From an uncultured Pontibacter sp. (GTDB lineage Bacteria; Bacteroidota; Bacteroidia; Cytophagales; Hymenobacteraceae), in contig NZ_CANLMZ010000013.1 of assembly GCF_947492645.1 (NCBI RefSeq), positions 10,195 to 74,194 of the forward strand: DNA of 64,000 nt, given 5' to 3'. Shown here one piece after another: positions 1 through 64,000 of the stretch. Position 1 is the stretch's first letter, and every line of letters begins with the position of its first letter. Below the pieces are notes generated by a model. The model saw only the letters and a list, made by a program, of their open reading frames with translations. It searched no databases and had not been told where the DNA came from. The translations under genes were made by a program, and so were the position numbers.

Positions 1-264
1 TTATTGTTCAGTATCCGATTAAATAATGTAAAGATTTAATAAAAATTATCTCATTATACTTTATGGTATTGTTCGGTGTTGACCCCCTAAGCAGAGCCTT
101 AATCAAAAAGTTCCTGATGGGTAAGATTTTTTTATGAGCTTAATTTAGTGTAGGTGTTTTTAAAGTAATGCTGCTCAAATAGTATAGCCATAGGCTTAAA
201 TGCGCGTGCTGTAAGACTATTTGTTTCTCATTTATACTTAGCATTTATCAATGCTGCCAACACT

Positions 265-1119
265 TTGTCGTATATGGGATTTAAAAAATTTGAAATGAAG
301 ACAGGTATAGAACAATTTTCTTTGAATGATAAAGTAGTCGTAATTACTGGTGCAACAGGTGTTTTGGGGGCTGCGCTGTCAGTAGCTGTTGCTCAGGCCG
401 GAGCGAAGGTGGCAGTCCTCGGAAGAAATGAGAAAAGGGCCGCTGAACGTGTAGAAGCCATCATAGAAACCGGGGGAGAGGCCATGGCAGTATTGGCGGA
501 CGTGTTGGATGTGCGGCAAATGGAGGCAGCCAGAGATAAGATCTTAACTGCCTGGGGTACTGTGGATGGGCTTGTAAACGGGGCGGGAGGGAACATGCCT
601 GGCGCAACTGTTTCGCCTGATCAGGATGTGTTTGACTTTAGTATAGAAGACACGCGTAGGGCCGTAGACCTGAATTTGTTTGGAACTGTTATTCCGACTA
701 AAGTTTTTGGTAAAGTAATGGCAGAGCAGGGTAGGGGCACTATTGTCAATATCTCTTCGGTTGCAGCGCAAAGGCCGCTTACACGTGTTTTGGGGTATGC
801 CATGGCCAAGAAATCGGTTGAGTCTTTTACCCAATGGATGGCAGTTGAACTTGGCATGCGCTACAACGGAAAGCTAAGAATAAACGCCATTGCTCCGGGT
901 GTATTTCTGACTGAACAAAACAGGAGCTTACTTTTAAATGAAGATGGAAGCATGACCGACAGAGCACGCAAATTTATAAACAATACGCCGTTCCAGCGCT
1001 TTGGGGTGCCCGAGGAGTTAACCGGCACTTTAATATACTTACTAAGCGATGCTTCTAAATTTGTGAATGGCGAAACTGTGTTAGTAGATGGTGGCTTTAA
1101 TGCCTATTCAGGTGTATAA
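265..1119 (+). CDS. SDR-family NAD(P)-dependent oxidoreductase
   Basis: 284-aa ORF with Rossmann glycine motif VVVITGATGVLGAAL, NGAGGN, NISS and catalytic Y-x3-K (YAMAKKS). The ORF opens with TTG; in-frame ATGs at 274 and 295 are alternative starts. Confidence 0.85.
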   Translation: MSYMGFKKFEMKTGIEQFSLNDKVVVITGATGVLGAALSVAVAQAGAKVAVLGRNEKRAAERVEAIIETGGEAMAVLADVLDVRQMEAARDKILTAWGTVDGLVNGAGGNMPGATVSPDQDVFDFSIEDTRRAVDLNLFGTVIPTKVFGKVMAEQGRGTIVNISSVAAQRPLTRVLGYAMAKKSVESFTQWMAVELGMRYNGKLRINAIAPGVFLTEQNRSLLLNEDGSMTDRARKFINNTPFQRFGVPEELTGTLIYLLSDASKFVNGETVLVDGGFNAYSGV

Positions 1120-1169
1120 AAACCTGGGAGCTCATGTTGTACTATGTCGCAACTTTAGAGGCAATACAC

Positions 1170-2255
1170 TTATTTACCCGGTTCGTGCACATCCTCTTCT
1201 TCTACATCGTGCTCCTTCATTTTACGTTCTGCCCATGCATGATCAACTTCTCGTGCCTTAAGGCCTTCCTGGTCCGACCCGTGCTGCACATCATACATCA
1301 GCTCAACCAGCATCGGAAAGTGGTCAGACCCAAAGTATGGCAGCTTTTTAATGTAGGATAAGGTAAAGTGGCCGCTATGGAAAAGATGATCCAAAGGCCA
1401 GCGGGCAAACCAGAAATCAGCATGAAAAGTATTAAACATGCCACGGCCAATTCTGGGGTCCAGCAACCTGCTGATTTTCCGGAACAGCCTCGTTGTGGCA
1501 GACCAGGCAACATCATTCAAATCACCGGTTACAATAATCGGTGAAAACTCATCTGAAACGCTTTTAGCTACCACCAACAGTTCGGCATCTCTTTCTGATG
1601 AGCGCAAGTTTTCGGTGGGGCTTGGCGGTGCGGGGTGCAGGAAATGTACCCGTACCTTAATATCGGACCTCATAACAACAAGCGCATGCATCGACGGAAC
1701 ATCAGGCTCAACCAAAAACTGAATTGCGGTATCCTCCAAAACCAAACTAGAGTACACATGCATGCCATACTTGTTGTCGAGCGGGCACTTTAAAGTATAG
1801 GGATACTCTTTTTCTATCACCATCAATTTTTCCTCCCACCAAAGGTCTGTTTCCAGCGTTACCACTATGTCAGGTTTATACTTTGCGATCATGTCAAGTA
1901 AGCCCTGGTAGTTTTGGTTTGTGGTGAGAACGTTGGCTGTAAGTATACTGATGAGATTAGCTTTATCTTTATGTCTTGCCTGTTTTACCTCCACAGGAAA
2001 TAATTGAGTATAGGGCAAAATCCAACCAAAGTGAAAGCAAAAGCAGCCAAAAGATGTTATGGCCAACACCCCAGCCTTATAACTTGAAAAGTCCAGGAAC
2101 ATAGCGGCTGCTACAAAAAGTATAAGGGCAAAGATCATGAACTGGAACCTCGGGAAATCTAAACCGCGAACCCACCAGCCCTCGTGCCTCCAGATGGGCA
2201 ACAAAGTTACCAGGACCAGAATATAGGTAAACCATGCTACTATTATTTCTGCCAT
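1170..2255 (-). CDS. endonuclease/exonuclease/phosphatase (EEP) family protein with N-terminal transmembrane segments
   Basis: 361-aa ORF with about 3 hydrophobic helices at the N-terminus, then EEP-type motifs (TLETD, GDLNDVAWS, GSDHFPM). Confidence 0.8.
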   Translation of the reverse strand: MAEIIVAWFTYILVLVTLLPIWRHEGWWVRGLDFPRFQFMIFALILFVAAAMFLDFSSYKAGVLAITSFGCFCFHFGWILPYTQLFPVEVKQARHKDKANLISILTANVLTTNQNYQGLLDMIAKYKPDIVVTLETDLWWEEKLMVIEKEYPYTLKCPLDNKYGMHVYSSLVLEDTAIQFLVEPDVPSMHALVVMRSDIKVRVHFLHPAPPSPTENLRSSERDAELLVVAKSVSDEFSPIIVTGDLNDVAWSATTRLFRKISRLLDPRIGRGMFNTFHADFWFARWPLDHLFHSGHFTLSYIKKLPYFGSDHFPMLVELMYDVQHGSDQEGLKAREVDHAWAERKMKEHDVEEEDVHEPGK

Positions 2256-2612
2256 TAAGTGTGCTCTCCGCTTGCTTAAGTATAATTTAAAGCCTTAATA
2301 GAACAGATACGTTTCAGCAGCAGGAGCGTAGATTGATAAGGCAACTTTCTGTTTTATTGATTTGAAAATAAACCTCAGTTTAGGCTCATGCATGCGCAAC
2401 ATGAACACTTTCTTAAGAAATGATTGTGAAACCAAAAGCTCATTAACTTAACTTGCAGGAAACAGCAATAAGCCTATAATAATGTATAACAGCTACTTAC
2501 AGGCTACAAACCAGAGTGATATTAATAGTGACTACCAATTACGTGCGCTTAACTTAAATCAATGTGCGTACTGTTGCGTAACAGGAAGCAAATTATACTT
2601 GTAAGAGCACCT

Positions 2613-3227
2613 ATGATAGCAGCAATAGTTAGTTTCCTGGTAATGCTTAATCCCTTCGCCCTTTTCCTATACCTGAAACCTGTAATGGGGGATCTTTCAG
2701 ATGCAGATTTCCGGAATGTGTTTGTAAAAGCTTCCCTGATCTCTTTTTCAATTTACCTGGTGTTCCTGTTATTTGGTGACTTGGTATTTCAGCGCGTTTT
2801 CCGGATCAATTTTGAATCGTTTAGGATATTTGGCGGCATTGTGCTGTTCTCGTTTGCGTACATGTTTATTGTACAGGGTAAAAAAGCATTTATCCAGATA
2901 AAGGGAGACCTACACGATTTAGCATCTGAGATTGCTTTGCCGTTTATGGTAGGAGCCGGCACTATATCGCTGACCGTGTTGATGTCGGAGCAACTGGAAC
3001 TATGGCAGGGTACGGTGTCTCTTGCCGTAATTATGCTGATTAATTACCTTATAATTATGGGTTTAAAACAGGTTAGACGTGGTATGCGCTCTAAAAAGGT
3101 ACAGTTGGCTTTTGATAAGAATATGGAGCTGCTGCTGCGTATAAACGGTTTTTTTCTGGGTGCAATTGGCGTAGATATGGTGGTTACCGGCATCAGCAAT
3201 GTAATGCGCTCTTCCGGGCAGTTATAA
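2613..3227 (+). CDS. MarC-family (UPF0056) integral membrane protein
   Basis: Multi-pass hydrophobic protein. The N-terminus MIAAIVSFLVMLNPFALFLYL and overall size fit the MarC family. The start is moved to the ATG at 2613 inside the 2562 ORF. Confidence 0.7.
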   Translation: MIAAIVSFLVMLNPFALFLYLKPVMGDLSDADFRNVFVKASLISFSIYLVFLLFGDLVFQRVFRINFESFRIFGGIVLFSFAYMFIVQGKKAFIQIKGDLHDLASEIALPFMVGAGTISLTVLMSEQLELWQGTVSLAVIMLINYLIIMGLKQVRRGMRSKKVQLAFDKNMELLLRINGFFLGAIGVDMVVTGISNVMRSSGQL

Positions 3228-3291
3228 TTTAAAAGTATAAGCTTACATGCACGAATAATAAACTGGCCAGGCTTGTATACAAGTATAAGCA

Positions 3292-4467
3292 TTAGTTTAT
3301 CGGCACGCGCTTTCCACCTGCTTTGGCAGACTCATAAATGGCCATTAGTATTTTCATGTCGCGCAAGCCCATTTCGCCGGGCACAATAGAGGGTTTGTTC
3401 CTTCGGAAGCTCTCTGCCTGGCTATCCATTTGCTTTACCTGCTCGTAAATGTTTGGCAAATTCATCGGGCCTTCGCTGGTTTCTCCTTTTTTGCCTTCAT
3501 AAGCATAGGAGGGGCTAAGTTTCCACCAGCCTTTTTCGGCCTTGCTCGAAAGTACATTTTCGTCATCAGCATAACTGCTGTTGCAGGTAGCCACCACACC
3601 GTTTTCAAACTCCATTTGCCAGCTTATGGATTGTTCTACATCATAGAAGTAACTTGGTTTAGTAACCTCTCCAAACTTAGCTGTAACTGCAACCGGTGTT
3701 GTGCCCATTGTATAAATTGCTCCCTGCACACAGTAAATCCCAAGGTCCATTAAAGGGCCCCCACCAGCTAACTTTTTGTTAAGGCGCCAGATATCAAGGC
3801 TTCCGTTGGTTTGGTCGCCGCTGTTGCGGGCTTCTATTTGCTGCACTTTGCCATATACCTGCTTTTGCCCCAGCTCCATTACACGCCTATGGAAAGGCTC
3901 GAAGTGCAGCCTGTAGCCAATGGCTAACTGCACATTGTTCTGCCTACAAGCATCAAGCATTCGCTGGGCATCCGCTACAGTTGTAGCCATGGGCTTTTCA
4001 CAAATAACGTGCTTTTTAGCCTTTGCTGCGCGTATTGTGTATTCGGCGTGCATGGCGTTTGGTAATACTACATATACAATGTCAATGTCTTTGTTTTGGG
4101 CTATTTCGTCAAAGTTTTCGTAGTTGTAGATGTTTTTAGCGGGTATGTTATACTTTGTTTTCCAGGCTTGTGCTTTAGAAGGAGTACCCGTTACAATCCC
4201 TGCCAGGTAGCAGTTTTCGGTTTCTTGTAAGGCAGGCGCAAGTTGGTTTGCACTATACTGCCCGAGCCCCACCAATGCGATGCCAAGTTTCCTTTTTTGA
4301 GCTCCTGTCTGTTCCGACTCATTTTCAGCTGCAACGCTGCTCTCAGCACTTTTCTGACTCATCGAAAGCAGGGGCAGGCCTAAAATTGTAGTTCCCAAGG
4401 TTAAAGTAACTCCTTTCAGAAACTTCCGGCGGTTAAAAGCTTCAGGTTGGTTGCGATTTGTTTTCAT
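3292..4467 (-). CDS. Gfo/Idh/MocA-family oxidoreductase with twin-arginine signal
   Basis: 391 aa with Tat-like NRRKFLKG plus a hydrophobic stretch, Rossmann GIALVGLGQYS and the EKP motif (CEKPMA) typical of glucose-fructose oxidoreductase-like enzymes. Confidence 0.85.
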   Translation of the reverse strand: MKTNRNQPEAFNRRKFLKGVTLTLGTTILGLPLLSMSQKSAESSVAAENESEQTGAQKRKLGIALVGLGQYSANQLAPALQETENCYLAGIVTGTPSKAQAWKTKYNIPAKNIYNYENFDEIAQNKDIDIVYVVLPNAMHAEYTIRAAKAKKHVICEKPMATTVADAQRMLDACRQNNVQLAIGYRLHFEPFHRRVMELGQKQVYGKVQQIEARNSGDQTNGSLDIWRLNKKLAGGGPLMDLGIYCVQGAIYTMGTTPVAVTAKFGEVTKPSYFYDVEQSISWQMEFENGVVATCNSSYADDENVLSSKAEKGWWKLSPSYAYEGKKGETSEGPMNLPNIYEQVKQMDSQAESFRRNKPSIVPGEMGLRDMKILMAIYESAKAGGKRVPIN

Positions 4468-4543
4468 GGGTATAGTGCGGTAAATATGTTAAACAGTTTA
4501 GGTAAGCTATGTATGCTTTTAAGCTCTCAGCAGTTTAATTAGC

Positions 4544-4580
4544 GCATGCCGTACCATGAAAACAGCCTGGTACGGCATGC
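4544..4580 (-). terminator. GC-rich hairpin downstream of the 4594..5493 gene
   Basis: 13-bp perfect stem gcatgccgtacca / tggtacggcatgc with an 11-nt loop, lying between two minus-strand genes. There is no clear T-run on the minus strand, so intrinsic-terminator status is uncertain. Confidence 0.5.
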
Positions 4581-4593
4581 TTGGGCAAACCCT

Positions 4594-5493
4594 TTATATA
4601 GTAGGAGTGCCGCCAGTAACCTGTACAGTAGAGCCAGTCATGTAGCTTGAGTCCTGGGAGGCCAGCAGTACGTAAATAGGAGCAAGTTCGGCTGGTTGTC
4701 CGGCCCGCTTAAGCGGTGTGTCCTTCCCAAAAGTCTTCACTTCTTCTGTTGGCATGGTAGATGGTATAAGCGGGGTCCAGATGGGGCCTGGGGCAACGCA
4801 GTTTACACGTATTCCCTTGTCGGCTAGTAACTGTGCCAACCCAGCGGTAAAGTTTTGTATAGCCCCTTTCGTAGCAGCGTAAGCCAGCAGTATAGGCTTG
4901 GGTTTATAGGCGTTTACAGAGGTGGTGTTTACGATGGTGCTTCCGGGCTTCATATGAGGCTCGGCTGCTTTACACAAATGGAACATGGCATAGATGTTTG
5001 TACGGAACGTGTAATCCCACTCTTCACTTGATACATCCTGAAGTGTTTCCCTGGCCATCTGGTAAGCGGCATTATTTACCAGGATATCAATCTGCCCAAA
5101 CTCTTTTACTGCCTGGTCTATTATCTTTTTGCAATGAGACTCCTCACTTATATCGCCAGCGACCAACACCGCTTTTTTACCGGCTTCTTCTACATACTTT
5201 GCTGTTTCTTCGGCATCTTCGTGCTCACTTAAATAGGAGATAAGTACATCAGCCCCTTCACGCGCAAAAGCGATGGCAACGGCTCTGCCTATTCCGGAAT
5301 CGCCTCCTGTTAGAACTGCTTTTTTACCTTCTAGCTTACCAGATCCGCGGTAGCTTTTTTCACCGTGGTCTGCCTGAGGCATTAAGTCCTCTTCAGTTCC
5401 GGGCACTTCCTGCTCTTGCTCCGGATAGGGTGGCTTTGGGTACTGCTCCTGCGGGTTCTGCTTCTTTTTCTGATCTTCCTGGTTCTCCTTCAT
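4594..5493 (-). CDS. SDR-family oxidoreductase (YdaD/YghA-like, with polar N-terminal extension)
   Basis: 299 aa with TGGDSGIGRA glycine motif, NNAA, Y-x3-K (YAATKGA) and a PGPIWTP segment. The N-terminus is low-complexity and rich in Q/E/P. Confidence 0.85.
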   Translation of the reverse strand: MKENQEDQKKKQNPQEQYPKPPYPEQEQEVPGTEEDLMPQADHGEKSYRGSGKLEGKKAVLTGGDSGIGRAVAIAFAREGADVLISYLSEHEDAEETAKYVEEAGKKAVLVAGDISEESHCKKIIDQAVKEFGQIDILVNNAAYQMARETLQDVSSEEWDYTFRTNIYAMFHLCKAAEPHMKPGSTIVNTTSVNAYKPKPILLAYAATKGAIQNFTAGLAQLLADKGIRVNCVAPGPIWTPLIPSTMPTEEVKTFGKDTPLKRAGQPAELAPIYVLLASQDSSYMTGSTVQVTGGTPTI

Positions 5494-5638
5494 GTTTCTT
5501 TTGGTATAAGTTTGCTTTATAGTTTGGGTGCTTGCATAAAAAACGGCAGCTAACTGTTTAAGTTGCAGGTAAAAGCTCTCACATAAGGCTATAGCTAAAG
5601 CTCGGCGATAAGCAGTTTTAGAAGGTTGATGCTGATTA

Positions 5639-5656
5639 TAGCCATAGCTATGGCTA
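5639..5656. promoter_or_regulatory. 18-bp perfect palindrome in a divergent intergenic region
   Basis: tagccatagctatggcta equals its own reverse complement. It lies between the divergently transcribed SDR (start 5493) and DUF983 (start 5790) genes, with related ggctatag/tatagcc words on both sides. Confidence 0.4.
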
Positions 5657-5789
5657 AGACTATTATAGCCTTCAATTTTACCGCTACAGATTTACCGCGT
5701 ATATTTACCTTATAATCCATATCAATACGGCTTCCGTAAGTAGTAATATCTTAGAAATGCTTGTGATTAGAGGCCTATAATACAATAGT

Positions 5790-6188
5790 ATGAGCAGCAA
5801 GAATTCACTTTTATACAGCATAGCCACCGCTAAATGCCCAAGATGCCGAGAAGGTGAAATGTTTCCGGGTGGGTTGTATACTACCCGGTTTGCCGATATG
5901 CATTCCAGTTGCCCCTGTTGCGGGCAGGCCTACGAGCCAGAGCCGGGCTTTTACTACGGTGCCATGTACGTGAGTTTTGCCTTTAATGTAGCGGCCTTTC
6001 TGGTTTCCCTTTTTATACTATCCCAGTTTGTGGAAGAGGTAACTATGGGGATGATGATAGGGGTGGTAGCAGTAGTTGTTATTGGGCTGCTGCCGGTTAT
6101 TTTCAGATTGTCCCGTATTATCTGGATTAATTTTTTTGTACGCTACGAAGGGCCTTGCGATCAAATACCAAAGAAGGCAGTAAAATAG
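5790..6188 (+). CDS. DUF983-like small membrane protein with Cys4 zinc-ribbon
   Basis: 132 aa with CPRC...CPCC at the N-terminus followed by two hydrophobic helices. Confidence 0.65.
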   Translation: MSSKNSLLYSIATAKCPRCREGEMFPGGLYTTRFADMHSSCPCCGQAYEPEPGFYYGAMYVSFAFNVAAFLVSLFILSQFVEEVTMGMMIGVVAVVVIGLLPVIFRLSRIIWINFFVRYEGPCDQIPKKAVK

Positions 6189-6250
6189 CGCAAGCCTAGC
6201 TCGGATGATGTGCTGAACCAGGCTTGCGGCAGTAGCAAGCATAACACCTG

Positions 6251-8050
6251 TTACTTTGTGTACATTGAACCGATCAGGTGTTTATATTTTTCGATAATTA
6301 CTTTTCTTTTAAGCTTAAGTGTTGGAGTTAGTTCTTCGCCTTCTATTGTCCAATGGTTTGGCAGGAGTACGAATTTCTTTACCTGCTCTACCTGGTTAAA
6401 GTGCTTGTTGTGCTGGTGCACCGATTCTTTTATCAAATCATGGGCTTGTTTGTCGTTTACAACATCGCTGTTGCCCGGATACATTAATCCTTCCTGTGTA
6501 TACCAATCCTTCAGGGCATTAAATGCAGGTACGATAAGCGCGCCTACAAATTTCTGTGTTTCTCCTACAACCATTATCTGCTCAATCCATGGGCTTTCCA
6601 CCATCTTGTTTTCGATGGGCTGCGGTGCGACATACTTGCCGCCGCTTGTTTTAAAAAGCTCCTTTTTGCGGTCTGTAATTTTCAGGAACTTGCCGTTTAT
6701 CATAGTGCCGATATCCCCTGTGTGCAGCCATCCCTCTTTAATTACTTCGTTTGTAAGATCAGGGCGTTTAAAATAGCCCATCATCACATTAGGTCCCTTG
6801 CAAAGTATTTCTCCGTCAGGGGCAATTCTAACTTCAACACCTGAAAGCAAAGGGCCAACCGTACCAAACATCCTGTTTTTTTCGCTGTAGCGGTTACCGC
6901 TGATGATAGGCGATGCCTCGGTTAACCCATAACCTTCCTGTATTACAATCTGTGCGGCTGTAAATACTTTTAGTAGCCGTACCTGGCACGCCGCTGCGCC
7001 CGTTATAATTGCTTTGACTTCACCTCCCAGGGCATCGCGCCATTTACTGAATACAAGTTTATTAGCCAACGCCAGCTGCATTCTGTAACTGGCACTTTGG
7101 GGCTGGTTTATCTCGTATTGTTCAGCTAGTTTAAGTGCCCAGTAAAACAGGCGTTTTTTTATACCTGTAAGTGTAGCTCCCTTAGCTAAAATACCCTCGT
7201 ATACTTTCTCCAGGAGGCGCGGTACTGTTGTAAAGAGGGTTGGTTTTACCTCTTGCAGATTAGCAGCTATAGTTTCCATACTTTCGGCATAGTAAATAGA
7301 AACTCCGCAGTAAAAGAAACAATAAGTTGCCATGCGCTCAAAGGCATGGTTTAGCGGCAAAAAACTTATGGTTCGTTTTCCCCGCACCCCAATTTCCTCG
7401 ATAATCTCTGCACTTCCGAAAACGTTGCTGAGCATGTTGCGGTGAGAAAGCATGACACCTTTTGGTGTTCCAGTTGTTCCCGAAGTATATAGTATGGTAG
7501 CCAAGTCAGTTTCCTGTATTGATTCCCGCTGCTCGTTTACCTGCTGCTGTGCTTCCGGTGTTAGCTGTATTAGCAGTTCGGACCAATGGCTTGCGCCAGC
7601 TACTGGTTTAAAAGTATAGATGGATTTTATACTTGGTAATGACTCGCTGATGCCGCTAAGTTTATGGTAGAGTGCCGTATCACCCACGAAAGCCATTTTT
7701 ACATGCGCATCTTCAAGTATAAATTTCAGCTCGTTTTCGTTTATGTTTGGGTAAACAGGCACAGATACAGCGCCTATCTGCTGTATTGCTAGGTCCACCA
7801 ACATCCATTCCGGGCAGTTTGCGCTAAGGATCGCAATTTTGTCTCTGCCTTCTATCGTGCCGTCACCCTTCGAAATTCCTGCGGCGAGAAGAGCCGCGCT
7901 AATCTGGTTCACGATCTTGTAAACTTCCTGCGTGCTGTATTTTTTCCAGGCGCCATCCTCCTTAGAGCAAAGCATATCTGGCAACGGGAAATTTTCTAAC
8001 TGATAGGTAAGGCAGTCAAATAACCGTTTTGGTTTTTGCGTGGGCATCAT
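6251..8050 (-). CDS. long-chain-fatty-acid--CoA ligase (AMP-dependent synthetase/ligase)
   Basis: 599 aa with AMP-binding signature YTSGTTGTPKGVMLSH, the GYGLTE motif, and the TGD...D...ITDRKKELFK segment. Confidence 0.9.
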   Translation of the reverse strand: MMPTQKPKRLFDCLTYQLENFPLPDMLCSKEDGAWKKYSTQEVYKIVNQISAALLAAGISKGDGTIEGRDKIAILSANCPEWMLVDLAIQQIGAVSVPVYPNINENELKFILEDAHVKMAFVGDTALYHKLSGISESLPSIKSIYTFKPVAGASHWSELLIQLTPEAQQQVNEQRESIQETDLATILYTSGTTGTPKGVMLSHRNMLSNVFGSAEIIEEIGVRGKRTISFLPLNHAFERMATYCFFYCGVSIYYAESMETIAANLQEVKPTLFTTVPRLLEKVYEGILAKGATLTGIKKRLFYWALKLAEQYEINQPQSASYRMQLALANKLVFSKWRDALGGEVKAIITGAAACQVRLLKVFTAAQIVIQEGYGLTEASPIISGNRYSEKNRMFGTVGPLLSGVEVRIAPDGEILCKGPNVMMGYFKRPDLTNEVIKEGWLHTGDIGTMINGKFLKITDRKKELFKTSGGKYVAPQPIENKMVESPWIEQIMVVGETQKFVGALIVPAFNALKDWYTQEGLMYPGNSDVVNDKQAHDLIKESVHQHNKHFNQVEQVKKFVLLPNHWTIEGEELTPTLKLKRKVIIEKYKHLIGSMYTK

Positions 8051-8520
8051 ATTTCTTATGTTTAATCGGCAACTCCAAGCAGCCGCACCTTCTAAAACAG
8101 ATGGGTTGTGAGGCTGCTGTATATTGCATCTACGGTTTAATGCAAGAGCTGTTCAGGAGCAAAATTACCTCTTATGGTTCGCATCTGCTATAATGCGGCT
8201 CCACTAATTCTGTGGTTAAACCGTTTTGCGAGCTTATTCTATACTTGCTGTAGCGCATTTGATTATCTTACCTAGTACAGGGAAAGAGAGAAGCTGCAAA
8301 GGAAGTATGAGCGAAGGGCCGCCAAGTTGAAAATTAGTTTGCTATTGTAGTTCATCGATACGCCCTCCGCATTCTTTTATTCAACCTGTTAGTGACTATA
8401 CCTGGCAGGTTGCTATTGTATCACCCCTAAAATCTGAGTGCCTCTATTATTTGCAACATGTAAAATCTTAAGTAATTTACAGTGTGATAAGTTATTGTCT
8501 TTTAAGATCAGCCAGTTAAT

Positions 8521-9393
8521 ATGAATCAGTTTATACTTGGAGTTGATATTGGCGGCACGCACATTACCGCCGCCGTTGTAGACTTAAGTACCCGAACGCT
8601 TATACCCGGGAGTATAAGCCGTCAGCCTGTGGATTCTGGTGGAAGTGTAGCATCCATTATTTCCGGTTGGAGCAGTACCATGCTGGCCGCCTTAAAGAAG
8701 CAGGAAGGCATTGTAAATCATTTCGGAATAGCCATGCCTGGTCCTTTTGATTACGAGCGTGGCATTTCTTTGATGCAGCACCAGGACAAGTATGATGCGC
8801 TTTACGGGGTTCATGTAAAAGAGCTTTTGGCTGAGGCTTTACTTACAGAACCGATGTATTTAAAATTCCAGAACGATGCTCCCTGCTTTTTACAAGGCGA
8901 AGCTTTTGCGGGGGCAGCCAGGGGGTACAACAGGGCAATTGGGTTAACCTTGGGCACAGGCCTGGGGTCAGCAGTTACCGTGAATGGCAAGGCATGGGAT
9001 GCCAACCTCTGGGATACTCCTTTTCAAGGAAGTATAGCCGAGGCATATTTAAGCTCGCGCTGGTTTGTGAAGCGCTTTTATGAGCTGACCGGTACAAATG
9101 CAGCCAATGTGAAAAGTATAGTGGAGTTGAGTGCAGCGAAGCCAGAAGTGCACGAACTCTTTTCTGAGTTTGCAGCTAACCTGGCAACTTTCCTGAGGGA
9201 TTTTGTGCAGCAGGAGCAGCCCGAAGTAATTGTATTAGGTGGCAGTATTGCCAAGGCTTTTTATTTATTCGGAGATGCTTTGCAGCAAAAGCTACTGGAG
9301 CAAAGTATAAATGTACCGGTAAAAACAGCAGCGCTAGGAGAGGAAGCTGCCTTGCTGGGTGCAGCTTGTCTGTGGCAGAATATGGCAAACTGA
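8521..9393 (+). CDS. ROK-family sugar kinase
   Basis: 290 aa with N-terminal ATP-binding motif LGVDIGGTHITAAVVD and GLTLGTGLGSA. It sits next to mannosidase genes. Confidence 0.8.
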   Translation: MNQFILGVDIGGTHITAAVVDLSTRTLIPGSISRQPVDSGGSVASIISGWSSTMLAALKKQEGIVNHFGIAMPGPFDYERGISLMQHQDKYDALYGVHVKELLAEALLTEPMYLKFQNDAPCFLQGEAFAGAARGYNRAIGLTLGTGLGSAVTVNGKAWDANLWDTPFQGSIAEAYLSSRWFVKRFYELTGTNAANVKSIVELSAAKPEVHELFSEFAANLATFLRDFVQQEQPEVIVLGGSIAKAFYLFGDALQQKLLEQSINVPVKTAALGEEAALLGAACLWQNMAN

Positions 9394-9469
9394 TAGCTTT
9401 ACACTTTGTTAAAATAAACCTTAACTTTAAACATACTTTAATTCTATACTTGCCCAAAAAACTAACCAA

Positions 9470-11785
9470 ATGAAAAAACTTGTCCTGGGGGTACTGTTGC
9501 TTTCACCTGTAATCACGTTCGCACAATCAAAGCCGATTCAAAACCTGACCAAATATGTGAATCCTATGATTGGCACCGCTAAAATGGGGCATACTTACCC
9601 GGGCGCAACGGTGCCTTTTGGCATGGTGCAACTCAGCCCAGACACCGATACCATACCTTATGAAGTAAATGGCAAGTATAACAAAGACGTCTACAAGTAC
9701 TGCGCCGGCTATCAGCACGACGATAAAACAATCGTAGGATTCAGCCATACACACTTCAGCGGCACGGGCCACTCCGATTTAGGGGATTTCCTGATAGCGC
9801 CCACCACCGGTAAATTGCAGCTGAACCCCGGTACTGAAGACAAACCTGAGTCAGGTTATCGTTCCGCTTTTTCGCATGCAAATGAACTGGCAGAGCCCGC
9901 ATACTACAAAGTGAAGCTCGACGACCACAACATTCTGGCGGAGCTAACAGCAAGCAACCGCGTAGGCATGCACCAGTATACTTTCCCGAAATCAGATGAG
10001 GCCCATATTATACTTGACCTGATGGCGGGCATCTACAACTACGACGACAAAACCACCTGGACCTTTGTGCGGGTGGAGAACGACACCCTGATTACCGGAT
10101 ACCGCCAGACAAACGGATGGGCACGCACCCGCACTATGTATTTTGCTATGGCCTTTAGCAAGCCTTTTTACCAGTATGGCAACAAAGATTATTCGGAGGC
10201 GCAGGTGTACAAAGGCTTCTGGCGTAAGTTCGACCAAACCAAAAATTTCCCGGAGTTTGCCGGTAAAAAGCTGCGCGCTTACTTTGATTTTAAAACGGAG
10301 GAAGGAGAGAAGATAAAAATAAAATTTGCGCTATCGCCGGTAAGCACCGAGGGAGCCCTGGCTAACATGCAAGCCGAGATACCGCACTGGGATTTTGAGC
10401 GTGTAAAGCGTGAAGGACAAGCCGCCTGGAACAAAGAATTAAATAAAGTGGTGGTTGACGCTGGCAAAGACGATCTGGTGAATTTCTATACAGCCATGTA
10501 TCACTCGTTCCTGGGGCCAACCACTTACATGGATGTAGACGGCAAGTATAGAGGCCTTGACATGAACGTGCACCAGGCAGATGGCTTTACGAACTTCACC
10601 AGCTTCTCGCTTTGGGATACATACCGCGCGCTGCACCCGCTGTTCAGCATTTTGCAGCCTGCCCGCAACAACGACATGGTAAAGTCGATGTTGGCGCACT
10701 ACGACCAGAGCGTCCACAAAATGCTGCCTGTCTGGTCGCACCACGCCAACGAGAACTGGTGTATGATAGGCTACCATGCTGTGCCGGTTATTGCCGACAT
10801 GGTAATGAAAGGTGAGGCCAAGTTTGATGCAAACCGTGCCCTTGATGCCAGTATACAGACTGCTCGCACCCGCTACTACGATGGCCTGGAATATTATATG
10901 CAAATGGGGTATGTGCCTGAAGACAAAAATGGCTCGTCGGTATCAAAAACGTTGGAATATGCCTACGATGATTGGTGTATTGCGCAGATGGCGAAAAAGC
11001 TCAACCGCCAAGACATTTACGAAGAGTTCAGCAAGCGATCCCAGAACTATAAAAATGTGTACGATGCCAAATCCGGTTATATGCGCCCTAAGTTGAGCGA
11101 CGGCACTTGGAAAAAAGAATTTGACCCGCTTGACACACACGGACAAGGCTTTATTGAGGGCAACTCTTGGAACTACAGCTTGTATGTGCCACACGAACCG
11201 GCCCAAATGATTGCGATGATGGGAGGGAAGAAGCGCTTTGCCCAGCACCTGGACTCACTTTTTACCATGGACCTGCCAGACAAGTATTTCGAGAATACAG
11301 AGGATATTTCGAGAGACGGTATAATCGGTAATTATGTGCACGGCAACGAGCCTAGCCACCATGTAGCCTACCTTTACAATTGGACAGACCAACCCTGGAA
11401 AACACAGGAACGCACCCGCATGGTACTTAAGGCTATGTATAAACCTACTGTAGATGGCTTGGGTGGAAACGATGACTTTGGCCAGATGAGTGCCTGGTAT
11501 ATTTTCAGCGCGCTTGGATTTTACCCGGTAGCTCCCGGCTCTGACCATTATGCACTTACAAGCCCAGCGATTAAATCGGCAAGTATAAACCTGGAAAACG
11601 GCAAGACTTTTACTATAGAAACCAAAAACCAAAAGAACAATAACGTATTTATACAGAAATTAGAGTTAAACGGCCGAGCTATAAACCGTACTTATATAAC
11701 ACACGATGAGATCGTGAGCGGCGGTAAAATCACGTTTTACATGGACAGCAAGCCTAACAAAAAGCTGATGACCGTAGAACCTTAA
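9470..11785 (+). CDS. GH92-family glycoside hydrolase (alpha-mannosidase), secreted
   Basis: 771 aa with a signal peptide and GH92-typical blocks (VNPMIGT...GHTYPGATVPFGMVQLSPDT, GFSHTHFSGTG, LEYAYDDWCIAQMA, GNEPSHH, GNDDFGQMSAWY). Confidence 0.92.
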   Translation: MKKLVLGVLLLSPVITFAQSKPIQNLTKYVNPMIGTAKMGHTYPGATVPFGMVQLSPDTDTIPYEVNGKYNKDVYKYCAGYQHDDKTIVGFSHTHFSGTGHSDLGDFLIAPTTGKLQLNPGTEDKPESGYRSAFSHANELAEPAYYKVKLDDHNILAELTASNRVGMHQYTFPKSDEAHIILDLMAGIYNYDDKTTWTFVRVENDTLITGYRQTNGWARTRTMYFAMAFSKPFYQYGNKDYSEAQVYKGFWRKFDQTKNFPEFAGKKLRAYFDFKTEEGEKIKIKFALSPVSTEGALANMQAEIPHWDFERVKREGQAAWNKELNKVVVDAGKDDLVNFYTAMYHSFLGPTTYMDVDGKYRGLDMNVHQADGFTNFTSFSLWDTYRALHPLFSILQPARNNDMVKSMLAHYDQSVHKMLPVWSHHANENWCMIGYHAVPVIADMVMKGEAKFDANRALDASIQTARTRYYDGLEYYMQMGYVPEDKNGSSVSKTLEYAYDDWCIAQMAKKLNRQDIYEEFSKRSQNYKNVYDAKSGYMRPKLSDGTWKKEFDPLDTHGQGFIEGNSWNYSLYVPHEPAQMIAMMGGKKRFAQHLDSLFTMDLPDKYFENTEDISRDGIIGNYVHGNEPSHHVAYLYNWTDQPWKTQERTRMVLKAMYKPTVDGLGGNDDFGQMSAWYIFSALGFYPVAPGSDHYALTSPAIKSASINLENGKTFTIETKNQKNNNVFIQKLELNGRAINRTYITHDEIVSGGKITFYMDSKPNKKLMTVEP

Positions 11786-11808
11786 TAATTGAAACTATAG
11801 CTATGAGT

Positions 11809-11849
11809 AAACAAGAAAGCCTTTCCTGATTGGAAAGGCTTTCTTGTTT
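11809..11849. terminator. bidirectional hairpin terminator between convergent genes
   Basis: 18-bp perfect stem aaacaagaaagcctttcc / ggaaaggctttcttgttt with A/T runs built into both ends. It lies between GH92 (+) and the MFS transporter (-). Confidence 0.8.
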
Positions 11850-12009
11850 AGGTCTGAAAGATGTCGCAAGTTTAGCGATAGCGCAACTTGTGGCTAACTA
11901 TGGTGCCAGTTTGTAACTGGCGAAACTATAGTTCTGGAATCCGGCAGTTGCAAATTGCCGCCATACTTTACCACCAGTTACCGCTGCGCTCAAACTGGCA
12001 TTATATGAC

Positions 12010-13428
12010 CTACGTTTTCCTGATTTTATATCCAACAAAGCCATAGTATACGATAAATGCATAGCAGAGCATGGGTACTACAAAAGAGAGCTGCAGATTA
12101 CCAGAAACGTCAGCAAACAACCCTTGTAAGGGTGGTATAATTGCTCCTCCAACGATCGCCATAACTAAAAGCGATGATCCCTGGCTGGTGTTTCTGCCAA
12201 GACCTTTAATGGCTAAGTCGAAAATAGTCGGGAACATTACCGAATTGAATAGTCCGATGGCAATGATAGCCCACATAGCCAGCGAACCTTTTGCTAATAT
12301 TCCTACCAGTAATAAACCAATAACGGCTATGGCAAAAAAGGCAACTGTTCTGTTCGGGATGAATCTGGCAATCAGCAAGACAGCTAAGTTCAGCGCAATC
12401 AACCCAAGTATGATTAAGGCCTGATCGAGATCATATACCAGGTAAACAGTCAGGAAAGTGATCAGAGAAATAAATAGAATGAACACAAACTTACCAAACA
12501 GCTTGATGGTGCTTAACGCAATGGCTCCAAAGAAACGCCCGACCATGGCACCGCCCCAGTAAAAGGCCAGGTAATGCTTTGCCTCCGATTCTGACAAACC
12601 TGTAATCTGCGGTAGTTTGATGAAATTGATGATTGCACTACCTATACTTACCTCGCCGCCCACATACATAAATATGCAGATGATGCCCAATACCAAATGC
12701 CTGTGCTTTACGGCGCCTGCACCAGTTTCAATTTTGCCACTACCTTCCAGGCGGGGGAGGCGGGCTACTTTAATGAGAACGGCAATTAAAAGCAACAAGG
12801 CAGCCAAACCCAGGTACGGGAGTTTCACAGAGTCTGCATTGTCTATTTCAGTGGAGGCCACCTGGTCAAAAATAAGGTAACCGCCTATAATCGGGGCTAT
12901 GGTGGTGCCAAACGAGTTAACAGCCTGCGACAGGTTCATGCGGCTGGACGATGTATCTGGAGGGCCAAGTATTGCCACGTAAGGGTTAGCGGTTATCTGC
13001 AGAACCGTAATGCCTGATGCAAGTACAAACAGCGCCAGCAGGAAAAAGCCATAGTTATGTAAAACAGCCGCCGGGTAAAACAGCGTACAACCTGCCGCTG
13101 CTACTAGCAAACCGATAATGATGCCGTTTTTATACCCAATCTTAAGTATGGGATCTCCTTTGGTGGCAGAAAGCAAAAAGTATACTAACGAAACTATAAA
13201 GTATGCCCCGAAAAATGCTGTCTGAATAAGCATGGCCTGCCAAAGCTGTAGCGTAAACACCTGTTGCAGTTTAGGAATCAGGATGTCGTTCATGCAGGTG
13301 ATGAACCCCCACATAAAAAACAACATTGTTACTACAATAAGCGGGGTTGTAGAATTTTTGTAGTTCTGGGAAAGATCGACGTGCTTTGGAGTTGCCTCTT
13401 CAGCTGAGCTTGGTTTCAAGGAAGACAT
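12010..13428 (-). CDS. sugar MFS transporter (FucP / glucose-galactose transporter-like)
   Basis: 472 aa and about 12 predicted TM helices. The N-terminal block FFMWGFITCMNDILIPKL is typical of fucose/glucose/galactose:H+ symporters. Confidence 0.85.
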   Translation of the reverse strand: MSSLKPSSAEEATPKHVDLSQNYKNSTTPLIVVTMLFFMWGFITCMNDILIPKLQQVFTLQLWQAMLIQTAFFGAYFIVSLVYFLLSATKGDPILKIGYKNGIIIGLLVAAAGCTLFYPAAVLHNYGFFLLALFVLASGITVLQITANPYVAILGPPDTSSSRMNLSQAVNSFGTTIAPIIGGYLIFDQVASTEIDNADSVKLPYLGLAALLLLIAVLIKVARLPRLEGSGKIETGAGAVKHRHLVLGIICIFMYVGGEVSIGSAIINFIKLPQITGLSESEAKHYLAFYWGGAMVGRFFGAIALSTIKLFGKFVFILFISLITFLTVYLVYDLDQALIILGLIALNLAVLLIARFIPNRTVAFFAIAVIGLLLVGILAKGSLAMWAIIAIGLFNSVMFPTIFDLAIKGLGRNTSQGSSLLVMAIVGGAIIPPLQGLFADVSGNLQLSFVVPMLCYAFIVYYGFVGYKIRKT

Positions 13429-13461
13429 CAGGTTTGGGCTTTATAGGTCTTAAATAAGGGC

Positions 13462-15765
13462 TTATTGTTTGTCGTTGGAGAAAGAATAAGGTACGGCACT
13501 TTGCTCTGTGCCACGATGCTGGTTTGGTTCTGCCCCCATATCAAATTTAAGCTTACCGCCCTTCAGTATGTCTTCGTGCGAGATCCAGTTCTTTTCATAC
13601 TTTTTACCGTTTAAGGTGGCTTTTTGTATATACAGGTTTTCTTTGCTGTTAGCTGGTGCTTCAATAACAAATTCTTTTCCGTTTTCAAGTTTTATAGTTG
13701 TCTTTTTAAACAGAGGAGCCCCCACTACATATTGGTTTACGGCAGGTGTGACCGGGTAAAAGCCCATGGCTGAGAAAACATACCAGGCGGATGTCTGGCC
13801 ATTGTCTTCGTCGCCGCAGTAGCCGTCTGGTGTAGGCTGGTACATGCGGTTCATGGTTTCGCGTGCCCAGTATTGCGCTTTCCAGGGTTCTCCGGCATAG
13901 TTGTACAAGTAGATCATGTGCTGGATAGGCTGGTTTCCATGCGCATACTGGCCCATGTTGGCAATCTGCATTTCACGAATCTCATGGATCACACCGCCAT
14001 AGTAGCTTTCGTCATACTTCGGGGGAAGCGAAAAAACAGAATCCAGCTTGGCAACAAAATTCTTTTTGCCGCCCATCAGGTCTATGAGCCCTTGCACATC
14101 ATGGAACACCGACCAGCTGTAGTGCCAGCTGTTGCCCTCGGTAAAGGCATCGCCCCACTTAAACGGGTTAAACGGCGACTGGAAAGACCCATCCTGGTTT
14201 TTACCGCGCATTAGCCCGGTCGTAGGGTCAAAAAGGTTGCGGTAGTTCTGGCTGCGTTTAGCGTAAAGGTCGATTTCTGATTGTGGTCTGTTAAGTGCTT
14301 TGGCAAGCTGGTAAATGGCAAAATCATCATAAGCATACTCCAGCGTGCGGGCAGCATTCTCGTTTATTTTTACATCGTAAGGCACGTAACCCAGTTTGTT
14401 GTAATATTCCACACCTGCACGACCAATGGCGGTAATGGGGCCTTCATTGTTCGCGCCATGCAACAGGGCTTCATAAAGGGTATTAATGTCGTATCCACGC
14501 AGCCCTTTTATGTGGGCATCGGCCACTACAGAGGCAGAGTTGTTGCCAACCATAATATTGGCATACCCGGGGCTGGACCACTCAGGCAGCCATCCGCCCT
14601 CTTTATAGTCGTTTACCAAGCCCGCTTGCATTTCTTTGTTTATACTTGGGTAAGTCAGATTCAGGAAAGGGTAAAGTGCCCTGAAAGTATCCCAAAAGCC
14701 CGTGCCTGCAAAGCGGTAGCCAGGGTATACTTTCCCATCATATGGGCTGTAGTGTACAGCGTTGCCATCGGCATCTAACTCATACATTTTGTGCGGAAAG
14801 AACAGCGTGCGGTACAGGCAGCTGTAGAATGTTCTCATTTGCTCGTCGGTGCCGCCTTCTACGGTAATCCGGCTCATGGCCTGGTTCCAAAGCGACTTTG
14901 CTTTCTGCTTAGTAGCTTCAAAACCATCAGAAGCCAATTCGCGCTTCAAGTTCAGCTCGGCCTGCTCCAGGCTAATAAAAGACGATGCAACGCGCAGGTT
15001 TACTTTTTCACCTTTGGCAGTTTTAAAACCAACAACTGCACCGGCATGATGCGCGTTCATCTCCAGCTTATCTTTAACAAGCGTTGTGTCATGCCAGGTA
15101 TAGGCTACTGTGAAGGGTTTATCAGTATAGATTACAAAGTAATTTTTAAAGTTTTTTGGGTTGCTGCGTGCGTTTTTGGTGGTGTACCCTATTATTTTGT
15201 TTTCGGAGGGTATAACCTTTACGTATGAGCCTTTGTCCAGCGCATCAATCACTATAAATGAACTATCAGACTTTGGATAAGTAAAGCGGAACTGGGCAGC
15301 ACGCTCCGTTGGTGTAAATTCGGTGGTAACGTCGTGGTCGGCAAGGTATACGCTGTAGTAGTATGGTTTTGCCACTTCTGATTTGTGGGAGAACCAGCTA
15401 GCCCTTTCATCCTGGTTAAAGCGTAATTTGCCTGTTACCGGCATTAGCACGAACTGGCCATAATCATTCATCCATGGCGATGGCTGGTGCGTTTGCTTAA
15501 ACCCCCTGATCTTATCATCGTCATAAGTATAGGCCCAACCATTTCCCATTTTGCCGGTTTGCGCCGTCCATAGGTTCATGCCCCAAGGTACAGCCACGGC
15601 AGGGTAGGTGTTTCCATTAGATAGGCTTACTTTAGAATCTGTGCCCATCAGCGGGTTTGCCAATTCTTCAGGTTCAAAGTGAGGATTCTTTTTTTGTGCC
15701 AGCATCATGGATGGGAATACTAACACGAAGACCAGAAGTATGAGAGGGAGTAAGCCTTTATTCAT
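13462..15765 (-). CDS. GH92-family glycoside hydrolase (alpha-mannosidase), secreted
   Basis: 767 aa with a signal peptide and GH92 blocks (GNTYPAVAVPWGM, LEYAYDDFAIYQLA, HGNQPIQH, GDEDNGQTSAWY). It is a paralogue of 9470..11785. Confidence 0.92.
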   Translation of the reverse strand: MNKGLLPLILLVFVLVFPSMMLAQKKNPHFEPEELANPLMGTDSKVSLSNGNTYPAVAVPWGMNLWTAQTGKMGNGWAYTYDDDKIRGFKQTHQPSPWMNDYGQFVLMPVTGKLRFNQDERASWFSHKSEVAKPYYYSVYLADHDVTTEFTPTERAAQFRFTYPKSDSSFIVIDALDKGSYVKVIPSENKIIGYTTKNARSNPKNFKNYFVIYTDKPFTVAYTWHDTTLVKDKLEMNAHHAGAVVGFKTAKGEKVNLRVASSFISLEQAELNLKRELASDGFEATKQKAKSLWNQAMSRITVEGGTDEQMRTFYSCLYRTLFFPHKMYELDADGNAVHYSPYDGKVYPGYRFAGTGFWDTFRALYPFLNLTYPSINKEMQAGLVNDYKEGGWLPEWSSPGYANIMVGNNSASVVADAHIKGLRGYDINTLYEALLHGANNEGPITAIGRAGVEYYNKLGYVPYDVKINENAARTLEYAYDDFAIYQLAKALNRPQSEIDLYAKRSQNYRNLFDPTTGLMRGKNQDGSFQSPFNPFKWGDAFTEGNSWHYSWSVFHDVQGLIDLMGGKKNFVAKLDSVFSLPPKYDESYYGGVIHEIREMQIANMGQYAHGNQPIQHMIYLYNYAGEPWKAQYWARETMNRMYQPTPDGYCGDEDNGQTSAWYVFSAMGFYPVTPAVNQYVVGAPLFKKTTIKLENGKEFVIEAPANSKENLYIQKATLNGKKYEKNWISHEDILKGGKLKFDMGAEPNQHRGTEQSAVPYSFSNDKQ

Positions 15766-16263
15766 GTGATGCCAGTTAGATTTGGTGCAAATATGCTAAG
15801 CAACTAATATAGTAAAGCTAACAATTTTTGTGAAGTTCCACCGCTAACATGTTTATGTTGCTGTTAGATATTACTACTAGCTTATACTCTTTATTATCCT
15901 GGCAAAGTGAAATCAGGCTCTATTTACTTGAAATGGCTTTTAAATAAAAGTAAACTTCAGGGTTGAGTTACGGAGCATTATACACGAGGATGTTAGCGCT
16001 TTCAGAGAAACATTTAGAAGCTTTTACGCATTATCCTTATATACTTAGGGCTTGGGTAGAATTTCTATGAGAACAATCTGAAATAGTAACGGATCGGGTG
16101 GAATTACATAATCGGAACAAAGTTGTTTTTAACAGTAAAGATGTTTCGATAAATCTGTTATAAGTAATGGTGCAAATTTGGTAATAGCCAAAGTATAGAA
16201 TATGCTAAATTGCATGCATCTGTTTTACCGGTATTTATATGGCTCTGCCTAAACAAACCTTAT

Positions 16264-16845
16264 ATGTACGAACTGTTCTTCCAGAAATTCAATGAAAAAG
16301 TAGCACTCTCACCTCAAGAACAGGAGCAAATAAAGGTATACTTAACGCCGAAGAAACTGCGCAAAAGACAGTACCTGTTGCAGGAAGGAGATGTGTGCAA
16401 ATCCATTGCTTTTGTAGAAAAGGGGGCTTTGCGCGCCTACACGGTTGATGAGAACATGAATGAGCACATCATTCAGTTTGCCATAGAAAGCTGGACGATC
16501 TCGGACCTGTTCAGTTACCTGACGGCTGAGCCTGCCACTTATAACATCGATTCCTTGGAAGATGCAGAACTGGTACTGATCACCCGTTCTGCCCACGAAG
16601 AACTTCTAAGAACCCAGCCAAAATACGAGACTTACATCCGCCTGCTTATTACAGGTGCTTACATTGCTTTGCAACGGCGACTCTCATCCAACATCAGCCA
16701 GCCGGCAGAAGAACGCTACACCCGCTTTACAGATACCTACCCTGCTATTGCCCAGCGCGTGCCGCAACACATGATTGCTTCCTACTTAGGCCTGACACCT
16801 GAAACCCTGAGCCGGATACGCAAGAAAATGGCTGAGCGCAGGTAA
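16264..16845 (+). CDS. Crp/Fnr-family transcriptional regulator
   Basis: cNMP-binding-like N-terminal domain (RKRQYLLQEGDVCKSIAFVEKGALRAY) and a C-terminal HTH (IASYLGLTPETLSRIRKK). The start is moved to the ATG at 16264 inside the 16210 ORF. Confidence 0.85.
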   Translation: MYELFFQKFNEKVALSPQEQEQIKVYLTPKKLRKRQYLLQEGDVCKSIAFVEKGALRAYTVDENMNEHIIQFAIESWTISDLFSYLTAEPATYNIDSLEDAELVLITRSAHEELLRTQPKYETYIRLLITGAYIALQRRLSSNISQPAEERYTRFTDTYPAIAQRVPQHMIASYLGLTPETLSRIRKKMAERR

Positions 16846-16943
16846 TTTTCCTTTTCTCCCTTGATAAATGTCAAGGTTCTTTCTTGACATGGCGCAATGC
16901 GCCGAGCCCTTGTTTGGCTGTACCTTTGTATTGTAAGAAGCTC

Positions 16944-17159
16944 ATGCCTATGAAGACAATACAAACCATCGCCATCATAGGCGCTTCCGGAAACATGGGA
17001 ATTGCCATATTCAGGGGGCTGGCAAAGGGTAACTATATACTGCTGCTTTGTGTCAACGATCTGCGCAAAGTGAAGGCAGTAGCCAACCAGAAGATCGTAA
17101 TCAGCTTTGCCAACCTATGTCAGAAGACTTTCGATGGAGTAGTGCAGCAAGCTATTTGA
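16944..17159 (+). pseudogene. possible truncated Rossmann-fold (NAD(P)-binding) gene remnant
   Basis: About 72 codons beginning MPMKTIQTIAIIGASGNMGIAIFRGLAKG (G-x-S-G-x-x-G dinucleotide-binding start). The ORF ends far short of any complete dehydrogenase domain. Confidence 0.25.
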
Positions 17160-17214
17160 ATTTGACTTAAAAGACACCGGATTTTCAGCCTATGACAGCT
17201 ATCAAACCAACACC

Positions 17215-18096
17215 ATGCGTCGGGACCAATTTATAAGAACATTAATAACAGGAGTAGTAGGTATGAGCACATTATCAGCATTTAATAGATTTACAGATAA
17301 CCTGAGCAAGCAGGAGCAACTCATGCCGGTTTTATTTGTGGGCCATGGCTCACCGATGAACGGTATTGAAGACAATGCCTTTAGCCAATACTGGAAAAAG
17401 CTGGCCAAAGAAATGCCCACACCCAAAGCAGTGCTGGTGGTGTCGGCACATTGGCTGAGCAAAGGCACCCGCATTACGGCCATGGATTTCCCGAAAACCA
17501 TCCACGATTTCGGAGGTTTTCCGCAGGAATTATTTGATGTGCAGTATAATGCACCTGGCAACCCGGCGCTGGCTAAAGAAACGGCTTCTATCATTAAATC
17601 GGCAGAGGTAGAACTGGACCACGACTGGGGCTTAGACCACGGCGCTTGGACCATTGTACGGCACATGTACCCCGACGCCAATATACCCGTGCTGCAGTTA
17701 AGTATAGATTATACCAAAGGCCCGCAGTACCACTACGACCTGGCAAAAGAATTAGCCGGCTTGCGCAAAAAAGGCGTACTGATTATGGGCAGCGGCAACA
17801 TGGTGCACAACCTGCGCATGGTAGCCTGGGACAGACTGAACGACGATGAATACGGCTATGACTGGGCCAAACAGATAAATTCCACTTTTAAGGAAATGAT
17901 CAGCAATGGGCATCATGATAAGTTGATAAAGTATGAGCAGCTGGGCAAGGAAGCGATGATGGCCATTCCGACGCCGGAACATTACTGGCCGCTAATGTAC
18001 ACGCTGGGGCTGCAAGGAAACAAGGATGATGTATCTTTCTTCAACGATAAAGTGGTAGGTGGTTCGCTGACCATGACCTCTGTGAAGATAGGGTAG
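17215..18096 (+). CDS. LigB-family extradiol ring-cleavage dioxygenase (4,5-DOPA dioxygenase/YgiD-like)
   Basis: 293 aa with blocks PVLFVGHGSPMN, VSAHW, DHGAW and GSGNMVHNL, which are characteristic of class III extradiol dioxygenases. The N-terminus looks Tat/signal-like (MRRDQFIRTLITGVVG). Confidence 0.85.
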   Translation: MRRDQFIRTLITGVVGMSTLSAFNRFTDNLSKQEQLMPVLFVGHGSPMNGIEDNAFSQYWKKLAKEMPTPKAVLVVSAHWLSKGTRITAMDFPKTIHDFGGFPQELFDVQYNAPGNPALAKETASIIKSAEVELDHDWGLDHGAWTIVRHMYPDANIPVLQLSIDYTKGPQYHYDLAKELAGLRKKGVLIMGSGNMVHNLRMVAWDRLNDDEYGYDWAKQINSTFKEMISNGHHDKLIKYEQLGKEAMMAIPTPEHYWPLMYTLGLQGNKDDVSFFNDKVVGGSLTMTSVKIG

Positions 18097-18326
18097 GGCA
18101 TCAGTCAATTTAAACTAAAAGCTATGGCAATTACAGAAAATATAAAACAGAACACGCTACAATATAGCCTGACATTAGATTACCTGCTGCGCCTAGCTAC
18201 TGGGGAGTAGCTGAAGGAATCTGCTGATAAGGACTAAGGTATAATAAACTATAGCCAGCTGCAGCAACTAAGTATAGCTACTCATTAAAAGAACAAATTA
18301 ACACATTGACTATAAATTAAAAATCT

Positions 18327-19184
18327 ATGAAAATTGGAATTACAGGTGCCACAGGTCAGTTAGGAAGACTTGTTGTATCGAAACTAAAAGATAAAGTGGC
18401 GACTGATAAAATTGTTGCACTTGTACGTACACCGCAAAAAGCTGAAGGTTTAGGGGTTGAAGTACGCGAAGCCGATTATACAAAACCGGAGACGCTGCAT
18501 AAAGCTCTCCAGGGAATTGACATACTGCTTTTGATTTCGTCAAGTGAAGTAGGGCAGCGTGCCACCCAGCATAAAAATGTATTGGGAGCTGCAAAGCAAG
18601 CCAATGTAAAACACATAGTTTATACAAGCCTGCTACATGCCGACACATCTACGTTGAGCCTAGCCGATGAGCACCTGGCTACAGAAAGGATGCTGAAGGA
18701 AACAGGGATAGCACATACCATTTTACGTAACGGCTGGTACACCGAAAATTATACTGGCGCTATACAAGGGGCTCTTACCGGTGGCGCTTTTATTGGCAGC
18801 GCCGGTGATGGTAGAATTTCATCCGCCTCCCGCGAAGATTATGCAGACGCCGCCGTCGCTGTGCTGACAGATGAGGAGCATAAAGGTAAAGTTTACGAAT
18901 TGGCCGGAGACGAAGCGTATACCCTTAGCGATCTCGCTGCAGAAATCTCCCGCCAGTACGGCCAGGACATCCCCTATAAAAATTTACCTGAAGCCGATTA
19001 CGCTACTGCATTAGCAGGATTTGGATTACCTGAAGGACTGGCAGGTGCTATTGCAGGTTGGGATGTAGCTGCATCTAAAGGTGCTTTGTTCGACGAAAGT
19101 CGTCAGCTTTCCAAACTGATAGGGCGCCCAACAACGCCTATGGCTAAGACAGTTGCGGCTGCGTTACAAGCTACCATTAATTGA
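18327..19184 (+). CDS. NmrA-like / atypical SDR NAD(P)H-binding oxidoreductase (YtfG/QorB-like)
   Basis: 285 aa with N-terminal MKIGITGATGQLGRLV. Length and the LRNGWYTENY block resemble NAD(P)H:quinone oxidoreductase type 2. Confidence 0.8.
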   Translation: MKIGITGATGQLGRLVVSKLKDKVATDKIVALVRTPQKAEGLGVEVREADYTKPETLHKALQGIDILLLISSSEVGQRATQHKNVLGAAKQANVKHIVYTSLLHADTSTLSLADEHLATERMLKETGIAHTILRNGWYTENYTGAIQGALTGGAFIGSAGDGRISSASREDYADAAVAVLTDEEHKGKVYELAGDEAYTLSDLAAEISRQYGQDIPYKNLPEADYATALAGFGLPEGLAGAIAGWDVAASKGALFDESRQLSKLIGRPTTPMAKTVAAALQATIN

Positions 19185-19323
19185 TACTTGTAATTTATAC
19201 TTAGGTAAAAAAGGCCAACTCAGTTGGTAAGTTGGTATCGAAACAGATAAGAGAGGTTTCGGAAAGGGCGACTGACAGGTTGAACAATAGTTTAAAAAGT
19301 CTACCAAAAGGGGGGATTACAAA

Positions 19324-19364
19324 AGGGAACAGCCTCTCCATTAAATGGAGAGGCTGTTCCCTTT
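19324..19364 (+). terminator. rho-independent terminator marking the end of the backbone segment
   Basis: 16-bp perfect stem gggaacagcctctcca / tggagaggctgttccc with a 5-nt loop (ttaaa), followed directly by tttt. Confidence 0.85.
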
Positions 19365-19598
19365 TAGTAGACCAAAGGATGGAATTATCGAACCATTTCC
19401 ACAGTGATTTGGCTGCAATGGTAAGCTATTTGGGATAAGCCTAACTTAAAAGAATGGCTATCAACTAAGGTTTTATAAGTTCTCAAGAAGCTAAAGCGCA
19501 AGGGGAAGGAACCAGCCTATTTTCAGCTTCCAATGTAAATTTTCAGCAAATTAAAACACTAGGCAGCACCCTTAGGCTGTTGCTATTTCAGGTGATCT

Positions 19599-20057
19599 CT
19601 ACCAGTTCACCATATACTGATAAGGAACGCCCGCTTCATAATCATCCTCATCAATTCCCAGATCATCTCCGACGTAATTGTCCACATAGTTGGTCATCCG
19701 GCATTCCTCAAATGTAAGGTAGCCTTGAATGTAACCGCCCTTATCCCAGCTCTCCCCGGTGCGTTTCATATACTCTTTTTTGAGGAGAGCATATTCCTGA
19801 GGAGCGCCTAAGTAATAGAAGCCTGAGGAACATCTGAAAAAGCCATGTTCTCTTTGATGAGTCCAATAAATATCCAAATTCTTACCGGCTATTCCCTTGT
19901 TCTTCTCTATTTCTTTTTCCAGGTTCACCAGCACTTCGATCAGGTTATAATCGCTAAGCGCGCTTATGTCCACCACCTCTTGTAGATGGTCAATTATTTT
20001 GCTGCAGTAGGTAGGCTCACTAATAGAATGTAAGTGTGCGTTGGCTTCGAAAAACAT
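19599..20057 (-). CDS. hypothetical acidic protein, paralogue of 20579..21010
   Basis: 152-aa ORF. It shares a block with the divergent neighbour (LLKKEYMKRTGESWD versus MLKREFNKRTGQEWD, plus a preceding L..LE.E helix). I recognise no known domain. Confidence 0.6.
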   Translation of the reverse strand: MFFEANAHLHSISEPTYCSKIIDHLQEVVDISALSDYNLIEVLVNLEKEIEKNKGIAGKNLDIYWTHQREHGFFRCSSGFYYLGAPQEYALLKKEYMKRTGESWDKGGYIQGYLTFEECRMTNYVDNYVGDDLGIDEDDYEAGVPYQYMVNW

Positions 20058-20224
20058 GTGTTTAAAGTTTAAAAGTTAGAAGTGTATTTGTGCTGTCTGA
20101 CGACGGAATCGGGAGACAGCCAATATACAAAGTAGGTCCTCACTTGTTACGCTGCCCTGGCTGTTATCAGAATTACCTTGCTTGAGGAGCTGAATTATGT
20201 AAGGATTTAACCCTGGTAAAAAGA

Positions 20225-20510
20225 CGGATTTCCGCACAATGTATGAGGAGCAAAACGAGGTGAGGAGTTACGGAAATGATTGTGAGGACAAGCAAAATCC
20301 GTAAAATAATTACGGAAACAGCTTTGAGGAGTGTTTTTTTAAGGAAACAGCGTTGAGGACACTACGGAAACTATAAGTTGAGGAGTTTACGGAATAGTAC
20401 GGAGTAGTAGTTTACGGAAGGTTTAAATGATGTTGGTCTGAGGTTGCTATAAAGTTGCTAATCGTTGAGGAGTAAGATGCGGATGAGGTTGCCGGGTGCT
20501 GAGGTAATCC
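20225..20510. repeat. degenerate array of TGAGGAG/C and TACGGAA words in a divergent intergenic region
   Basis: Composite unit TTGAGGAS-N1-2-TACGGAA at 20261-20276, 20353-20370 and 20378-20394. (TA)CGGAAACAGCKTTGAGGAS occurs at 20312-20331 and 20343-20360. Further single TGAGG or TACGGA words are at about 20244, 20283, 20398, 20411, 20438, 20465, 20483 and 20498, and inverted copies at about 20228 and 20298. Confidence 0.7.
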
Positions 20511-20578
20511 TGAATTCCCTCAAAAGTATAAGTGTTACCAGGCTGCACAGGGTAGTGCTGGTTTAACTTACAAGACAC

Positions 20579-21010
20579 ATGAAAAAGCAACCTGTTTTTG
20601 AAGCCATCACACAACTACGAGCTGTCCACACCAATGACTTCAGAGCTTACACCCGCTGCATCGAAAAGTATGTTGGCAAGACCGACCCATTTCTCAGATG
20701 GAAGCTGGAGCACCTGGAAGATGATTCCCTATGCCGGGTACTTTACGATCTGGAAGAGGAAATGTCCTATTATGAACAGGAGCATGGATACCAACCTAAC
20801 AAACCGATGGAGCTCACCATGCTGAAGCGGGAATTCAATAAAAGGACTGGCCAGGAGTGGGATGAGGTTTACATCGATTTTGAAGAGATCCGTTACGGTG
20901 GTTACGCTTCCATTCACTCCTATACGACAAGAGAGCTAAAAATTATAGAAGATCAGTATAGCGGCTATGACTGTACGGACGGTTTCAATACGGATGACTT
21001 TAAGATTTAA
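20579..21010 (+). CDS. hypothetical acidic protein, paralogue of 19599..20057
   Basis: 143-aa ORF that shares the KRTG-x-EWD block with the divergent neighbour. Confidence 0.6.
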   Translation: MKKQPVFEAITQLRAVHTNDFRAYTRCIEKYVGKTDPFLRWKLEHLEDDSLCRVLYDLEEEMSYYEQEHGYQPNKPMELTMLKREFNKRTGQEWDEVYIDFEEIRYGGYASIHSYTTRELKIIEDQYSGYDCTDGFNTDDFKI

Positions 21011-21340
21011 AACCTTAGGCAGGGAATATAACCCCTTATAGCTTCCGAATTATTTTTTTCTTAGAAAACGGGTCTGTTTAATTTAAAAGTAGTTATCGGG
21101 GAAACTATGTTACTTGGCAGTGAGAGAGGAGGGAGTTAAGTACTTTGAGCACAGTAGAATTTGTTGTATTACATTTATATTATTAGAGATGTACTAAATT
21201 AAATCCATTAAACTTATACTTCTAATATAGTTGAACTGGAGCTGAGGTACTTCTGACCTACTGTACTAGAAAAAAACTAGAGCAGATAATATTTAATTGA
21301 AGATTTATGAGTTTAACCAAAGGGGATATTTATCAAACTC

Positions 21341-21371
21341 AAAAAAGCCGCTTTACATTAAGTAAGGCGGC
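21341..21371 (-). terminator. rho-independent terminator of the minus-strand envelope operon
   Basis: 9-bp stem (gccgcttta / taaggcggc, one G-U pair) with a 7-nt loop. On the minus strand it is followed by tttttt (complement of 21341-21346) and lies 50 nt downstream of the stop at 21421. Confidence 0.65.
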
Positions 21372-21420
21372 CCTTCTTCTAATAGGGAAACGCAAGAATT
21401 TATTCTGAATTGATGTTTCT

Positions 21421-22059
21421 TTACTGGACAATCCACATCAACGTACGCTTCACTGCCTGCTGCAATTTTTGATCTACTGCACGCATGGCGCTGTTGGAAA
21501 TAGCCGGGCAGCCCCAGCCTTCCGGTGTGCCGGCTGGGTAAACTTCTTCATCACTTACCTGCTCCCACGAGTGGAAAACAATATCCCGGCGGGTAGCATT
21601 GTTGTTAGTCCCTTCCTGGCCATGCATCAGGTATTTTATTCTTATACCCCACTGACTCGGACCACGCTCCCCTAAAATGTATTTACCTACTGAAGAACAA
21701 TGGCTGTTCTCGATATTGCTGAATTTAACCTGATCTTTGGACACGTCACTAGACCAGGGGTTGTCGCAGGCGCCGTGGCTTACCAAAAAGCTATTAGTTA
21801 TTTTACTTTGGTTAAAGTCCCAAATAAAGAATCGCTTTAAACCGGAGTGCATGCTCATGTCAATGATGATAAAGAAATCGGTATTCAGATTTCTGGTGCG
21901 GCAATACTCCTCTGCTTCGTGAGCTTTTGCTTCCAGTTTAGCCATATCAGGACCAGGATTAGCAGTTTCCCATATCGCCTGACTTTCGTCTCCCTCAGGG
22001 CTGCTGCAACTGATTAGCAATAGCAGGAAAAACATAAAGATGGGTTTGAGTACTTTCAT
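21421..22059 (-). CDS. L,D-transpeptidase catalytic-domain-like (YkuD_2-type) lipoprotein
   Basis: Start chosen at MKVLKPIFMFFLLLLISCSS (lipobox LISC). The body block IIIDMSMHSGLKRFFIWDF...LVSHG...FSNIENSHCSSVGKY resembles murein L,D-transpeptidase catalytic domain family proteins. There is an ATGA stop/start overlap with the upstream gene. Confidence 0.65.
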   Translation of the reverse strand: MKVLKPIFMFFLLLLISCSSPEGDESQAIWETANPGPDMAKLEAKAHEAEEYCRTRNLNTDFFIIIDMSMHSGLKRFFIWDFNQSKITNSFLVSHGACDNPWSSDVSKDQVKFSNIENSHCSSVGKYILGERGPSQWGIRIKYLMHGQEGTNNNATRRDIVFHSWEQVSDEEVYPAGTPEGWGCPAISNSAMRAVDQKLQQAVKRTLMWIVQ

Positions 22060-22295
22060 ACCTTGACCTTTGAATATTGTACCTGTTTTACTCTTCTGCG
22101 TTGGGCCTGTATAAGGCGGATCTTCTGAACTATAAACAGCAAGCTTAAACCTGCTGTTAGTAGCGGCCATACAATTACGAATAGCAGCGTATTTATTTCA
22201 TAGTAAGAGAGACCTGTGAGGTTAGCCAAGTTAATAACAAAATCGGTGCAGTAATTGAAAACGGCCGTCACAGCCTGTGAAATCAGGTTATACAT
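22056..22295 (-). CDS. small hypothetical membrane protein
   Basis: 79 aa with one strong hydrophobic helix (LLFVIVWPLLTAGLSLLFIV). It overlaps both neighbours by 4 and 8 nt, which suggests translational coupling. Confidence 0.45.
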   Translation of the reverse strand: MYNLISQAVTAVFNYCTDFVINLANLTGLSYYEINTLLFVIVWPLLTAGLSLLFIVQKIRLIQAQRRRVKQVQYSKVKV

Positions 22296-22695
22296 GGCGC
22301 TTGTTTATTTTTGTTATTTGAACTTGCATCAGAAACAGTTTAACGAGTAGGTACGACATCAGTAAAGGCCACAGCAAAACCAGGAAAATGAGATTGGCAG
22401 CGCCATAGTTTCCGAAAAGCATTAAACCTGAGATCATTCCAAAATAAAGCGTATCTGTTATTCCGAAATAGCTTTTAGCTAACTTAACATGATGTTGCTT
22501 GCAGTAAGTTGTATCATGAAAGCACTTCCAACTGCAGGCGTCCGGCAAAGCTTCGGCGGTATTCATCAACAGCGGCCTAGTGGTCTTTTGCTTTTCAGGC
22601 ATAGTGCTTCTGGTATATTCATTTATAACGATCATAGTCGCAAAAGCGAGCGCCAGCGGGAGAAGATAAAAGGAGAGGCTTTTCAGGAAATACAT
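22288..22695 (-). CDS. hypothetical membrane protein with Cys/His cluster
   Basis: 135 aa with an N-terminal helix, the cluster CSWKCFHDTTYCKQHH, then two more hydrophobic helices. Confidence 0.5.
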   Translation of the reverse strand: MYFLKSLSFYLLPLALAFATMIVINEYTRSTMPEKQKTTRPLLMNTAEALPDACSWKCFHDTTYCKQHHVKLAKSYFGITDTLYFGMISGLMLFGNYGAANLIFLVLLWPLLMSYLLVKLFLMQVQITKINKRHV

Positions 22696-22708
22696 TTTGT
22701 TTGTGTGC

Positions 22709-23194
22709 TTAATGCCAGTCTATAGTTGTCAGGATGTGTTGCTTTGCTGTATTTAGGTCCAACACTTTTACCCATTGCTTTTTACTTAAAGCTCTGTGAA
22801 CCATGTAATCTTTTGCTGTGCCAGATTCACCTAAGTTTCCGCTTTCGTCAATTCCACGCTCTGCTATTACTTTATTCATTTGTAAATCCCAGACAGCATA
22901 TCCTGTGTTATCTTCAGCAATCAAGAAAGCTTGTTTGTCTTCCTGTAGTACCTTCAGGTTTACTACATCGCTGTAATGAGCCTGGTGGATTTCCCATTCG
23001 CTGGACCTGCCGTTTTCAAATTCCAGGTGTATGATCCTCTTAACAATACCTTCGGGATTAAAGAAGGTCTCTGAATAGAGAGTGGCGTTAATTTCACTAT
23101 GTGGGGTGGCAAAGCGTGTAGATGCTAGTTTCTCCCTTGAAGTACAGGAAGACAGGAACAGAAAGGTAAACAGTAGAAGTAAGTTTATTTTCAT
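22709..23194 (-). CDS. hypothetical lipoprotein
   Basis: Start chosen at MKINLLLLFTFLFLSSCTS (lipobox LSSC) inside the 22709..23218 ORF. No domain recognised. Confidence 0.55.
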   Translation of the reverse strand: MKINLLLLFTFLFLSSCTSREKLASTRFATPHSEINATLYSETFFNPEGIVKRIIHLEFENGRSSEWEIHQAHYSDVVNLKVLQEDKQAFLIAEDNTGYAVWDLQMNKVIAERGIDESGNLGESGTAKDYMVHRALSKKQWVKVLDLNTAKQHILTTIDWH

Positions 23195-23320
23195 GATAGG
23201 GTAAGATAGCTTACACAAGTATAATAAAATCTATATATATTGTAAAGGTGTAAGCTATAGTTAATCTTTAGCTAGTGCTAGAACTAGTGCATCTTAATAT
23301 TTAAAATTTGAATTTCAGGT

Positions 23321-24250
23321 ATGAAAACATATAACGGAACCACCGTGAAGGTGATAGGAGTGGGCGGTATCGGCTGCAATACTATAAGCTACATCCATGA
23401 GCAGAAACTCAATCATGTTCAACTTGTAGCCTGTGATTTTCAAGGACCAGTTTCTGATAGTGGAATAGCAGACACGCTATTCCTAAAAGCAAATGAACAA
23501 GAAGCTAATCCTGCTAATGCTGACGCTGAGATAATCCAGAACACGGTCTTCACTAAAGCAGAACGTGTGAAGGAAATGCTGGTAGAAGGCAATACGGAGA
23601 TTGTGTTTATAGTTGCCGGGATGGGTGGCGCAACCGGAACAGGTGCTGCACCGGAGATTGCCCGCTTGGCTAAAGAACTAAGTTTGCTGACGATAGGTGT
23701 TGTGACGGCTCCTAAAGACTCAACTATAGCTGAAGCCGGTATTAATGCTATGAAGAAACATACAGATACTACCATTGTGCTTTCAATAGATAAGCTGAAC
23801 CAGCAGAAGGAGATTTCGCTAAGGATAGATGTTTCTGATCAGCTAAATAAATATGTTGCCACAGCGGTGCGGGCTATAACTGAAATAGTGACAGTAACCG
23901 CTGAAGTAAATGTAGATGTAGAAGACGTGCGTATAGTTATGGCAGGAGCTGGAAGAGCTACTGTTGGAAGCGGTACAGGTGCCGGGGAAGGCCGTGCTAT
24001 GATAGCTGCCCAGGAAGCAATTGCTACAGCTTTGCTTGGCAACGAAATTCAAGGTGCTAACCGGGTACTGCTTTCTGTTATTTCCGGACCTGAAACTGAG
24101 CTTGAAATGGAGGAGCTGACAGAGATAACTGAGTTTATCCAAAACAGTACCAGCGAACAGGCGGAGATAATTTTTGGCCATGCGATTGATGAAGACCTAG
24201 AAGATCAGCTGCGGGTAACATTCATCGCATCTACCTTTTCTGAGAACTAA
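23321..24250 (+). CDS. FtsZ/tubulin-family GTPase paralogue (core only, no C-terminal linker or tail)
   Basis: 309 aa with VIGVGGIGCN (G-box 1), the tubulin signature VAGMGGATGTGAAPEIA, LLTIGVVTAP, a T7-like N-x-D-x-x-D (VNVDVEDV), and a C-terminal FtsZ-type subdomain (GANRVLLSVISG...IIFGHAID...VTFIAS). Confidence 0.85.
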   Translation: MKTYNGTTVKVIGVGGIGCNTISYIHEQKLNHVQLVACDFQGPVSDSGIADTLFLKANEQEANPANADAEIIQNTVFTKAERVKEMLVEGNTEIVFIVAGMGGATGTGAAPEIARLAKELSLLTIGVVTAPKDSTIAEAGINAMKKHTDTTIVLSIDKLNQQKEISLRIDVSDQLNKYVATAVRAITEIVTVTAEVNVDVEDVRIVMAGAGRATVGSGTGAGEGRAMIAAQEAIATALLGNEIQGANRVLLSVISGPETELEMEELTEITEFIQNSTSEQAEIIFGHAIDEDLEDQLRVTFIASTFSEN

Positions 24251-24300
24251 TTACAAGCTTGCAAAGTAGCAAGGGCAGGGGAGTAGGCGCAGTATATTTG
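24251..24300 (+). promoter_or_regulatory. conserved upstream element TTACAAGCTTGCAAA plus -7 box TATATTTG (copy 1)
   Basis: The 15-nt motif at 24251-24265 (core palindrome CAAGCTTG) is identical to 29245-29259. The TATATTTG box at 24293-24300 lies exactly 42 nt downstream of the motif start in both copies and matches the Bacteroidota -7 consensus TAnnTTTG. Confidence 0.65.
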
Positions 24301-24323
24301 TGCCGTACTATCCACTCCTGCCT

Positions 24324-24821
24324 ATGCTTGAACCCCTGCCGTTTGTTCCTTATCCTTTTGTTACGCTGCCGGACGAAAATCTGAGCTACGAACCTATCCT
24401 GTATGTAGCGCCCGATCGCCTGATCTGCACAGGTGATGTTACGTTTAAAACCAAGCACTACCCGTTAGCTAAAGTATTGTCTGATAAGTTCAAACAAGAG
24501 TGGTCGCAGGAAATGGCGGACGAGATGGCCCGAAGGGTAATTAAAGAGTCTAAAGGCTATCTCGTAAGCAGAGACCTTTTTGTTAGTGCCATTATCCTGC
24601 CTGACTTTACGTTCTCAGCTATGGAGTTAGCTTATTCTGGCAAGACTCCCATTACTGGTCTCGACGTTACCTATGGATGGCCTTCCGGCAAGATCACCCG
24701 CATTACTAAAATACTGTATGGGTATACAGTTGGAATGGAGTCATGCATCCTGCATGTGCGCCACGAAGAAGCCGCTTTGCCCGGAAAGGTACATCATCAG
24801 CTCCAATTTCCTATTCAGTAA
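24324..24821 (+). CDS. hypothetical protein, family shared with 29315..29776
   Basis: The C-terminal block VTYGWPSGKITRITKILYGY...ILHVRHEE matches VTYTWPNGRITQVKRVIKAY...VLYVRHES in the paralogue. The start is moved to the ATG at 24324 because the ORF-track start (24300) overlaps the -7 box. Confidence 0.6.
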   Translation: MLEPLPFVPYPFVTLPDENLSYEPILYVAPDRLICTGDVTFKTKHYPLAKVLSDKFKQEWSQEMADEMARRVIKESKGYLVSRDLFVSAIILPDFTFSAMELAYSGKTPITGLDVTYGWPSGKITRITKILYGYTVGMESCILHVRHEEAALPGKVHHQLQFPIQ

Positions 24822-24841
24822 AGCTCATATAAACGATAGCT

Positions 24842-25861
24842 ATGCGCAAGAAACAGATCACTACTTTTTACATGCCCCAGCAGGTAGATGCCCTCAACGG
24901 AGAAGACCTGTATACCCGCAGTCCGAACAAGCCGGCTTTGCTGTTAAACAAATTAAAGCTGGAAGGTCTGATGCCGTACTTTGATGTAAAAGAATATGCT
25001 CCTTTTGAAAAGGAAGAATTTTACCTGGCGCATACACAGGAATATGTAGATGCCTTTTTTGAAGGTACCAAACCACTGGCTACCACCAACGGCCTTACCT
25101 GGAGCGAGAACCTGGTCAATTCTGTGTGCTATACAAATGCCAGCCTATACCATGCTATCAAATACGCCATGCAGCACCCTGAAGTGCTCACCTTTAGCCC
25201 GACCAGCGGCTTTCACCACGCCAAACCTGATCGTGGCTCCGGGTTCTGTACCTTTAGTGGACAGGTGATTGCTTCGGTTAAATTATACCAAGAGCTGGGT
25301 GTTTCCGGGGCTTACCTGGACCTGGACCATCACTTCGGCAACTCCATAGAAGACAGCCGCAGTTTCGTACCAGATCTGGACAAGGCGATTCCTGTCTATG
25401 CCAACATAAACCCGAAAGGTACCAACGAAAGTTACCTGGCAGATCTGTGCCGCAACCTGGCTATACTTAAAGAGAAAATACTTGCCAGAGAGATACACTA
25501 TATTGTATGGTGCCATGGGGCCGACTCGCATGTGTATGATGACTTGGGCGGAAGCGTGAATACAGATTACTGGTTGTTGGTGGCAGAGTTGTTTTATAAG
25601 TGGGTGCTGGAAGTAGAGCAAGAGTTGGGGTACCATTTACCAGTTAGTATGTCGTTGTTTGGGGGCTATCGTACCAATGCTTATGATTCAGTACTATCAC
25701 TACACACAGCTGATCTGGTAATGGCTGCCAATATGCTTTTAGGCCACTCCATTGCTTACGAGCCACAGGTAGAAGTAAATCCTTATATCAGTAAAGAACC
25801 TTTCCGGGTAGCCATTGCTGCCGGCGAAACCATTATGGGCTACCTTGACGAAATTTTGTAA
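24842..25861 (+). CDS. histone-deacetylase (HDAC/acetoin-utilisation/acetylpolyamine amidohydrolase) superfamily protein
   Basis: 339 aa with SGFHHAKPDRGSGFCTFSG (HH plus GFC block), YLDLDHHFGNS (D-x-H metal ligands), CHGADSHVYDDLGG and FGGY (catalytic Tyr context). Confidence 0.75.
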   Translation: MRKKQITTFYMPQQVDALNGEDLYTRSPNKPALLLNKLKLEGLMPYFDVKEYAPFEKEEFYLAHTQEYVDAFFEGTKPLATTNGLTWSENLVNSVCYTNASLYHAIKYAMQHPEVLTFSPTSGFHHAKPDRGSGFCTFSGQVIASVKLYQELGVSGAYLDLDHHFGNSIEDSRSFVPDLDKAIPVYANINPKGTNESYLADLCRNLAILKEKILAREIHYIVWCHGADSHVYDDLGGSVNTDYWLLVAELFYKWVLEVEQELGYHLPVSMSLFGGYRTNAYDSVLSLHTADLVMAANMLLGHSIAYEPQVEVNPYISKEPFRVAIAAGETIMGYLDEIL

Positions 25862-26053
25862 AATTCCTACACTTTCTAAGTATATAATTTTTATTATATA
25901 GTATTTTTATATACTTTTGTAATACAATTCCCCTTTATTTATTGGTTAGTGAAAGTAAAAGTGCCGAAAGGGCGCTTTGTGTTCGTTCGTGTCCTTGATT
26001 AGGATGCGATGTGTTCCCGTGTGTCTGTATTTCAACCTATAAACCCCTGTTAA

Positions 26054-26611
26054 ATGAGAAGAGACTTTATTTGCCGCCAGTTAGAAGATGTTCGTTCGTC
26101 CAATGAGCCAATCGTCCTTAATGAGCAAGATGTAGACCTGAGCGGATTGGACTTGTCCGGTCTTAACATGAGCGGGTCAACTTTTACAAAGGTTAACTTA
26201 AAAGGAGCTAATCTTAGAGGGGCAATTCTGAAAGAGGTTGAGTTTAAAGGTGTTGAATTGGATGGAGCTAACTTACAAGGGGCTTGTTTAGTGGACGCAA
26301 AGTTTGACTGCAGCCAACTTATTAAAGCTAACCTTAAAGGAGCAGAGATGCGCTATACTAAACTCTTCTCTACTTTCTTTACTAATGCAGATTTAACCGG
26401 TGCTGACCTGTCCGGCTGTAAGATGGCTTACTCAGATTTCTCTCATGCCATTATGGACGATGCAAACTTGTCTGATGCTGACATTAACCTGATCGTTAAT
26501 GAAGATGACGAGATGGATAAGAATGACTTTACATGTGCTTCCATGTATGGCGCAATCATTACCTCACCTGAAGTAAGAGTTTTTCTAATAGAAGAAGGAG
26601 CAGAGCTGTAA
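26054..26611 (+). CDS. pentapeptide-repeat protein
   Basis: 185 aa with uninterrupted A(D/N)LxG-type pentapeptides (DLSGLDLSGLNMSGSTFTKVNLKGANLRGAILKEV...ANLQGACL...ADLTGADLSGCKM). Confidence 0.9.
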   Translation: MRRDFICRQLEDVRSSNEPIVLNEQDVDLSGLDLSGLNMSGSTFTKVNLKGANLRGAILKEVEFKGVELDGANLQGACLVDAKFDCSQLIKANLKGAEMRYTKLFSTFFTNADLTGADLSGCKMAYSDFSHAIMDDANLSDADINLIVNEDDEMDKNDFTCASMYGAIITSPEVRVFLIEEGAEL

Positions 26612-26704
26612 AATATGGTCGGCCTATACCTCTATAGTATAGCCCGATTATAGTTTCATAACATAGCCTGTAAGTTTTAACCTATAACCAACTATAGCCA
26701 ACAC

Positions 26705-27123
26705 ATGATAGAAGTAACAGCTGGAGTAATTCAGAGAAATGGCCTTTTTCTAATTGCCCGACGTGCGCCTGGTAAAAGCCTGGAAGGGTATTGGGAGTTT
26801 CCGGGTGGCAAAGTAGAAGCCGGAGAAACCCACGAATATGCCTGGCCCGAGAACTAAAGGAAGAGTTGGACCTTGATGTAACGGTTGAGGAATACATTGG
26901 CGAATCTGTGTCTGGCGAAGGTAATAAGCAAATACGATTAGTTGCCTATGCTGCCAGATCGGAACAGGAAACCATTACTTCTAAAGACCATGACCAGCTA
27001 AAGTGGATCAGTATCTACGAGTTTGGCGACTATAATTTTGCCCCGGCGGATATTCCGATTATTGAGGCACTACTTATGAAGCGGATTGCGATAGTGGAGC
27101 AGTTGGCTGAAAGTTTAAAATAA
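26705..27123 (+). pseudogene. NUDIX (MutT-like) hydrolase interrupted by a frameshift inside the NUDIX box
   Basis: The frame from ATG 26705 reads MIEVTAGVIQRNGLFLIARRAPGKSLEGYWEFPGGKVEAGETHEY and stops at 26855. The rest of the box (CLARELKEELDLDV) and the C-terminus continue in another frame (ORF 26791..27123). Restoring one nucleotide near 26838-26842 rebuilds G-x5-E-x7-REUxEE. Confidence 0.75.
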
Positions 27124-27149
27124 GTTCTTTACACTTTAAAATTATAATT

Positions 27150-28244
27150 ATGAAAGTAGACATTGGAGAATCGATAATTTATTCTTGGCTTAGACATGAA
27201 AAGCAGTGTCAGTTTGTACAGCTTAATTGGAAGACTTCAGGGACTTGGGAAAAATCAAATATTGAACTTGCTGAAGACATTTTTGAAAAATTAAAAAAGA
27301 TAACTGATACAAGAGGGGTAAACTTAATTGGAGAATCTGTAAAGCTTGACCAATTTTTGAGGCAAGCTGAAATTGATGTGTTGGGATTATCTATCAATAC
27401 TAGTACAGGTATAAACAATCCATCTTATGCCATCTCAGCAGTTGATATAGCATTCCATGAGGGAGGATTAGGTTATAAGAACCCACACTTAGTGGTTGCT
27501 AAGAAACTTGCTAGAGCTGCATTAATCACTTTAATTTATTTCAAAACTGATAATGCGGAAATAGTTTTTGCTTCCCCTAAGGTACATAAAGATACATTAA
27601 ACAAGCTTGATGTAACATTATCAGAGGTTGAAAGATGTTTTGATAGTTTATCTTTTGACTTTAAGTGTATTTTCAATGATAATTTTGAAAAACAGATATT
27701 ATTACCAGTCCTAAATCATACTAGGAATATAGCCGATACATCAGAATTATTTTCACGAGCTACTAAACTGCTTGATGTATTCGGTTGCTTAAGAGAGAAT
27801 TTAAATGTAGAAGATTTAGGTAATATAGAAATTCAAGAATTAGATCAAGATGATGTTTCGGCAGATCAGAGAAGTTTAACAGATGAGATTTCTCTAGATG
27901 CCCTTTCATACAAAGAGTTAACTAAAATGTTGGATGAAGGTAACTTAAAGATTGGAGAGTTTGCGAAAACAATTTTTAATAAATTAGATGAAGATCAGGC
28001 TCTATTCCACCGTGTACTTGACTATTTAGAGAATGATAGAATTCCAACTGGCAAAGAACTTAAATTGTTGAAGCAGCTTAATCCCAATGATGATATAAAT
28101 AATCAGATAAAAGATTCAAAAGGGCGAGCAAGATATTACAGAAACCCTCTGAAGAATAATGATTACATTCTTTACAGTCAATGGGTAGAAGCTAGGCATA
28201 AAGTTCCTCTCAAACAAATGTTGGCTGATTTTAAATTGCTTTAG
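27150..28244 (+). CDS. hypothetical protein (AT-rich)
   Basis: 364-aa uninterrupted ORF in a very AT-rich segment. No motif that I can assign with confidence. Confidence 0.6.
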   Translation: MKVDIGESIIYSWLRHEKQCQFVQLNWKTSGTWEKSNIELAEDIFEKLKKITDTRGVNLIGESVKLDQFLRQAEIDVLGLSINTSTGINNPSYAISAVDIAFHEGGLGYKNPHLVVAKKLARAALITLIYFKTDNAEIVFASPKVHKDTLNKLDVTLSEVERCFDSLSFDFKCIFNDNFEKQILLPVLNHTRNIADTSELFSRATKLLDVFGCLRENLNVEDLGNIEIQELDQDDVSADQRSLTDEISLDALSYKELTKMLDEGNLKIGEFAKTIFNKLDEDQALFHRVLDYLENDRIPTGKELKLLKQLNPNDDINNQIKDSKGRARYYRNPLKNNDYILYSQWVEARHKVPLKQMLADFKLL

Positions 28245-28297
28245 GTTATTTATTTTAGTGATTTAAAATCATTAGTACGACAAAGCTTTATATTCTT

Positions 28298-29113
28298 ATG
28301 ATGGACATTACAACAAATGAAGAACCTAATGTACTAGAGGTCGCTTTAAGTACAATAAATAAACTTGCACATCAGCCAGATATAATGAATAGGCTGAATG
28401 AATTAGCTACTAAAACCACGTCATTACATTTATTCCTACGATTATATGATGACTATGAAAAAGAGGGTTTAGATCAAGACGATGAGATTCTAAATTGGAC
28501 CGTTCCAGTTATTACACGTGAATTAAACGCTGCTTTATGGAATTTAGCAAGCGGTTTTTATAAAACGGCTGCTACTTGCTTAAGTAGTGCATTAGAAATG
28601 GGGATAGTTGCCTTATATTTTCAGGTTCTTGAAAATGAAAAAGGTAATCAAGTAATGAGTAAAGAATTTGTTGAGTGGTATTCTTACAATGCATCTACAC
28701 CAAGCTGGAAGAAGGTAATAACGAAATTAAAACAAGACCAAAACATAGAGAAGTTCTCAAAGCAATTTGATTACGTTCCTCTTAAGGAAGTTAATGATCT
28801 CTATAGCTATTTTCAAGATTTTATACGGAACAGAAACCTATCTTCTATAGACACTGAAGGAGCTAATTATATGAATATGAGAAACTCTGCAGGGGAATTC
28901 TCAAATGATGAATTTTTAAGATTTAGCGATGCTTTTGATAGTACAATAGGTATGATTGCTTCTTCTTGGGCTTTAGTATACCCACACATCGTTGAAGGAT
29001 ACTCTCATACTTACAGCAGTACTTCCTATAGTACGTTAGTAGATTTATTTCAACCACTTTATCCTCAGTTTGTACTATACCATTTAAATACAAAAAGCAC
29101 GGCAGGTGCTTAA
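28298..29113 (+). CDS. hypothetical protein (AT-rich)
   Basis: 271-aa ORF on the same strand, 53 nt after the previous gene. No recognised domain. Confidence 0.6.
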   Translation: MMDITTNEEPNVLEVALSTINKLAHQPDIMNRLNELATKTTSLHLFLRLYDDYEKEGLDQDDEILNWTVPVITRELNAALWNLASGFYKTAATCLSSALEMGIVALYFQVLENEKGNQVMSKEFVEWYSYNASTPSWKKVITKLKQDQNIEKFSKQFDYVPLKEVNDLYSYFQDFIRNRNLSSIDTEGANYMNMRNSAGEFSNDEFLRFSDAFDSTIGMIASSWALVYPHIVEGYSHTYSSTSYSTLVDLFQPLYPQFVLYHLNTKSTAGA

Positions 29114-29244
29114 GGCATAATGGTTTATAGTAACCTTTGACTGTTGTTCTGATACAAAACTAGTTGTTTCTGAATGTTAGAAATAAATTATACGCTTAAG
29201 GGGTCATTGAGACAATTATTCCTTAAGCTTTTACCCCTGGTTTA

Positions 29245-29294
29245 TTACAAGCTTGCAAACTATCAGTGCAGCACTTCATACAGGTTTATATTTG
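29245..29294 (+). promoter_or_regulatory. conserved upstream element TTACAAGCTTGCAAA plus -7 box TATATTTG (copy 2)
   Basis: The motif at 29245-29259 and the TATATTTG box at 29287-29294 have the same 42-nt offset as copy 1. A 10-bp perfect inverted repeat acaggtttat (29280-29289) / ataaacctgt (29305-29314) brackets the -7 box and abuts the ATG at 29315. Confidence 0.65.
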
Positions 29295-29314
29295 AACATT
29301 TAACATAAACCTGT

Positions 29315-29776
29315 ATGATTAAATATTCTTATCCTTTTATTATTCCACATGAAGAAGGTGGTAAGTTATATGTTTCTTCCAATCGTTTTATAGGTGCAGG
29401 CACCTTTAGCTATGGAATTGATAAGGAAATTATAGAGCAGGCTCTATTAGATGAATGCAAGCAAAAATGGCCAGATAAAATTGCTCCGCAAATAGCTAGT
29501 GGATTAGTTACTAGCCTAACAATTGGGTACAGCAGTAGTTTACCTATGATTAATGCGCTTGGGGTTCCAGATCATGTAACGAAACAAGTTCAACATGTTT
29601 TTTATGGAGGTGTCGAGATTATGGGACCAAATGTAACGTATACTTGGCCCAATGGCAGAATTACACAGGTTAAAAGAGTAATCAAGGCATATGCCTTTCA
29701 AGACTCAAATGTATTGTATGTGCGGCATGAGTCGGTTAAGTCTCATAGCGAGATTAACTACATGTTAAGTGTTTAA
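29315..29776 (+). CDS. hypothetical protein, family shared with 24324..24821
   Basis: 153 aa. See the paralogue for the shared C-terminal block and the shared upstream element. Confidence 0.65.
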   Translation: MIKYSYPFIIPHEEGGKLYVSSNRFIGAGTFSYGIDKEIIEQALLDECKQKWPDKIAPQIASGLVTSLTIGYSSSLPMINALGVPDHVTKQVQHVFYGGVEIMGPNVTYTWPNGRITQVKRVIKAYAFQDSNVLYVRHESVKSHSEINYMLSV

Positions 29777-29864
29777 CAGAGTAAAGGTTAAGCCTGTCTA
29801 TTTTCCGCATTTATAAGTCGAGTGTGTTCTATTTTTTTCAAGTAGTGTCTCCATCTGTAGTGAT

Positions 29865-31034
29865 ATGATGCAAGTTCATTTAATTCGTTCTCATGATTTT
29901 AGTTCTGAAGCTTTTGAAATGATTCAGAACGTGCTTCAATCTAAAGCAGGACTTATATCGTTTATCGGCAGCAAAACCATATGTGGATGTCTTAGACTGA
30001 GTGTAGTTGTTGAAAAAGACTTTGATGGTTATACCTCAGATACCAGCTGGCAGAACTTTAACGACTTCTGTACCAGATACCGAAATGAAAATGGTTTATC
30101 ACCAGAGGATGTTGTGGTACTACTTACACCCGAACCATTATTCTTAAACTGGTTTACCGCTTTTGACGATGAAGAGAACAACATCTTTATACGAACAGAT
30201 GAGTGGGAAAAGTACTTACATTGTAGCCCGGTATATCCTGTTGCTTACCTTGTAATGGCTCAGGTTCTACAGAAAGCATTGTACAAATCAACTGCTGTTA
30301 AGCTAGCGCATACACACGATAAACCAGAGGGATGTATCAATGACTTTTGTAGCTATAAAAAGGACATAACCTTTAAGTTGCGTACAGCTGATATTTGTGT
30401 TCCCTGCTTAGAGAAAATGGTGCATGCAGGATTAAAGCCAGAATACATTACCCAGGCACTTTCACTCTTTGATGTAATACGCCAAGAGATGTTATTTCGG
30501 CAGCGCTACAAATTAAACTTAGTGCCCAAGAGCATTGCTATAAGAAGAAACAAAGGCAGAAAAAAGGGTATCGTTGTAGAGTTATTGGAATCGAAACAGT
30601 TAGTGGAACTTAACCCAACACAGTCTCTTGTTTATCTCTTCTTTTTAAATCATCCAGAAGGGGTAGTACTAAGTAAGTTATTGCATACAAAGTATAGAGA
30701 AGAGCTACTTTATCTATATGCAAACCTTACCAACAGAATAAAAATCAATAATACTGATTCATTGAATCGGTACGCTGGTATTGAAAATACTATTGACTCT
30801 TTAGTTACGGATGATGCCATACTTTCTCCTATCATTGCCAAAATTAAAAAGCTATTTATAGACAAAATTGGCCTTGAGAGCTCAAAAGTGTACTACATCC
30901 AGGGCGAGAAATCTATGCCTAAAAAAATCAGCTTAGATCGTTCAATGATCACTTATGAGCAGGATGTTATTGATTATGTGCTAGGACCATATCATTTTGC
31001 ACAGCCGGAAAGTAATACTGTTTTAATACAATAA
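29865..31034 (+). CDS. hypothetical protein with archaemetzincin-like Cys4 motif (HExxH degenerate) and C-terminal helical domain
   Basis: 389 aa. The segment LAHTHDKPEGCINDFCSYKKDITFKLRTADICVPC has the same C-x4-5-C-x-[MY]...C-x2-C layout as the canonical archaemetzincin at 47031, but lacks HExxH. Confidence 0.55.
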   Translation: MMQVHLIRSHDFSSEAFEMIQNVLQSKAGLISFIGSKTICGCLRLSVVVEKDFDGYTSDTSWQNFNDFCTRYRNENGLSPEDVVVLLTPEPLFLNWFTAFDDEENNIFIRTDEWEKYLHCSPVYPVAYLVMAQVLQKALYKSTAVKLAHTHDKPEGCINDFCSYKKDITFKLRTADICVPCLEKMVHAGLKPEYITQALSLFDVIRQEMLFRQRYKLNLVPKSIAIRRNKGRKKGIVVELLESKQLVELNPTQSLVYLFFLNHPEGVVLSKLLHTKYREELLYLYANLTNRIKINNTDSLNRYAGIENTIDSLVTDDAILSPIIAKIKKLFIDKIGLESSKVYYIQGEKSMPKKISLDRSMITYEQDVIDYVLGPYHFAQPESNTVLIQ

Positions 31035-31059
31035 ATAAAGTGACAGTGAAAAGGTAAAT

Positions 31060-32070
31060 ATGGACTTTATGGGAATCAGTCTCTTGTTAAAAGCTACTTT
31101 ACTTTTTTTGCTTCTCTCATGCGCTAGTCTATGCAAAGCGCAGGCACTAAGTAAAGCAAAGTTTTACAAAAAGATTGAAAAGCTTTATCTAAGTGGCGAG
31201 TATGATAAAGCTCTTAAGGAGATTAAAAAGCTAGAGCAGGAGAGATTTGATAAAGAAGGCAACTTAAAGTATTCTCTCCGAAATGACATAGTCTACTACC
31301 ATTTCAAACTTTCAGCAATTTTAAAAAGAGGTGAAAAAAATAATCTTCGAGAATTGGTCGGTCTTTATAGTAGGCTACAAGCACTGGATAGCACAAAGCA
31401 ATATCTCACACTGCCACAATACAAGTCTCTTTTAATATACTTTAATCAGGTTGCTGAGAAGTTCCTGCATACGGATCAACTAATGCTAACAAGGAGTATA
31501 GTTAACATACTCGCTAGACATGGAGATACGACAGTCCTTTATCATAGTGTTTACCCGAAGCTTGAGACATTAGAACAAGCTAACAGAGGTGCCTTGCAAG
31601 AGTTTTTGATAAAGTATGATTTTGGCGAAGTTGATAAAAAGGCATTAGCAGTTAATAAGCAGTCTGCCATCAAAGAACAGGCTCTGGAATTAACAAAAGG
31701 CCTGACTCATGATTTTGAGAAAGCGAGGGCAATCTATAGCTGGATTGTATATAACATTACCTACGACTACACCTATTCATATTACTTTGCAGGCGATACC
31801 TTTAAGAACAATTCAGGAGTATGCAGTGGGTTTAGTTACTTGTTTCAAGAGATGTGTTACTACGCTGGTTTGAGTGCTGTTCGAATAACTGGGAGGGCTT
31901 ACAATGGATCAGGCGTAGGAAGGCATGCATGGAATTCTGTGGAATTGTATGGTTATGACTTCTTTATTGAGAGTACTTGGGCATCCTGTGTTAAGGAAAA
32001 AGTGGATGACTATTTTCTAGTAGATCCTCAAGTATTTTCTAAAACTCATATTGCAGACATATATGATTAA
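31060..32070 (+). CDS. secreted transglutaminase-like (papain-fold cysteine peptidase-like) protein, copy 1
   Basis: 336 aa with a signal peptide, a helical N-terminal half, and a C-terminal core SGVCSGFSYLFQEMC...GRHAWNSVE...IESTWAS (Cys and His in transglutaminase-core context). It is a paralogue of 48456..49472. Confidence 0.7.
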   Translation: MDFMGISLLLKATLLFLLLSCASLCKAQALSKAKFYKKIEKLYLSGEYDKALKEIKKLEQERFDKEGNLKYSLRNDIVYYHFKLSAILKRGEKNNLRELVGLYSRLQALDSTKQYLTLPQYKSLLIYFNQVAEKFLHTDQLMLTRSIVNILARHGDTTVLYHSVYPKLETLEQANRGALQEFLIKYDFGEVDKKALAVNKQSAIKEQALELTKGLTHDFEKARAIYSWIVYNITYDYTYSYYFAGDTFKNNSGVCSGFSYLFQEMCYYAGLSAVRITGRAYNGSGVGRHAWNSVELYGYDFFIESTWASCVKEKVDDYFLVDPQVFSKTHIADIYD

Positions 32071-32183
32071 AACTTCCTTATCTTTTTTAAAATATATTTA
32101 AAGCGCTATATTATACAGCGAAACTTTCATACTATAGTTGCTATAGAAAATTTATAAACTTCTCACTCTTACAATTTTTATTA

Positions 32184-33995
32184 ATGGAAAACTTGCTAAC
32201 TAAATCCGACTTCCTGGTGGCTCAGGAATGCCCAACTAAATTGTATTATAAAAAGCTTGGAATGCCAACTTCTGATGAGGGCAACGAGTTTAGGAATATG
32301 TTAGCTGAAAGTGGATATGCTGTTGGTAAAATGGCGCAATTATATTTCCCTGAAGGAATTTTAGCTGGTAGTGATACTAATACAGAAGCTGCCATTGAAG
32401 CAACTAAAGCGCTGTTAGAAAGTGAAAATGTTACTTTGTTTGAAGCAACTGTTAAACATGGTGCAATGCTTGTTAGAATTGATATTCTACAGAAAGTGGG
32501 CAATGCGTTAAAAATCATAGAAGTTAAATCCAAGTCATTTTCTTCTAGTGAATTCAATATAGCAGAAGCAAAAGGGAATACCTACTTTGGAAGCAAGTGG
32601 TCTGCTGAATTACATGATGTAGCATTCCAAAAATTAGTGCTTGCATCAGCTTATCCAGAGTCAATTATTGAAACTTGGCTGATGCTGCCAGATACAGATA
32701 AAATTACTAAGATGGAAGGGCTTGCATCTATGTTTGAGCTTCAGGAAGCTATAAATGGTACAGGTAAAACAGACTATATTTTTAATTTTACTGGTGATGA
32801 GGAGGAGCTTCGCAAGGAAAGTCTGTTAAGTACAGTAAGAATAGATAAATTTATCACACCTGCCATGGCTGCAGAAGCTTATAATTTTGAGCAGGCAGTT
32901 GTTGCCAATAATAAAATTCAAGTCCCGATTTCTGCGAAATGCAACAATTGTAATTACACAGTTACAAACGCTAATTTTCCTAAAAGCGGTTATGAACAGT
33001 GTTGGGGTAATTTAGCATACAGAGAACCGCACATTTTAAAGCTGTCATATTTAGGAAATTTAAACACTGAAAAGAAAGGGAAATTGATTGACAGGCTCAT
33101 TAAAGAAGGTAAAGTTTTGCAAACTGACATCCCAGAAGCTGAGTTGCAAAAAATGAAGATTCGTAGGCCTTGGTTTCAGGCTTATCGTAAGGAAGAGTTT
33201 TTTGAAACAGACGCGTTTAATAAAATAACGTCTACTCTCAAGTATCCACTTTACTTCGTTGACTTTGAAACAACAAATATGGTAATACCTCCACATGCAG
33301 GTATGAGACCTTACCAAGATGTAGGTTTCCAATGGAGTTGTCATACCATTAAAGAAAAGGGTGCACCTATAATTCATGACGAGTGGATCAATACAAAAGC
33401 TGCAAATCCAAATCTTGAATTTTTAACGTCATTGAAAAACTGTATCGGAAATAGTGGTACAGTTTTAACCTGGTCTAATCATGAGTCGAAAACTATAAAT
33501 AAATTAGTACAACAGTTAGACCCTACTACTCACGAAGATTTGATCCAATGGGCAGAAACCTTGAAAAAGGAATCAGCTAGAATACTTGATATGCGCGAAT
33601 TCGCTACTAGTAACTATCATCATCCGTTGATGGGTGGTAGAACTTCTATCAAGGTAACTCTGCCTGCTGTTCTTGCTGCCATGGACACAAAGAAGATTGA
33701 AAACATGTTAAGTCCTCAAAAATTGTATGGCACTGATGAAATAGGTCAGGTTATCAATCCCTATAATTTGTTGCCAGATATAACCATTGGTAATAAAGCA
33801 TTAAATGTAAGTGATGGCACGGGAGCTATCAAAGCTTATAAAGAGATGATCTATGGTGAATATAAAAATGATACTGCAAAATCAGAAGCTGTAAAAAAGT
33901 CTCTACTTAACTATTGCCATTTAGATACGCTAGCCATGGTTATCATTTGGAAACACTGGTGTGATCTAGCAGGCTTTGAATTTAATGTTAACTGA
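32184..33995 (+). CDS. DUF2779-like protein (PD-(D/E)xK nuclease-like N-terminus plus RNase H/exonuclease-like domain)
   Basis: 603 aa with N-terminal LTKSDFLVAQECPTKLYYKK, IEVKSKS (E-x-K), a CNNCNY...C cluster and YPLYFVDFETT, as I recall for DUF2779 family members. Confidence 0.65.
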   Translation: MENLLTKSDFLVAQECPTKLYYKKLGMPTSDEGNEFRNMLAESGYAVGKMAQLYFPEGILAGSDTNTEAAIEATKALLESENVTLFEATVKHGAMLVRIDILQKVGNALKIIEVKSKSFSSSEFNIAEAKGNTYFGSKWSAELHDVAFQKLVLASAYPESIIETWLMLPDTDKITKMEGLASMFELQEAINGTGKTDYIFNFTGDEEELRKESLLSTVRIDKFITPAMAAEAYNFEQAVVANNKIQVPISAKCNNCNYTVTNANFPKSGYEQCWGNLAYREPHILKLSYLGNLNTEKKGKLIDRLIKEGKVLQTDIPEAELQKMKIRRPWFQAYRKEEFFETDAFNKITSTLKYPLYFVDFETTNMVIPPHAGMRPYQDVGFQWSCHTIKEKGAPIIHDEWINTKAANPNLEFLTSLKNCIGNSGTVLTWSNHESKTINKLVQQLDPTTHEDLIQWAETLKKESARILDMREFATSNYHHPLMGGRTSIKVTLPAVLAAMDTKKIENMLSPQKLYGTDEIGQVINPYNLLPDITIGNKALNVSDGTGAIKAYKEMIYGEYKNDTAKSEAVKKSLLNYCHLDTLAMVIIWKHWCDLAGFEFNVN

Positions 33996-34081
33996 GATGT
34001 TAGTAAGGTAACAATACTTCTATTATATGGGTCTTTAAGCGCTCATAGCTTCAGAACATTGAATAGAGTACAAGTATCTTA

Positions 34082-34687
34082 ATGGATAAGGCTTTAAAAA
34101 GAATAAAACAACTTTTCCTGTATAGTGGGGCCACCATGATTGTATTTGTTATAATCATGGTTTCTCCATTAGGACGAATTATCGAGAAAGGCATAAACCT
34201 TCATTTTATGTCAATCCATAACAGGATGCTTAGCAACGAAATAACTGCTTTTGACAGTATAGAGTGTAAGTTGCTGTATGAAGGTATGATAGTAGCTGGC
34301 AAGTTCTTGTATCCAGAAGGGGCAGAGATATTAAATCATTATATCAATGGAAATGGCTCAGATTTAAATCTTGATCCAACCTATATACAATCTTCTCCAG
34401 TTGTGGTAAGACATTTACAAAAAATGCGGATTGGTGAAACCAAAGTGGTTAGGTTTTCACAGAGGGAGGATTGGAGACTTTCTTATGCATTAAACCCATT
34501 TAAACTAAAGAAAGAGAAGGATAGAGTATTACTTTGGCAAGAAATAGAGTTTCTCAAAAGCAAACATGTTTATACTGAGTTAAACTTTGGTGTTTTCAAA
34601 TTAAAGCTACAAGATGGTCTAATTCATTCTTTAAAACCAAAAAAATTTGTAGTTAGAAGCGAATGGGTATATAAATCTGTAAAATGA
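34082..34687 (+). CDS. hypothetical membrane-anchored protein
   Basis: 201 aa with one N-terminal hydrophobic helix (YSGATMIVFVIIMVSPL). No recognised domain. Confidence 0.5.
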   Translation: MDKALKRIKQLFLYSGATMIVFVIIMVSPLGRIIEKGINLHFMSIHNRMLSNEITAFDSIECKLLYEGMIVAGKFLYPEGAEILNHYINGNGSDLNLDPTYIQSSPVVVRHLQKMRIGETKVVRFSQREDWRLSYALNPFKLKKEKDRVLLWQEIEFLKSKHVYTELNFGVFKLKLQDGLIHSLKPKKFVVRSEWVYKSVK

Positions 34688-34767
34688 TAATATTATACTT
34701 TGTGTACTGTCAATAACTCTATTGCTATGTTCAGCAGTACTTCAATTAAAAGTATACGCAACTATCA

Positions 34768-35277
34768 TTATCTCACAAGCTTTTCAAACTCTATCCTTGA
34801 TTTGTTTTGGCTCCCAACAACATTGTGGGGGAAAGAGGCCAATCTTACTACATAGTAATTCGAAATATAACTAATACTTATATAAGAGTAGCCTTCATCC
34901 ATTTGAATCGCATGGTGTCTAGGGGAATCTTTAAAGTTATCATAAATAGCATTAGCTAATTCTTTAATATCCTTATACTCATCCTGAGTAGAATATCCAC
35001 AAAGCTCAGCCGAAACAACACATTCTTCGCATATGGTGCCATTGTAGTGATATAGATCTTGCTCTTTATACAATCTATGGTTAAATAAATAGGTGTCATA
35101 TAATAAATTACTATCATAATAAACATCTACAGGTATTCCCTTTAGTTTACTCCGCTCATTTTTAATAATTTTTACATACTCCAAATTTAGTTGTGTTAAC
35201 TGATCCTTAGTAAGGAAAGGTTTTAAGTGCATTAAAGATGCGAGACACGCCAAAAATATGATTTGAAGTATGTGCAT
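34768..35277 (-). CDS. secreted CAP/SCP-like (YkwD-type) domain protein
   Basis: 169 aa with a signal peptide. The block NERSKLKGIPV...DSPRHHAIQMDEGYSYISIS...YVVRL resembles the bacterial CAP domain (SPxH...Y..IGI...Y.V). Confidence 0.45.
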   Translation of the reverse strand: MHILQIIFLACLASLMHLKPFLTKDQLTQLNLEYVKIIKNERSKLKGIPVDVYYDSNLLYDTYLFNHRLYKEQDLYHYNGTICEECVVSAELCGYSTQDEYKDIKELANAIYDNFKDSPRHHAIQMDEGYSYISISYISNYYVVRLASFPHNVVGSQNKSRIEFEKLVR

Positions 35278-35503
35278 AAACTAAAAGAATCAGAGGCTTT
35301 AGGAGTAGTTAAATTCTAATAAAAGCTGATCATTATTTATTAAAAGAACTCCTTACTAAACGTGCATGATTTTTTCATTATTATATTCTGATATTTATAT
35401 ATATTTGAAAATATAATAAGGGGAATTCTTGATAACCCACCTACCGTAATAATAGGTTCTGCTCAACTACTCTCTTATTTGTATATCCAAATCCAATTTT
35501 TAA

Positions 35504-36619
35504 ATGAAAACTATACAACTAATAAAAAGCCACATTGGTGGACGATCTGAGCAGCAAGACTCGAGCAATTCAGAGAGAGTACAAACAAAAATTGGCCGGC
35601 TACTTTTAATTGCCGATGGAATGGGTGGGCATAATGGAGGGAGTATAGCATCAAAAAAAGCTATTGAAGTTGTTTTAGATACTGTAAATAATTGTGAAGT
35701 CTCATTATCTGCATCAGATTGTTTAGTAAACAGTATTTGCAAGGCCAATGAAGCTATATATAATACTGCTCAAGAGGACCCAGCTTTAAAAGGTATGGGT
35801 ACAACCATAGTAGCTTTATTACTAACTGACGAATCTGCTATTCTTTGTCATGTAGGAGATAGCAGGATATATCATATAAGAGGTAATTCTATCCAGTTTA
35901 AGACTCAGGACCATTCTTGGGTAGGGGAGATGGTGAAAAATGGGCTTCTCAGCGAACAAGAAGCTCAACATCATGAAAAGTCAAATATTATAACTAGAGC
36001 TTTAGGCATAAGCTCGACTGTACAGGTTGACTCACATACAATAACAGACCTACAGGAAGAAGATATGTTTCTTCTATGCTCTGATGGAATAACTGGTGCT
36101 TTAGATGATGCTACGCTAGTTCAGGTACTCAATTCGAAAGAACATTTAGAGGATTGCTTAGACCACATTATTTCTGTTGTAGATAATGTAGGCCAATCTA
36201 AGGGCGGTGGACATGACAACATGACTATTGGTGTCTTGAAGATTAAGAAATTAGAGAAAAACCAAGCAAATCTTAAGACACGAATTATTCCAGAGCAGGA
36301 TGGTGGATCTTCACCTGAAAAGGCTGGCATTAACAAAAAGCTACTTGTAACACTCATTTTTTTAGCTGTTCTGTTAAGCTGTATCAGCTTCTACTTAGGG
36401 TACCAAAATGGAGCTCCTGAAGCCAGCCTGAATAATAATGAGCAGACTGATGAGAAGCGAAGTGAGTTAACTACGCCTGTACAAGATAAGGAAGATAATG
36501 ATCTGCCCACGGATAGAAAAGCGGTAGATAAAAATACCTCTCAACATGCCATTATACCTTCAAACGAAACACAAAAGACGACAGTTGAATCAAACCCAAC
36601 TGTAAATAATGCAGAGTAA
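35504..36619 (+). CDS. PP2C-family Ser/Thr protein phosphatase with C-terminal membrane anchor
   Basis: 371 aa with ADGMGGHNGGSIASKKA, GTTIVALL, HVGDSRIY, LCSDGITG and HDNMT. It has a hydrophobic helix LLVTLIFLAVLLSCISFYLGY and then a polar tail. Confidence 0.9.
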   Translation: MKTIQLIKSHIGGRSEQQDSSNSERVQTKIGRLLLIADGMGGHNGGSIASKKAIEVVLDTVNNCEVSLSASDCLVNSICKANEAIYNTAQEDPALKGMGTTIVALLLTDESAILCHVGDSRIYHIRGNSIQFKTQDHSWVGEMVKNGLLSEQEAQHHEKSNIITRALGISSTVQVDSHTITDLQEEDMFLLCSDGITGALDDATLVQVLNSKEHLEDCLDHIISVVDNVGQSKGGGHDNMTIGVLKIKKLEKNQANLKTRIIPEQDGGSSPEKAGINKKLLVTLIFLAVLLSCISFYLGYQNGAPEASLNNNEQTDEKRSELTTPVQDKEDNDLPTDRKAVDKNTSQHAIIPSNETQKTTVESNPTVNNAE

Positions 36620-36623
36620 TCTA

Positions 36624-38333
36624 ATGACAACAGACTTACTAATTCCTAATTATAACCTTCTGCGTGTAATAGGCGAAGGGGGCATGGCCACAGTGTACCT
36701 TGGCGAACACGCTCATCTGGGTAATAAGGTGGCTATCAAGGTGCTCAACTCCCACTACGCTCGGCACCAGCAGGTGCGAAGTCGCTTTTTGACGGAGGCC
36801 AAAGTGCTGGCCTCCTTTCAGCACCCGCACATTGTAGGCGTAAAAGACTTCTACGAAGAAGGCGATACGCTGGCTTTTGTCATGGATTATGTTGAAGGAC
36901 TTCCCCTTGATGAGTACCTCTACACTCACAATGCCCTGCGTGATCCGGCTAAAGCCATTGTTTTCTTTTCACAGATGCTGGATGCCTTCAGCTATGCCCA
37001 CCAAAAGGGGGTAGTGCACCGTGACATCAAGCCCGGCAATCTGATGGTAACACAGGACGGACAAGTGCGGGTGTTGGACTTTGGGATTGCTAAATTATTG
37101 GAAACGCAAGTAGGTGCGGCTAAGGCCACTGCCACCGGCACGATGCTAGGCACGCCGATGTACATGAGCCCGGAGCAGATCAACTTAAAGTCAGGCGAAA
37201 GCATTGACCACCGCAGTGACATCTACGCGTTAGGGGTGACGCTGCATCAGATTCTCTCAGGTCGTCCGCCCTACGATGCTGACACCCATTCAGGCTTTGA
37301 GATGCAGATGAAAATCATGACTGAGCCCCTGTCTCGCCTGGAACAAGTGCCCGAGTGGCTGCAGCAGGTTGTAGACAAGGCCACAGCTAAGATAAGAGAC
37401 GATCGTTTCCAGAGCTGCTCTGAATTCCTGCAAGCGCTTAGAAGAGAAACAGGCGCTAGCATAGTAGAGCAGCCAGTGTTCAAGCCTGTCTATAATGAAA
37501 CTCCTAGAGTGGAGGCTAAGACAGTTGTAAGTACGCCAGAGCAGCAGAAGACACATTTAACTGCTGTTCCTCAAGTAACACAAATACTTGAAAAGCCACA
37601 GACCACGCAGTTTATCGCCCCTGCCCAACCAACCAAAGCAGTAGAGCAGAAGGCGGGACTGGATCTAAATAAATTCGGTAAAGAGCCTGATAAAAAGAGT
37701 AACACTTTGTCTTGGGTCATAGCAGTTTTAGTTATAGTCATTGGTGGTATCATTTGGGGAGTTAGTGTAATGTCTGGTAGTTCATCTTATTCTGGTTCAG
37801 AGACTGTGATAAGTGATGAGACCTGGGTTGAAGAGACTATAATTGAAGATACAACAGCTATTGAAGTGGATGAAGTAAAAGTTGTTGAAGCTGAACCTTT
37901 TGTAGTTGGTAAATCAGTAGTTGAAAAAGCTTTCCTACAGTACTTACCTGACATTTCTGGAGGAAGAAACCTTTTGGAGTTAGAAGCTTACGAAGGGAAA
38001 AAATACAAAATTTTAGTTGGCGATTTAAATGGCGATGGCCTGCAGGATGGTATAGTTGATTACTCTCTTGAACCAACATTTGAAGATACTGGCGGAGGAA
38101 ATGCAATTGGCGCACTACCGGGGCTAGTAGCATTCATCAATACTGGTAATAAATTGACTATTGCTGATCATTCAGAAGAATTTAATTACATGTATAAAAT
38201 ATCGAAAATTAATAATGGGGTTATCTTTCTTGAAGGGTTCGAATATGCAGAGGATGACGCAAGGTGCTGTCCTTCAATTGAAGTAACTAAGAAGCTTGTA
38301 CTTCGAAATGATAAGTTAACATCATTAGATTAA
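36624..38333 (+). CDS. Hanks-type Ser/Thr protein kinase 1 (TM plus extracytoplasmic FG-GAP-like domain)
   Basis: GEGGMATVY, VAIKVL, HRDIKPGN, DFGIAK and MYMSPEQ, with TM helix WVIAVLVIVIGGIIWGV and a C-terminal domain containing VGDLNGDGLQDGIVD. The start is set to the ATG at 36624 (MTTDLLIPNY), as in the three paralogues. Confidence 0.9.
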   Translation: MTTDLLIPNYNLLRVIGEGGMATVYLGEHAHLGNKVAIKVLNSHYARHQQVRSRFLTEAKVLASFQHPHIVGVKDFYEEGDTLAFVMDYVEGLPLDEYLYTHNALRDPAKAIVFFSQMLDAFSYAHQKGVVHRDIKPGNLMVTQDGQVRVLDFGIAKLLETQVGAAKATATGTMLGTPMYMSPEQINLKSGESIDHRSDIYALGVTLHQILSGRPPYDADTHSGFEMQMKIMTEPLSRLEQVPEWLQQVVDKATAKIRDDRFQSCSEFLQALRRETGASIVEQPVFKPVYNETPRVEAKTVVSTPEQQKTHLTAVPQVTQILEKPQTTQFIAPAQPTKAVEQKAGLDLNKFGKEPDKKSNTLSWVIAVLVIVIGGIIWGVSVMSGSSSYSGSETVISDETWVEETIIEDTTAIEVDEVKVVEAEPFVVGKSVVEKAFLQYLPDISGGRNLLELEAYEGKKYKILVGDLNGDGLQDGIVDYSLEPTFEDTGGGNAIGALPGLVAFINTGNKLTIADHSEEFNYMYKISKINNGVIFLEGFEYAEDDARCCPSIEVTKKLVLRNDKLTSLD

Positions 38334-38382
38334 TCAATACATATAGCTCCTTTCTATAAATTATTTTAAGAAAAATAATTAC

Positions 38383-40035
38383 ATGACAACAGACTTACTG
38401 ATTCCTAACTATAACCTTCTTCGCGTGATAGGCGAAGGTGGCATGGCCACCGTGTATCTGGGCGAACATGCCAGGCTTGGTAACAAAGTAGCTATTAAAG
38501 TACTCAACTCCCACTACGCCCGCCACGAGCAGGTGCGCAGCCGCTTTTTGACCGAAGCGAAAGTGCTGGCTTCATTTCAACACCCGCACATTGTGGGGGT
38601 AAAAGACTTTTTTGAAGAAGGTGATGTGCTGGCCTTTGTGATGGATTATGTAGAAGGACTACCGCTGGATGAGTACCTCTACACCCACAACGCCTTGCGT
38701 GATCCAGCTAAAGCCATTGCCTTTTTTTCGCAGATACTCGATGCCTTCAGTTATGCGCACCAAAATGGAATAGTGCACCGCGACATCAAGCCTGGCAACC
38801 TGATGGTAACACAGGACGGACAAGTGCGCGTGTTAGACTTTGGCATCGCCAAGCTGCTGGAGACACCGGTAGGCGCGGCCAAGGCCACAGCTACCGGTAC
38901 CATGCTAGGTACACCCATGTACATGAGCCCGGAGCAGATCAATTTAAAGCCAGGCGAGAGCATCGACCACCGTAGTGACATCTATGCGCTGGGCGTAACG
39001 CTGCACCAGATTCTCTCCGGCCGTCCGCCTTATGATGCTGATACCCATTCGGGCTTTGAAATGCAGCTAAAGATTATGACTGAACCCCTGCCACGATTAG
39101 AACATGTGCCAAACTGGCTGCAGCAGGTGGTAGATAAAGCTACAGCTAAGAAAAGAGAAGATCGTTTCCAGAGCTGCTCTGAATTTCTGCAAGCACTGAA
39201 AAGAGAAATAGGTGCTAGCAAAGAAGAGCAGCCAGTGTTCAAGCCTGTCTACAACAAAGCTTCAAGAGTAGAAGCCAAGACAGTGGCAATTGCCCCAGAG
39301 CAGCAAAAAACACAGATTGCTTCAGTCCCACAAGCCACACAAATACTTGAAAAGCCACAGACCACGCAGTTTATCTCTCCGGCTGCGGAGACCAAAGTAG
39401 TAGAACAGAAGGCGGGTTTAGATATAAGTAAGTTAGGTAAAGAGCCGGAAGAAAAAAGTAAAGCAATTTTATGGATCGGTCTTGCCTTGTTGTTAACAGT
39501 CATCTGCGTTGTAATGTGGCGAGTTATGATGAATGATGAGGAGTTCACTATTCAAGATGAACCTTTTGTCGTATCAAAAACAGTTGTCGATGACTCTTTT
39601 GTACAATATCATCCAGATCCTAATTTGTACTCAAGTCATTTTAAAGAACTGCTGCCCAAAGGTTATGACATTGGTATTGGTGATATTAATAAAGACAGTT
39701 TAGAAGATGGAGTAATAGCATACAACTACAAACAATATGCTGGATATAATGACACAATTCCTTCGCGGTTATTTGGTGTCTTGGCTATGATTAATAACGG
39801 AAGTTATTTAGTAGAATATGATAATTCATCTGAACTTTTTGAAAACGGTAAATACATGTTTCTCTTAAAGAAGTTAGCAAAAGTTGAAAATGGAATAATT
39901 TTTTTAGAAGGAATTGAAGTTGATAATATGAGAGGTGATATAAGAACTGCAAAGCTTGAAGTTGTTTTACGCGATAACAAATTATTCCGCCAAAAATGGT
40001 CTACAAAAATTAGAGGTAATTGGAGAAATAGATAG
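38383..40035 (+). CDS. Hanks-type Ser/Thr protein kinase 2 (TM plus diverged extracytoplasmic domain)
   Basis: The kinase motifs are the same as in kinase 1. It has a TM helix LWIGLALLLTVICVVMW and a C-terminal domain with IGDINKDSLEDGVIA. Confidence 0.9.
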   Translation: MTTDLLIPNYNLLRVIGEGGMATVYLGEHARLGNKVAIKVLNSHYARHEQVRSRFLTEAKVLASFQHPHIVGVKDFFEEGDVLAFVMDYVEGLPLDEYLYTHNALRDPAKAIAFFSQILDAFSYAHQNGIVHRDIKPGNLMVTQDGQVRVLDFGIAKLLETPVGAAKATATGTMLGTPMYMSPEQINLKPGESIDHRSDIYALGVTLHQILSGRPPYDADTHSGFEMQLKIMTEPLPRLEHVPNWLQQVVDKATAKKREDRFQSCSEFLQALKREIGASKEEQPVFKPVYNKASRVEAKTVAIAPEQQKTQIASVPQATQILEKPQTTQFISPAAETKVVEQKAGLDISKLGKEPEEKSKAILWIGLALLLTVICVVMWRVMMNDEEFTIQDEPFVVSKTVVDDSFVQYHPDPNLYSSHFKELLPKGYDIGIGDINKDSLEDGVIAYNYKQYAGYNDTIPSRLFGVLAMINNGSYLVEYDNSSELFENGKYMFLLKKLAKVENGIIFLEGIEVDNMRGDIRTAKLEVVLRDNKLFRQKWSTKIRGNWRNR

Positions 40036-40159
40036 CTTTTGATTTTTTTTGATAAACATAACTTATTATATGTTAATGGTTATGCCTAATTAAAATTAAA
40101 GGTCTCAAAAAAAATATCAATTAAAATAATACCGAATCTTTTCGGTAATAAATAACTCT

Positions 40160-41611
40160 ATGACAACAGACTTACTGATTCCTAGCTATAATATTCTGCG
40201 CGTGATAGGTGAGGGGGGCATGGCAACCGTGTACCTGGGCGAGCACGCCAGGCTAGGCAACAAAGTAGCCATCAAAGTGCTTAACTCTCACTATGCCCGC
40301 CACGAGCAGGTGCGTGGCCGCTTTCTGACGGAAGCTAAAGTGCTGGCTTCATTTCTGCATCCGCACATTGTAGGGGTGAAAGACTTTTTTGAAGAAGGTG
40401 ATGTGCTGGCCTTTGTGATGGATTATGTAGAAGGACTACCGCTGGATGAGTACCTCTACACCCACAACGCCTTGCGTGATCCAGCTAAAGCCATTGCCTT
40501 TTTTTCGCAGATACTCGATGCCTTCAGTTATGCGCACCAAAATGGAATAGTGCACCGCGACATCAAGCCCGGCAACCTGATGGTAACACAGGACGGACAA
40601 GTGCGGGTATTGGACTTTGGGATTGCTAAACTTTTGGAAACACCGGTAGGCGCGGCCAAGGCCACAGCTACCGGTACCATGCTAGGCACACCCATGTACA
40701 TGAGCCCGGAGCAGATCAATTTAAAACCAGGAGAGAGCATCGACCACCGCAGCGACATCTACGCACTAGGGGTAACGTTGCACCAGATCCTTTCAGGTCG
40801 TCCGCCCTATGATGCTGATACCCACTCAGGCTTTGAGATGCAGATGAAGATCATGACTGAGCCCCTGCCTCGGTTAGAACAAGTGCCCGAGTGGTTGCAG
40901 CAGGTAGTAGACAAGGCCACAGCTAAGAAAAGAGAAGACCGCTTTCAGAACTGCTCGGAGTTTCTGCAGGCGCTCAAAATAGAAACTGGCAACTTTAATG
41001 TAACAGGCTCCAAGCAGGATGAGCAACCAGTGTTCAAGACTGTCTACAACGAAGCAGCAAAAGTAGAAGCCAAGACTGTGGTAAGTACGCCAAGGCAGCA
41101 GAAGACACAGATTGCTGCTGCGCCACAAGTCACGCAAATACTTGAAAAGCCTCAGACCACGCAGTTTATTCCTCCGGCACAGGCAACTAAAGTTGTTGAG
41201 TCAAAGCCAGATCAGCAAATTGAGGAAGAATCAAGTCCACTGTCAGAGAAGATATTACTAGGTGTACTTGCCTTATTTGGAGTAGCATGGCTTTTATTAC
41301 AATTTGTCGCAGATCTTAGAGCTGAATCCCTAAATGAAATCTATAATCTTTATGGAGGGTTACCAAATTATGTCCTAAATGTTTATTTATCAAATATATA
41401 TCCTTTTGATAGTCCAGCTGTTTACTATAGTACAGAAATTATATTCCTAACGGGTATAATATTCACGCTTGCTTATTCGGCAATTCCTTTTGTAAGTAAT
41501 GAACCTGATGAAAATAAGTATTGGGAGGCACTTAAACTTTTTGGTGCGCTACATTTTTTCGGCGGACCATTGATAAGTGGTGTTATTTTAATTTTAAAAA
41601 TTTTGATATAG
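40160..41611 (+). CDS. Hanks-type Ser/Thr protein kinase 3 (multi-pass membrane C-terminus)
   Basis: The kinase motifs are the same. The C-terminus is replaced by about 3-4 hydrophobic helices (ILLGVLALFGVAWLLLQF, IIFLTGIIFTLAYSAIPF, FGGPLISGVILILKILI). Confidence 0.9.
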   Translation: MTTDLLIPSYNILRVIGEGGMATVYLGEHARLGNKVAIKVLNSHYARHEQVRGRFLTEAKVLASFLHPHIVGVKDFFEEGDVLAFVMDYVEGLPLDEYLYTHNALRDPAKAIAFFSQILDAFSYAHQNGIVHRDIKPGNLMVTQDGQVRVLDFGIAKLLETPVGAAKATATGTMLGTPMYMSPEQINLKPGESIDHRSDIYALGVTLHQILSGRPPYDADTHSGFEMQMKIMTEPLPRLEQVPEWLQQVVDKATAKKREDRFQNCSEFLQALKIETGNFNVTGSKQDEQPVFKTVYNEAAKVEAKTVVSTPRQQKTQIAAAPQVTQILEKPQTTQFIPPAQATKVVESKPDQQIEEESSPLSEKILLGVLALFGVAWLLLQFVADLRAESLNEIYNLYGGLPNYVLNVYLSNIYPFDSPAVYYSTEIIFLTGIIFTLAYSAIPFVSNEPDENKYWEALKLFGALHFFGGPLISGVILILKILI

Positions 41612-41630
41612 ATTTTGATTGTAAACCTCT

Positions 41631-43355
41631 ATGACAACAGACTTACTAATTCCCAATTATAACATCCTTCGAACTATTGGTGAAGGTGGCATGGCCACCG
41701 TGTACTTAGGCGAGCACGCCCGGCTGGGCAACAAGGTAGCCATCAAAGTGCTTAACTCTCACTATGTCCGTCACGAGCAGGTACGTAGCCGCTTTCTAAC
41801 AGAAGCTAAAGTACTGGCTTCGTTTCAGCACTCGCACATTGTAGGCGTAAAAGACTTTTTTGAAGAAGGTGATGTGCTGGCTTTTGTCATGGATTATGTG
41901 GAAGGGCTTCCCTTAGACGAATACCTTTATACTCACAACGCCTTGCGTGACCCGTCTAAAGCCATTGCCTTTTTTTCGCAGATGCTCGACGCCTTCAGCT
42001 ACGCCCATCAGAAAGGAGTAGTGCACCGCGACATCAAGCCCGGCAACCTGATGGTAACACAAGACGGACAGGTTAGAGTATTGGACTTTGGGATTGCTAA
42101 ACTGCTAGAAACACCAGTAGGAGCAGCCAAGGCAACAGCTACAGGCACGATGCTAGGCACGCCGATGTATATGAGCCCAGAGCAGATCAACTTAAAGCCA
42201 GGCGAGAGCATCGATCACCGCAGCGATATTTATGCGCTGGGCGTGACGCTGCACCAGATCCTTTCAGGTCGTCCGCCCTATGATGCTGATACCCACTCAG
42301 GCTTTGAAATGCAGCTAAAGATCATGACTGAACCCCTGCCACGCCTAGAGCAGGTGCCCGAGTGGTTGCAGAAGGTGGTAGACAAAGCTACAGCCAAGAA
42401 AAGAGAAGATCGTTTTCAAAGCTGTAATGATTTTCTACAGGCACTCAAAAGAGAAACTCCATCTAGCAAAGTAGAGCAGCCAGTTTTTAAGCCTGTTTAT
42501 AATGAAACTCCTAGAGTGGAGGCTAAGACAGTGGTAAGTACGCCTGACCAACAGAAGACGCAAGTAGCTGCTGCAGCGCAGGCCACACAAATACTCGAAA
42601 AGCCACTAACTACTCAATTTTTCTCTCCCGCTGCCGCGACCAAAGCAGTAGAACAGAAGGCGGGACTGGATCTAAATAAATTCGGTAGAGAGCCTAAGAA
42701 AAAAAGTAATTCCTTATACTGGATCATAGCAATTTTAGTGGTAGTTATTGGTGGTTTTATTTGGGGATCTATTGCAATGTCTGGTAACTCACCTTATTCT
42801 GATTCAGAGACTATAATAAGTGATGAGACCTTGGTTGAAGAGACCATAATTGAAGATACAACAGCTATCGAAGTGGATACTACTGCCGTACCAGAGGAGG
42901 TAACTGCTGTAGAAGAGCCCTTTGTTGTAACTAAATCAGTTGTTGGAGCTGCTTTTGAGGATGTGATATTTTCCATTTCTGGTGGGTTTCAAGTTCACCA
43001 ACTGAGAAGAGTTCATGGTAATGGAAAGAGGTACAAAGCAATTGTAGGGGACATAAATGGCGATGGCCTGCAAGATGGTATAGTTGATTGTTCACTTATG
43101 ACTTTTTCTTCTACCCAAGAAGGAGTGGATGGTTCTTCAATTCTTGTTGCCTTTATTAATACAGGCAAGGCATTAGTCATGGTCGATTATTCAAGAGAAG
43201 AAATGAGTCAAGGCTTTGTTTTGCAGAATATTAAAAACGGAGTGATTAACCTTAAAGGAGAAATATACATAGCAGCAAATGAGTCACCATCTAAAACTAT
43301 AATAGTCAACAGACAAGTTATACTAGATAATAACAAACTCACAATTGTTGAATAG
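41631..43355 (+). CDS. Hanks-type Ser/Thr protein kinase 4 (TM plus FG-GAP-like domain related to kinase 1)
   Basis: The kinase motifs are the same. It has TM helix WIIAILVVVIGGFIWGS, and its C-terminal domain shares SETIISDETLVEETIIEDTTAIEVD and VGDINGDGLQDGIVD with kinase 1. Confidence 0.9.
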   Translation: MTTDLLIPNYNILRTIGEGGMATVYLGEHARLGNKVAIKVLNSHYVRHEQVRSRFLTEAKVLASFQHSHIVGVKDFFEEGDVLAFVMDYVEGLPLDEYLYTHNALRDPSKAIAFFSQMLDAFSYAHQKGVVHRDIKPGNLMVTQDGQVRVLDFGIAKLLETPVGAAKATATGTMLGTPMYMSPEQINLKPGESIDHRSDIYALGVTLHQILSGRPPYDADTHSGFEMQLKIMTEPLPRLEQVPEWLQKVVDKATAKKREDRFQSCNDFLQALKRETPSSKVEQPVFKPVYNETPRVEAKTVVSTPDQQKTQVAAAAQATQILEKPLTTQFFSPAAATKAVEQKAGLDLNKFGREPKKKSNSLYWIIAILVVVIGGFIWGSIAMSGNSPYSDSETIISDETLVEETIIEDTTAIEVDTTAVPEEVTAVEEPFVVTKSVVGAAFEDVIFSISGGFQVHQLRRVHGNGKRYKAIVGDINGDGLQDGIVDCSLMTFSSTQEGVDGSSILVAFINTGKALVMVDYSREEMSQGFVLQNIKNGVINLKGEIYIAANESPSKTIIVNRQVILDNNKLTIVE

Positions 43356-43430
43356 CTCATATATTGCTCGTTATGAGACTTATAGAATTCTGTGGCAAAT
43401 AATACCCATTGACTAAGTTTTATTCGGAAA

Positions 43431-46400
43431 ATGAAAAAATATATTATAGGTCGCTTAGATGAGAGCGATATAGCCATAAACAACCCAACAGTATCAAGAA
43501 CTCATGCTGTTCTGATTTTATATCCAGATTCGACTTTTGAAATCCAAGATCAAAACTCTACTAATGGTGTAATGATCAATGGTAAAAAGATTGGCTCTTC
43601 TAAAGTAAATTTTGCTGATGAGATTAAGCTAGGCTCTCATAAAGTTGACTTGAACCAACTGTTACAGCTGTGTAATAAAAAAGAAGCTGAAAGAGCTGAA
43701 AGACTCCGTCAAGCAGAGCTACAAGTAGAAGCTAAAAAAAACCAAGACTTAGAGGCTGAGCTAAAGCAACGGGCTGAAGAAGCTGCTGCAGCGGAGAAGA
43801 AAAAAATAGAAATCGATGAACGAATAAAAGCTATTGCGCAAAAGCTACATGACGGAGAAAGTCTAACAGTACTGGCAGATGCGCAATTTTATAGTAGCTA
43901 TAAAAAAGAAGTAGATGCCTACGTTAATATTCTATATACCCAGGCTCAAAAAGCGGCTGCCATACTTCATCAGCAACAACAAGAAGAGCAAGCCAAGCAG
44001 TTTGAGATTGAAAAAAGAAAAAGAGAAGAAGATGAATTGTTGCTGTTTTTGAAAAAGCAGAAACAACAGCATGAAGTTGATCTATATTCAGCTCATTTAG
44101 ATAATGTGCTAGGTGCTGAACCAAGCTCAGCAGTATCAGATGAGTTTGATCTATATAATACGAAGCGAACTCTGCCCGCCTATCTAAAGGTCGGAGATTA
44201 TAAACTGCACGATTCGGTTTTCCCTTTTTGTATTCAATTTAATGATACAAAGAGAGGTATAACTTTATCTGCAGATGGCTCAAAATCAAATGATCTTTTA
44301 GAGAATATTATTTTCAGGCTTATAGCTTCTAATACTCCTAAAAAGACTCTTGTTAAAATAGTAGATACTGAGAAAAAGGGGTTGGCATTCTCAAATTTAG
44401 TGGCGCTTAGTCCAAAGGTTATTGGGAACGATGTATTGGATACGACTCAGGAAATTGATCAATTTTTCGATGAATCAATAAAGAAATCTGGTGAACTGGT
44501 ACTAAGTATATTAAAGAACCAGTACACCAACATAGCTACTTTTAACAAAGAGAATCCTGATATGGCATTGCCGGTAACTCTTTTGGCAATTTCTAACTTC
44601 CCATCAGGTTTCGATCGTGAGAGAACTAAGAAACTGCTTGAGCTGCTTAAAATTGGCAATAGGGTAGGGCTATATGCCTTCATTAGTATAAATAAACCTG
44701 CTCTGGAAGATTGGAAGACAAAGCACCAGGATCTGCAACCACTTGTAGACGAGTTATTCCAAAACTTCTTAACGATAGAGCAAAATACTGTTTCAGAATA
44801 TTCAACTGATCTATATCCTTCTGCAAACTATACTGTAAGCTATAACACATTACCACAAATACAGCATTTAATAAACAACATTAATGAAGAGGTAAACAAA
44901 GTAGTTACGCTTAAGGTAGATCTTAATAAGCGCTTGGGCGACTACTGGCAGGAAGACTCTTCTTATGGTGTGAAAATACCTGTTGGACAAACAGGAATGA
45001 ATGTACAACATTTCGAACTTGGTGGTGAAAGTAATGTTCATCATGCGCTTATAGGTGGTGCAACAGGTTTTGGTAAATCTGTGCTCTTACACAACATAAT
45101 TGTAAATGGAGCGCATCTCTATTCTCCAGACAATCTACAATTTATTTTACTTGACTATAAAGAGGGCACAGAATTCAAGCTATACTTAGACTTGCCACAT
45201 GCTAAGATTTTATCTATTGGTAGTGAGCGAGAATATGGTCTGAGTGTTTTCGAATACCTGGTAGAGGAAATTAAGAATAGGGGTGAAAAGTTTAGAGAGG
45301 CAGGAGTTGCTAACATTGGCGATTATCGGAAGGCTACTGGCGAAAGTATGCCACGGTTTTTAGTTGTGATAGATGAATTTCAGGTTTTGCTTTCAGGAAA
45401 GGACAATGTTAGTAACCAATCAAGTAGCCTGTTAGAAGATTTATCAAAGAGAGGTAGGTCATTTGGCATTAATCTTCTCCTATCATCTCAGACTTTAGCT
45501 GATGTGGAAGTTAGTACTTCTACAAAAAGCAACATAGGCTTAAGAATTGCGCTCAAATTAAACGAAAGCGATTGTGATAGAATTTTACATTACGAGAACA
45601 CTTTGCCATCTACCTTTAGTAGAGCAGGCCAAGCGGTTTATAATGATAGGAATGGTTTAAAAGTAGGTAATACAGAGTTTCAAGTTGCTTACTTATCTAA
45701 TGATGAGTTAAAAGAGAAGGTTACCAGAATTGCGGATGAGTACGCTAAAGTAGGTAGTTCTGCAGTAGAGAAGTTTGTTTATGATGGTACCATCAATGCA
45801 ACTGTTAACGATAACCTTGCTCTATCTGAAGCTATTGGAAATGATGCATTTGTACCGAATGATGTTATTTCAGATATATACATAGGTGAACCATCTTACC
45901 TCTCGAAGCAAAGTGTAAAAGTGAGGATAAAGAGAGAGCCACAGTCAAATGTTTTAGTCTTAGGACAGGATAGTGCTTCTGTAGTTTCTATTTTTTACAA
46001 TTCCTTCTATCAGCTAATAAAGCAGAGCTCTCCTGAGAGTGAGTTTTATCTATTCGATTTGTTTAATATAGATTCAGGCTTTAAGGGGCAGCTAGACGGA
46101 CTTAAGGATTTAGGCGATGTAAAGTTATTTAGCAGAAGCAGAAACATCGAGGAAGTTGTAGAGCGCGTTTACGAAGAATTGCAAAAGCGCATAAGTGATG
46201 ATGACGAAGGTAGTAAGAGAATTTGTATTGGTATTACAAATGCTCAATCAGCCAGAGAGCTCCGAAAAGCGGACTGGGATGTACCGCAGGTAACACAGCA
46301 ACTAATTAAGTTAATGAAAGATGGGCCAGATTTCGGAATACACATCTTTATGCATTACTACTCTTATGCGTCTTTCAGAGAAATTTTCGATACTAATGTT

Positions 46401-46559
46401 ATCAATGAGTTTGAAAACATCATTGCTTTAAAAGGTGATGATTCTACTGAAGTCTTTGACTTCTCTGCTAAGCCTGTTACTCAGGAAAGAATTGGCCAAA
46501 TAAAGTACCCACACGGGAAGTACAAAATTGAAGGTTTCAGAATTTACAATAAAATATAA
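43431..46559 (+). CDS. FHA domain + coiled coil + FtsK/SpoIIIE-family P-loop ATPase (EssC/EccC-like multi-module layout, no TM helix seen)
   Basis: 1042 aa. The FHA domain is at aa 1-75 (IGRLDESDIAINNPTVSRTHAVL...DQNSTNGVMINGKKI), followed by an E/K/A/Q-rich coiled coil at aa 80-215. Canonical Walker A IGGATGFGKS (nt 45054-45080) and Walker B RFLVVIDEF (nt 45357-45380) sit in FtsK context (HHALIGGATGFGKSVLLHNII...ILLDYKEG). Flanking modules have degenerate P-loops (LSADGSKSNDLL, VLVLGQDSASVV). Confidence 0.85.
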   Translation: MKKYIIGRLDESDIAINNPTVSRTHAVLILYPDSTFEIQDQNSTNGVMINGKKIGSSKVNFADEIKLGSHKVDLNQLLQLCNKKEAERAERLRQAELQVEAKKNQDLEAELKQRAEEAAAAEKKKIEIDERIKAIAQKLHDGESLTVLADAQFYSSYKKEVDAYVNILYTQAQKAAAILHQQQQEEQAKQFEIEKRKREEDELLLFLKKQKQQHEVDLYSAHLDNVLGAEPSSAVSDEFDLYNTKRTLPAYLKVGDYKLHDSVFPFCIQFNDTKRGITLSADGSKSNDLLENIIFRLIASNTPKKTLVKIVDTEKKGLAFSNLVALSPKVIGNDVLDTTQEIDQFFDESIKKSGELVLSILKNQYTNIATFNKENPDMALPVTLLAISNFPSGFDRERTKKLLELLKIGNRVGLYAFISINKPALEDWKTKHQDLQPLVDELFQNFLTIEQNTVSEYSTDLYPSANYTVSYNTLPQIQHLINNINEEVNKVVTLKVDLNKRLGDYWQEDSSYGVKIPVGQTGMNVQHFELGGESNVHHALIGGATGFGKSVLLHNIIVNGAHLYSPDNLQFILLDYKEGTEFKLYLDLPHAKILSIGSEREYGLSVFEYLVEEIKNRGEKFREAGVANIGDYRKATGESMPRFLVVIDEFQVLLSGKDNVSNQSSSLLEDLSKRGRSFGINLLLSSQTLADVEVSTSTKSNIGLRIALKLNESDCDRILHYENTLPSTFSRAGQAVYNDRNGLKVGNTEFQVAYLSNDELKEKVTRIADEYAKVGSSAVEKFVYDGTINATVNDNLALSEAIGNDAFVPNDVISDIYIGEPSYLSKQSVKVRIKREPQSNVLVLGQDSASVVSIFYNSFYQLIKQSSPESEFYLFDLFNIDSGFKGQLDGLKDLGDVKLFSRSRNIEEVVERVYEELQKRISDDDEGSKRICIGITNAQSARELRKADWDVPQVTQQLIKLMKDGPDFGIHIFMHYYSYASFREIFDTNVINEFENIIALKGDDSTEVFDFSAKPVTQERIGQIKYPHGKYKIEGFRIYNKI

Positions 46560-46581
46560 CCTTTTACTATATATATATCAT

Positions 46582-46869
46582 ATGTCACATATTTCCTTAT
46601 CACCTGCCGAGCTTGAGTCTATCATAACTAAGATCAGTAGTTTTAAACAAAACTTCGAAACTGATATTAAGAAAATCAAATCTTATTCTGAAGGCTTAAG
46701 TCAATCATGGAAAGATCCACAGTACCCTATCTTCAAGGGTGAGATCAATAGTTTCTACAACGTTTGTCACAATCAAATTGAGACCCTACATAGGTTGGAG
46801 TCAAACTTGAGATCTTTAAAGAAACAAAGTGAAGAAGCAATTAAAATTGCTAAGCAGTTTGGACGCTAG
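46582..46869 (+). CDS. WXG100/ESAT-6-like small helical protein (W-K-D variant)
   Basis: 95 aa from the ATG at 46582 (the ORF-track start 46528 overlaps the ATPase). It begins ISLSPAELESIITKISSF and has W43 in SQSWKDPQY at the centre of two predicted helices. This matches WXG100 proteins in length, in Trp position and in placement right after an FtsK/SpoIIIE ATPase. Confidence 0.55.
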   Translation: MSHISLSPAELESIITKISSFKQNFETDIKKIKSYSEGLSQSWKDPQYPIFKGEINSFYNVCHNQIETLHRLESNLRSLKKQSEEAIKIAKQFGR

Positions 46870-46923
46870 AATAAACATTACTTGTGAGTCTTTGGAATAA
46901 GAAGTAATACAAAGTACATAAAT

Positions 46924-46958
46924 AAAATAGCCAGGTATAAATTAGACCTGGCTATTTT
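46924..46958 (+). terminator. rho-independent terminator closing the kinase/ATPase block
   Basis: 13-bp perfect stem aaaatagccaggt / acctggctatttt with a 9-nt loop. The T-run is built into the 3' arm and continues as gttt. Confidence 0.8.
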
Positions 46959-47030
46959 GTTTACACGGTTTATATTAAACCTATGCATTTCTATTTATCC
47001 TTTCTTATAGTCCTTTAGGTAATATTAAAA

Positions 47031-47693
47031 ATGACAAAGAGGTTATACTTGATTATAATAGCTTCACTATTAATCTTTTTATCTATAAGTTATGGCTTAC
47101 ATTCTTTAGGGTATGTAAACATTCACTACACTAAAAATGATAACTTGTTTTTCGAAGGTAAAATAGCGCTTGTGCCCTTTGGAGAAATTAGAAACTCTGA
47201 AGTTCAGTATGTGAAGGCCCAGATTGAAAAGTTTTATGGATTTGAAGTTGATGTTTTAAATAGAGCTAAAATGCCAGCTAATGCTTTTTACAAGCCACGT
47301 AGCAGGTACAAGGCAAGTAAGGTATTAGATCATCTTATAGCCACTAAATCTGTAGAATATGATAAGGTTATTGCATTATCTAATGACGACATTTCTGCTA
47401 AAGTTAAAGGGTATAAAGACTGGGGAGTAATAGGACTCGCTTATCTGGGGAATTCAGCTTGCATTGTATCTACTTACAGGCTAGGAAAACAAAAAGTAAG
47501 TAGTGATAGATTTAAAAGTAGATTGGCAAAAGCTTCGTTGCATGAGCTAGGCCATACGTTGGGTTTGCCACACTGCGATAGAACTGATTACTGTTTTATG
47601 AATGATGCAAAAGGTAAAGTTTCAACGATTGATAGAGCAAATCTAACTTTATGTGATTACTGCCAAAAACAGATTCTGATCTATCAACTTTAA
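47031..47693 (+). CDS. archaemetzincin-type zinc metallopeptidase with N-terminal membrane anchor
   Basis: 220 aa. HELGHTLGLPHCDRTDYCFM-x17-CDYC fits the archaemetzincin signature HExxHxxGxxHC...CxM-x17-CxxC. The N-terminal hydrophobic helix is LYLIIIASLLIFLSISYGL. Confidence 0.8.
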   Translation: MTKRLYLIIIASLLIFLSISYGLHSLGYVNIHYTKNDNLFFEGKIALVPFGEIRNSEVQYVKAQIEKFYGFEVDVLNRAKMPANAFYKPRSRYKASKVLDHLIATKSVEYDKVIALSNDDISAKVKGYKDWGVIGLAYLGNSACIVSTYRLGKQKVSSDRFKSRLAKASLHELGHTLGLPHCDRTDYCFMNDAKGKVSTIDRANLTLCDYCQKQILIYQL

Positions 47694-47923
47694 GGTTTAA
47701 TTCTGCCAGCTATTATTTGCTCTATATTTCCACATTTGTTTTTTTGCTGCTTAAGCATATCTAATTGATGTTACTATGAAATTTATATTATAAGCATATA
47801 ATATAGGGTATTATATATGCGTTATTCCTAGCATTAGATTCAGCACACTTTATGTTACCGTAAGAGTCAGCTTTGTTTGTTTAGCTACTCGAAAATCAGA
47901 AGTATAAAATTAGGTTATACAGA

Positions 47924-48439
47924 TTGAAGAAGCTTATACTGTTCCTCGCACTATTACTAATAACATCATATTTAATGAAAGATTTTCTTCTGGAAAAGAG
48001 ATTATCTAGTGATGCTGTCATAGATAAACTTAGTATTGATAAATCTGAGAGAGAATTAAGTGTTTATTCTAAGGGCAAGCTACTTAAGACTTATTCAATA
48101 TCATTGGGTAAAGAGCCTATTGGAGATAAGCAGTTTGAAGGTGATAATAAAACTCCAGAAGGCTTATACTTTATAAACGGAAAGAACTCTCAAAGTAGTT
48201 ACTACAAAAATCTAGGCATTTCCTATCCTAACTCTGAGGATAGAAATGAAGCTAAGAAACTTAGTAAGTCAGCAGGCGGAGACATCAAGATTCATGGGTT
48301 GCCTAACAAATTGCCATTTCTTGGCCGATTGCACCGCATTACAGATTGGACTGCAGGATGTGTAGCAGTTACTAATGAAGAAATGGATGAGCTATTTAAT
48401 ACTGTAAAGATGGGTACACCTATTGAAATCAAGCCATAA
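47924..48439 (+). CDS. L,D-transpeptidase (YkuD/ErfK family)
   Basis: 171 aa with a TTG start and a signal/anchor helix. The catalytic block is IKIHGLPN...TAGCVAVTNEEMDELF (H-G...G-C). Confidence 0.8.
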   Translation: MKKLILFLALLLITSYLMKDFLLEKRLSSDAVIDKLSIDKSERELSVYSKGKLLKTYSISLGKEPIGDKQFEGDNKTPEGLYFINGKNSQSSYYKNLGISYPNSEDRNEAKKLSKSAGGDIKIHGLPNKLPFLGRLHRITDWTAGCVAVTNEEMDELFNTVKMGTPIEIKP

Positions 48440-48455
48440 TCAAAGCACATAAGGC

Positions 48456-49472
48456 ATGTACAGGTTTGTTGCGACTCTTATTGTAATAATGTTATTGAAT
48501 ACACAGAAGGTGTTTGCTAATAGTAACTATTCTGGTCTAAACAAAACTTTCAAGAAAATAGAGAATCTGTATTCTAGAAAAAAATATGAAAATGTTCTTA
48601 ATGAAATCAGACTATTAGAAAATCAAAGGTTTGGTAAAAATGGGAAATTAAAGTTCTCTTTAAAAGATGATGTAAGGTATTATCATTTGAAATTATCATC
48701 TAGGGTCCAACTGAAAAGATATGGATCTCTAAAAGAAACTGTTGCTCTTTATGAAAGGCTTCTTGCTTTAGATAGTACTAAGTACTACTCAGCAATGGAT
48801 CATTATGATACATTTAATGATTACCTAAAACAAGCATCGGAGAATTTGTTCAAAAAGAACCAAATCGCCTTTACCAGAAGATTAGTAAATATTTTGGCTT
48901 CACAAGGAGATACTACTTGGGTTTATAAAAAAGCTTATCCAGACAGGCAATCACTACAGTTTCTAGATAAAGAAAAGCTACATAAGTTCTTGAAAAACTA
49001 TGACTATACTAAAATAGATAGTATTGCTTTAGCCACTACAAAGCAAACAAGTATAGAAAACCAAGCTTGGGCTTTAACAAAAGACTTTACTTATGATTTT
49101 CAAAAAGTACGGGCCATATACATCTGGATAGTCAATAACATAGATTATGATCATACCTATAGAATTTACGATGAAGAACGTACTTTTAAGAGTAATACCG
49201 GCGTCTGTAGTGGGTTCAGCTACTTATTCAAAGAGATGTGTAATAAGGTCGGCCTAAAAGCTAAAAGTATTATTGGTGTTGCTGATAATGGGGTAGAAAT
49301 AGGAGGCCATGCTTGGAATTCAGTTGAAATTGAAGGCTACCCATTTTTAATTGAGAGTACCTGGGCATCTTGTGTTAAATATAAAACTGAGTACTACTAT
49401 CTGATCAGAGAAAAGGATTTAGCGAAAACTCACAAAGCGGATCCGTTAAAGAATAATTTACTGGAATATTAG
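48456..49472 (+). CDS. secreted transglutaminase-like protein, copy 2
   Basis: 338 aa, collinear with 31060..32070 over its full length (KKIENLYSRKKYENVLNEIRLLENQRFGKNGKLKFSLKDD...; TGVCSGFSYLFKEMC...GGHAWNSVE...IESTWASCVK). Confidence 0.7.
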   Translation: MYRFVATLIVIMLLNTQKVFANSNYSGLNKTFKKIENLYSRKKYENVLNEIRLLENQRFGKNGKLKFSLKDDVRYYHLKLSSRVQLKRYGSLKETVALYERLLALDSTKYYSAMDHYDTFNDYLKQASENLFKKNQIAFTRRLVNILASQGDTTWVYKKAYPDRQSLQFLDKEKLHKFLKNYDYTKIDSIALATTKQTSIENQAWALTKDFTYDFQKVRAIYIWIVNNIDYDHTYRIYDEERTFKSNTGVCSGFSYLFKEMCNKVGLKAKSIIGVADNGVEIGGHAWNSVEIEGYPFLIESTWASCVKYKTEYYYLIREKDLAKTHKADPLKNNLLEY

Positions 49473-49665
49473 TAAATTTTTATTCTATCCTGTGCTAAGT
49501 CTCTAATGAGTATGGGGCTTTCTACAGCTTCTAATCTTATCTAATGTATATTAATATCAAAATAGCTAATATCGGTACAAGAAGTTAATAAAATAGTGTA
49601 ACAGGTTGATATTGAGTTGCTAGGCTAATGTTTTAATTTAATTGTAATTTATTCGAATATATTCT

Positions 49666-52600
49666 TTATTTAATGTTTCCTATTTCAAAAGTATAATAAG
49701 GTTTTAACTCCAATACTTTAATATAATCAGCCCTTTTCTCAGGGTATCTACTAATTTTATTGAATAGTTTACCTCGCTTTAAATAGTATTCAGCCTCATA
49801 TGGATCTATTTCGATTGCCATTGAGTAATCATTTAAAGCACCTTTGTTATCTCCTTGCAATTCTTTTGTTTGTGCTCTTAAAAAATAGAACTCGGGATCA
49901 TAAGGCATTAACTCTATAGCTTTTGAATAATTTAGGATCGCTCCACTTACATCTGGAATCCCTAATTGTGCTTTGGCTTTTTGTTTATAAGTGTACTTAA
50001 TTGTAGGATCTGCTTTTAATGCTCTATCACATTCTTTAATAGCACCTATAAAGTCATCATGATTTATCATTAAAAGTATCTTATCAAAGATATACTCTCC
50101 ATTAAAAATATCTTCATTACCAATAGCTAAATCATAATATTTTAAAGCTTCATCATAGTTTCCATATTCACTTTCAATTTCAGCTTTAACAGTATGATAA
50201 TATCCTTCAAAATTAAAATAGCCTAGAGTATTAGCCTCATCGCAATCGCGTATAGCTCCTGTATAATCACCATTTTTTGATTTAACAAGGCATCTTAGTC
50301 GATAAACTGAGGAGTTGTAACTGTTGTTTGGGTACAATTCAAGAATTTCATTGCAATCTTCTATAGCTCCTTCATAATCTAGCAATTGAAATTTAGCATA
50401 TGCTCTGATATGAAGTCCGCCAAGACTTTGGTCGGCTAGTAAAGTGATCAGTTGGTAATCTTCATTTGCGCCATTATGATCACCAAGTTTATTTCTTAAT
50501 TCAGCTCTTAATTTATAATTAAAAATAGAAGGTTCGTGATTTATTACCCAATCAATAATTTCCAAAGCGCCATTATAATCACTTATATCCATTCTAAATC
50601 TAGCAAGATCTAAATAGCGAGGTATCTTATTAGGTGATAGTTCTATCAGCGTATTATATTCTTCCATAGCACCTAAATAATCACCATACTTGGCCCTTAA
50701 TTCAACTCTAACTCTGAAGTAATACTGTTCCACTAGATTAGAATTAAGCTCCTCCATCATTCCTGAAATATCTCCAGAAATTGCCTTCACTTTAGCTCTT
50801 TCGATGTATAGTAACCAATTGTCAGAAGTTAATGCTATGGCTTTATCATAATCATTTATTGCTCCTTGTAAATCACGAAACCAATTACTGCTTTTGGCCT
50901 CAGCTCTTTTTATATAATATTCAGCACTTTCAGGGGAATATTCAATAGCTTTATCGTAATCTTTAATCGCATCTTTGTGCTTGCCTAATTTGACTTTGAG
51001 CTCTGCACGCAAAATATAAAATTCGATTTCTGAAGGTTTTCTTGTAAGTACAATGTCTAAATCATTCACAGCATCAGAAAAATTTCCTAATTTTTCGTGA
51101 ATTTTAGCTCGTTTAATATAAAGTTTAGTTCTGCTAGGCTGTAATAAAATAAGTTTATCAAAATCTGAAAGAGCATTCTGCTGTTGATTAAGACGCAGAT
51201 AAATCTCAGCTCTATTTAGTAAATAATATCCCTTTGATGGTGTTAGTTCTATTATTCTAGAATACTCTGCAATTAGATTATTACAATATTCTTCATGTTT
51301 TGGTTGATTCTTTTCTAGATGCCTTTTTAGAATTATTTCTTTACAAAAAGCCTTTTCGCAGTACCCATTAACATCCTCAGGGTTAGAGCTAATGTGCTGG
51401 GAAAAATCATTAATTGCAGCTTCGTAGTCACCGAGGTTTTTATAGCATATGCCACGGTTAAAGTAAACGGGTGTTTGATAATCCTTGCAATTTTCTATAA
51501 TTCTATCCAAGTCCTTAATAGCCTCAACGTATTTCTCTTCTGAAATATGAGATATTGCTCTATGTTCCAGAGCGGAATAAAGTAGAGTGTTACTTAAAGA
51601 TTGGAAATTAATGACCTCGGTAAGATCATCAATTGCTGATTTATGAGAGCCTATTTTCTGCTTACATAAACCGGTCAATAATACTAAATTTTGCCATTCG
51701 TAATGAAAAGTATCGTCAGTAGTCGTTTTTTCGATGTAGGTAGAAGCATTATAAAAATAATCTATTGCATCACCATATTCCTCCTGTTTATAAAGAATTT
51801 GACCCATAAAAAAAACTGCTAAACCATTCTCGCAATCCTGTTCAAATGCAACACTACAGTCATCAAGTGCTTCGTCTAATCTATCTGCTTTAATGAGTGA
51901 ATATGCTCTAGCACAATATGCAGCTGGGTAATGAGAGTGAATTTCAATTGCTTTTGTAAAACATTCTATAGCTTTAATAAAATTAAAGTCTATATACATA
52001 AGGCCTAAAGTATAGTTATCTAGCGCTTCTTTTGCTATTGAATCATCTACTAAAGGTGTACTAAAATTAACAGGTGTGGGAGGAATTGATATATCATTTA
52101 TTAAATGAGATTCTGGTTCAACAGCTTTAGTAGCAATTATAAGATCATCTACTTCTTCCCTTTTAACACCTAGGTGAACAAGTATTTTTTTTATCTCATC
52201 TTCTGTAAATTTTTCTAAACCACAATAAATAAAATTACTGTCAGTAGCTATGCCTTGAATATCTGATATATGAAACCAACTATCTGTAATAGGTGATGTT
52301 TGCTGTATATAAACGATAGGCTTTTTAAATAACACCAACCCCTGAATACTATTGATAGCTCTTACTTGATAAAGTGATTGGCCTAATAGCTTAATATTGT
52401 TGTCTAAGGAAATGTAGGGATTATTGCCAACCATAACATTTTTTCCTGCTCTCCAATTACCCGTTTTTCTAGGTTCTATTCTTCCTCCATAATCCTGAAA
52501 GTCGATGATACAAACTGTGTTATTAGTAATTAGAACTGCATCGTATGGTTTATGATGAATGTAAACATTACCAACAAGAGCTAAAAATTTGTCTTCATCA

Positions 52601-52698
52601 GTCCAGGTTTCTCTTAGCCTTTCAGCTAGATCTTTAAATAACTGATTCTTAAATGAGGTGTTAAAGTAGGGGGCGTGGGAGAAAATATGTAAAGGCAT
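49666..52698 (-). CDS. NERD-like N-terminal domain fused to a very long TPR array
   Basis: 1010 aa. The N-terminus (LALVGNVYIHHKPYDAVLITNNTVCIIDFQDYGGRIEPRKTGNW) resembles the NERD nuclease-related domain with the E-x-K position changed to D-F-Q. From about aa 225 onwards there are about 20 or more 34-residue TPR-like units (A..Y..RA......G.Y..AI.DY..AI...P). Confidence 0.65.
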   Translation of the reverse strand: MPLHIFSHAPYFNTSFKNQLFKDLAERLRETWTDEDKFLALVGNVYIHHKPYDAVLITNNTVCIIDFQDYGGRIEPRKTGNWRAGKNVMVGNNPYISLDNNIKLLGQSLYQVRAINSIQGLVLFKKPIVYIQQTSPITDSWFHISDIQGIATDSNFIYCGLEKFTEDEIKKILVHLGVKREEVDDLIIATKAVEPESHLINDISIPPTPVNFSTPLVDDSIAKEALDNYTLGLMYIDFNFIKAIECFTKAIEIHSHYPAAYCARAYSLIKADRLDEALDDCSVAFEQDCENGLAVFFMGQILYKQEEYGDAIDYFYNASTYIEKTTTDDTFHYEWQNLVLLTGLCKQKIGSHKSAIDDLTEVINFQSLSNTLLYSALEHRAISHISEEKYVEAIKDLDRIIENCKDYQTPVYFNRGICYKNLGDYEAAINDFSQHISSNPEDVNGYCEKAFCKEIILKRHLEKNQPKHEEYCNNLIAEYSRIIELTPSKGYYLLNRAEIYLRLNQQQNALSDFDKLILLQPSRTKLYIKRAKIHEKLGNFSDAVNDLDIVLTRKPSEIEFYILRAELKVKLGKHKDAIKDYDKAIEYSPESAEYYIKRAEAKSSNWFRDLQGAINDYDKAIALTSDNWLLYIERAKVKAISGDISGMMEELNSNLVEQYYFRVRVELRAKYGDYLGAMEEYNTLIELSPNKIPRYLDLARFRMDISDYNGALEIIDWVINHEPSIFNYKLRAELRNKLGDHNGANEDYQLITLLADQSLGGLHIRAYAKFQLLDYEGAIEDCNEILELYPNNSYNSSVYRLRCLVKSKNGDYTGAIRDCDEANTLGYFNFEGYYHTVKAEIESEYGNYDEALKYYDLAIGNEDIFNGEYIFDKILLMINHDDFIGAIKECDRALKADPTIKYTYKQKAKAQLGIPDVSGAILNYSKAIELMPYDPEFYFLRAQTKELQGDNKGALNDYSMAIEIDPYEAEYYLKRGKLFNKISRYPEKRADYIKVLELKPYYTFEIGNIK

Positions 52699-52811
52699 AA
52701 TAGTTACAATAAGAATCTAAATATATAAATATAGATGCTATTATAAAACTGAGGTATGCTACTTGGGATGAAATAATTGAATTGGCAAATTTTATGACAC
52801 CTAACCAGTAT

Positions 52812-53837
52812 CTACATACAATCACTACTTTTTATACTTTCTAGTAGACCGTATTCATGTAAGGCAAGACTAAAATCGTTTTTCATTTTTTCTTTCAGAT
52901 GGTCGGGCTCTATTACTACTAATTTATTGCCAAAGCTCAGCAGTTTTGCTTTTAGCTCTACATTAATACCTACCTCAAGTGTAAATGTATTATTTGCATT
53001 ATTTAGTAATTTTTGAGAGCTGTGTATAGGCTTTGTTTCAATGTATTTTCTATGGGACGCAACAATTTTAAAAATTACTGTTTCTATACCTGTAGCAGGT
53101 ATACTAACACCAATAAGGTGGTTAAGTTGATCCAATAATTGTGTGGCATTCTCAGGTGCTTGTAGTTCATTGGTTTGTTTTACGTCAATAATTCTATCGA
53201 GCGGAAAATTTTGAAGACACTTATAATCCTGATTATAGCCAATAAAAAACCAACGACCATTATATTCTTTTAACAATAAAGGGAAAGTATCAAAGTCTGC
53301 CGGAGCTTCATAAGAGAAGGGTTGATAGGAGATGGTAAGGCCTTGCTGTGCTTTGGTATAAACAAGTAATTTGCTTAACCATTTCTGAGCAGCAGGGTAC
53401 TCAGTCTTCTCAAATTGTATGTAGGAGCGCTCATCATCTTTTTTAGCAGATAATACATTCTGCAGCTTTTCTTCAACCTGGCGCAATGCTTCCAATTGAC
53501 CTAATTCGCTAAACTGCTCCAATACGGAAAGTGAATTTCTGATCGTCTGGTAATCTTCTTCTGTTAGAGGTGTGTTAGTGATAGAGAAGTTTCTGTCGCT
53601 ATAAAAATAATAGCCTTCTTCGCAAACTATAGGTGCTTCGTAACCAAACTTGCCGCTGCGCATATCCTTTATATCTTCCTGCACACTGCGCTTGCTTATA
53701 CCTTTATACACGCCTTCATATTCCTCAAGTGCTTCAGAACATTCTTCCATTAAATCGTCTAAAGTATATCTGCGGAATTTATTTCGGAAACATCTGTCTA
53801 ACACCTTTAAGCGGACCAGTTTATTCTTATTCGCCAT
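52812..53837 (-). CDS. WYL-domain transcriptional regulator (wHTH + WYL, BrxR/CapW-like architecture)
   Basis: 341 aa. The N-terminal HTH region is RLKVLDRCFRN...YTLDDLMEECS. The central WYL-type strand is YNGRWFFIGYN, and there is a C-terminal extension. Confidence 0.75.
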   Translation of the reverse strand: MANKNKLVRLKVLDRCFRNKFRRYTLDDLMEECSEALEEYEGVYKGISKRSVQEDIKDMRSGKFGYEAPIVCEEGYYFYSDRNFSITNTPLTEEDYQTIRNSLSVLEQFSELGQLEALRQVEEKLQNVLSAKKDDERSYIQFEKTEYPAAQKWLSKLLVYTKAQQGLTISYQPFSYEAPADFDTFPLLLKEYNGRWFFIGYNQDYKCLQNFPLDRIIDVKQTNELQAPENATQLLDQLNHLIGVSIPATGIETVIFKIVASHRKYIETKPIHSSQKLLNNANNTFTLEVGINVELKAKLLSFGNKLVVIEPDHLKEKMKNDFSLALHEYGLLESIKSSDCM

Positions 53838-53859
53838 ATATTTTTTAATATATTTGAGA

Positions 53860-53895
53860 AATGCAGAAAGGCTGCACTTTAGTATAATACTTTTG
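53860..53895 (+). promoter_or_regulatory. 19-bp element AATGCAGAAAGGCTGCACT + TAnnTTTG box (copy 1, WYL/ATPase divergent region)
   Basis: The element at 53860-53878 contains the palindrome TGCAG-N5-CTGCA. TACTTTTG at 53888-53895 starts 10 nt after the element. The element sequence and spacing are identical at 56442-56477. Confidence 0.65.
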
Positions 53896-53899
53896 TATC

Positions 53900-55423
53900 A
53901 TGAATAGAATATCACTGTCCAATTTTAGGATTTTCCAGAAGGCAACAGCGTTTGATCTTGCCCCTATCACTATACTTACCGGCAGAAATAGTTCTGGAAA
54001 ATCTTCCCTAATTAAAGCTTTTATTCTATTAGCTGATTTTATTGGTTCAGAAGAAAGCCATTTAAGACTAAATCTAAATGGTGAAAGAGCTTCTAAACAT
54101 AAAATTAACAAATTTGAAAACTTAAAGAATTGGTTTGAGGAGGATAATGAAACAATATTATCTTATGAAGATGATGAATATGTGTTCACACTTACCTTTC
54201 GACTTTTTGTAGAGCCAAATTTTGCAGAATTAGATAGTTTACATATAGAACTTAAGCCCTTAAAAGATATACTAAAGCTTGAAAATGCTTATGGATCATA
54301 TGAATTATCAGTATCTCAAAATTTTATAGACTTTACTACCAAGGGTGACGCAGACAAAGATATACTCAAGAGTCAGGCTGAATATCTCAATGAATTCAAA
54401 ATAATCAAAGAAGAGTTTAAGAAGCTTTCATCTATACTACATTCTAAAGACGATTTTAACTATGGTTCGCGAGGAAATGGATCTTCAGTTGATTCAATGG
54501 TGGATGTAGTTGAGCAAAGGCAAAAGATTGAAACTAGGATGGCTTTGCTCAAGTCAATTATCAATCCAAACTATTTTAAAGATAAAGGTATCAACTTCCA
54601 ATCAAATGTTGATATTGAAAACTTTTATAGACCAACAATTCCAAATTTGATTAAAGATTGTTTGTTAAAGTATGTAGACACAAATACTTCTTACAAATTT
54701 TCAAACAAAGAAGAGCGAAGGTATATTTTAGATTTTACTGATAAGCTAAAAAAGTTGATGAGCTTTACTTCTTATCATTTAGGACCTAATAGGACATTTC
54801 AATCGAGATTATACAATAATGATCATAATGGAAGTGAGATAAACAAAATAATTGAAGACTTTATAATACATGAACCTGTACACAACTCAGAAGCAGGGTT
54901 ATTTCTGCGTAAGTGGTTGAAAAGGTTCGAGATAGGCGATTTACTATCCGTAGAGCAAATAGAAGGAACTGCTACAAAAGTAGAAGTACGGCAGAAAGGC
55001 AGGTTGGTAAACTTAGCAGATTTAGGTTTTGGTGCAGGTCAAATTCTCACTATACTTATGCATGTTACCGCTATCATTGAGAGAAAGCTATCCAATTCAA
55101 AGCATTCAGAAACTATTCTTGTCTTAATTGAAGAGCCAGAAGCAAACTTACATCCCAAACTACAATCTTTATTAGCAGAGTTCTTCGCCGAAGCTGCTCT
55201 AAAATATAATCTGCAGTTTATTTTAGAGACACATTCCGAATACTTAATTAGGAAGGTGCAGGTGCTGGTGAAGGAGAAAAAACTTAACAGTTTATTCAAG
55301 GTGTATTACTTTGATGAAGAGGGGCCTTACGAAATGAAAATGCGGGAAGATGGAAAGTTCATTGATGAATTTGGAGAAGGCTTTCTAGATGAATCAAGAA
55401 AGCTTGCTTTTAAAGTCCTTTAG
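53900..55423 (+). CDS. AAA_15/ABC-type ATPase (OLD/Gabija-class N-terminal ATPase fold, DUF3696-like C-terminus)
   Basis: 507 aa with Walker A LTGRNSSGKSSL, signature/Walker B region LVLIEEPEANLHP, an H-loop ETHSEYL, and a long helical insertion between them. Confidence 0.75.
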   Translation: MNRISLSNFRIFQKATAFDLAPITILTGRNSSGKSSLIKAFILLADFIGSEESHLRLNLNGERASKHKINKFENLKNWFEEDNETILSYEDDEYVFTLTFRLFVEPNFAELDSLHIELKPLKDILKLENAYGSYELSVSQNFIDFTTKGDADKDILKSQAEYLNEFKIIKEEFKKLSSILHSKDDFNYGSRGNGSSVDSMVDVVEQRQKIETRMALLKSIINPNYFKDKGINFQSNVDIENFYRPTIPNLIKDCLLKYVDTNTSYKFSNKEERRYILDFTDKLKKLMSFTSYHLGPNRTFQSRLYNNDHNGSEINKIIEDFIIHEPVHNSEAGLFLRKWLKRFEIGDLLSVEQIEGTATKVEVRQKGRLVNLADLGFGAGQILTILMHVTAIIERKLSNSKHSETILVLIEEPEANLHPKLQSLLAEFFAEAALKYNLQFILETHSEYLIRKVQVLVKEKKLNSLFKVYYFDEEGPYEMKMREDGKFIDEFGEGFLDESRKLAFKVL

Positions 55424-55428
55424 CCGAT

Positions 55429-56436
55429 ATGAGACTACACATAGACAAAGCCAATTTGATTAACATCTTTCGTGAGGATGAGCACTATCTTCAAAAAGAT
55501 GTCATCAAAACTATGAAGCTTAACCTTGATGTACAGTTTAATTTCTCTAAACAAGAAATAGGAGCTGATGAATTTCTTTCGATGCAAATGCTTCAATTTA
55601 CTGAGGGTATTGGAGAAGATGTTGATCATTTTTATGAAGAAGAGAATTATGTACCTTATCTAATTGACAGCGATGTACACAAATCTCATCCAAACAAACA
55701 ATCTCTTTTCCTGCTAGATAATCCAGCAGAAGTAATACAAGAATGTAAATTAAATGGGGGTTTATTGATTCAAGGTTTAGGTGAGGAGTTTGACCTTTTT
55801 GAAAAGTTGTTTCTATTCAGAAAGGATGCTGGTTTTCATAAAGGATTGAAAATAGGATCTGATCATCTAAAATCGTGGCCATGTTTAAGCCCTTATGCAC
55901 TGCCATTCACGGATCTAATTTTGATAGATAATTATATAGCAAATGACTCTTCAATTTTAGATAGCAACTTAATTGATTTGCTTAAGAACCTTCATCTTAA
56001 TAAAAGTATAGAAACTAACATAGTCATATTCACAGATAAGACTAAACAGGCTATCAGTATTGATAACCTAAGAAGTAAGATAATTAAGGCAATAAAGAAA
56101 GTTACTGGAAAATGCCCCAAAGTTACCATAGTGCTTTGGAAAGAGTCAAAAGATAGAAAGCATATAGATTATGGTAACCAATACACCGAACATGACCGAA
56201 CTATACTTCTGAACTATGTTAGGTTTAAATCTGGAGACTCTTTTAATTACTTCAATAGTAGTGGAGTGAAAATCACTCTTGGAAGAGAATTGGATATATT
56301 CAGTTTGGCCAATAGAGATAATTTTATACTTGCTAAAGATATTATCAATGACTTGAATAAGTATATAGCTTGGGCAAAGGAAAAAAACTCTGAAAACATA
56401 CAGGGCGACAAAAAGTCAAATTTTTTAAAATTTTAA
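55429..56436 (+). CDS. hypothetical protein, likely partner of the upstream ATPase
   Basis: 335-aa ORF starting 6 nt after the ATPase stop. AT-rich, with no recognised motif. Confidence 0.55.
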   Translation: MRLHIDKANLINIFREDEHYLQKDVIKTMKLNLDVQFNFSKQEIGADEFLSMQMLQFTEGIGEDVDHFYEEENYVPYLIDSDVHKSHPNKQSLFLLDNPAEVIQECKLNGGLLIQGLGEEFDLFEKLFLFRKDAGFHKGLKIGSDHLKSWPCLSPYALPFTDLILIDNYIANDSSILDSNLIDLLKNLHLNKSIETNIVIFTDKTKQAISIDNLRSKIIKAIKKVTGKCPKVTIVLWKESKDRKHIDYGNQYTEHDRTILLNYVRFKSGDSFNYFNSSGVKITLGRELDIFSLANRDNFILAKDIINDLNKYIAWAKEKNSENIQGDKKSNFLKF

Positions 56437-56441
56437 ATTCC

Positions 56442-56477
56442 AATGCAGAAAGGCTGCACTCCCTGCCCGTACCTTTG
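56442..56477 (+). promoter_or_regulatory. 19-bp element AATGCAGAAAGGCTGCACT + TAnnTTTG box (copy 2, upstream of hsdM)
   Basis: The element is at 56442-56460. TACCTTTG at 56470-56477 starts 10 nt after the element, as in copy 1. Confidence 0.65.
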
Positions 56478-56505
56478 CATTATAATTACAGAATAACACA
56501 TACCC

Positions 56506-58224
56506 ATGGCCGATAAGAGACCTACCATAGATTTTATTTTCCGCATCACGAACGATGTGCTTTGGAATACCTTTAAGAAGAATGAGATTGGCGATGTGAT
56601 GCTACCCTTTGTGGTGCTGCGCCGCCTGGACTGTATACTGGAGCCGCAGAAGCAGGCGGTACGCGATGCCTACCTGAACTTTAAGGACAAAGTGCAGCCC
56701 GACAAGCTGGGACCGATCTTGGAGCGTGCCGCTGGCGGCCTGAAATACTACAACACGTCGCCTTACGATCTGCGTGCCCTAACACAGGATGCGCAGAACG
56801 TGGAGATCAACTTCCGGGCCTACATCAACGGCTTCAGCCCGAACGTGACCGAGATTATGGAGCACTACCAGCTTGATAAGGTGGTGGCCCGACTGGTGAA
56901 GAATAACCTGCTTTACGAAATGGTAGCGGCCATTGCAAAAGTAGACCTACACACCAGCGCCGTGAGCAACCACGACATGGGCTATGTTTTCGAGGAGCTG
57001 ATCCGTATCTCGAATGAGCAATCTAACCAGACGGCGGGAGAGCACTTTACGCCGCGTGAAGTGATTCGCCTGATGGCCAGCGTAATCTTCAGCACCGAGA
57101 AGGAGGAACTGAAACAGACAGGGGTGATACGCACCATTTACGACCTGGCCTGCGGTACGGGTGGTATGCTCACGCTGAGCAAGCACTATGTGCACGAGCA
57201 CATTAACAAGGATGCTAGCCTGAACATCTTCGGGCAGGAGATAAACGAGCAGTCGTACGCCATTGCCAAGTCGGACCTGTTGATTACGGGCGAGAATCCG
57301 GACAACATACGCCACGGCAACTCGTTCTCGAACGACCGCTTCCCGGACCGCAAGTTTAACTACATGCTGGCTAACCCGCCCTATGGTGTAAGCTGGAAAA
57401 AAGACGAAATCTTTATAAAGCACGAGGCGCTTAACCCGATGGGCCGCTTTAATGCAGGCTTGCCGCGCACGTCGGATGGGCAGTTCCTGTTTATCCAGCA
57501 CATGATTTCGAAGATGGACCCGCAGGGCAGCCGCATAGGTATTGTTACAAACGGTTCGCCGCTGTTTACCGGCGATGCGGGCTCTGGCGAGAGCGAGATC
57601 CGTAAGTGGATCATCTCCAACGACTGGCTGGATGCCATCATTGCGCTGCCGTCCGACATCTTCTACAACACGGGTATTTATACTTATATCTGGGTGGTAA
57701 CGAACAAGAAGCAGCCACACCGCAAAGGCAAAGTGCAGCTGATAAACGCCACTGACCTGTATGTGCCCATGAAGAAGAGCCTGAACTTTAAACGGAAGCG
57801 CATTTCGGATGATCAGATTAAGGAGATTACCCGCCTGTACGAGGCTTTTGAAGAAGGCCCGCAGGTGAAGATCTTTGATAACGAGAGCTTTGGCTACTTC
57901 CAGGTAACGATAGAGCAGCCGGTGCGCAAAAACGGCAAGGTGGTGCTGGATAAAAACGGCGAGCCAAAGGCCGATAGCAAGAAGCGCGACACCGAAAATA
58001 TACCACTCAACGAGAATATAGAGGAGTACTTTGTACGCGAAGTGAAGCCGCATGTGCCGGATGCCTGGATAGACTTCAGCAAGACGCGCATTGGCTACGA
58101 GATAAACTTTACTAAGTACTTCTACCAATACCAGAAGCCGGATGATTCTGCTAAACTGAAAGTTGAGATTCAGAAATTAGAGGAATCTATAGTGGGGCTT
58201 TTAGAAGAGATTTTGAACGACTAA
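56506..58224 (+). CDS. hsdM: type I restriction-modification system, DNA methyltransferase subunit M
   Basis: 572 aa with an HsdM N-terminal helical domain, SAM motif I (IYDLACGTGGML) and catalytic motif IV LANPPYG. Confidence 0.92.
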   Translation: MADKRPTIDFIFRITNDVLWNTFKKNEIGDVMLPFVVLRRLDCILEPQKQAVRDAYLNFKDKVQPDKLGPILERAAGGLKYYNTSPYDLRALTQDAQNVEINFRAYINGFSPNVTEIMEHYQLDKVVARLVKNNLLYEMVAAIAKVDLHTSAVSNHDMGYVFEELIRISNEQSNQTAGEHFTPREVIRLMASVIFSTEKEELKQTGVIRTIYDLACGTGGMLTLSKHYVHEHINKDASLNIFGQEINEQSYAIAKSDLLITGENPDNIRHGNSFSNDRFPDRKFNYMLANPPYGVSWKKDEIFIKHEALNPMGRFNAGLPRTSDGQFLFIQHMISKMDPQGSRIGIVTNGSPLFTGDAGSGESEIRKWIISNDWLDAIIALPSDIFYNTGIYTYIWVVTNKKQPHRKGKVQLINATDLYVPMKKSLNFKRKRISDDQIKEITRLYEAFEEGPQVKIFDNESFGYFQVTIEQPVRKNGKVVLDKNGEPKADSKKRDTENIPLNENIEEYFVREVKPHVPDAWIDFSKTRIGYEINFTKYFYQYQKPDDSAKLKVEIQKLEESIVGLLEEILND

Positions 58225-58230
58225 GAAGGT

Positions 58231-59535
58231 ATGAGCAAACAGTACGAAGAGTATAAAGATTCAGGAATTGAGTGGCTGGGGGAAATTCCATCGCATTGGG
58301 GGATTAGCTTTCTTAAACATACAGCAGATTTTGTTAATGGCGCTGCCTTCAAACCTGAAAGCTGGCAAGATGAAGGAATACCTATTGTTAGGATTCAAAA
58401 CCTGAATGGTAGTCAAGATTTCAATTATGTGGATCCTTCTTTAGAAGTAAATAGAAACTGCTATTTGTCTGGTGGTGAACTTCTATTCTCATGGTCTGGG
58501 AATATTGGAACTTCTTTCGGTCCATTCTTCTGGCAAGAAGAGAGAGAAGCATACTTAAACCAGCACATATTTAAAGTAACTAACTATGAGCTGCATACTC
58601 GCTACTTCTATTGGTTATTAAGAGCTGTTACCAAATACATTGAGTCTAAGACACATGGTATTATTGGTATGGTACACATCACCAAAAAGGAACTTGGTGG
58701 GATACCTATACCTAAAATTAGCTACGAAGAACAAGAAGCAATTGGGGATTATATAGACTATAAAACCGGACAGATTGACAAGCTTATTGCTCAGAAAGAA
58801 GAGTTGATGAAGCTGTTGCAGAAGAAGCGCCAAGCCATCATCAACGAAGCCGTAACGCAAGGCCTTAACCCCGACGCTCCCCGCCGCGATTCAGGTATAC
58901 AATGGCTCGGCGAAATTCCTGCTCATTGGGAGGTGAGTAAGATTAAAAGGATAGCGCAAGTTAAACGCGGTGCTTCACCACGACCAATCGATGACGAGAA
59001 GTACTTTGATGAAGAAGGAGAATATGCTTGGGTTCGAATTTCAGATGTTACTGCAAGCAACAAATACCTTGAGCGTACAGAGGAATCTCTTTCTGAATTA
59101 GGTTCATCATTGAGTATAAAAATGAATCCTGGTGATCTATTTTTAAGCATTGCAGGCTCTGTGGGTAAACCAATTATCACGAATATAAAATGTTGTATTC
59201 ATGACGGTTTCGTTTGGTTTGAAGATTTAGATATTGATAGAGAGTTTTTATACTATATCTTTTTAAGTGGTGAAGCATTCAAGGGACTTGGGAAATTGGG
59301 GACTCAACTTAATTTAAATACAGAGACCGTTGGAAGTATCGATATAGCCATACCACCACAGGATGAAATTAAGGCCATAGTTGAGTATCTTAATAATCAG
59401 ACTTCAAAACTTGACAGTTTATTAGGTGAGCTAAGATCTCAAATACTAAAAATTAAATCCTATCGTCAATCCATTATCAGCGAAGTGGTAACGGGTAAGG
59501 TAGATGTGCGCGATGTAGTGCTGAACGAAGTATAA
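58231..59535 (+). CDS. hsdS: type I restriction-modification system, specificity subunit S
   Basis: 434 aa with two target-recognition halves, each opening with GI(E/Q)WLGEIP(S/A)HW, separated and followed by conserved helical spacers. It starts 7 nt after hsdM. Confidence 0.9.
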   Translation: MSKQYEEYKDSGIEWLGEIPSHWGISFLKHTADFVNGAAFKPESWQDEGIPIVRIQNLNGSQDFNYVDPSLEVNRNCYLSGGELLFSWSGNIGTSFGPFFWQEEREAYLNQHIFKVTNYELHTRYFYWLLRAVTKYIESKTHGIIGMVHITKKELGGIPIPKISYEEQEAIGDYIDYKTGQIDKLIAQKEELMKLLQKKRQAIINEAVTQGLNPDAPRRDSGIQWLGEIPAHWEVSKIKRIAQVKRGASPRPIDDEKYFDEEGEYAWVRISDVTASNKYLERTEESLSELGSSLSIKMNPGDLFLSIAGSVGKPIITNIKCCIHDGFVWFEDLDIDREFLYYIFLSGEAFKGLGKLGTQLNLNTETVGSIDIAIPPQDEIKAIVEYLNNQTSKLDSLLGELRSQILKIKSYRQSIISEVVTGKVDVRDVVLNEV

Positions 59536-59575
59536 ATAAAGGCGATTAAGGAGACTATAAGTAAAATTTTAGCTA

Positions 59576-60817
59576 ATGGTAATTGATAAAACTCTACGCG
59601 CTGATTTTAAAAATTGGCTTGTACAAGAGGCTCAAGTAAATGGAGTAAGCCCTGAACAGAAAAAGAAATCTATCAGCAGTATCGTATCAAATGCTTTGTC
59701 GTTTGATGTGGGATGTCAACAACTATATTACATAAAGAACCAAACTGCAACCACAAACTGGGAAGATACCTTTGCCACTATTTCAAGTACATTTCCTGGC
59801 GTCGTTAAAGGCGATCGTTTCTCAGCTGTTCGGTATTTAAGTTTATCTTGGCATTACCCGCAGGGGCTGCCACAAACAGTTGCAGAAGGGCCTTTCAGAA
59901 AAAATACCAGCAATAAGATAGTTACGCCAAAACCTAAAACAATTAAAACTACTGTTGTTAAGCAAACTATAAGCGCTACTGCTATTGCGTCTGCACCTGT
60001 AAATTTCCAGCCAAGCGTGTATCATTACGATCCAGTTGAAATGCGCAGAGCATTTAAAAGCAGGCTTGGTACGCAAGAACGTGACTATTTACAAGAAGGC
60101 ATCCGCTTTCCTATCAGAATGTTACAGCTTAAAAGTTGTGCGGGATTGGTTCCTACTATGTCAACTTATTTTCAGCATCAGATAGATACAATCGTTTTTC
60201 TTTGTACTGCACATCGTAACCCCGACAATGCAGCATTTTATTCGGCATATGAAGAAGTATTGTTTAAGGACATAACACAAGTGCGAGCAACCGTAAAATC
60301 TGCTGGGCCAGTTTATGAACTGCAACGCCAGGGAGATGCGCATTGGTATACCATTTTGCACCGCACCTACACACGCGCAAACGGAAGTTTCCGTGAAGAT
60401 GGTGTTGTCAATCTCACTGTTCCGGAAGCCAACTTTATGAAGCTACTAGGTAATGGAAAAGACCTAAAGCCGGCACTCTTTGCGAAACTAACATTAGACC
60501 ACAGAGATTCTTTTCACTCCATCTTAAAGAGCTATAAAAACACAAAAGGTAAGGCTATGGATGGTTTGCTTGAAGTTTCATCTATAGTTAAAGATATGGC
60601 TCTAAAGCGCGGAGTTAATATTAGCAAACGTCGCTTTCATAAAGATGAACTCAAAACACAGCGATCCATCTATACACAGTTAGCGCAAGATCTAAATGCG
60701 CAGCCCCGTATAGTTGCTTGTTTAATAGATGAAGTTGAGTTTATCAATTCCCAAAGTCAATTAGAGATCATGGAGTTTTCTATGAACAGTAAAAAAGGGA
60801 AAGATAAATTTGATTAA
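59576..60817 (+). CDS. hypothetical protein inserted between hsdS and hsdR
   Basis: 413-aa ORF on the same strand with short gaps to both neighbours. No recognised motif. Confidence 0.6.
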   Translation: MVIDKTLRADFKNWLVQEAQVNGVSPEQKKKSISSIVSNALSFDVGCQQLYYIKNQTATTNWEDTFATISSTFPGVVKGDRFSAVRYLSLSWHYPQGLPQTVAEGPFRKNTSNKIVTPKPKTIKTTVVKQTISATAIASAPVNFQPSVYHYDPVEMRRAFKSRLGTQERDYLQEGIRFPIRMLQLKSCAGLVPTMSTYFQHQIDTIVFLCTAHRNPDNAAFYSAYEEVLFKDITQVRATVKSAGPVYELQRQGDAHWYTILHRTYTRANGSFREDGVVNLTVPEANFMKLLGNGKDLKPALFAKLTLDHRDSFHSILKSYKNTKGKAMDGLLEVSSIVKDMALKRGVNISKRRFHKDELKTQRSIYTQLAQDLNAQPRIVACLIDEVEFINSQSQLEIMEFSMNSKKGKDKFD

Positions 60818-60872
60818 CCTTTTAGCAGTAAGAGTAGCTTACCAATAAACCGAACAAAGACTAAGATAAACT

Positions 60873-63851
60873 ATGGCAACAGGAACAAAAGAACTACACT
60901 TAGAGGAACACATTGAGCAACACCTGGTAACAAAATATGGCTACCATGAGCTGCACACCAGCCTTTATGATAAAGAACTTTGCCTTGTGCCTGAAGAGGT
61001 TATTGGCTTTTTAGAAGCCACACAACCGAAGCCCCTTAAAGCCCTGCGCGAGCACTACGGGGCACGAGCCGACGAGCGTATAGTTACGAACATCAGTAAG
61101 AACATAACCAAGTTTGGTACCTTGCATGTGCTGCGCGAAGGTGTAAAAGATGCCGGGCAAAAACTACGCCTGACCTACTTTAAGCCCGTGAGTGGCATGA
61201 ACAAAGAGCACCAGGAGCTATACCAGGCTAATTACTTCAGCGTCATCCGCCAGTTGCAGTACTCCAAGTTCAACAGCAACTCGCTGGACCTGGTTATTTT
61301 CCTGAACGGTTTGCCATTGCTTACTTCCGAGCTCAAAAACGCTCTTACCGGCCAATACCTGACCGACGCCATACGCCAGTACCGCGAAGACCGTGATCCT
61401 AAAGAGCCGCTCTTTGCTTATAAGCGCTGCCTGGTGCACTTTGCCGTCAGCACCGAAAAAGTAGCCATGGCTACCAAGTTGGCCGGCCTAAAAACATTCT
61501 TCCTGCCTTTTAATCAGGACGTAGAAAACCCTGTGAACCCTAACGGCTTCAAGACCGAATACCTGTGGGACGACGTTTGGGCACCTGATTCGCTGCTGGA
61601 CCTGGTGCAGAACTTCGTGAATGAGCAGACCGACCAGGAAGTATACTTCAATGAAAAGGAAGGCAAACTGGATATTAAAAAGTCAGAAAAGCTGATCTTT
61701 CCGCGCTATCACCAGCGCAAAGCTGTTTACAAGCTCCTTAATGCCGTAGCGCACGAAGGCGTAGGGCATCGCTACCTGATCAAGCACTCTGCGGGTTCGG
61801 GCAAGTCCAATACCATTTCTTGGCTGGCGCACCGTCTGTCTAACTTCTTCCAGAACCAAACCGACGAAAAATCGCTGTTTGACTCGGTGATTGTGGTAAC
61901 AGATCGCCGCGTACTAAACAAGCAGCTGATTGCTAACATTAAGCAGTTTGAGCAGGTACCGGGCGTTATTGCCGCCATAGACGAGAAACAGCCGGGCGCA
62001 GAACTGAAAAAGGCGATAGAAGAAGGCAGCCGTATCATCATTACCACGCTGCAAAAGTTCCCTGTAATATCCGATACCATTGCTCGTCACCCCGACAGGC
62101 GCTATGCTGTGATCATAGACGAGGCTCATAGCTCACAGTCGGGGGAATCGGCACGCCACCTGCGCAAATCCCTTAGCCTGAACGAAGCTGAGCAGGAAGA
62201 CCAGCAAGAAAAAGAACTGGATGATCTTGTATTAGATGAGATCCAGAGCCGTGGCCGTCAAAACAACGTGTCGTTCTTCGCCTTTACTGCTACGCCAAAA
62301 CCGAAGACAATTGAGCTCTTCGGTACAAAGGTAGATGGTAAGCTAGAGCCGTTTGATGAGTACACCATGCGTCAGGCCATTGCCGAAGGCTTTATTCTGG
62401 ATGTGCTGGGTAACTATACGCCGTTTAAACGCTACTATAAACTAGCCAAACGCAGCAGCTCTGATGACAAGGAGTATGAAACGCGCAAAGCCGTGCGCCT
62501 GCTCACGTCTTACGTAGACCTGCAGGACCACGCCATTGAGTTGAAGTCGCGCATCATGCTGGAGCACTTTGTTAGCAAAACAGCAAACGAAATTAATGGT
62601 CGTGCACGCGCCATGGTCGTTACTCGTTCTAGGCTGCATGCCGTGCGTTACAAGTGCAAGTTCGATGCCCTGATGCAGGAAATGAAGCTGCCTTACAGAG
62701 CCTTGGTAGCTTTCTCTGGAACCGTGCATGATGCTGAAACAGGCATGGATTATACCGAAACCAGTATGAACGACCTGGGTGGCAACATCAGCATACCCGA
62801 TGCGCTTAAGCTGCCGCAAAACCGCATTCTGATTGTGGCTAACAAGTACCAAACTGGCTTTGATGAGCCTTTGCTGCACACGATGTTCGTGGACAAGAAG
62901 TTGGGTGGCGTAAACACGGTACAAACCCTGAGCCGTCTGAACCGCACTACTTCTGGCAAGGGTGGTACGATGGTGCTTGACTTTGTGAATGATCCGGAAG
63001 ACATTCAGGCTGACTTCCAGGACTACTTCGACCTGAACTTTATGGCCGAAGATAACCAGACCGATCCGAACACGCTTTATGATTTGCAGACTGAGATCAG
63101 CTTGCAGGGTGTCGTGACCAGTGTGGAGCTGGAGGCCTATGCAGAAGTGTTCTTCCGTAAAGGTGATAACAAACAGCTGCTGCAACCACTACTGGGTACT
63201 GCCTTGAAGCGCTTTACCGACGAGCTGGAGGAAGATGCTCAGGACAAGTTCCGCGCCGATGCCCGCGACTTTGTGCGCCTCTACAAGTTCCTGAGCCAGA
63301 TCATCACTTTCTCGGATGTGGAGCTGGAGAAGCTTTACGTATTCCTGAACCACCTGCTGAAAGTGTTGCCACTAAAAGGCAGCGACCTGCCGCAGGAAGT
63401 TCTGAATGAGGTGCAGCTGGATAGTTACAAAATTCAGCAGCAGGGCCAGCAAAATATTACTTTAGTGGAAGAGCCGGCTGAGTTGTATGGCCAAACTCGT
63501 AGTGGCGGAGGTAACGGAAGTGATGAGTTACGCGACCTGCTCTCTAACATCATCAAAACCCTAAATGACACCTATGGTCTGGAATTGACTGATGATGACA
63601 AACTAGACTTCGAACAAATACGGAACCGCCTGGAAAGTGACCAGGAGTTACTGGGCATCTTCAACCCCAACAACTCCCGCGAGAACATCAAAGACAAGTT
63701 CAACGATGTGCTGGACCAGGCCCTGCTTGACTTCATAGATACTAAGCTGGACCTGTATAACAAGCTGTCGGAAGACAAGGCAAACGCTACGTTGAAGCGC
63801 CTGTGGTTTAACTCATTGTATGATGCCAGAATTAGAGGGCTAGGCAAATAA
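60873..63851 (+). CDS. hsdR: type I restriction enzyme, endonuclease/helicase subunit R
   Basis: 992 aa with an N-terminal nuclease-type region (DLVIFLNGLPLLTSELK: D...E-x-K), SF2 helicase motif I (HSAGSGKS), motif II DEAH (VIIDEAHSSQ), motif III (FAFTATP) and motif VI (QTLSRLNR). Confidence 0.92.
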   Translation: MATGTKELHLEEHIEQHLVTKYGYHELHTSLYDKELCLVPEEVIGFLEATQPKPLKALREHYGARADERIVTNISKNITKFGTLHVLREGVKDAGQKLRLTYFKPVSGMNKEHQELYQANYFSVIRQLQYSKFNSNSLDLVIFLNGLPLLTSELKNALTGQYLTDAIRQYREDRDPKEPLFAYKRCLVHFAVSTEKVAMATKLAGLKTFFLPFNQDVENPVNPNGFKTEYLWDDVWAPDSLLDLVQNFVNEQTDQEVYFNEKEGKLDIKKSEKLIFPRYHQRKAVYKLLNAVAHEGVGHRYLIKHSAGSGKSNTISWLAHRLSNFFQNQTDEKSLFDSVIVVTDRRVLNKQLIANIKQFEQVPGVIAAIDEKQPGAELKKAIEEGSRIIITTLQKFPVISDTIARHPDRRYAVIIDEAHSSQSGESARHLRKSLSLNEAEQEDQQEKELDDLVLDEIQSRGRQNNVSFFAFTATPKPKTIELFGTKVDGKLEPFDEYTMRQAIAEGFILDVLGNYTPFKRYYKLAKRSSSDDKEYETRKAVRLLTSYVDLQDHAIELKSRIMLEHFVSKTANEINGRARAMVVTRSRLHAVRYKCKFDALMQEMKLPYRALVAFSGTVHDAETGMDYTETSMNDLGGNISIPDALKLPQNRILIVANKYQTGFDEPLLHTMFVDKKLGGVNTVQTLSRLNRTTSGKGGTMVLDFVNDPEDIQADFQDYFDLNFMAEDNQTDPNTLYDLQTEISLQGVVTSVELEAYAEVFFRKGDNKQLLQPLLGTALKRFTDELEEDAQDKFRADARDFVRLYKFLSQIITFSDVELEKLYVFLNHLLKVLPLKGSDLPQEVLNEVQLDSYKIQQQGQQNITLVEEPAELYGQTRSGGGNGSDELRDLLSNIIKTLNDTYGLELTDDDKLDFEQIRNRLESDQELLGIFNPNNSRENIKDKFNDVLDQALLDFIDTKLDLYNKLSEDKANATLKRLWFNSLYDARIRGLGK

Positions 63852-63856
63852 GATTA

Positions 63857-64000
63857 TGAGATTCGAAGTAGATTATTATGAACCCGCCAGCCCCTACTAT
63901 GTGGAGGTGAAAGACAATACGCCCTATCCTTTTCCTTTTATGAAGGCAGAATATTCGGAGGGGTTTATAGAGTACGTCACGTACAAAACCACTATTTATG
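63857..64000 (+). CDS. 5' part of an ORF truncated by the window end
   Basis: The ATG at 63857 is 5 nt after the hsdR stop. The frame stays open for 48 codons (MRFEVDYYEPASPYYVEVKDN...) to the window end. Confidence 0.35.

What the first reader, a model, noticed from the sequence alone, without database searches (positions are those of the whole stretch)
43431..46559. Soluble FHA-coiled-coil-FtsK-like protein with one canonical and two degenerate P-loop modules
The N-terminal FHA domain keeps the residues normally used for phospho-Thr binding (G-R...S-R-x-H...N-G context). A long charged coiled coil follows it. After the coiled coil come what look like three FtsK-like modules, and only the middle one retains canonical motifs (GGATGFGKS and VVIDEF). 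The first reads LSADGSKS...LLAISNF and the last VLVLGQDSAS...ICIGITNAQ. EccC and EssC also consist of three tandem FtsK-like domains with unequal activity, and the last domain recognises substrates. The lack of any hydrophobic helix is unusual for that family. It implies either recruitment to the membrane through phosphorylated kinases or a non-secretory role.
Basis: partly seen in the sequence, partly recalled or inferred. Interest (0 to 1): 0.7.

Follow-up and report, generated by a model that had tools for sequence, protein, structure and literature searches.

The report
Kinase-linked soluble secretion-type ATPase
This gene encodes a membrane-less relative of the motor protein of type VII secretion systems, fused to a phosphothreonine-reading domain and flanked by four membrane kinases, a phosphatase and a small ESAT-6-like protein; the protein family was already noted in the literature, but this kinase-coupled form is rare and its function is untested.

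Summary
ORF 43431-46559 (1042 aa) has four parts:
- an N-terminal FHA domain that keeps the phosphothreonine-binding residues;
- a charged helical linker of about 150 residues;
- three tandem, mutually homologous FtsK-like domains;
- no hydrophobic helix anywhere.

Only the middle FtsK-like domain has Walker A and B motifs. A confident AlphaFold model (pLDDT 91) matches the three-ATPase cytoplasmic part of EccC best.

The family is not new. It is the [quoted passage not shown]. It is soluble and paired with a solo WXG100 protein of the H. pylori HP0062 type. Zhang et al. 2012, Uchiyama et al. 2016 and Bell et al. 2024 noted it by computation. I found no experimental study of it.

The 95-aa downstream ORF is such a WXG100 protein, with W-x-D in place of W-x-G.

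What is unusual here is the FHA fusion, found in 2 of 272 family members sampled. The gene is in line with a membrane PP2C phosphatase and four membrane Ser/Thr kinases. The kinases have near-identical catalytic domains and divergent outer domains. One metagenomic locus has the same parts.

Best reading: a type VII-like motor that threonine phosphorylation recruits or switches on. I rate it a new variant of a known kind, of moderate interest.

The parts
35504..36619 (+). PP2C-type Ser/Thr phosphatase with one C-terminal transmembrane segment
   Evidence: Pfam PP2C_2 E 1.3e-14. Transmembrane-like segment at residue 280, KD 2.65. 34% identical, with the same topology, to the PP2C of locus L086.
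36624..38333 (+). Membrane Ser/Thr kinase K1. The mechanical ORF starts at 36609; the paralogues start at MTTDL, which is 36624.
   Evidence: Pkinase E 7.5e-54. VAIK, HRD, DFG and SPE motifs are present, the linker is 12% Thr with TQIL and TQFI, and the transmembrane segment is at about residue 359.
38383..40035 (+). Membrane Ser/Thr kinase K2
   Evidence: Pkinase E 3e-54. 93-95% identical to K1, K3 and K4 in the catalytic domain, 30-38% beyond the membrane segment.
40160..41611 (+). Membrane Ser/Thr kinase K3, with a hydrophobic C-terminal region of its own that aligns poorly with those of K1, K2 and K4
   Evidence: Pkinase E 1e-53. Alignment.
41631..43355 (+). Membrane Ser/Thr kinase K4
   Evidence: Pkinase E 1.3e-53. 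Its outer domain is 55% identical to that of K1.
43431..46559 (+). The finding: soluble FHA, helical linker and three-domain EssC-like ATPase (1042 aa)
43440..43634 (+). FHA domain (residues 4-68). Phosphothreonine-binding residues G7, R8, S22, R23, H25, N45 and G46.
   Evidence: Pfam FHA E 1.1e-14. Alignments to solved FHA domains.
43650..44126 (+). Charged, predicted helical linker (residues 74-232)
   Evidence: Helices 74-140 and 150-227 in a low-confidence model. The 28-residue windows between residues 82 and 137 are 46-54% charged, and heptad periodicity is not significant.
44178..44930 (+). M1: degenerate FtsK-like domain (residues about 250-500) with no Walker A or B
   Evidence: Alpha/beta fold in the confident model. 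hhalign to M3 96.4% and to M2 75%. Column counts. No significant PDB sequence match of its own.
44943..45725 (+). M2: canonical FtsK/SpoIIIE ATPase domain (residues 505-765). Walker A GGATGFGKS is at 45054-45080 and Walker B VVIDEF at 45363-45380.
   Evidence: Pfam E 3.5e-25. Best matches are EccC D1 (61 bits) and D1 of an EssC-like protein (121 bits). Motifs are invariant or nearly so in 114 relatives.
45798..46556 (+). M3: degenerate FtsK-like domain (residues 790-1042)
   Evidence: hhalign to M2 98.4%, E 7e-15. Best match in an EssC-like protein is D2. No GK[ST] or DE.
46582..46869 (+). 95-aa WXG100-superfamily protein of the HP0062 type, with W-K-D in place of W-x-G
   Evidence: Pfam WXG100 E 4.8e-5 (24 bits, below the 27.3 cut-off). 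A profile of 15 relatives hits HP0062 (3fx7) at 2e-14, EsxB at 6.5e-12 and S. aureus EsxA at 1e-6. A relative lies within 8 kb of the ATPase in 78 of 120 family loci.

Best explanation
**Shown**
- The protein belongs to the HP0066-type branch of EssC/EccC-like ATPases. These have three tandem FtsK-like domains, with only the middle one able to hydrolyse ATP.
- Members of this size class have no membrane anchor.
- The gene is paired with a solo WXG100 protein of the HP0062 type, here ORF 46582-46869.
- In this locus the ATPase carries an N-terminal FHA domain with a complete set of phosphothreonine-binding residues.
- It lies on the same strand, behind a membrane PP2C phosphatase and four membrane Ser/Thr kinases. 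The kinases share a catalytic domain and a Thr-rich linker with conserved TQIL and TQF[IF] motifs. Their outer domains differ.

**Inferred**
- One or more kinases respond to an envelope or external cue and autophosphorylate the linker between the kinase domain and the membrane.
- The FHA domain docks on those phosphothreonines. This brings the soluble ATPase to the membrane and raises its local concentration, so that M2 can form an active ring, presumably a hexamer as in other FtsK-type ATPases.
- The motor then acts on the WXG100-like protein, most likely to export it or hand it over.
- The PP2C phosphatase removes the mark and switches the system off.
- In this reading, phospho-dependent docking stands in for the transmembrane helices of EssC/EccC. 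The four kinases let several signals feed one motor.
For: **Family membership**
- 33-42% identity over about 800 residues to many relatives.
- More than 150 cluster representatives match the whole three-domain profile at E < 1e-181.

**Architecture**
-.

**WXG100 partner**
-.

**Prior descriptions of this family**
- PMC3482391, Table 1 footnote 6.
- PMC4978471.
- PMC11090510.

**FHA domain**
- Residues and alignments.

**Kinases and phosphatase**
- All four kinases have VAIK, HRD, DFG and SPE motifs.
- They are 92-95% identical in the catalytic domain while K1, K2 and K4 are about 83% identical in DNA. This fits selection to keep the protein sequence.

**Independent recurrence**
- Locus L086 has FHA-FHA-ATPase (40% identical), three WXG-like ORFs, a membrane PP2C (34% identical) and a membrane kinase whose linker carries TQFV and TQFN.
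- Locus L149 has a separate FHA gene directly upstream of the ATPase.

**Precedent**
- Type VII variants of Gram-positive bacteria combine membrane kinases, PPM phosphatases and ATPase-borne FHA domains with intact phosphothreonine motifs (PMC11217815).
Against: - No experiment exists for any member of this branch, so the output (export, or something inside the cell) is unknown.
- The window has no recognisable channel or other type VII membrane component. It also has no evident route across an outer membrane.
- The FHA domain lacks the usual first two strands. I could not model it with confidence.
- In EssC of Firmicutes the FHA domains bind a pseudokinase without phosphorylation (as cited in PMC11217815), so binding here need not depend on phosphate.
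- The window's WXG-like protein has Ala where relatives have the conserved C-terminal Tyr.
- Kinases lie near only 5 of 120 family loci, so most of the family works without them.
- The locus sits beside defence genes, which fits an immune role as well as a secretory one.
Confidence: 0.5

Rival explanations
1. The module is an intracellular immune or stress device, not a secretion system. The kinases sense envelope damage or phage attack. The phospho-activated ATPase, together with the WXG100-like protein, acts inside the cell, for example by remodelling or extracting a target or by triggering growth arrest.
For: - Relatives are embedded in TerY-P/CoCoNuT defence operons. Bell et al. argue that a mechanism different from EssC is likely because the proteins lack membrane helices. 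The Caballeronia plasmid locus shows this context.
- The window's cluster lies in a low-GC stretch.
- It is next to a NERD-TPR protein similar to PDC-M16A, a WYL regulator, an AAA_15 ATPase similar to NsnB/AriA, and a type I restriction-modification system.
- No membrane channel partner was found.
Against: - WXG100 proteins are known only as type VII secretion substrates or cofactors.
- Other family loci carry toxin and immunity pairs typical of exported polymorphic toxins: HNH with SUKH and Gln_amidase with a small ORF.
- Planctomycete-type members do have membrane segments.
- PADLOC matches cover only the generic P-loop domain.
Confidence: 0.25
2. The FHA domain binds the kinases or another partner without phosphorylation, as EssC FHA domains bind the EssB pseudokinase. 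The kinases and phosphatase regulate something else.
For: - EssC FHA domains interact with the EssB pseudokinase independently of phosphate (cited in PMC11217815).
- The FHA domain here is N-terminally shortened.
Against: - Unlike EssC, this FHA domain keeps every canonical phosphothreonine-contacting residue.
- The kinases have intact catalytic motifs.
- A PP2C is co-conserved in the one other fused locus.
Confidence: 0.15
3. The kinase array is next to the ATPase and WXG100 pair by chance. That pair works on its own as a minimal, mobile type VII-like export unit.
For: - Most family loci lack kinases.
- The pair is described as a mobile stand-alone unit.
- The kinase genes have a higher GC content (0.42-0.45) than the ATPase and its downstream genes (0.32-0.37).
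Against: - An FHA domain has no evident use without a Ser/Thr kinase.
- The same set of parts recurs in L086 in a different gene order.
- All genes are on the same strand with short gaps.
Confidence: 0.07
4. It is a DNA translocase of the FtsK, SpoIIIE or conjugation-coupling type.
For: M2 matches FtsK motor domains and the TcpA coupling protein.
Against: - The best matches are type VII ATPases, not FtsK.
- Pfam finds no FtsK gamma domain (PF09397) in this protein. True FtsK hits carry it.
- There are no membrane helices.
- The conserved partner is a WXG100 protein.
Confidence: 0.03

Closest known systems
HP0066-type 'distinct YueA/EssC-like ATPase' with a solo WXG100 protein (HP0062 type). 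Sources: Zhang et al. 2012, Biol Direct, Table 1 footnote 6; Uchiyama et al. 2016; Bell et al. 2024 (extensions of CoCoNuT Type III-A systems).
   Same: - Three tandem FtsK-like domains with only the middle one active.
- No transmembrane helices.
- An N-terminal helical region.
- An adjacent small WXG100-like protein with W-x-D.
- Occurrence in Bacteroidota, Planctomycetota, Verrucomicrobiota and Campylobacterota, and on plasmids.
   Different: - An FHA domain is fused in front of the helical region. Only 2 of 272 sampled members have this.
- The kinases are membrane receptors present in four copies, not the cytoplasmic zinc-ribbon kinase of the TerY-P triad.
- The window has no vWA/TerY gene, no McrBC/CoCoNuT core and no obvious toxin and immunity pair.
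EssC (T7SSb) and EccC (T7SSa), the membrane ATPases of type VII secretion
   Same: - FtsK/SpoIIIE-type tandem ATPase domains of unequal activity.
- They are the best sequence and structure matches.
- EssC also has N-terminal FHA domains.
- The gene lies next to a WXG100 gene.
   Different: - No transmembrane helices.
- Three rather than four NTPase-like domains.
- Far below the NCBIfam cut-offs (111 against 509 bits; 104 against 778).
- No EssA, EssB or EsaA, no EccB, EccD or EccE, and no YukD partner nearby.
- The FHA domain keeps the phosphothreonine residues that, according to Garrett et al. 2024, EssC has lost.
T7SSd and T7SSe variants of Gram-positive bacteria (Garrett et al. 2024, PMC11217815)
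   Same: - An ATPase with FHA domains whose phosphothreonine motif is conserved.
- A membrane Ser/Thr kinase and (in T7SSe) a PPM phosphatase.
- WXG100 protein(s).
- Regulation by phosphorylation has been proposed for them too.
   Different: - Those ATPases are membrane-bound and have four NTPase domains.
- They occur in Actinomycetota and Bacillota.
- They have further membrane components (TsdH/TsdI, TseK).
Threonine-phosphorylation pathway of type VI secretion (PpkA kinase, PppA phosphatase, Fha). This is cited from my own knowledge and from its mention in PMC11217815.
   Same: The logic is the same: a membrane kinase with an outer sensor domain, a PP2C phosphatase that resets the mark, and an FHA reader that promotes assembly of a secretion machine.
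   Different: - The machine is unrelated.
- There the FHA is a separate scaffold protein, not part of the motor.
- There is one kinase rather than four.

Membership tests
HP0066-type three-domain soluble EssC-like ATPase | Three tandem FtsK-like domains, with Walker A and B only in the middle one | tested here: met
   Model and Foldseek, hhalign, column counts in 114 members.
HP0066-type three-domain soluble EssC-like ATPase | Full-length homology to family members | tested here: met
   33-42% identity over residues about 240-1040, with tblastn E down to 5e-165. Profile search result.
HP0066-type three-domain soluble EssC-like ATPase | No transmembrane helices | tested here: met
   Highest KD19 is 1.27. 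64 of 67 short members are alike in this.
HP0066-type three-domain soluble EssC-like ATPase | Adjacent solo WXG100 protein of the HP0062 type | tested here: met
   ORF 46582-46869. The family profile hits HP0062 at 2e-14. Such a protein is present in 78 of 120 loci.
HP0066-type three-domain soluble EssC-like ATPase | N-terminal coiled coil (as Bell et al. 2024 describe) | tested here: inconclusive
   Long helices appear only in a low-confidence model. The heptad test was not significant.
EssC/EccC (canonical type VII ATPase) | N-terminal transmembrane helices that anchor the ATPase | tested here: not met
EssC/EccC (canonical type VII ATPase) | Score above the NCBIfam cut-offs of the equivalog or equivalog-domain models (TIGR03924, TIGR03928, TIGR03925) | tested here: not met
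   111 against 509 bits, 104 against 778 bits and 79 against 347 bits.
EssC/EccC (canonical type VII ATPase) | Four NTPase-like domains (DUF/D0 plus D1 to D3) | tested here: not met
   Only three domains lie between residue 250 and the C-terminus.
EssC/EccC (canonical type VII ATPase) | Other core type VII genes nearby (EssA/EssB/EsaA/EsaB or EccB/EccD/EccE/MycP) | tested here: not met
   Pfam scans of the neighbouring ORFs found none.
FHA domain | Pfam FHA match above the gathering score | tested here: met
   55 bits against 20.7.
FHA domain | Conserved phosphothreonine-contacting residues (Arg, Ser, His, Asn) | tested here: met
   R8, S22, H25 and N45 align with solved FHA domains.
FHA domain | Complete beta-sandwich fold, and binding of phosphothreonine | not testable with these tools
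   The N-terminal strands are absent. The only model of this part has pLDDT 21-29. Binding needs an experiment.
WXG100 superfamily (the 95-aa ORF) | Pfam WXG100 match above the gathering score | tested here: inconclusive
   The window's protein scores 24 bits against 27.3. Even so, 12 of 15 relatives match at E up to 0.01, the best at 1.9e-12. The family profile hits EsxA and EsxB structures.
WXG100 superfamily (the 95-aa ORF) | Central W-x-G motif | tested here: not met
   The motif is W-K-D-x-x-Y-x-x-F. Asp is invariant in the subfamily, as in HP0062.
TerY-P triad | TerY-like vWA protein together with a PP2C and a Ser/Thr kinase | tested here: not met
   PP2C and kinases are present, but Pfam scans of the main ORFs between about 16 and 56 kb found no vWA gene.

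The most novel reading that the evidence does not exclude
A soluble type VII-like motor in a diderm bacterium (probably Bacteroidota) is brought to the membrane only when its FHA domain reads phosphothreonines on receptor kinases. Phospho-docking would then replace the transmembrane anchor of EssC/EccC. A bank of four kinases with different outer domains would let several external cues gate one motor that handles a WXG100 protein. If true, this would be the first regulatory and mechanistic handle on the uncharacterised HP0066/HP0062 systems of Gram-negative bacteria.
Probability: 0.3. Interest if true: 0.7.

Novelty: new variant of a known kind. Interest (0 to 1): 0.45.

Why it matters
The HP0066/HP0062-type pair (a soluble three-domain EssC-like ATPase with a WXG100 protein) is widespread. 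It occurs in Planctomycetota, Verrucomicrobiota, Bacteroidota and Campylobacterota, including H. pylori, and on plasmids.

It has been noted only in passing in comparative-genomics papers. None of the papers I read reports an experiment on what it does, or on how a motor without a membrane anchor could secrete anything.

This locus gives a concrete hypothesis that can be tested. An FHA reader fused to the motor, membrane kinases with conserved TQ motifs, and a resetting phosphatase together suggest regulated recruitment to the membrane.

The locus also extends to Gram-negative lineages the link between type VII-like ATPases and Ser/Thr phosphorylation. That link was recently proposed for Gram-positive variants.

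If the module instead acts inside the cell as part of a defence island, it would show a new use for WXG100 proteins.

Tried and rejected
**Steps that led nowhere or needed repeating**
- The first structure job used a 6-sequence alignment and gave pLDDT 46.6, which is unusable. I repeated it with 114 sequences.
- The first representative search failed because the profile exceeded 1,200 positions. I repeated it with a trimmed alignment.
- The first homology search listed only 22 hits, which suggested a very rare protein. That was an effect of the word prefilter. The profile search showed a large family.
- A search with residues 1-500 alone returned nothing.
- A profile of M1 alone has no significant PDB sequence match. 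Its FtsK-like nature rests on the model and on hhalign.
- The promoter and terminator scan gave counts equal to chance.
- Look-ups of P0085 and of the window's own protein found no record, so the source organism is not established.
- The literature search on MADS was uninformative.

**Readings considered and rejected**
- PADLOC matches to SspH, mad8 and HerA cover only the P-loop domain and do not place the locus in those systems.
- TerY-P/CoCoNuT membership is rejected, because the window has no vWA and no McrBC-like genes.
- The downstream M54-like peptidase, YkuD and transglutaminase-like genes are not part of the system. None recurs in the first 85 related loci fetched.
- Simple FtsK or DNA-translocase identity is rejected, because there is no gamma domain and no membrane part.


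Full report
**1. The observation.** The ORF lies exactly where stated, at 43431..46559 on the + strand, and encodes 1042 aa.
- Pfam finds an FHA domain at residues 4-68 (E 1.1e-14) and a single FtsK_SpoIIIE stretch at 505-718 (E 3.5e-25).
G7-R8, S22-R23-x-H25 and N45-G46 align with the same positions of solved FHA domains: Slr1951, Rv1747 FHA and GarA/OdhI.
- The domain begins at residue 4. An in-frame stop lies seven codons upstream. So it lacks the roughly 25 residues (the first two strands) that precede this point in the solved domains.
- No hydrophobic segment exists. The highest 19-residue Kyte-Doolittle mean is 1.27, against 2.5-2.75 in each neighbouring kinase and in the phosphatase.

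**2. Three modules.**
- A first AlphaFold run on six sequences was useless, with pLDDT 46.6.
- With a 114-sequence alignment, the model of residues 236-1042 reached pLDDT 91.4 and pTM 0.83. It shows three alpha/beta domains.
- Foldseek ranks the three-ATPase cytoplasmic domain of Thermomonospora curvata EccC first (4nh0, E 3e-34, 918 aligned columns). Next come the D2-D3 structures of EssC and EccC, and then FtsK and TcpA.
- Profile-profile comparison of the three blocks shows they are homologous to each other: M3 to M2 98.4% (E 7e-15), M1 to M3 96.4%, M1 to M2 75%.
- In 114 relatives, the M2 residues G543, G546, G548, K549 and E649 are invariant and D648 is present in 113. M1 and M3 never show GK[ST] or DE. 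The degeneracy is therefore a family trait, not decay in this one gene.
- By sequence, M2 resembles D1 of EccC/EssC most (61 against 37 bits; 121 against 40 bits). M3 resembles D2 most. M1 has no significant match of its own.
- Canonical EccC/EssC are now described as having four NTPase-like domains (PMC11217815).
- I therefore lean towards M1-M2-M3 corresponding to D0-D1-D2. This is not settled. Bell et al. call the active domain the D2 homologue.

**3. The linker.** Residues 74-232 are predicted as two long helices, but only in the low-confidence model.
- Between residues 82 and 137, each 28-residue window is 46-54% charged and has few core hydrophobic residues.
- My heptad test was not significant.
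- 'Coiled coil' is possible, but a single charged helix is equally possible.

**4. The neighbours.** Upstream, on the same strand with short gaps, lie a PP2C phosphatase with one membrane segment and four Ser/Thr kinases.
- All four kinases keep the VAIK, HRD, DFG and SPE motifs.
- Their catalytic domains are 92-95% identical in protein. K1, K2 and K4 are about 83% identical in DNA over the first 1 kb, which fits selection to keep the protein.
- Beyond the membrane segment, identity falls to 18-55%.
- The linker between the kinase domain and the membrane is rich in Thr (7-12%). In all four it holds two conserved motifs, TQIL and TQF[IF].
- Downstream, the 95-aa ORF 46582-46869 scores just below the Pfam WXG100 cut-off.
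- It clusters with about 90-aa proteins next to related ATPases.
- A profile of 15 of these hits H. pylori HP0062 (3fx7, E 2e-14), then EsxB (6.5e-12) and S. aureus EsxA (1e-6).
- The motif is W-x-D-x-x-Y-x-x-F. I read this as the WXG motif with Asp in place of Gly.

**5. The family.** The first homology search listed only 22 hits, because of the word prefilter.
- A profile search found 383 proteins at E up to 1e-10, with relatives of 35-42% identity over the whole three-domain region.
- The exhaustive search of 1.84 billion cluster representatives listed 150 proteins that match the whole profile at E < 1e-181.
- Species genomes with members include Muribaculaceae, Chitinophagaceae, many Planctomycetota and Verrucomicrobiota, Campylobacter and some Clostridia.
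- Of 272 members, the forms of about 1,300 aa mostly have a membrane-like segment. In contrast, 64 of 67 forms of 950 aa or less have none. Solubility is thus normal for the branch nearest the window's protein.
- A WXG-like ORF lies within 8 kb in 78 of 120 loci.
- Other contexts are of two kinds:
  - toxin and immunity pairs, namely Gln_amidase with a small ORF and HNH with SUKH on a Helicobacter plasmid;
  - a defence operon on a Caballeronia plasmid, in the order VWA, WXG100, FtsK-like, CARF, VWA, PP2C, kinase, AAA.

**6. What is already known.**
- Zhang et al. [quoted passage not shown] - Uchiyama et al. 2016 name HP0062 and HP0066 as this pair in H. pylori. They note its link with TerY-P kinase and phosphatase clusters (PMC4978471).
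- Bell et al. 2024 describe soluble EssC homologues in extended CoCoNuT operons. These have three ATPase domains with only the central one active, an N-terminal coiled coil and two WXG100 genes. The authors say the mechanism must differ from that of EssC (PMC11090510).
- Garrett et al. 2024 show that type VII variants of Gram-positive bacteria often carry membrane kinases, PPM phosphatases and FHA domains with intact phosphothreonine motifs (PMC11217815).
- I found no experimental work on the soluble branch.

**7. What is particular here.**
- The FHA fusion is rare. Only the window's protein and P0093 have it among 272 members.
- One further locus has a separate FHA gene directly upstream of the ATPase (L149).
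- P0093's contig (L086) carries FHA-FHA-ATPase, three WXG-like ORFs, a 331-aa protein, a membrane PP2C (34% identical to the window's) and a membrane kinase.
- That kinase's linker has TQFV and TQFN, which echoes the window's TQF[IF].
- The window has no vWA or McrBC genes, so it is not a TerY-P or CoCoNuT locus.

**8. Mechanism.**
- Shown: the domain content, the family, the partner genes, and the recurrence of the parts in one other locus.
- Inferred, in sequence:
  - the kinases autophosphorylate the Thr-rich linker;
  - the FHA domain docks there;
  - the soluble ATPase is concentrated at the membrane and M2 becomes active in a ring;
  - the WXG-like protein is the client;
  - PP2C resets the system.
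- I put this at about 0.5.
- The main rival is an intracellular defence role (0.25). It is supported by the defence-island setting and by the missing channel.
- Lesser rivals are phospho-independent FHA binding, chance adjacency, and a DNA translocase.

**9. Verdict.** The protein family is already on record. This is a rare, kinase-coupled variant of it. Interest is moderate, at 0.45.

Noticed in passing
window 36624-43355: Four tandem membrane Ser/Thr kinase paralogues. Their catalytic domains are 92-95% identical in protein, while K1, K2 and K4 are about 83% identical in DNA. Their outer regions are divergent: K1 and K4 are related, K2 is more distant, and K3 has a different hydrophobic C-terminus.
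   Followed up: partly
window 31060-32070 and 48456-49472: Two paralogous transglutaminase-like proteins (50% identical over 300 aa) lie one on each side of the kinase and ATPase cluster.
   Followed up: partly
window 23321-24250: A short FtsZ-like protein of 309 aa. It scores 191 bits on TIGR00065, below the 295 cut-off, so it is probably not the cell-division FtsZ. It sits just before the low-GC stretch.
   Followed up: no
window 24300-24821 and 29315-29776: Two paralogous proteins with no Pfam match (28% identical, E 4e-21). One lies next to a histone-deacetylase-like gene (24842-25861).
   Followed up: no
window 49666-63851: A run of defence-type genes: a NERD-TPR protein of 1010 aa (similar to PDC-M16A), a WYL regulator, an AAA_15 ATPase similar to NsnB/AriA with a 335-aa partner, and three ORFs that by length and order look like type I restriction-modification genes (hsdM, hsdS, hsdR; not scanned here) with an unannotated 413-aa ORF between hsdS and hsdR.
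   Followed up: partly
window 26000-36000 and 44000-56000: GC content drops to 0.32-0.38 here, against 0.44-0.49 in the flanks. The kinase genes between these stretches are at 0.42-0.45. This suggests a mosaic, horizontally acquired region.
   Followed up: no
window 32184-33995: A DUF2779 protein of 603 aa (Pfam E 4e-24) within the low-GC stretch. Its function is unknown.
   Followed up: no
L087 169-6476: In a close relative's locus, the ATPase (40% identical) is flanked by two MORN-repeat proteins. Several family members carry MORN repeats fused at the N-terminus. N-terminal adaptor domains in this family therefore vary: none, MORN, TPR, AAA, thioredoxin, FHA or a membrane segment.
   Followed up: partly
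L083 5127-7736 and L085 1229-3281: Some Firmicutes-type relatives sit next to E2, JAB and E1 (ThiF) genes, or next to Hsp70, GrpE and DnaJ genes. Uchiyama et al. also list a DnaK homologue in the H. pylori WXG100 cluster.
   Followed up: no

Follow-up and report, generated by a model that had tools for sequence, protein, structure and literature searches.

Type VII secretion is regarded, together with its WXG100 proteins, as a feature of the Actinomycetota and Bacillota (PMC13492133; PMC11217815). In the T7SSa, the secretion pore is formed by EccC, which carries N-terminal transmembrane (TM) domains and occupies the middle of the complex, and the signal tails of WXG100 proteins bind and control the ATPase (PMC11217815). 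The Gram-positive T7SSc-e have a core of a WXG100 protein, an EssC-like ATPase and a membrane Ser/Thr kinase, its kinase domain cytoplasmic and a further domain outside (Garrett, Higginson and Palmer, 2024; PMC11217815); their ATPases are membrane-bound, and they have been described only in Bacillota and Actinomycetota. The FHA domain of the T7SSd/e EssC-like ATPase keeps the phosphothreonine (pThr)-binding consensus, a PPM/PP2C phosphatase belongs to the set in T7SSc/e, and control by threonine phosphorylation has been proposed for T7SSc-e (PMC11217815). Most T7SSc-e also have a YukD-like ubiquitin-fold protein, and T7SSc a vWA protein (PMC11217815). In type VI secretion, according to work cited in PMC11217815, a membrane kinase and a phosphatase govern how a secretion ATPase complex assembles, through contact between FHA and pThr.

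A related arrangement comes from extended type III-A CoCoNuT loci, where a cassette of an EssC-like ATPase and WXG100 proteins stands in a type IV restriction context (Bell et al., 2024; PMC11090510). The ATPase of this cassette lacks TM segments; its N terminus forms a coiled coil, and among its three FtsK-like domains activity is predicted for the central domain only. WXG100-fold proteins are encoded by two genes, one of which keeps WxG while the other lacks it; there are flanking vWA genes, and the loci encode a coiled-coil nuclease and an McrBC-type core (PMC11090510). Bell et al. cite Anantharaman et al. (2012) for the cassette as a mobile, stand-alone module (PMC11090510). Cassettes of similar kind have already been noted computationally, so far only in genome surveys (Bell, 2024, PMC11090510; Garrett, 2024, PMC11217815).

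Here, we describe a seven-gene operon in a 64,000-nucleotide stretch of DNA from an uncultured Pontibacter sp. (the window), which runs from a PP2C phosphatase gene through four membrane Ser/Thr kinase genes and a gene for an FHA-coiled-coil-ATPase to a last, small gene whose product carries W-x-D where WXG100 proteins have W-x-G (the WxD protein; Table 1). The Bacteroidota host assumed in a preliminary description of the sequence agrees with a GH92 protein encoded in the window, which is 92% identical to its Pontibacter vulgaris counterpart. The operon is located in a low-GC defence island, and the defence genes of the window include NERD-TPR (PDC-M16A), WYL, an AriA/NsnB-like ATPase and type I R-M. 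Most likely, the WxD protein serves as EsxA-like partner in a T7SS-like module switched by phosphorylation.

Table 1. Position of the operon genes, domains and signals within the window.
Feature	Position	Strand	Evidence
PP2C-type Ser/Thr phosphatase, first gene of the operon	35504..36619	+	NF033484 E 1.5e-63; Pfam PP2C_2
Membrane Ser/Thr kinase 1	36609..38333	+	active-site motifs, TM helix
Membrane Ser/Thr kinase 2	38383..40035	+	
Membrane Ser/Thr kinase 3, C-terminal part hydrophobic	40160..41611	+	
Membrane Ser/Thr kinase 4	41631..43355	+	Pkinase E 1.3e-53
Soluble EssC/EccC-like ATPase, 1042 aa (FHA, coiled coil, three predicted FtsK-like domains)	43431..46559	+	Pfam, NCBIfam, PDB
FHA domain, aa 4-68	43440..43634	+	PF00498 E 1.1e-14
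Long helical/coiled-coil segment, aa ~74-227	43650..44111	+	AF2 H74-140, H150-227, low confidence
Putative degenerate N-terminal FtsK-like domain, D1-like, aa ~280-421	44268..44693	+	hhalign, weak
Central P-loop domain, predicted active, aa ~526-721	45006..45593	+	PF01580 E 3.5e-25; motif scan
Putative degenerate C-terminal FtsK-like domain, D3-like, aa ~829-1011	45915..46463	+	hhalign; Foldseek
WxD-type WXG100 protein, 95 aa	46582..46869	+	translation; PF06013 E 4.8e-5; AF2; Foldseek; family profile
Signature turn W43-K-D45-P-Q47-Y48-P-I-F51	46708..46734	+	30-sequence alignment; HMMER alignments
Hairpin terminator closing the operon	46922..46960	+	RNA folding

Translation of the last gene gives 95 aa and a stop, MSHISLSPAELESII...SQSWKDPQYPIFKG...KQFGR, with a single Trp, W43, within SWKDPQYP, and the gene follows the FHA and FtsK_SpoIIIE ATPase after 22 nt, both as first described. 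The start was placed at 46582 because the starts of the relatives all align with this ATG, and a TTG at 46528, which would give a 113-aa ORF, was rejected. AlphaFold2 run on the single sequence (mean pLDDT 89.3) predicts the two-helix hairpin that had been proposed, with helices at 8-42 and 48-93 and a loop at 43-47. The turn is Gly-less, as had been stated, in that Asp45 replaces the WxG glycine, but the protein as a whole is not free of glycine (G38, G53, G94). Downstream, the terminator hairpin has a dG of -19.7 kcal/mol (z = -6.3; 0/200 shuffles equally stable) and was missed by a consensus terminator scan because its loop is 9 nt long. A second WXG-like gene in the window was rejected, as hmmsearch with the family profile against all six-frame ORFs found only the one.

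Searched alone, the window protein matches PF06013 over its full length with 24.0 bits (cut-off 27.3) and TIGR03930 with 19.9 bits (cut-off 44.85), and phmmer with this single protein against the PDB gave nothing significant (best E 0.27), significant Esx matches being obtained only with the family profile. Such sub-threshold scores would suit an unrelated helical adaptor or coiled coil that has come to look like WXG100 by convergence or chance, as would the modest E-values of the structure search (8e-3), helical hairpins being easily predicted and matched; this reading was already disfavoured, and we consider it highly improbable. At the level of the family, all 15 members scanned match PF06013 (best E 1.9e-10), and the best 14 matches of the family profile in the PDB are all WXG100-type (13 Esx proteins and Helicobacter pylori HP0062), at E-values of 1e-7 to 3e-4, end to end and ungapped, with Bacillus anthracis EsxB, a T7SSc substrate, at the top. 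These alignments place W on W, D45 on the WxG glycine and F51 on the conserved Phe, and HMMER sets the Asp on the Gly of both the 'WAG' of B. anthracis EsxB and the 'WKG' of 12fa. Similarly, a Foldseek search of the PDB with the predicted model returned Esx/WXG100-type hairpins as its best 36 matches (TM 0.68-0.87), and identity to solved Esx proteins is ~11-20%. The likeness to WXG100 proposed from the small protein's sequence was thus recovered both by profile and by structure, and the Esx-like opening proposed with it is seen in an N-terminal 'M-x-x-I-x-h-x-P-x-x-L' common to the WxD protein and Esx. Against an unrelated adaptor stand the significance of the family-level profile matches, which are gap-free, full-length and specific to WXG100-type proteins, the retained W, +5 aromatic and +8 Phe positions, and the conserved EccC/EssC-like ATPase partner.

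The length of the window protein, and that of its relatives (84-98 aa), agrees with the ~100 residues of WXG100 proteins; the W-x-G motif itself is altered, with the Trp kept and aligned and the Gly changed to Asp in 30/30 members. Collectively, the sequence comparisons and the predicted model support the view that the window protein is a genuine but divergent member of the WXG100 superfamily, and we file it as a divergent subfamily because features other than the name-giving motif support homology. The new EsxA-like branch envisaged in the preliminary description stands as a distinct W-x-D subfamily, but it has not gone unseen and lacks only a name: PF06013 takes in its relatives, and an NCBI genome already carries the WXG100 annotation for one of them.

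A word-indexed protein search with the small protein returned only the protein itself, and exhaustive searching was needed to find relatives, of which phmmer recovered 14 at E<=1e-3 (best 2e-7) among 1.84 billion proteins. Across 30 sequences (alignment A4), W43 and D45 are the only invariant positions and Q47, Y48 and F51 are conserved in at least 90%, giving the family signature W-x-D-x-Q-Y-x-x-F, in which the Asp is usually followed by Pro-Gln-Tyr; a literature search found no paper pairing 'WXG100' with 'WXD'. Basic and aromatic residues mark the C-terminal tail of the family ([FY]-x-[RK]), and the YxxxD/E signal suggested earlier is absent from the C-terminal region. A second pattern, HxxxD/ExxhxxxH, reportedly presented as an export signal by Poulsen et al. 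in 2014, has no obvious fit by eye in the window protein. To our knowledge, neither of these signals is carried by every WXG100 protein.

A scan of genomes with a narrow alignment yielded one true locus (L015), while L017 proved a chance pattern match inside a 1660-aa surface protein and L016, which runs over an opposite-strand ORF of 370 aa, was taken to be spurious on ORF coordinates alone. Two short true loci (L018 and L019) came from a metagenome scan, in which two further candidates (L020 and L021; ORFs uninspected) were set aside as probable chance matches because each matches just 13 residues at and around the motif, at E-values of 2e-4 to 3e-4. Phage origin was rejected because a scan of viral contigs gave no match to the family. 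The hosts identified so far are all diderm, comprising Bacteroidota, a Methylotenera MAG and a Chthoniobacteraceae MAG.

The ATPase encoded upstream of the WxD gene matches FHA and FtsK_SpoIIIE in Pfam and, partially, EccCa/EssC in NCBIfam, and its best PDB sequence matches are EccC (4nh0, 6e-30), EccC5 and YukB. It is without a TM segment (maximum 19-residue Kyte-Doolittle hydropathy 1.27), the coiled-coil segment occupying the place of two TM helices (217-272) in the relatives P0003 and P0004. The canonical pThr-binding residues of the FHA domain, read from the sequence, are kept (G7-R8, S22-x-x-H25, N44-G45). A motif scan found a single Walker A (543 GATGFGKS) and a single Walker B (643 FLVVIDE), which lie in the central domain; SspH (5.5e-28) and mad8 (1.8e-21), both defence proteins, are further matches of this domain. 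For residues 216-505 and 746-1042, sequence comparison with the PDB gave no match and profile-profile comparison was needed: the D1-like region, which has neither Walker A nor B, aligns weakly with the central domain (hhalign probability 59%, E 9.6e-5), and the D3-like region, with both Walker motifs replaced, aligns at a probability of 85% (E 6.5e-6). Foldseek matched ~480 columns of EssC D2-D3 (4lya) and 863 columns of EccC (4nh0_B), using a low-confidence AF2 model of the whole ATPase (6-sequence alignment, pLDDT 46.6) that served just for families and aligned columns. This modest evidence suggests a three-domain ATPase in which only the central domain would be active, and the D3-like domain is a candidate docking site for the WxD protein.

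The pairing with an FtsK-like ATPase, on which the preliminary description had set store, is conserved: in 10/10 loci the WxD gene shares an operon with a member of one ATPase clade. It lies directly 3' of the ATPase gene in eight (the window, L006, L009, L012, L015, L022, L024 and L026), and in L027 and L028 it is part of the ATPase operon and was not counted as directly downstream. Identity to the window's ATPase is 33-47% in nine of the ten loci (E 1e-56 to 1e-72), and the ATPase of L027 is further removed (35% over 191 aa, E 1e-26). Clade members without a TM helix are those of the window, L006, L009, L022, L024, L026 and L028 together with P0005 and P0007, and P0003, P0004 and L027 are membrane-anchored. 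Similarly to the window, L022 combines an FHA-ATPase, a WxD protein and a kinase, and L009 has kinase, PP2C and FHA genes close by.

In addition to the FHA domain with its GR...SxxH...NG residues, the operon provides the Ser/Thr kinases and the PP2C phosphatase of a T7SSc-e-type set. From their motifs, the four kinases are predicted to be active; each has one TM helix, and near-identical catalytic heads are joined to differing outward-facing tails, in kinase 1 with intact active-site motifs, a TM helix at ~370 and a divergent C-terminal ectodomain. Their topology, a cytoplasmic kinase, one TM helix and an outside domain, is EssB/TscD-like, and the phosphatase also has one TM helix (aa 274-302).

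The best overall explanation, to which we assign a probability of about 0.55, is a divergent WXG100 hairpin working with an EssC/EccC-like ATPase under kinase, PP2C and FHA control. The four kinases would sense envelope signals via their differing tails and phosphorylate threonines, and PP2C would reset the phosphorylation state. By analogy with EssC-FHA and EssB, and with T7SSc-e, which contain a kinase and a phosphatase, the FHA domain may bring the soluble ATPase to the inner membrane by docking it on a platform of phosphorylated kinases, and this docking may trigger assembly of an ATPase hexamer. The WxD protein is probably a homodimer, because one copy alone is encoded; its basic/aromatic tail would bind the degenerate C-terminal ATPase domain, as EsxB does with EccC D3, and the protein could both license ATPase activity and be the first cargo passed to the membrane. 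The output of such a module may be interbacterial or anti-phage conflict.

Several observations speak against this explanation. The ATPase is TM-less, no pore-forming, YukD-like, core or outer-membrane part was found in the window, and no route across the two Bacteroidota membranes is visible. A Pfam scan of the region from 16 to 60 kb, which covered ORFs of 150 aa or longer and so those above YukD size, found no EssA/EssB/EsaA, EccB/D/E, MycP or YukD/EsaB-like protein, only the membrane kinases, EssB/TscD-like in topology, and the membrane PP2C being present. In addition, the operon encodes no toxin or LXG-type cargo, YxxxD/E is absent in 30/30 members and HxxxD/ExxhxxxH is not obvious. The same absences weigh against a complete diderm type VII-like secretion system that exports the WxD protein, its membrane parts being the kinase TM helices or genes elsewhere. 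The T7SSc-e-like component set, the EssB/TscD-like topology of the kinases and proteins of ~400 aa with C-terminal TM helices encoded 3' of the WxD gene in L015, L024 and L026 are consistent with such a system. We nevertheless think it improbable, in that the ATPase has no TM helix, whereas the T7SSa EccC forms the pore (PMC11217815), no outer-membrane conduit, YukD-like protein or cargo was found in the window, and the accessory genes vary between loci, leaving no conserved channel candidate.

The defence island and the related cassettes in restriction-like loci fit an intracellular role equally. As an intracellular defence or conflict module, the locus would secrete nothing; the WxD protein would be an adaptor or regulatory subunit of a cytoplasmic EssC-like motor that, once the kinases have signalled, acts on nucleic acid or protein of an invader. 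In favour of this reading, TM helices are missing from most ATPases of the clade, the central domain matches SspH and mad8, the pair in L006 and L012 comes after an FtsK with a DNA-binding gamma domain, and defence-type neighbours are found not only in the low-GC island of the window but also in L006 (a STAND NTPase and HsdM) and L009 (RmuC and WYL); the same kind of cassette, moreover, occurs in CoCoNuT type IV restriction loci (PMC11090510). On balance we hold this reading to be possible but unlikely, given that all characterised WXG100 proteins are T7SS components or substrates (PMC11217815), that Gln_amidase toxin-like genes with small neighbour genes in the related loci L003, L005 and L027 form an exported-effector pattern, and that the P0003, P0004 and L027 ATPases are membrane-anchored. 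That defence genes lie nearby is circumstantial evidence, and the small protein matched no PADLOC model.

A more tentative proposal is that the WxD protein and its membrane-less EssC-like ATPase form a distinct, horizontally spread machine, in which the hairpin, instead of being a secreted antigen, would trigger a kinase-gated cytoplasmic motor allosterically or be its payload. Hosts of the WxD/ATPase pair belong so far only to diderm phyla (Bacteroidota, Verrucomicrobiota and a Methylotenera MAG). Under this proposal, the machine might for example serve in abortive infection or envelope stress by forcing the hairpin or a partner into the inner membrane. Were the proposal true, WXG100 proteins would ancestrally have served ATPase control, not secretion.

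To the cassettes already noted, the locus adds a compact form of seven genes from a Bacteroidota lineage that can be cultured, with an anchor-less motor, a conserved Asp where the family name has Gly and an explicit set of switch parts (kinase, phosphatase and FHA). The locus offers a tractable system for asking what a WXG100 hairpin does to EssC-type ATPases without a channel, and it bears on whether EssC/WXG100 cassettes of defence islands are secretion systems or immune modules. For annotators, W-x-D-x-Q-Y-x-x-F beside an EssC-like ATPase is a signature for proteins that fall under current family cut-offs.

Compared with known systems, the locus resembles type VI secretion in its proposed switch logic; the machines are unrelated and no T6SS genes are present. 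Like T7SSc-e, the window combines a WXG100-type protein, an FHA-EssC-like ATPase, a membrane kinase and a PPM phosphatase; unlike them, it has a soluble ATPase with a single predicted active domain, four kinase paralogues, a Bacteroidota host and W-x-D, and neither YukD nor vWA was found in the window (Pfam, ORFs >=150 aa). With the CoCoNuT cassette, compared by description, it shares a TM-less, putatively three-domain ATPase, a WXG100-fold partner without WxG and a defence island. It differs in that the FHA domain precedes the coiled coil, one WXG100-like gene takes the place of two, and four kinases and PP2C share the operon; no vWA, coiled-coil nuclease or McrBC-type genes were found among the scanned window neighbours. 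The antiparallel two-helix hairpin of ~95 aa is common to the WxD protein and WXG100/ESAT-6-like proteins (PF06013; B. anthracis EsxB, 4J41/4J10/4IYH; S. agalactiae SAG1039/EsxA, 3GVM). The WxD protein is also like EsxB and EsxA in the Trp at the turn, the aromatic at +5 and the Phe at +8; its gene likewise lies beside one for an FtsK/SpoIIIE-type ATPase and is single, as with Firmicute EsxA homodimers. The WxD family departs from WXG100 proteins in its invariant Asp for Gly, its basic/aromatic tail without YxxxD/E and its diderm hosts. A Gram-negative WXG100-like hairpin is nevertheless known in H. pylori HP0062 (2GTS, 3FX7), which is matched by the WxD profile at E ~2e-6 and by the fold search.

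The 95-aa protein that begins 22 nt after the end of the 1042-aa FHA and FtsK_SpoIIIE ORF belongs to a WXG100 subfamily that lacks the WxG glycine and is linked, in this Bacteroidota genome, to an EssC-like motor with no membrane anchor and probably under kinase control. The frame of the protein closes with a stop codon. Its single tryptophan (W43) within SWKDPQYP and its two helices bear out the preliminary description; the single-sequence AlphaFold2 model (mean pLDDT 89) places the helices at 8-42 and 48-93, with a five-residue turn between them. The Gly-less turn proposed in that description holds for the WxG glycine position, which is replaced, but the protein is not glycine-free elsewhere. 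A longer TTG-started frame was rejected because the relatives all begin at the ATG position, 46582. A stable hairpin (dG -19.7 kcal/mol, z = -6.3) marks the end of the transcription unit.

Taken alone, the W-x-D (hereafter WxD) protein aligns with PF06013 along its full length (residues 4-82 to model positions 2-80 of 86; E 4.8e-5) at 24.0 bits, under the 27.3-bit gathering score, and scores 19.9 bits against TIGR03930 (cut-off 44.85). A word-indexed protein search returned only the self-match, and an exhaustive phmmer search of 1.84 billion representatives recovered 14 relatives of 84-98 aa (E 2e-7 to 9e-4). PF06013 was matched by 15/15 WxD sequences scanned singly (best 1.9e-10), and the best 14 PDB matches of a 15-sequence family profile are all WXG100-type (13 Esx proteins and H. 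pylori HP0062; E 1e-7 to 3e-4). The PDB matches include B. anthracis EsxB, S. agalactiae SAG1039, and G. thermodenitrificans and S. aureus EsxA, with alignments running end to end without gaps, in which W43 and D45 pair with the Trp and Gly of WxG, and F51 with the conserved Phe. Foldseek comparison of the model with the PDB likewise ranks Esx/WXG100-type hairpins in the first 36 places (TM 0.68-0.87). Together these matches bear out the proposed membership in the EsxA-like superfamily and make the alternative of an unrelated helical adaptor very unlikely.

To delineate the subfamily, we aligned 30 members, comprising relatives from the protein searches and small ORFs taken from three related loci (L015, L028 and L003). 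Only W43 and D45 are invariant; Q47, Y48, F51 and L76 are conserved in at least 90% of members and P46 in 19 of 30, giving the signature W-x-D-[P]-Q-Y-x-x-F, and in none of the 30 is the WxG position occupied by Gly. Structurally, Asp-Pro may plausibly cap the N-terminus of helix 2, replacing Gly in turn formation. The C-terminal YxxxD/E motif that the preliminary description had in view is absent from all 30; most tails instead carry [FY]-x-[RK] followed by basic residues. Our literature search found no paper containing both WXG100 and WXD.

Conservation beside FtsK-like ATPases, the other expectation, was borne out: at all loci with enough flanking DNA (ten, the window included), one operon encodes both an FtsK/SpoIIIE-type ATPase and the WxD protein. 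The WxD gene is the next one 3' of the ATPase gene, at spacings between a slight overlap and ~50 nt, in the window, L006 (a Methylotenera MAG), L009, L012, L015 (a Chthoniobacteraceae MAG), L022, L024 and L026; in L027 one small gene intervenes, and in L028 the WxD gene lies ~1.8 kb upstream instead. Across their catalytic regions, the ATPases of nine of these loci share 33-47% identity with the window enzyme (E 1e-56 to 1e-72); that of L027 is more divergent (35% over 191 aa, E 1e-26). The N-termini differ (the window and L022 enzymes have FHA, that of L026 a biotin/lipoyl domain and the others neither), as do the accessory genes: ~400-aa proteins with C-terminal hydrophobic helices follow the pair in L015, L024 and L026; L022 shows the window's combination of FHA-ATPase, WxD and kinase, plus two extra FHA proteins; and kinase, PP2C and FHA genes lie close by in L009. 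W-x-D proteins are encoded as pairs in L003 and L028; the lone copy in the window suggests a homodimer.

Some loci have further neighbours. Upstream of the pair, L006 and L012 encode a separate FtsK homologue of 600 aa that has retained its DNA-binding gamma domain (with an N-terminal transmembrane helix as well in L006), suggesting a connection with DNA handling or with the transfer of mobile elements. In L003/L004, L005 and L027, more distant ATPase relatives neighbour small helical WXG-like proteins arranged in pairs or series, as well as Gln_amidase (papain-fold toxin) proteins with small ORFs after them; ubiquitin-like conjugation genes (E1 (ThiF)/E2/JAB in L003, ThiF alone in L027) and Hsp70/GrpE/DnaJ genes (L005) are also present. 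The L028 element begins with a phage-type integrase and has many ankyrin- and Sel1-repeat proteins; its WxD protein was found on 24 contigs.

By sequence, the best matches of the window ATPase are T7SS motors: T. curvata EccC (4nh0, 6e-30), EccC5 and YukB lead in the PDB, against only 6e-9 for FtsK itself, and NCBIfam gives partial matches to EccCa, EssC and EccCb. The enzyme lacks transmembrane segments (its hydropathy peaks at 1.27), and its only Walker A and Walker B motifs are GATGFGKS (543) and FLVVIDE (643). Profile-profile comparison identifies residues ~829-1011 (85% probability, E 6.5e-6) and, more weakly, ~280-421 (59%, E 9.6e-5) as degenerate copies of the central domain, both devoid of Walker motifs. 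A fold search with the full-length AF2 model, itself poor (pLDDT 46.6), aligned ~480 columns on EssC D2-D3 and 863 on three-domain EccC. Residues 74-227 are predicted long helices, where the closest full-length relatives, P0003 and P0004 (28% identity over ~780 aa), have two transmembrane helices (residues 217-272); their contig carries planctomycete-type PSCyt2/PSD1 genes, with no WXG100 gene annotated nearby. The FHA domain retains the pThr-binding residues GR, SxxH and NG.

Upstream, the four kinases have nearly uniform catalytic domains (protein identity 92-95%, DNA identity 82-89%), with all active-site motifs intact and a transmembrane helix in each near residue 365-385, while their C-terminal outside domains are just 21-55% identical; the arrangement resembles an array of diversified sensors sharing one conserved kinase head. 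The third C-terminus is hydrophobic and probably multi-pass rather than globular. We propose that the array, reset by PP2C, would recruit the soluble ATPase to a membrane kinase platform through FHA-pThr docking and so promote hexamer assembly, and that the tail of the WxD homodimer may bind the degenerate C-terminal ATPase domain, like EsxB on EccC D3, acting as activator and first cargo. We give this whole reading a probability of roughly 0.55.

A GH92 protein of the window shares 92% identity with its P. vulgaris counterpart, which places the host among the Hymenobacteraceae as a Pontibacter-like bacterium. The operon sits in a low-GC island (~26-56 kb; 32-38% versus ~45% for the core), within which the kinase genes (41-45%) differ from the ATPase and WxD genes (34-37%), hinting at a mosaic origin. 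The NERD-TPR, WYL and AriA/NsnB-like genes tabulated below also belong to this island. This defence-island setting makes a purely intracellular conflict role a serious rival to our reading, although a less probable one. A complete diderm secretion system is less likely still: the window module encodes no channel, outer-membrane conduit or toxin, and no vWA, YukD-like, EssA/EssB/EsaA or EccB/D/E-like protein was found among the scanned neighbours (ORFs of at least 150 aa, 16-60 kb).

Features of the window and of related loci
Locus	Coordinates	Strand	Feature	Remarks
Window	23321-26611		FtsZ/tubulin-family protein, 173-aa ORF, histone-deacetylase-family and pentapeptide-repeat proteins	island edge; FtsZ/tubulin-family protein first, short (309 aa)
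Window	27150-31034, 32184-34687		ORFs of 364, 271, 153 and 389 aa, then 603-aa DUF2779 protein and 201-aa membrane ORF	in island, just upstream of PP2C gene; first four without Pfam match
Window	31060-32070; 48456-49472		two transglutaminase-core paralogues	flank kinase/ATPase operon; 50% identical over 300 aa
Window	35504-36619	+	PP2C phosphatase	one transmembrane helix; upstream of ATPase
Window	36609-43355	+	four tandem Ser/Thr kinase paralogues	upstream of ATPase
Window	43431-46559		FHA and FtsK_SpoIIIE ATPase	
Window	46582-46869	+	WxD protein	
Window	46922-46960		stable hairpin	
Window	47031-47693		M54-like metallopeptidase	downstream of operon; N-terminal hydrophobic segment
Window	47924-48439		YkuD L,D-transpeptidase	downstream of operon; N-terminal hydrophobic segment
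Window	49666-56436		defence-type genes by the operon	
Window	within 49666-56436		NERD and TPR protein, 1010 aa	PADLOC PDC-M16A-like
Window	52812-53837		WYL-domain regulator	
Window	53900-55423		AAA_15/AriA/NsnB-like ATPase	
Window	55429-56436		335-aa partner of that ATPase	no family match
Window	56506-63851		type I restriction-modification system	adjoins island defence genes
Window	56506-58224		HsdM	
Window	58231-59535		HsdS	
Window	59576-60817		413-aa ORF	between hsdS and hsdR
Window	60873-63851		HsdR	
L001/L002	8001-11909		P0004	
L003/L004	2557-13348		distant ATPase relative, toxin-like neighbours	
L005	3316-8618		distant ATPase relative, toxin-like neighbours	
L027	5627-15304		distant ATPase relative, toxin-like neighbours	
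L006	6197-7999		FtsK homologue	before EssC-like ATPase and WxD pair
L012	6263-8044		FtsK homologue	before EssC-like ATPase and WxD pair
L028	4382-16398		W-x-D pair and 845-aa ATPase	

The general class to which this protein and its motor belong has been noticed computationally before, never by experiment, and a 2026 review still places T7SS primarily in Actinomycetota and Bacillota. EssC-like ATPases that lack transmembrane helices have been described in defence loci, with N-terminal coiled coils and three domains of which only the central is active, paired with WXG100-fold proteins, one without WxG (Bell et al., PMC11090510); that work, citing Anantharaman et al. 2012, regards the EssC-like/WXG100 operon as probably a mobile stand-alone module. 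Of the variants T7SSc-j defined in Gram-positive bacteria, three (T7SSc, d and e) bring together a membrane Ser/Thr kinase, a WXG100 protein and an EssC-like ATPase, with an intact pThr consensus in the ATPase FHA in T7SSd and e and a PPM phosphatase in T7SSc and e; assembly of such systems was proposed to be phospho-regulated, and the ATPase is bound and controlled by WXG100 signal tails (Garrett, Higginson and Palmer, PMC11217815). A T7SSc is present in B. anthracis, and among solved structures it is the EsxB of this species that matches the WxD profile best.

Follow-up and report, generated by a model that had tools for sequence, protein, structure and literature searches.

WYL-domain regulators encoded beside defence genes are already known. 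The closest described are BrxR (of E. fergusonii pEFER and Acinetobacter NEB394) and CapW of CBASS, which are wHTH-WYL-WCX proteins encoded next to the defence genes, use an inverted-repeat operator with a 5-bp spacer, have, in each island, one box at the start of the regulator gene and a second before the defence operon, and can place several systems under one regulator (PMC9122601). To date, the WYL regulators of dedicated defence islands that have been characterised, i.e., BrxR and CapW, are repressors (PMC9122601, PMC11662680). Another member of the WYL family, PafBC of mycobacteria, acts at promoters that retain a canonical -10-type box and lack a -35 box, and in which the distance between the -10 box and a factor-specific element is fixed (PMC8635444). 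In Moraxellaceae, DdaA, a homodimeric wHTH-WYL-WCX protein of ~335 aa with the 5-N5-5 palindromic motif CGWCA-N5-TGWCG, is an activator whose direct targets include type I R-M and CRISPR promoters (PMC12392091). The same cargo classes, namely RtcB-type RNA repair and R-M genes, are also found with RtcR-like CARF/sigma-54 activators (Makarova et al. 2014), which too possess a ligand-sensing domain. Our search of the literature for an operator, regulon or mechanism of a Bacteroidota WYL regulator found none described.

The locus considered here has the BrxR/CapW arrangement in its wHTH-WYL-WCX gene beside defence genes, in an inverted repeat with a 5-bp centre, in two boxes per island and, as a prediction, in one regulator for several systems; its WYL protein, at 341 aa, is longer than BrxR and CapW (288-299 aa). 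We put at roughly 0.88 the probability that the repeated 19-bp element of this locus is the DNA-binding site of the adjacent regulator, a prediction drawn from the comparison of sequences.

A defence locus with two copies of a palindrome

In the window, i.e., the whole 64-kb stretch of DNA that was analysed, the regulator is a YafY-like protein encoded on the minus strand (52812..53837). It has Pfam matches to WYL (1.1e-6) and WCX (3.6e-7), the PADLOC WYL profile spans its residues 6-314, and its homologues carry the names HTH or YafY regulator; these names, with the family alignment, point to an N-terminal HTH, and SKRSVQEDIKDMRS is its putative recognition helix. On the plus strand follow a two-gene cassette and a type I R-M operon. 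The cassette opens with an AAA_15/ABC-type ATPase of 507 aa (53900..55423; Pfam AAA_15 and AAA_21, PADLOC NsnB and AriA-like) that is 51% identical to its counterpart in the related locus L006, and continues with a 335-aa partner protein (55429..56436) for which Pfam, NCBIfam and PADLOC gave zero matches. The AF2 model of the latter (pLDDT 91) matches phospholipase D, the NgoAVII R-protein and Tdp1 in Foldseek, suggesting a PLD-superfamily (HKD-like) fold; H255, R257, N262, G269 and D270 are invariant, and the protein is a candidate nuclease effector. The R-M operon has Pfam and PADLOC profile matches for hsdM (56506..58224; HsdM_N, N6_Mtase; MTase_I at 2.4e-240), whose product is 98.8% identical to HsdM of L006, for the specificity subunit hsdS (58231..59535; Methylase_S; Specificity_I) and for the restriction subunit hsdR (60873..63851; Pfam HSDR_N, SWI2_SNF2, ResIII and T1R_D3-like). 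Within it, also on the plus strand, lies a gene for a 413-aa protein (59576..60817) with no family assigned and zero matches in Pfam, NCBIfam and PADLOC, in a slot that is variable and holds other genes in L006, L120 and L122. An exact-protein look-up of the window's WYL and HsdM proteins found no record, and the comparison was run on homologues.

The 19-mer AATGCAGAAAGGCTGCACT occurs exactly twice in the window, at 53860-53878 (copy 1) and at 56442-56460 (copy 2), both on the plus strand. Allowing up to three mismatches recovers the same two matches alone (0.03 expected), two or more matches to the 19-mer were seen in 0 of 100 shuffles of the window, and perfect copies of its 5-N5-5 palindrome, TGCAG-N5-CTGCA, are present at these two positions only. 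A weight matrix built family-wide scores copy 1 (core TGCAGAAAGGCTGCA) at 36.7 bits and copy 2 at 41.5 bits and detects no further site in the whole window, the next best match being 7.5 bits. Copy 1 faces the ATPase promoter from within the 62-bp gap (53838-53899) between the WYL and ATPase genes, with its core ending 24 nt short of the WYL start codon. The 69-bp gap that holds copy 2 runs from the end of the 335-aa gene (56436) to the start of hsdM (56506). The original prediction, which had described an identical palindrome twice at the same offset from a -7 box, with copy 1 in the divergent region shared with the WYL gene, is accurate in all these details of sequence and coordinates.

It had also called for the 19-mer to be counted genome-wide. 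Besides the two copies in the window, there are three exact matches in 185,579 species genomes (~4 expected by chance in 596 Gb), and these counts, along with the weight-matrix scan of the window, rule out a dispersed repeat. The sole genuine match among the three (L001) is 0.7 kb from another WYL gene, with a second, degenerate copy before the gene that lies between the 19-mer and the WYL gene. The remaining two, in Anaerolineaceae (L002) and Eisenbergiella (L003), are chance matches in unrelated sequence of other phyla, with no -7 box.

Each copy precedes an octamer of the form TAnnTTTG, which we take to be the -7 box on the basis of the Bacteroidota housekeeping consensus (-7 TAnnTTTG, -33 TTTG). 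The predicted boxes are TACTTTTG (53888..53895, plus strand) for the ATPase promoter, where the ATG follows after 4 nt and the mRNA may therefore be leaderless, and TACCTTTG (56470..56477, plus strand) for the hsdM promoter, where a 28-nt leader follows. Both begin 10 nt past the last base of the element; the intervening 9-nt spacers are unlike in sequence, so that what is conserved between the copies is the 19 bp and the -7 box only, and with this spacer the core stands N15 from the TTTG, as is fixed across the family. Measured by the predicted boxes, the palindrome is centred 19 nt upstream, at about -31 to -34, and as its core ends 11 nt before the box it covers roughly -38 to -24, the usual place of the -33 TTTG, in agreement with the earlier claim that the element covers the -33 region of both promoters. 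A -33 TTTG sought ~19-21 nt upstream of the -7 box is absent at both copies, where palindrome bases (GCAG/AAAG) are found, and is likewise missing in the count table of 86 unique family sites. On the other side of copy 1, the search for the WYL gene's own -7 box returned only the unconvincing TATTAAAA at the equivalent offset. The interval from -38 to -24 is also a classic position for a repressor site.

In the proposed mechanism, a WYL dimer would bind the palindrome via the half-sites TGCAG and CTGCA about the 5-bp centre, inside both promoters and at the one fixed place where a -33 TTTG would be. Copy 1 would additionally abut the WYL gene's own start. Given two operator copies, the ATPase/PLD-like cassette and the hsdMS-x-R operon would constitute two transcription units of one WYL regulon.

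Conservation of the element in related loci

Five other WYL-ATPase-hsd loci have the palindrome at both promoters: L006 (WYL 73% identical; sites AATGCAGAAAGACTGCACT and the exact 19-mer), L120 of Spirosoma (WYL 57% identical), L121, and L122/L123 (WYL 33% identical). The position and spacing of copy 1 are repeated in L004, L006, L120 and L121, and copy 2 has a counterpart upstream of hsdM in L006, L120, L121 and L122, with none in L124. Both copies have been kept where the flanks and coding regions have diverged, at protein identities of 26-73%, and this retention supports the original prediction that the ATPase cassette and the hsd operon would fall into a single regulon. Two further loci separate the regulator from its cargo. 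In the Pontibacter locus L004, the WYL protein is 78% identical and the neighbouring genes are others, yet the element is still found 24 nt from the WYL ATG and a second time 2.5 kb away, each copy 9 nt from a -7-like box. In L124 of Hymenobacter, the same ATPase-p335-hsdMSR genes have an RtcR-like sigma-54 activator in the WYL slot, and the element is absent from both promoters. The element goes with the WYL gene and not with the cargo genes, and its proposed tie to the regulator is supported by the conservation at both promoters, by the absence from L124 and by the covariation described below.

It may be asked whether the two copies merely record a historical duplication, i.e., promoter capture or an insertion scar of the AT-rich cassette, with the second copy having no regulatory role. 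As direct repeats, they do flank a 2.58-kb segment of ~32% GC beside hsd genes of ~52% GC, and the stretch that is 91% identical to L006 in nucleotides starts at 56423, just upstream of copy 2. However, the AAA_15 ATPase and ~335-aa genes lie directly before hsdM in all six related loci examined, of which one is on a viral contig and one lacks a WYL gene; both copies persist despite the divergence of the loci noted above; both promoter copies in L122 bear the same derived half-site; and conservation is limited to the 19 bp and the -7 box, with differing spacers. Since the association of the cassette with hsdM is conserved, we reject this explanation, which is very improbable. The original prediction had raised it as an alternative and suggested looking for relatives with the cassette missing and a single copy of the element, but the cassette was there in every relative examined, including those in which WYL identity falls to 33% or the WYL gene is missing.

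More improbable still is a site-specific recombination or att-like site at the boundaries of defence-island cassettes. A palindromic core at module borders, across which nucleotide identity is 91% for hsd and 69% for WYL/ATPase, and the variable cargo beside the WYL gene would suit such a site. Against it, no recombinase gene is consistently adjacent in the related loci, copies also precede the WYL gene and RNA-repair genes of housekeeping type, and the distance and orientation to the -7 box are fixed in the 86 unique sites. This fixed promoter geometry leads us to reject a recombination site.

A family-wide motif and its covariation with the regulator

The wider survey covered 928 kb around 96 WYL genes, the loci having been gathered via the WYL gene; controls for WYL-distant DNA, which is thinly sampled, came from the rest of the window and L124 (0 matches in both) and from a scan of IMG/VR. 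The pattern TGCA-N7-TGCA-N(k)-TTTG has 29 matches at k=15 and 0-3 at each other k from 3 to 35. The weight matrix finds 100 sites in the survey DNA, as opposed to 0 in shuffled DNA, distributed over 70 of the 96 WYL loci (59 of 77 protein clusters at 90% identity). Of these, 42 precede the WYL ATG by no more than 120 bp and favour a few distances, 13 stand directly past the WYL stop codon, and 44 are separated from the WYL gene by more than 120 bp. Across the 86 unique sites, the length of the spacer is fixed and its sequence unconstrained, the -7 consensus is TAnnTTTGCA, and the palindrome has an asymmetric centre (RAWAG) that always faces the -7 box; in a subclass with one extra base, the extra base is retained throughout. 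In sister clades, related WYL regulators sit with RtcB/Ro60/RlaP RNA-repair operons that bear sites. The predicted design of a WYL site within a promoter recurs across the phylum Bacteroidota.

The half-sites vary jointly within a locus and do so in step with the regulator. In loci with CGCA..TGCG half-sites, the helix reads RT[VI]Q.D[IL]Q.MRS in 29/29 cases, and in TGCA-type loci the residue in place of this Q is K, N, S or T. Identity of the soil TGCAA clade to the CG clade is 46%, against only 33-35% to other TGCA clades, and its difference from the CG clade falls exactly on the helix residues (LRTIRLDLNAMRS). In L122, six of six copies of the element have changed to TGCAA together. The half-sites thus appear to track the recognition helix of the WYL protein, in a covariation that is confounded by shared ancestry.

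These data also bear on whether a different factor, for example a global regulator, binds the palindrome, or whether this is an element of an alternative sigma factor, with the WYL gene being a frequent island passenger. In support of this, 44 of the 100 matrix matches are distant from the WYL gene as noted, and a scan of IMG/VR with TGCAG-N5-CTGCA-N11-TAnnTTTG gave 21 matches, many of them near contig ends or in coding repeats, of which 3 had a WYL gene in range, while about six promoter-like sites, including those in L103, L104, L111 and L113, had none in the fetched stretch. Nevertheless, we hold another factor to be improbable: the 42 sites close to the WYL ATG keep to few distances, the half-sites covary with the helix, the element is gone where the RtcR-like regulator replaces the WYL protein, 64 kb of this genome have no further sites, and the two-fold symmetry suits a dimeric HTH protein rather than a sigma factor.

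With the WYL protein as the predicted binder, the survey offers a cis-code open to testing, with YGCAR-N5-YTGCR at 11 nt upstream of TAnnTTTG, by which WYL regulons may be predicted from sequence in Bacteroidota of the gut, rumen, soil and sea. One kind of sensor would then link type I R-M, its constant ATPase/PLD-like companion and the RtcB/Ro60 operons of sister clades.

Activation or repression

The sign of regulation can be approached via the geometry of the site and the affinities of the regulator. Against PDB, the family profile finds PafBC, PafB and DriD at E-values of 1e-8 to 1e-6 with the WCX domain included, PafBC being the best match, and BrxR_Efer at 2.4e-4, BrxR_Acin at 0.2 and CapW at 0.02-0.04; the similarity to PafBC/DriD is weak and confined to the WYL/WCX domains. 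In length, too, PafB, DriD and DdaA (~335 aa) are like this family (PMC12392091). This similarity, the constant distance to the -7 box, the missing -33 TTTG and the directional centre lead us to favour a PafBC-like activator. On this analogy, the chances are about even that the WYL protein is a ligand-dependent activator or dual regulator that makes up for the -33 contact which the housekeeping sigma factor lacks here, in parallel to the "sigma adaptation" by PafBC. The signal that turns the module on, sensed by the WYL domain, would derive from nucleic acid, e.g., ssDNA or damaged nucleic acid.

Possible, if on balance doubtful, is a repressor of the BrxR/CapW type that blocks the -33 region at the two promoters, and probably at its own, until it is released on ligand binding. 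All the evidence for a binding site (conservation, geometry and covariation) applies to it equally, the site overlaps the core promoter, and the cargo includes the potentially toxic pair of ATPase and candidate nuclease. It has precedents in the BrxR islands, with two boxes of 5-bp spacer at the regulator's own promoter and the defence operon (PMC9122601), and in the freeing of the CapW and BrxR repressors by ssDNA (PMC11662680). Moreover, the -7 boxes are near consensus, and hence the promoters might function with no -33 box. On the other hand, simple occlusion needs no fixed distance to the -7 box, but the spacer here does not vary in length although its sequence is random, the subclass with one extra base holds to it throughout, and the centre is directional. 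The family is also nearer to PafBC/DriD than to BrxR/CapW by sequence and length, and in L124, as at the rtc operons of proteobacteria, the corresponding slot is filled by an obligate activator. BrxR itself differs in that its half-sites are 10-11 bp and its R-box, in BrxR_Efer, is downstream of the -10 box rather than at the -35 box, as against a directional site fixed upstream of the -7 box in place of the -33 element. Thus, of the BrxR/CapW paradigm invoked in the original prediction, the wHTH-WYL-WCX gene next door and the two-box operator are borne out, whereas on the sign of regulation the features of the site and of the protein speak at least equally for an activator.

The activator reading is not a copy of either described activating system. 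The hybrid layout of PafBC promoters is also seen here, as judged by the predicted boxes, in the peak at k=15 and the lack of a -33 TTTG. However, PafBC is a heterodimer in which only one HTH recognises a -26 element that is not palindromic, while here a single WYL gene and a two-fold palindrome suggest that both HTH domains would be on the DNA; the palindrome spans -26-like and -35-like positions, and the sigma/promoter code is the Bacteroidota -7/-33 one. DdaA, as an activator of type I R-M with a 5-N5-5 palindrome, lends support to activation here and shares length and architecture with this family, but its promoter geometry is not matched by a site at about -31 to -34, and it is a chromosome-wide DNA-damage regulator as opposed to one local to its island.

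More tentatively, and with somewhat less than even confidence, these features may define a phylum-wide Bacteroidota class of WYL regulators in which a dimer on a directional palindrome, always equally far from the -7 box, lets the housekeeping RNA polymerase use incomplete promoters, as a homodimeric counterpart of sigma adaptation by PafBC. By this means, RtcB/Ro60/RlaP RNA repair on one hand and the ATPase, PLD-nuclease and type I R-M genes on the other would be switched on on demand. If the geometry does mean activation, sigma adaptation would reach beyond actinobacteria to a very different sigma/promoter system, and some restriction systems would be induced rather than constitutive. Such WYL regulators would also be evolutionarily interchangeable with the RtcR-like CARF/sigma-54 activators. 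The RtcR-like regulator that takes the WYL slot before the same ATPase-hsd module in L124 belongs to the obligate activators, as does the regulator of proteobacterial rtcBA; its unrelated architecture (CARF-AAA+-HTH, acting at a sigma-54 promoter) marks the exchange as non-orthologous displacement and not homology.

Element copies in the window and their counterpart in a distant genome

The 19-mer AATGCAGAAAGGCTGCACT, a palindrome of the form TGCAG-N5-CTGCA, stands at 53860-53878 and 56442-56460, and re-inspection of the window bore out in all details the original prediction's description of the element, its boxes and the 62-bp divergent region. Both copies are followed by a TAnnTTTG (-7) box, TACTTTTG from 53888 and TACCTTTG from 56470, that starts 10 nt past the element end, and the intervening 9-nt spacers are dissimilar (ttagtataa for copy 1 vs ccctgcccg for copy 2). 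The perfect palindrome is restricted to these two sites in the 64-kb window, which holds no further copy of the 19-mer even with up to 3 mismatches allowed (expected number 0.03).

Copy 1 precedes the forward-strand genes for an AAA_15 ATPase (53900-55423; PADLOC NsnB/AriA-like) and a 335-aa protein without a family match (p335; 55429-56436), and copy 2 precedes hsdM (56506-58224), followed on the same strand by hsdS (58231-59535), a gene for a 413-aa protein of unknown function (59576-60817) and hsdR (60873-63851). On the reverse strand lie the WYL/WCX regulator gene (52812-53837) and, immediately downstream of it, a gene for a 1010-aa protein (49666-52698) with a NERD nuclease-related domain, a long TPR array and a PADLOC PDC-M16A-like N-terminus; the 113-bp gap between these two genes lacks the element. 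The region around the WYL gene looks like a defence island. The GC content is around 52% in hsdM and hsdR (50-54%) and around 32% in the WYL, ATPase and p335 genes (neighbours 30-35%). The ATPase ATG lies 4 nt past the -7 box (53888-53902), with an identical gap in the related loci L006 and L007, and hence a leaderless or nearly leaderless mRNA is predicted. The hsdM leader, by contrast, is 28 nt long and partly conserved with L006 and L001, a Bacteroidaceae MAG.

An exact search for the 19-mer across 185,579 species-representative genomes returned only three matches, so that a dispersed repeat is rejected. Two of the three (Anaerolineaceae, Eisenbergiella) are without promoter context and consistent with chance expectation. 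The third, in L001, places the 19-mer 9 nt upstream of a TAnnTTTG box, TATGTTTG, and 0.7 kb downstream of a WYL/WCX gene 33% identical to that of the window, with a second, degenerate copy before the gene in between.

A promoter-embedded palindrome accompanying WYL regulators

The location, conservation, covariation and geometry of the element are established by the window and the comparison loci. In L006 (WYL 73% identical), the architecture is as in the window and both copies are present, the ATPase-side one with one substitution and the hsdM-side one identical to the window 19-mer. In L004, from Pontibacter chinhatensis (WYL 78% identical), the neighbouring genes are wholly different from those of the window; the element is retained, as far from the WYL ATG as in the window and pointing towards a TACTTTTG box, and a second copy stands 2.5 kb off, before a 115-aa gene. 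A spacer of 9 nt, unrelated in sequence, recurs in all 8 copies considered so far. Among relatives of hsdM, L120 (from Spirosoma knui), L121 and L122/L123 combine a WYL gene with the AAA_15 ATPase and ~335-aa gene pair directly before hsdM, and each carries the palindrome at both the ATPase and hsdM promoters. Here the half-sites shift together within a locus: all six copies in L122, whose WYL gene is co-oriented with the cargo and 33% identical to that of the window, read TGCAA..TTGCA, and all three in L120 read TGCAGAAA(T/C)GCTGCA. A natural control for the association is L124, from Hymenobacter metallicola, which retains ATPase-p335-hsdMSR and lacks the WYL gene: in the slot of the latter is an RtcR-like CARF/sigma-54 activator (L124:3604-5082; NCBIfam RtcR 1.4e-71; Pfam RtcR domain 21 bits), and the element is absent from both the ATPase and hsdM promoters. 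A TGGCAC around 60 nt upstream of the L124 ATPase ATG may be a sigma-54 -24 box.

The comparison was extended to 12 IMG/VR and 80 metagenome loci encoding WYL homologues of 26–38% identity. When TGCA-N7-TGCA-N(k)-TTTG was sought in 928 kb, k=15 gave 29 matches as against 0-3 at each other k from 3 to 35, and a 42-nt weight matrix made from the composite-motif sites had 100 matches at a threshold of at least 14 bits vs 0 in shuffled sequence. At least one site occurs in 70 of 96 loci and in 59 of 77 protein clusters (90% identity); of the sites, 42 fall in the 120 bp before the WYL ATG and 13 directly past the WYL stop codon, and many loci have two back-to-back sites for divergent promoters. 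A large subfamily with CGCA..TGCG half-sites likewise has its main peak at k=15 (52 matches). One coherent subclass, CGCAAAATAAYTGCG, whose palindrome stands around -50 to -115 relative to the WYL ATG in L091, L092 and L096, has k=16, which puts the -7 box of the cargo 1 nt farther off. Its opposite side looks onto a second TAnnTTTG box, at k=21 and directed at the WYL gene; thus, a single palindrome would serve two divergent promoters at unequal distances. The consensus of 86 unique sites is CTR-YGCA-RAWAGAY-TGCR-YAG, then N8, then TAnnTTTGCA, with no base preference in the spacer and no TTTG at the -33 position. In nearly all 86, the palindrome centre is rich in purines on the strand of the promoter, which makes the site directional. 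Four IMG/VR loci (L103, L104, L111, L113), on predicted viral contigs, carry a promoter-like TGCAGATA(C/G)ACTGCAC + N10 + TAnnTTTG, and the stretch retrieved around it contains no WYL gene; such sites may be targets regulated in trans, or promoters by which phages exploit a host WYL regulator.

The half-sites also vary in step with the regulator. The putative recognition helix is RT[VI]Q.D[IL]Q.MRS in each of the 29 loci whose proximal sites are CG-type, and TGCA-type loci have K, N, S or T at its second Q position. The helix KRS[VI]QED[IM]KDMRS goes with TGCAG half-sites in the window, L004, L006 and L120, as does KKRQVQEDLKFIES in L001, L009 and L016. A soil clade has TGCAA half-sites and the helix LRTIRLDLNAMRS; its WYL proteins share 46% identity with the CG clade and only 33-35% with other TGCA clades. 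Reading of the half-sites by the WYL HTH domain would produce this pattern, although shared ancestry confounds it; such reading would account for the identical 19-mer in L001 despite the 33%-identical WYL protein. Element and WYL protein work like a WYL operator system, and we infer, with a probability of close to nine in ten, that the palindrome is the binding site of a WYL dimer and that the two copies form one regulon.

The ATPase cassette and the hsd module

The original prediction had offered, as an alternative to an operator, that the duplication records insertion of the ATPase cassette by promoter capture, and had looked to relatives with one element and no cassette. This alternative is rejected, since the ATPase and ~335-aa pair is an old and constant companion of this hsd family: L120, L121 and L122/L123 all carry the cassette and both copies, and the pair lies directly 5' of hsdM in every hsdM relative examined (L006, L007, L120, L121, L122, L124). 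The latter suggests that the pair is a fixed functional partner of the type I R-M system, e.g., a back-up or guard nuclease. The p335 AF2 model is confident (pLDDT 91), and in the PDB it comes closest to phospholipase D, to the NgoAVII R-protein (a PLD-type restriction enzyme) and to Tdp1 (E 8e-5 to 1e-3, TM 0.28-0.36); p335 also has an invariant motif, H255-x-R257-x4-N262-x6-G269-D270-x2-N273, that is similar to the HKD signature. From this fold and motif, the cassette is best read as an ABC-type ATPase with a putative PLD-like nuclease. Pairing an ATPase with a nuclease is a common two-gene defence logic.

Between the window and L006, protein identity is 98.8% for HsdM, 73% for WYL, 51% for the ATPase and 26% for p335. 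The DNA is correspondingly mosaic, with 89-91% identity at 56423-58352 and 60866-61428 and 69% in the adjacent WYL/ATPase block. As the 91% block begins at 56423, 19 nt ahead of the second element copy, this mosaic points to exchange of the hsd unit as a module, with its own element-bearing promoter included. One slot of the hsd operon is itself variable and is filled by unrelated genes: the 413-aa unknown in the window, a 505-aa unknown in L006 (L006:603-2120), an SLFN_AlbA_2/HATPase_c_4 protein in L120 (L120:9841-11784) and RmuC in L122 (L122:11044-12294). It is empty in L124.

Sign of regulation and parallels with RtcR

There is about an even chance that the WYL protein acts as an activator or dual regulator at the element-bearing promoters. 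Such a role would fit the invariant spacing despite a free spacer sequence, the uniform spacing held by the lone off-spacing subclass, the missing -33 box and the directional palindrome centre. The protein, of ~335 aa, is also a closer match to PafBC/PafB/DriD (1e-8 to 1e-6, WCX included) than to BrxR (2e-4 and 0.2) or CapW (0.02-0.04). Further, PafBC promoters share the hybrid layout (PMC8635444), DdaA is a WYL activator of a type I R-M system with a 5-N5-5 motif (PMC12392091), DriD too binds its own promoter, and the analogous slot in L124 and proteobacterial rtc operons is held by obligate activators. Pure repression at both promoters may be entertained tentatively: the element overlaps the core promoter, the cargo is possibly toxic, and BrxR (PMC9122601) and CapW (PMC11662680) are precedents. 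All other explanations together seem improbable. By sequence the WYL protein probably lies outside the BrxR/CapW clade, and the system differs from PafBC in subunit composition and from DdaA in operator position.

No WYL operator design of this kind in Bacteroidota was found described in the literature searched. What is new is a promoter-embedded, fixed-position and directional operator within the Bacteroidota -7/-33 promoter code, its conservation across the phylum, and the predicted shared control, which in the window takes in R-M together with an ATPase/PLD-like pair and in other loci RNA repair. The genes that follow motif promoters encode RtcB (many loci), Ro60/TROVE and RlaP, as well as hsdR, hsdM, N6_Mtase-HATPase_c fusions, ASCH proteins and AAA_15 ATPases. 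At RNA-repair genes the WYL family would be the counterpart of RtcR control. RtcR-like CARF/sigma-54 activators have been linked to either Rtc RNA repair or R-M systems (Makarova et al., PMC4012209), the same two cargo classes as for the Bacteroidota WYL family, and in L124 one type of regulator stands directly in place of the other at the ATPase-p335-hsd module. Palindrome-bearing promoters before RtcB, Ro60/TROVE and RlaP occur in L020, L023, L025, L052, L055, L074, L084 and many more loci, on gut, rumen and soil Bacteroidota contigs.
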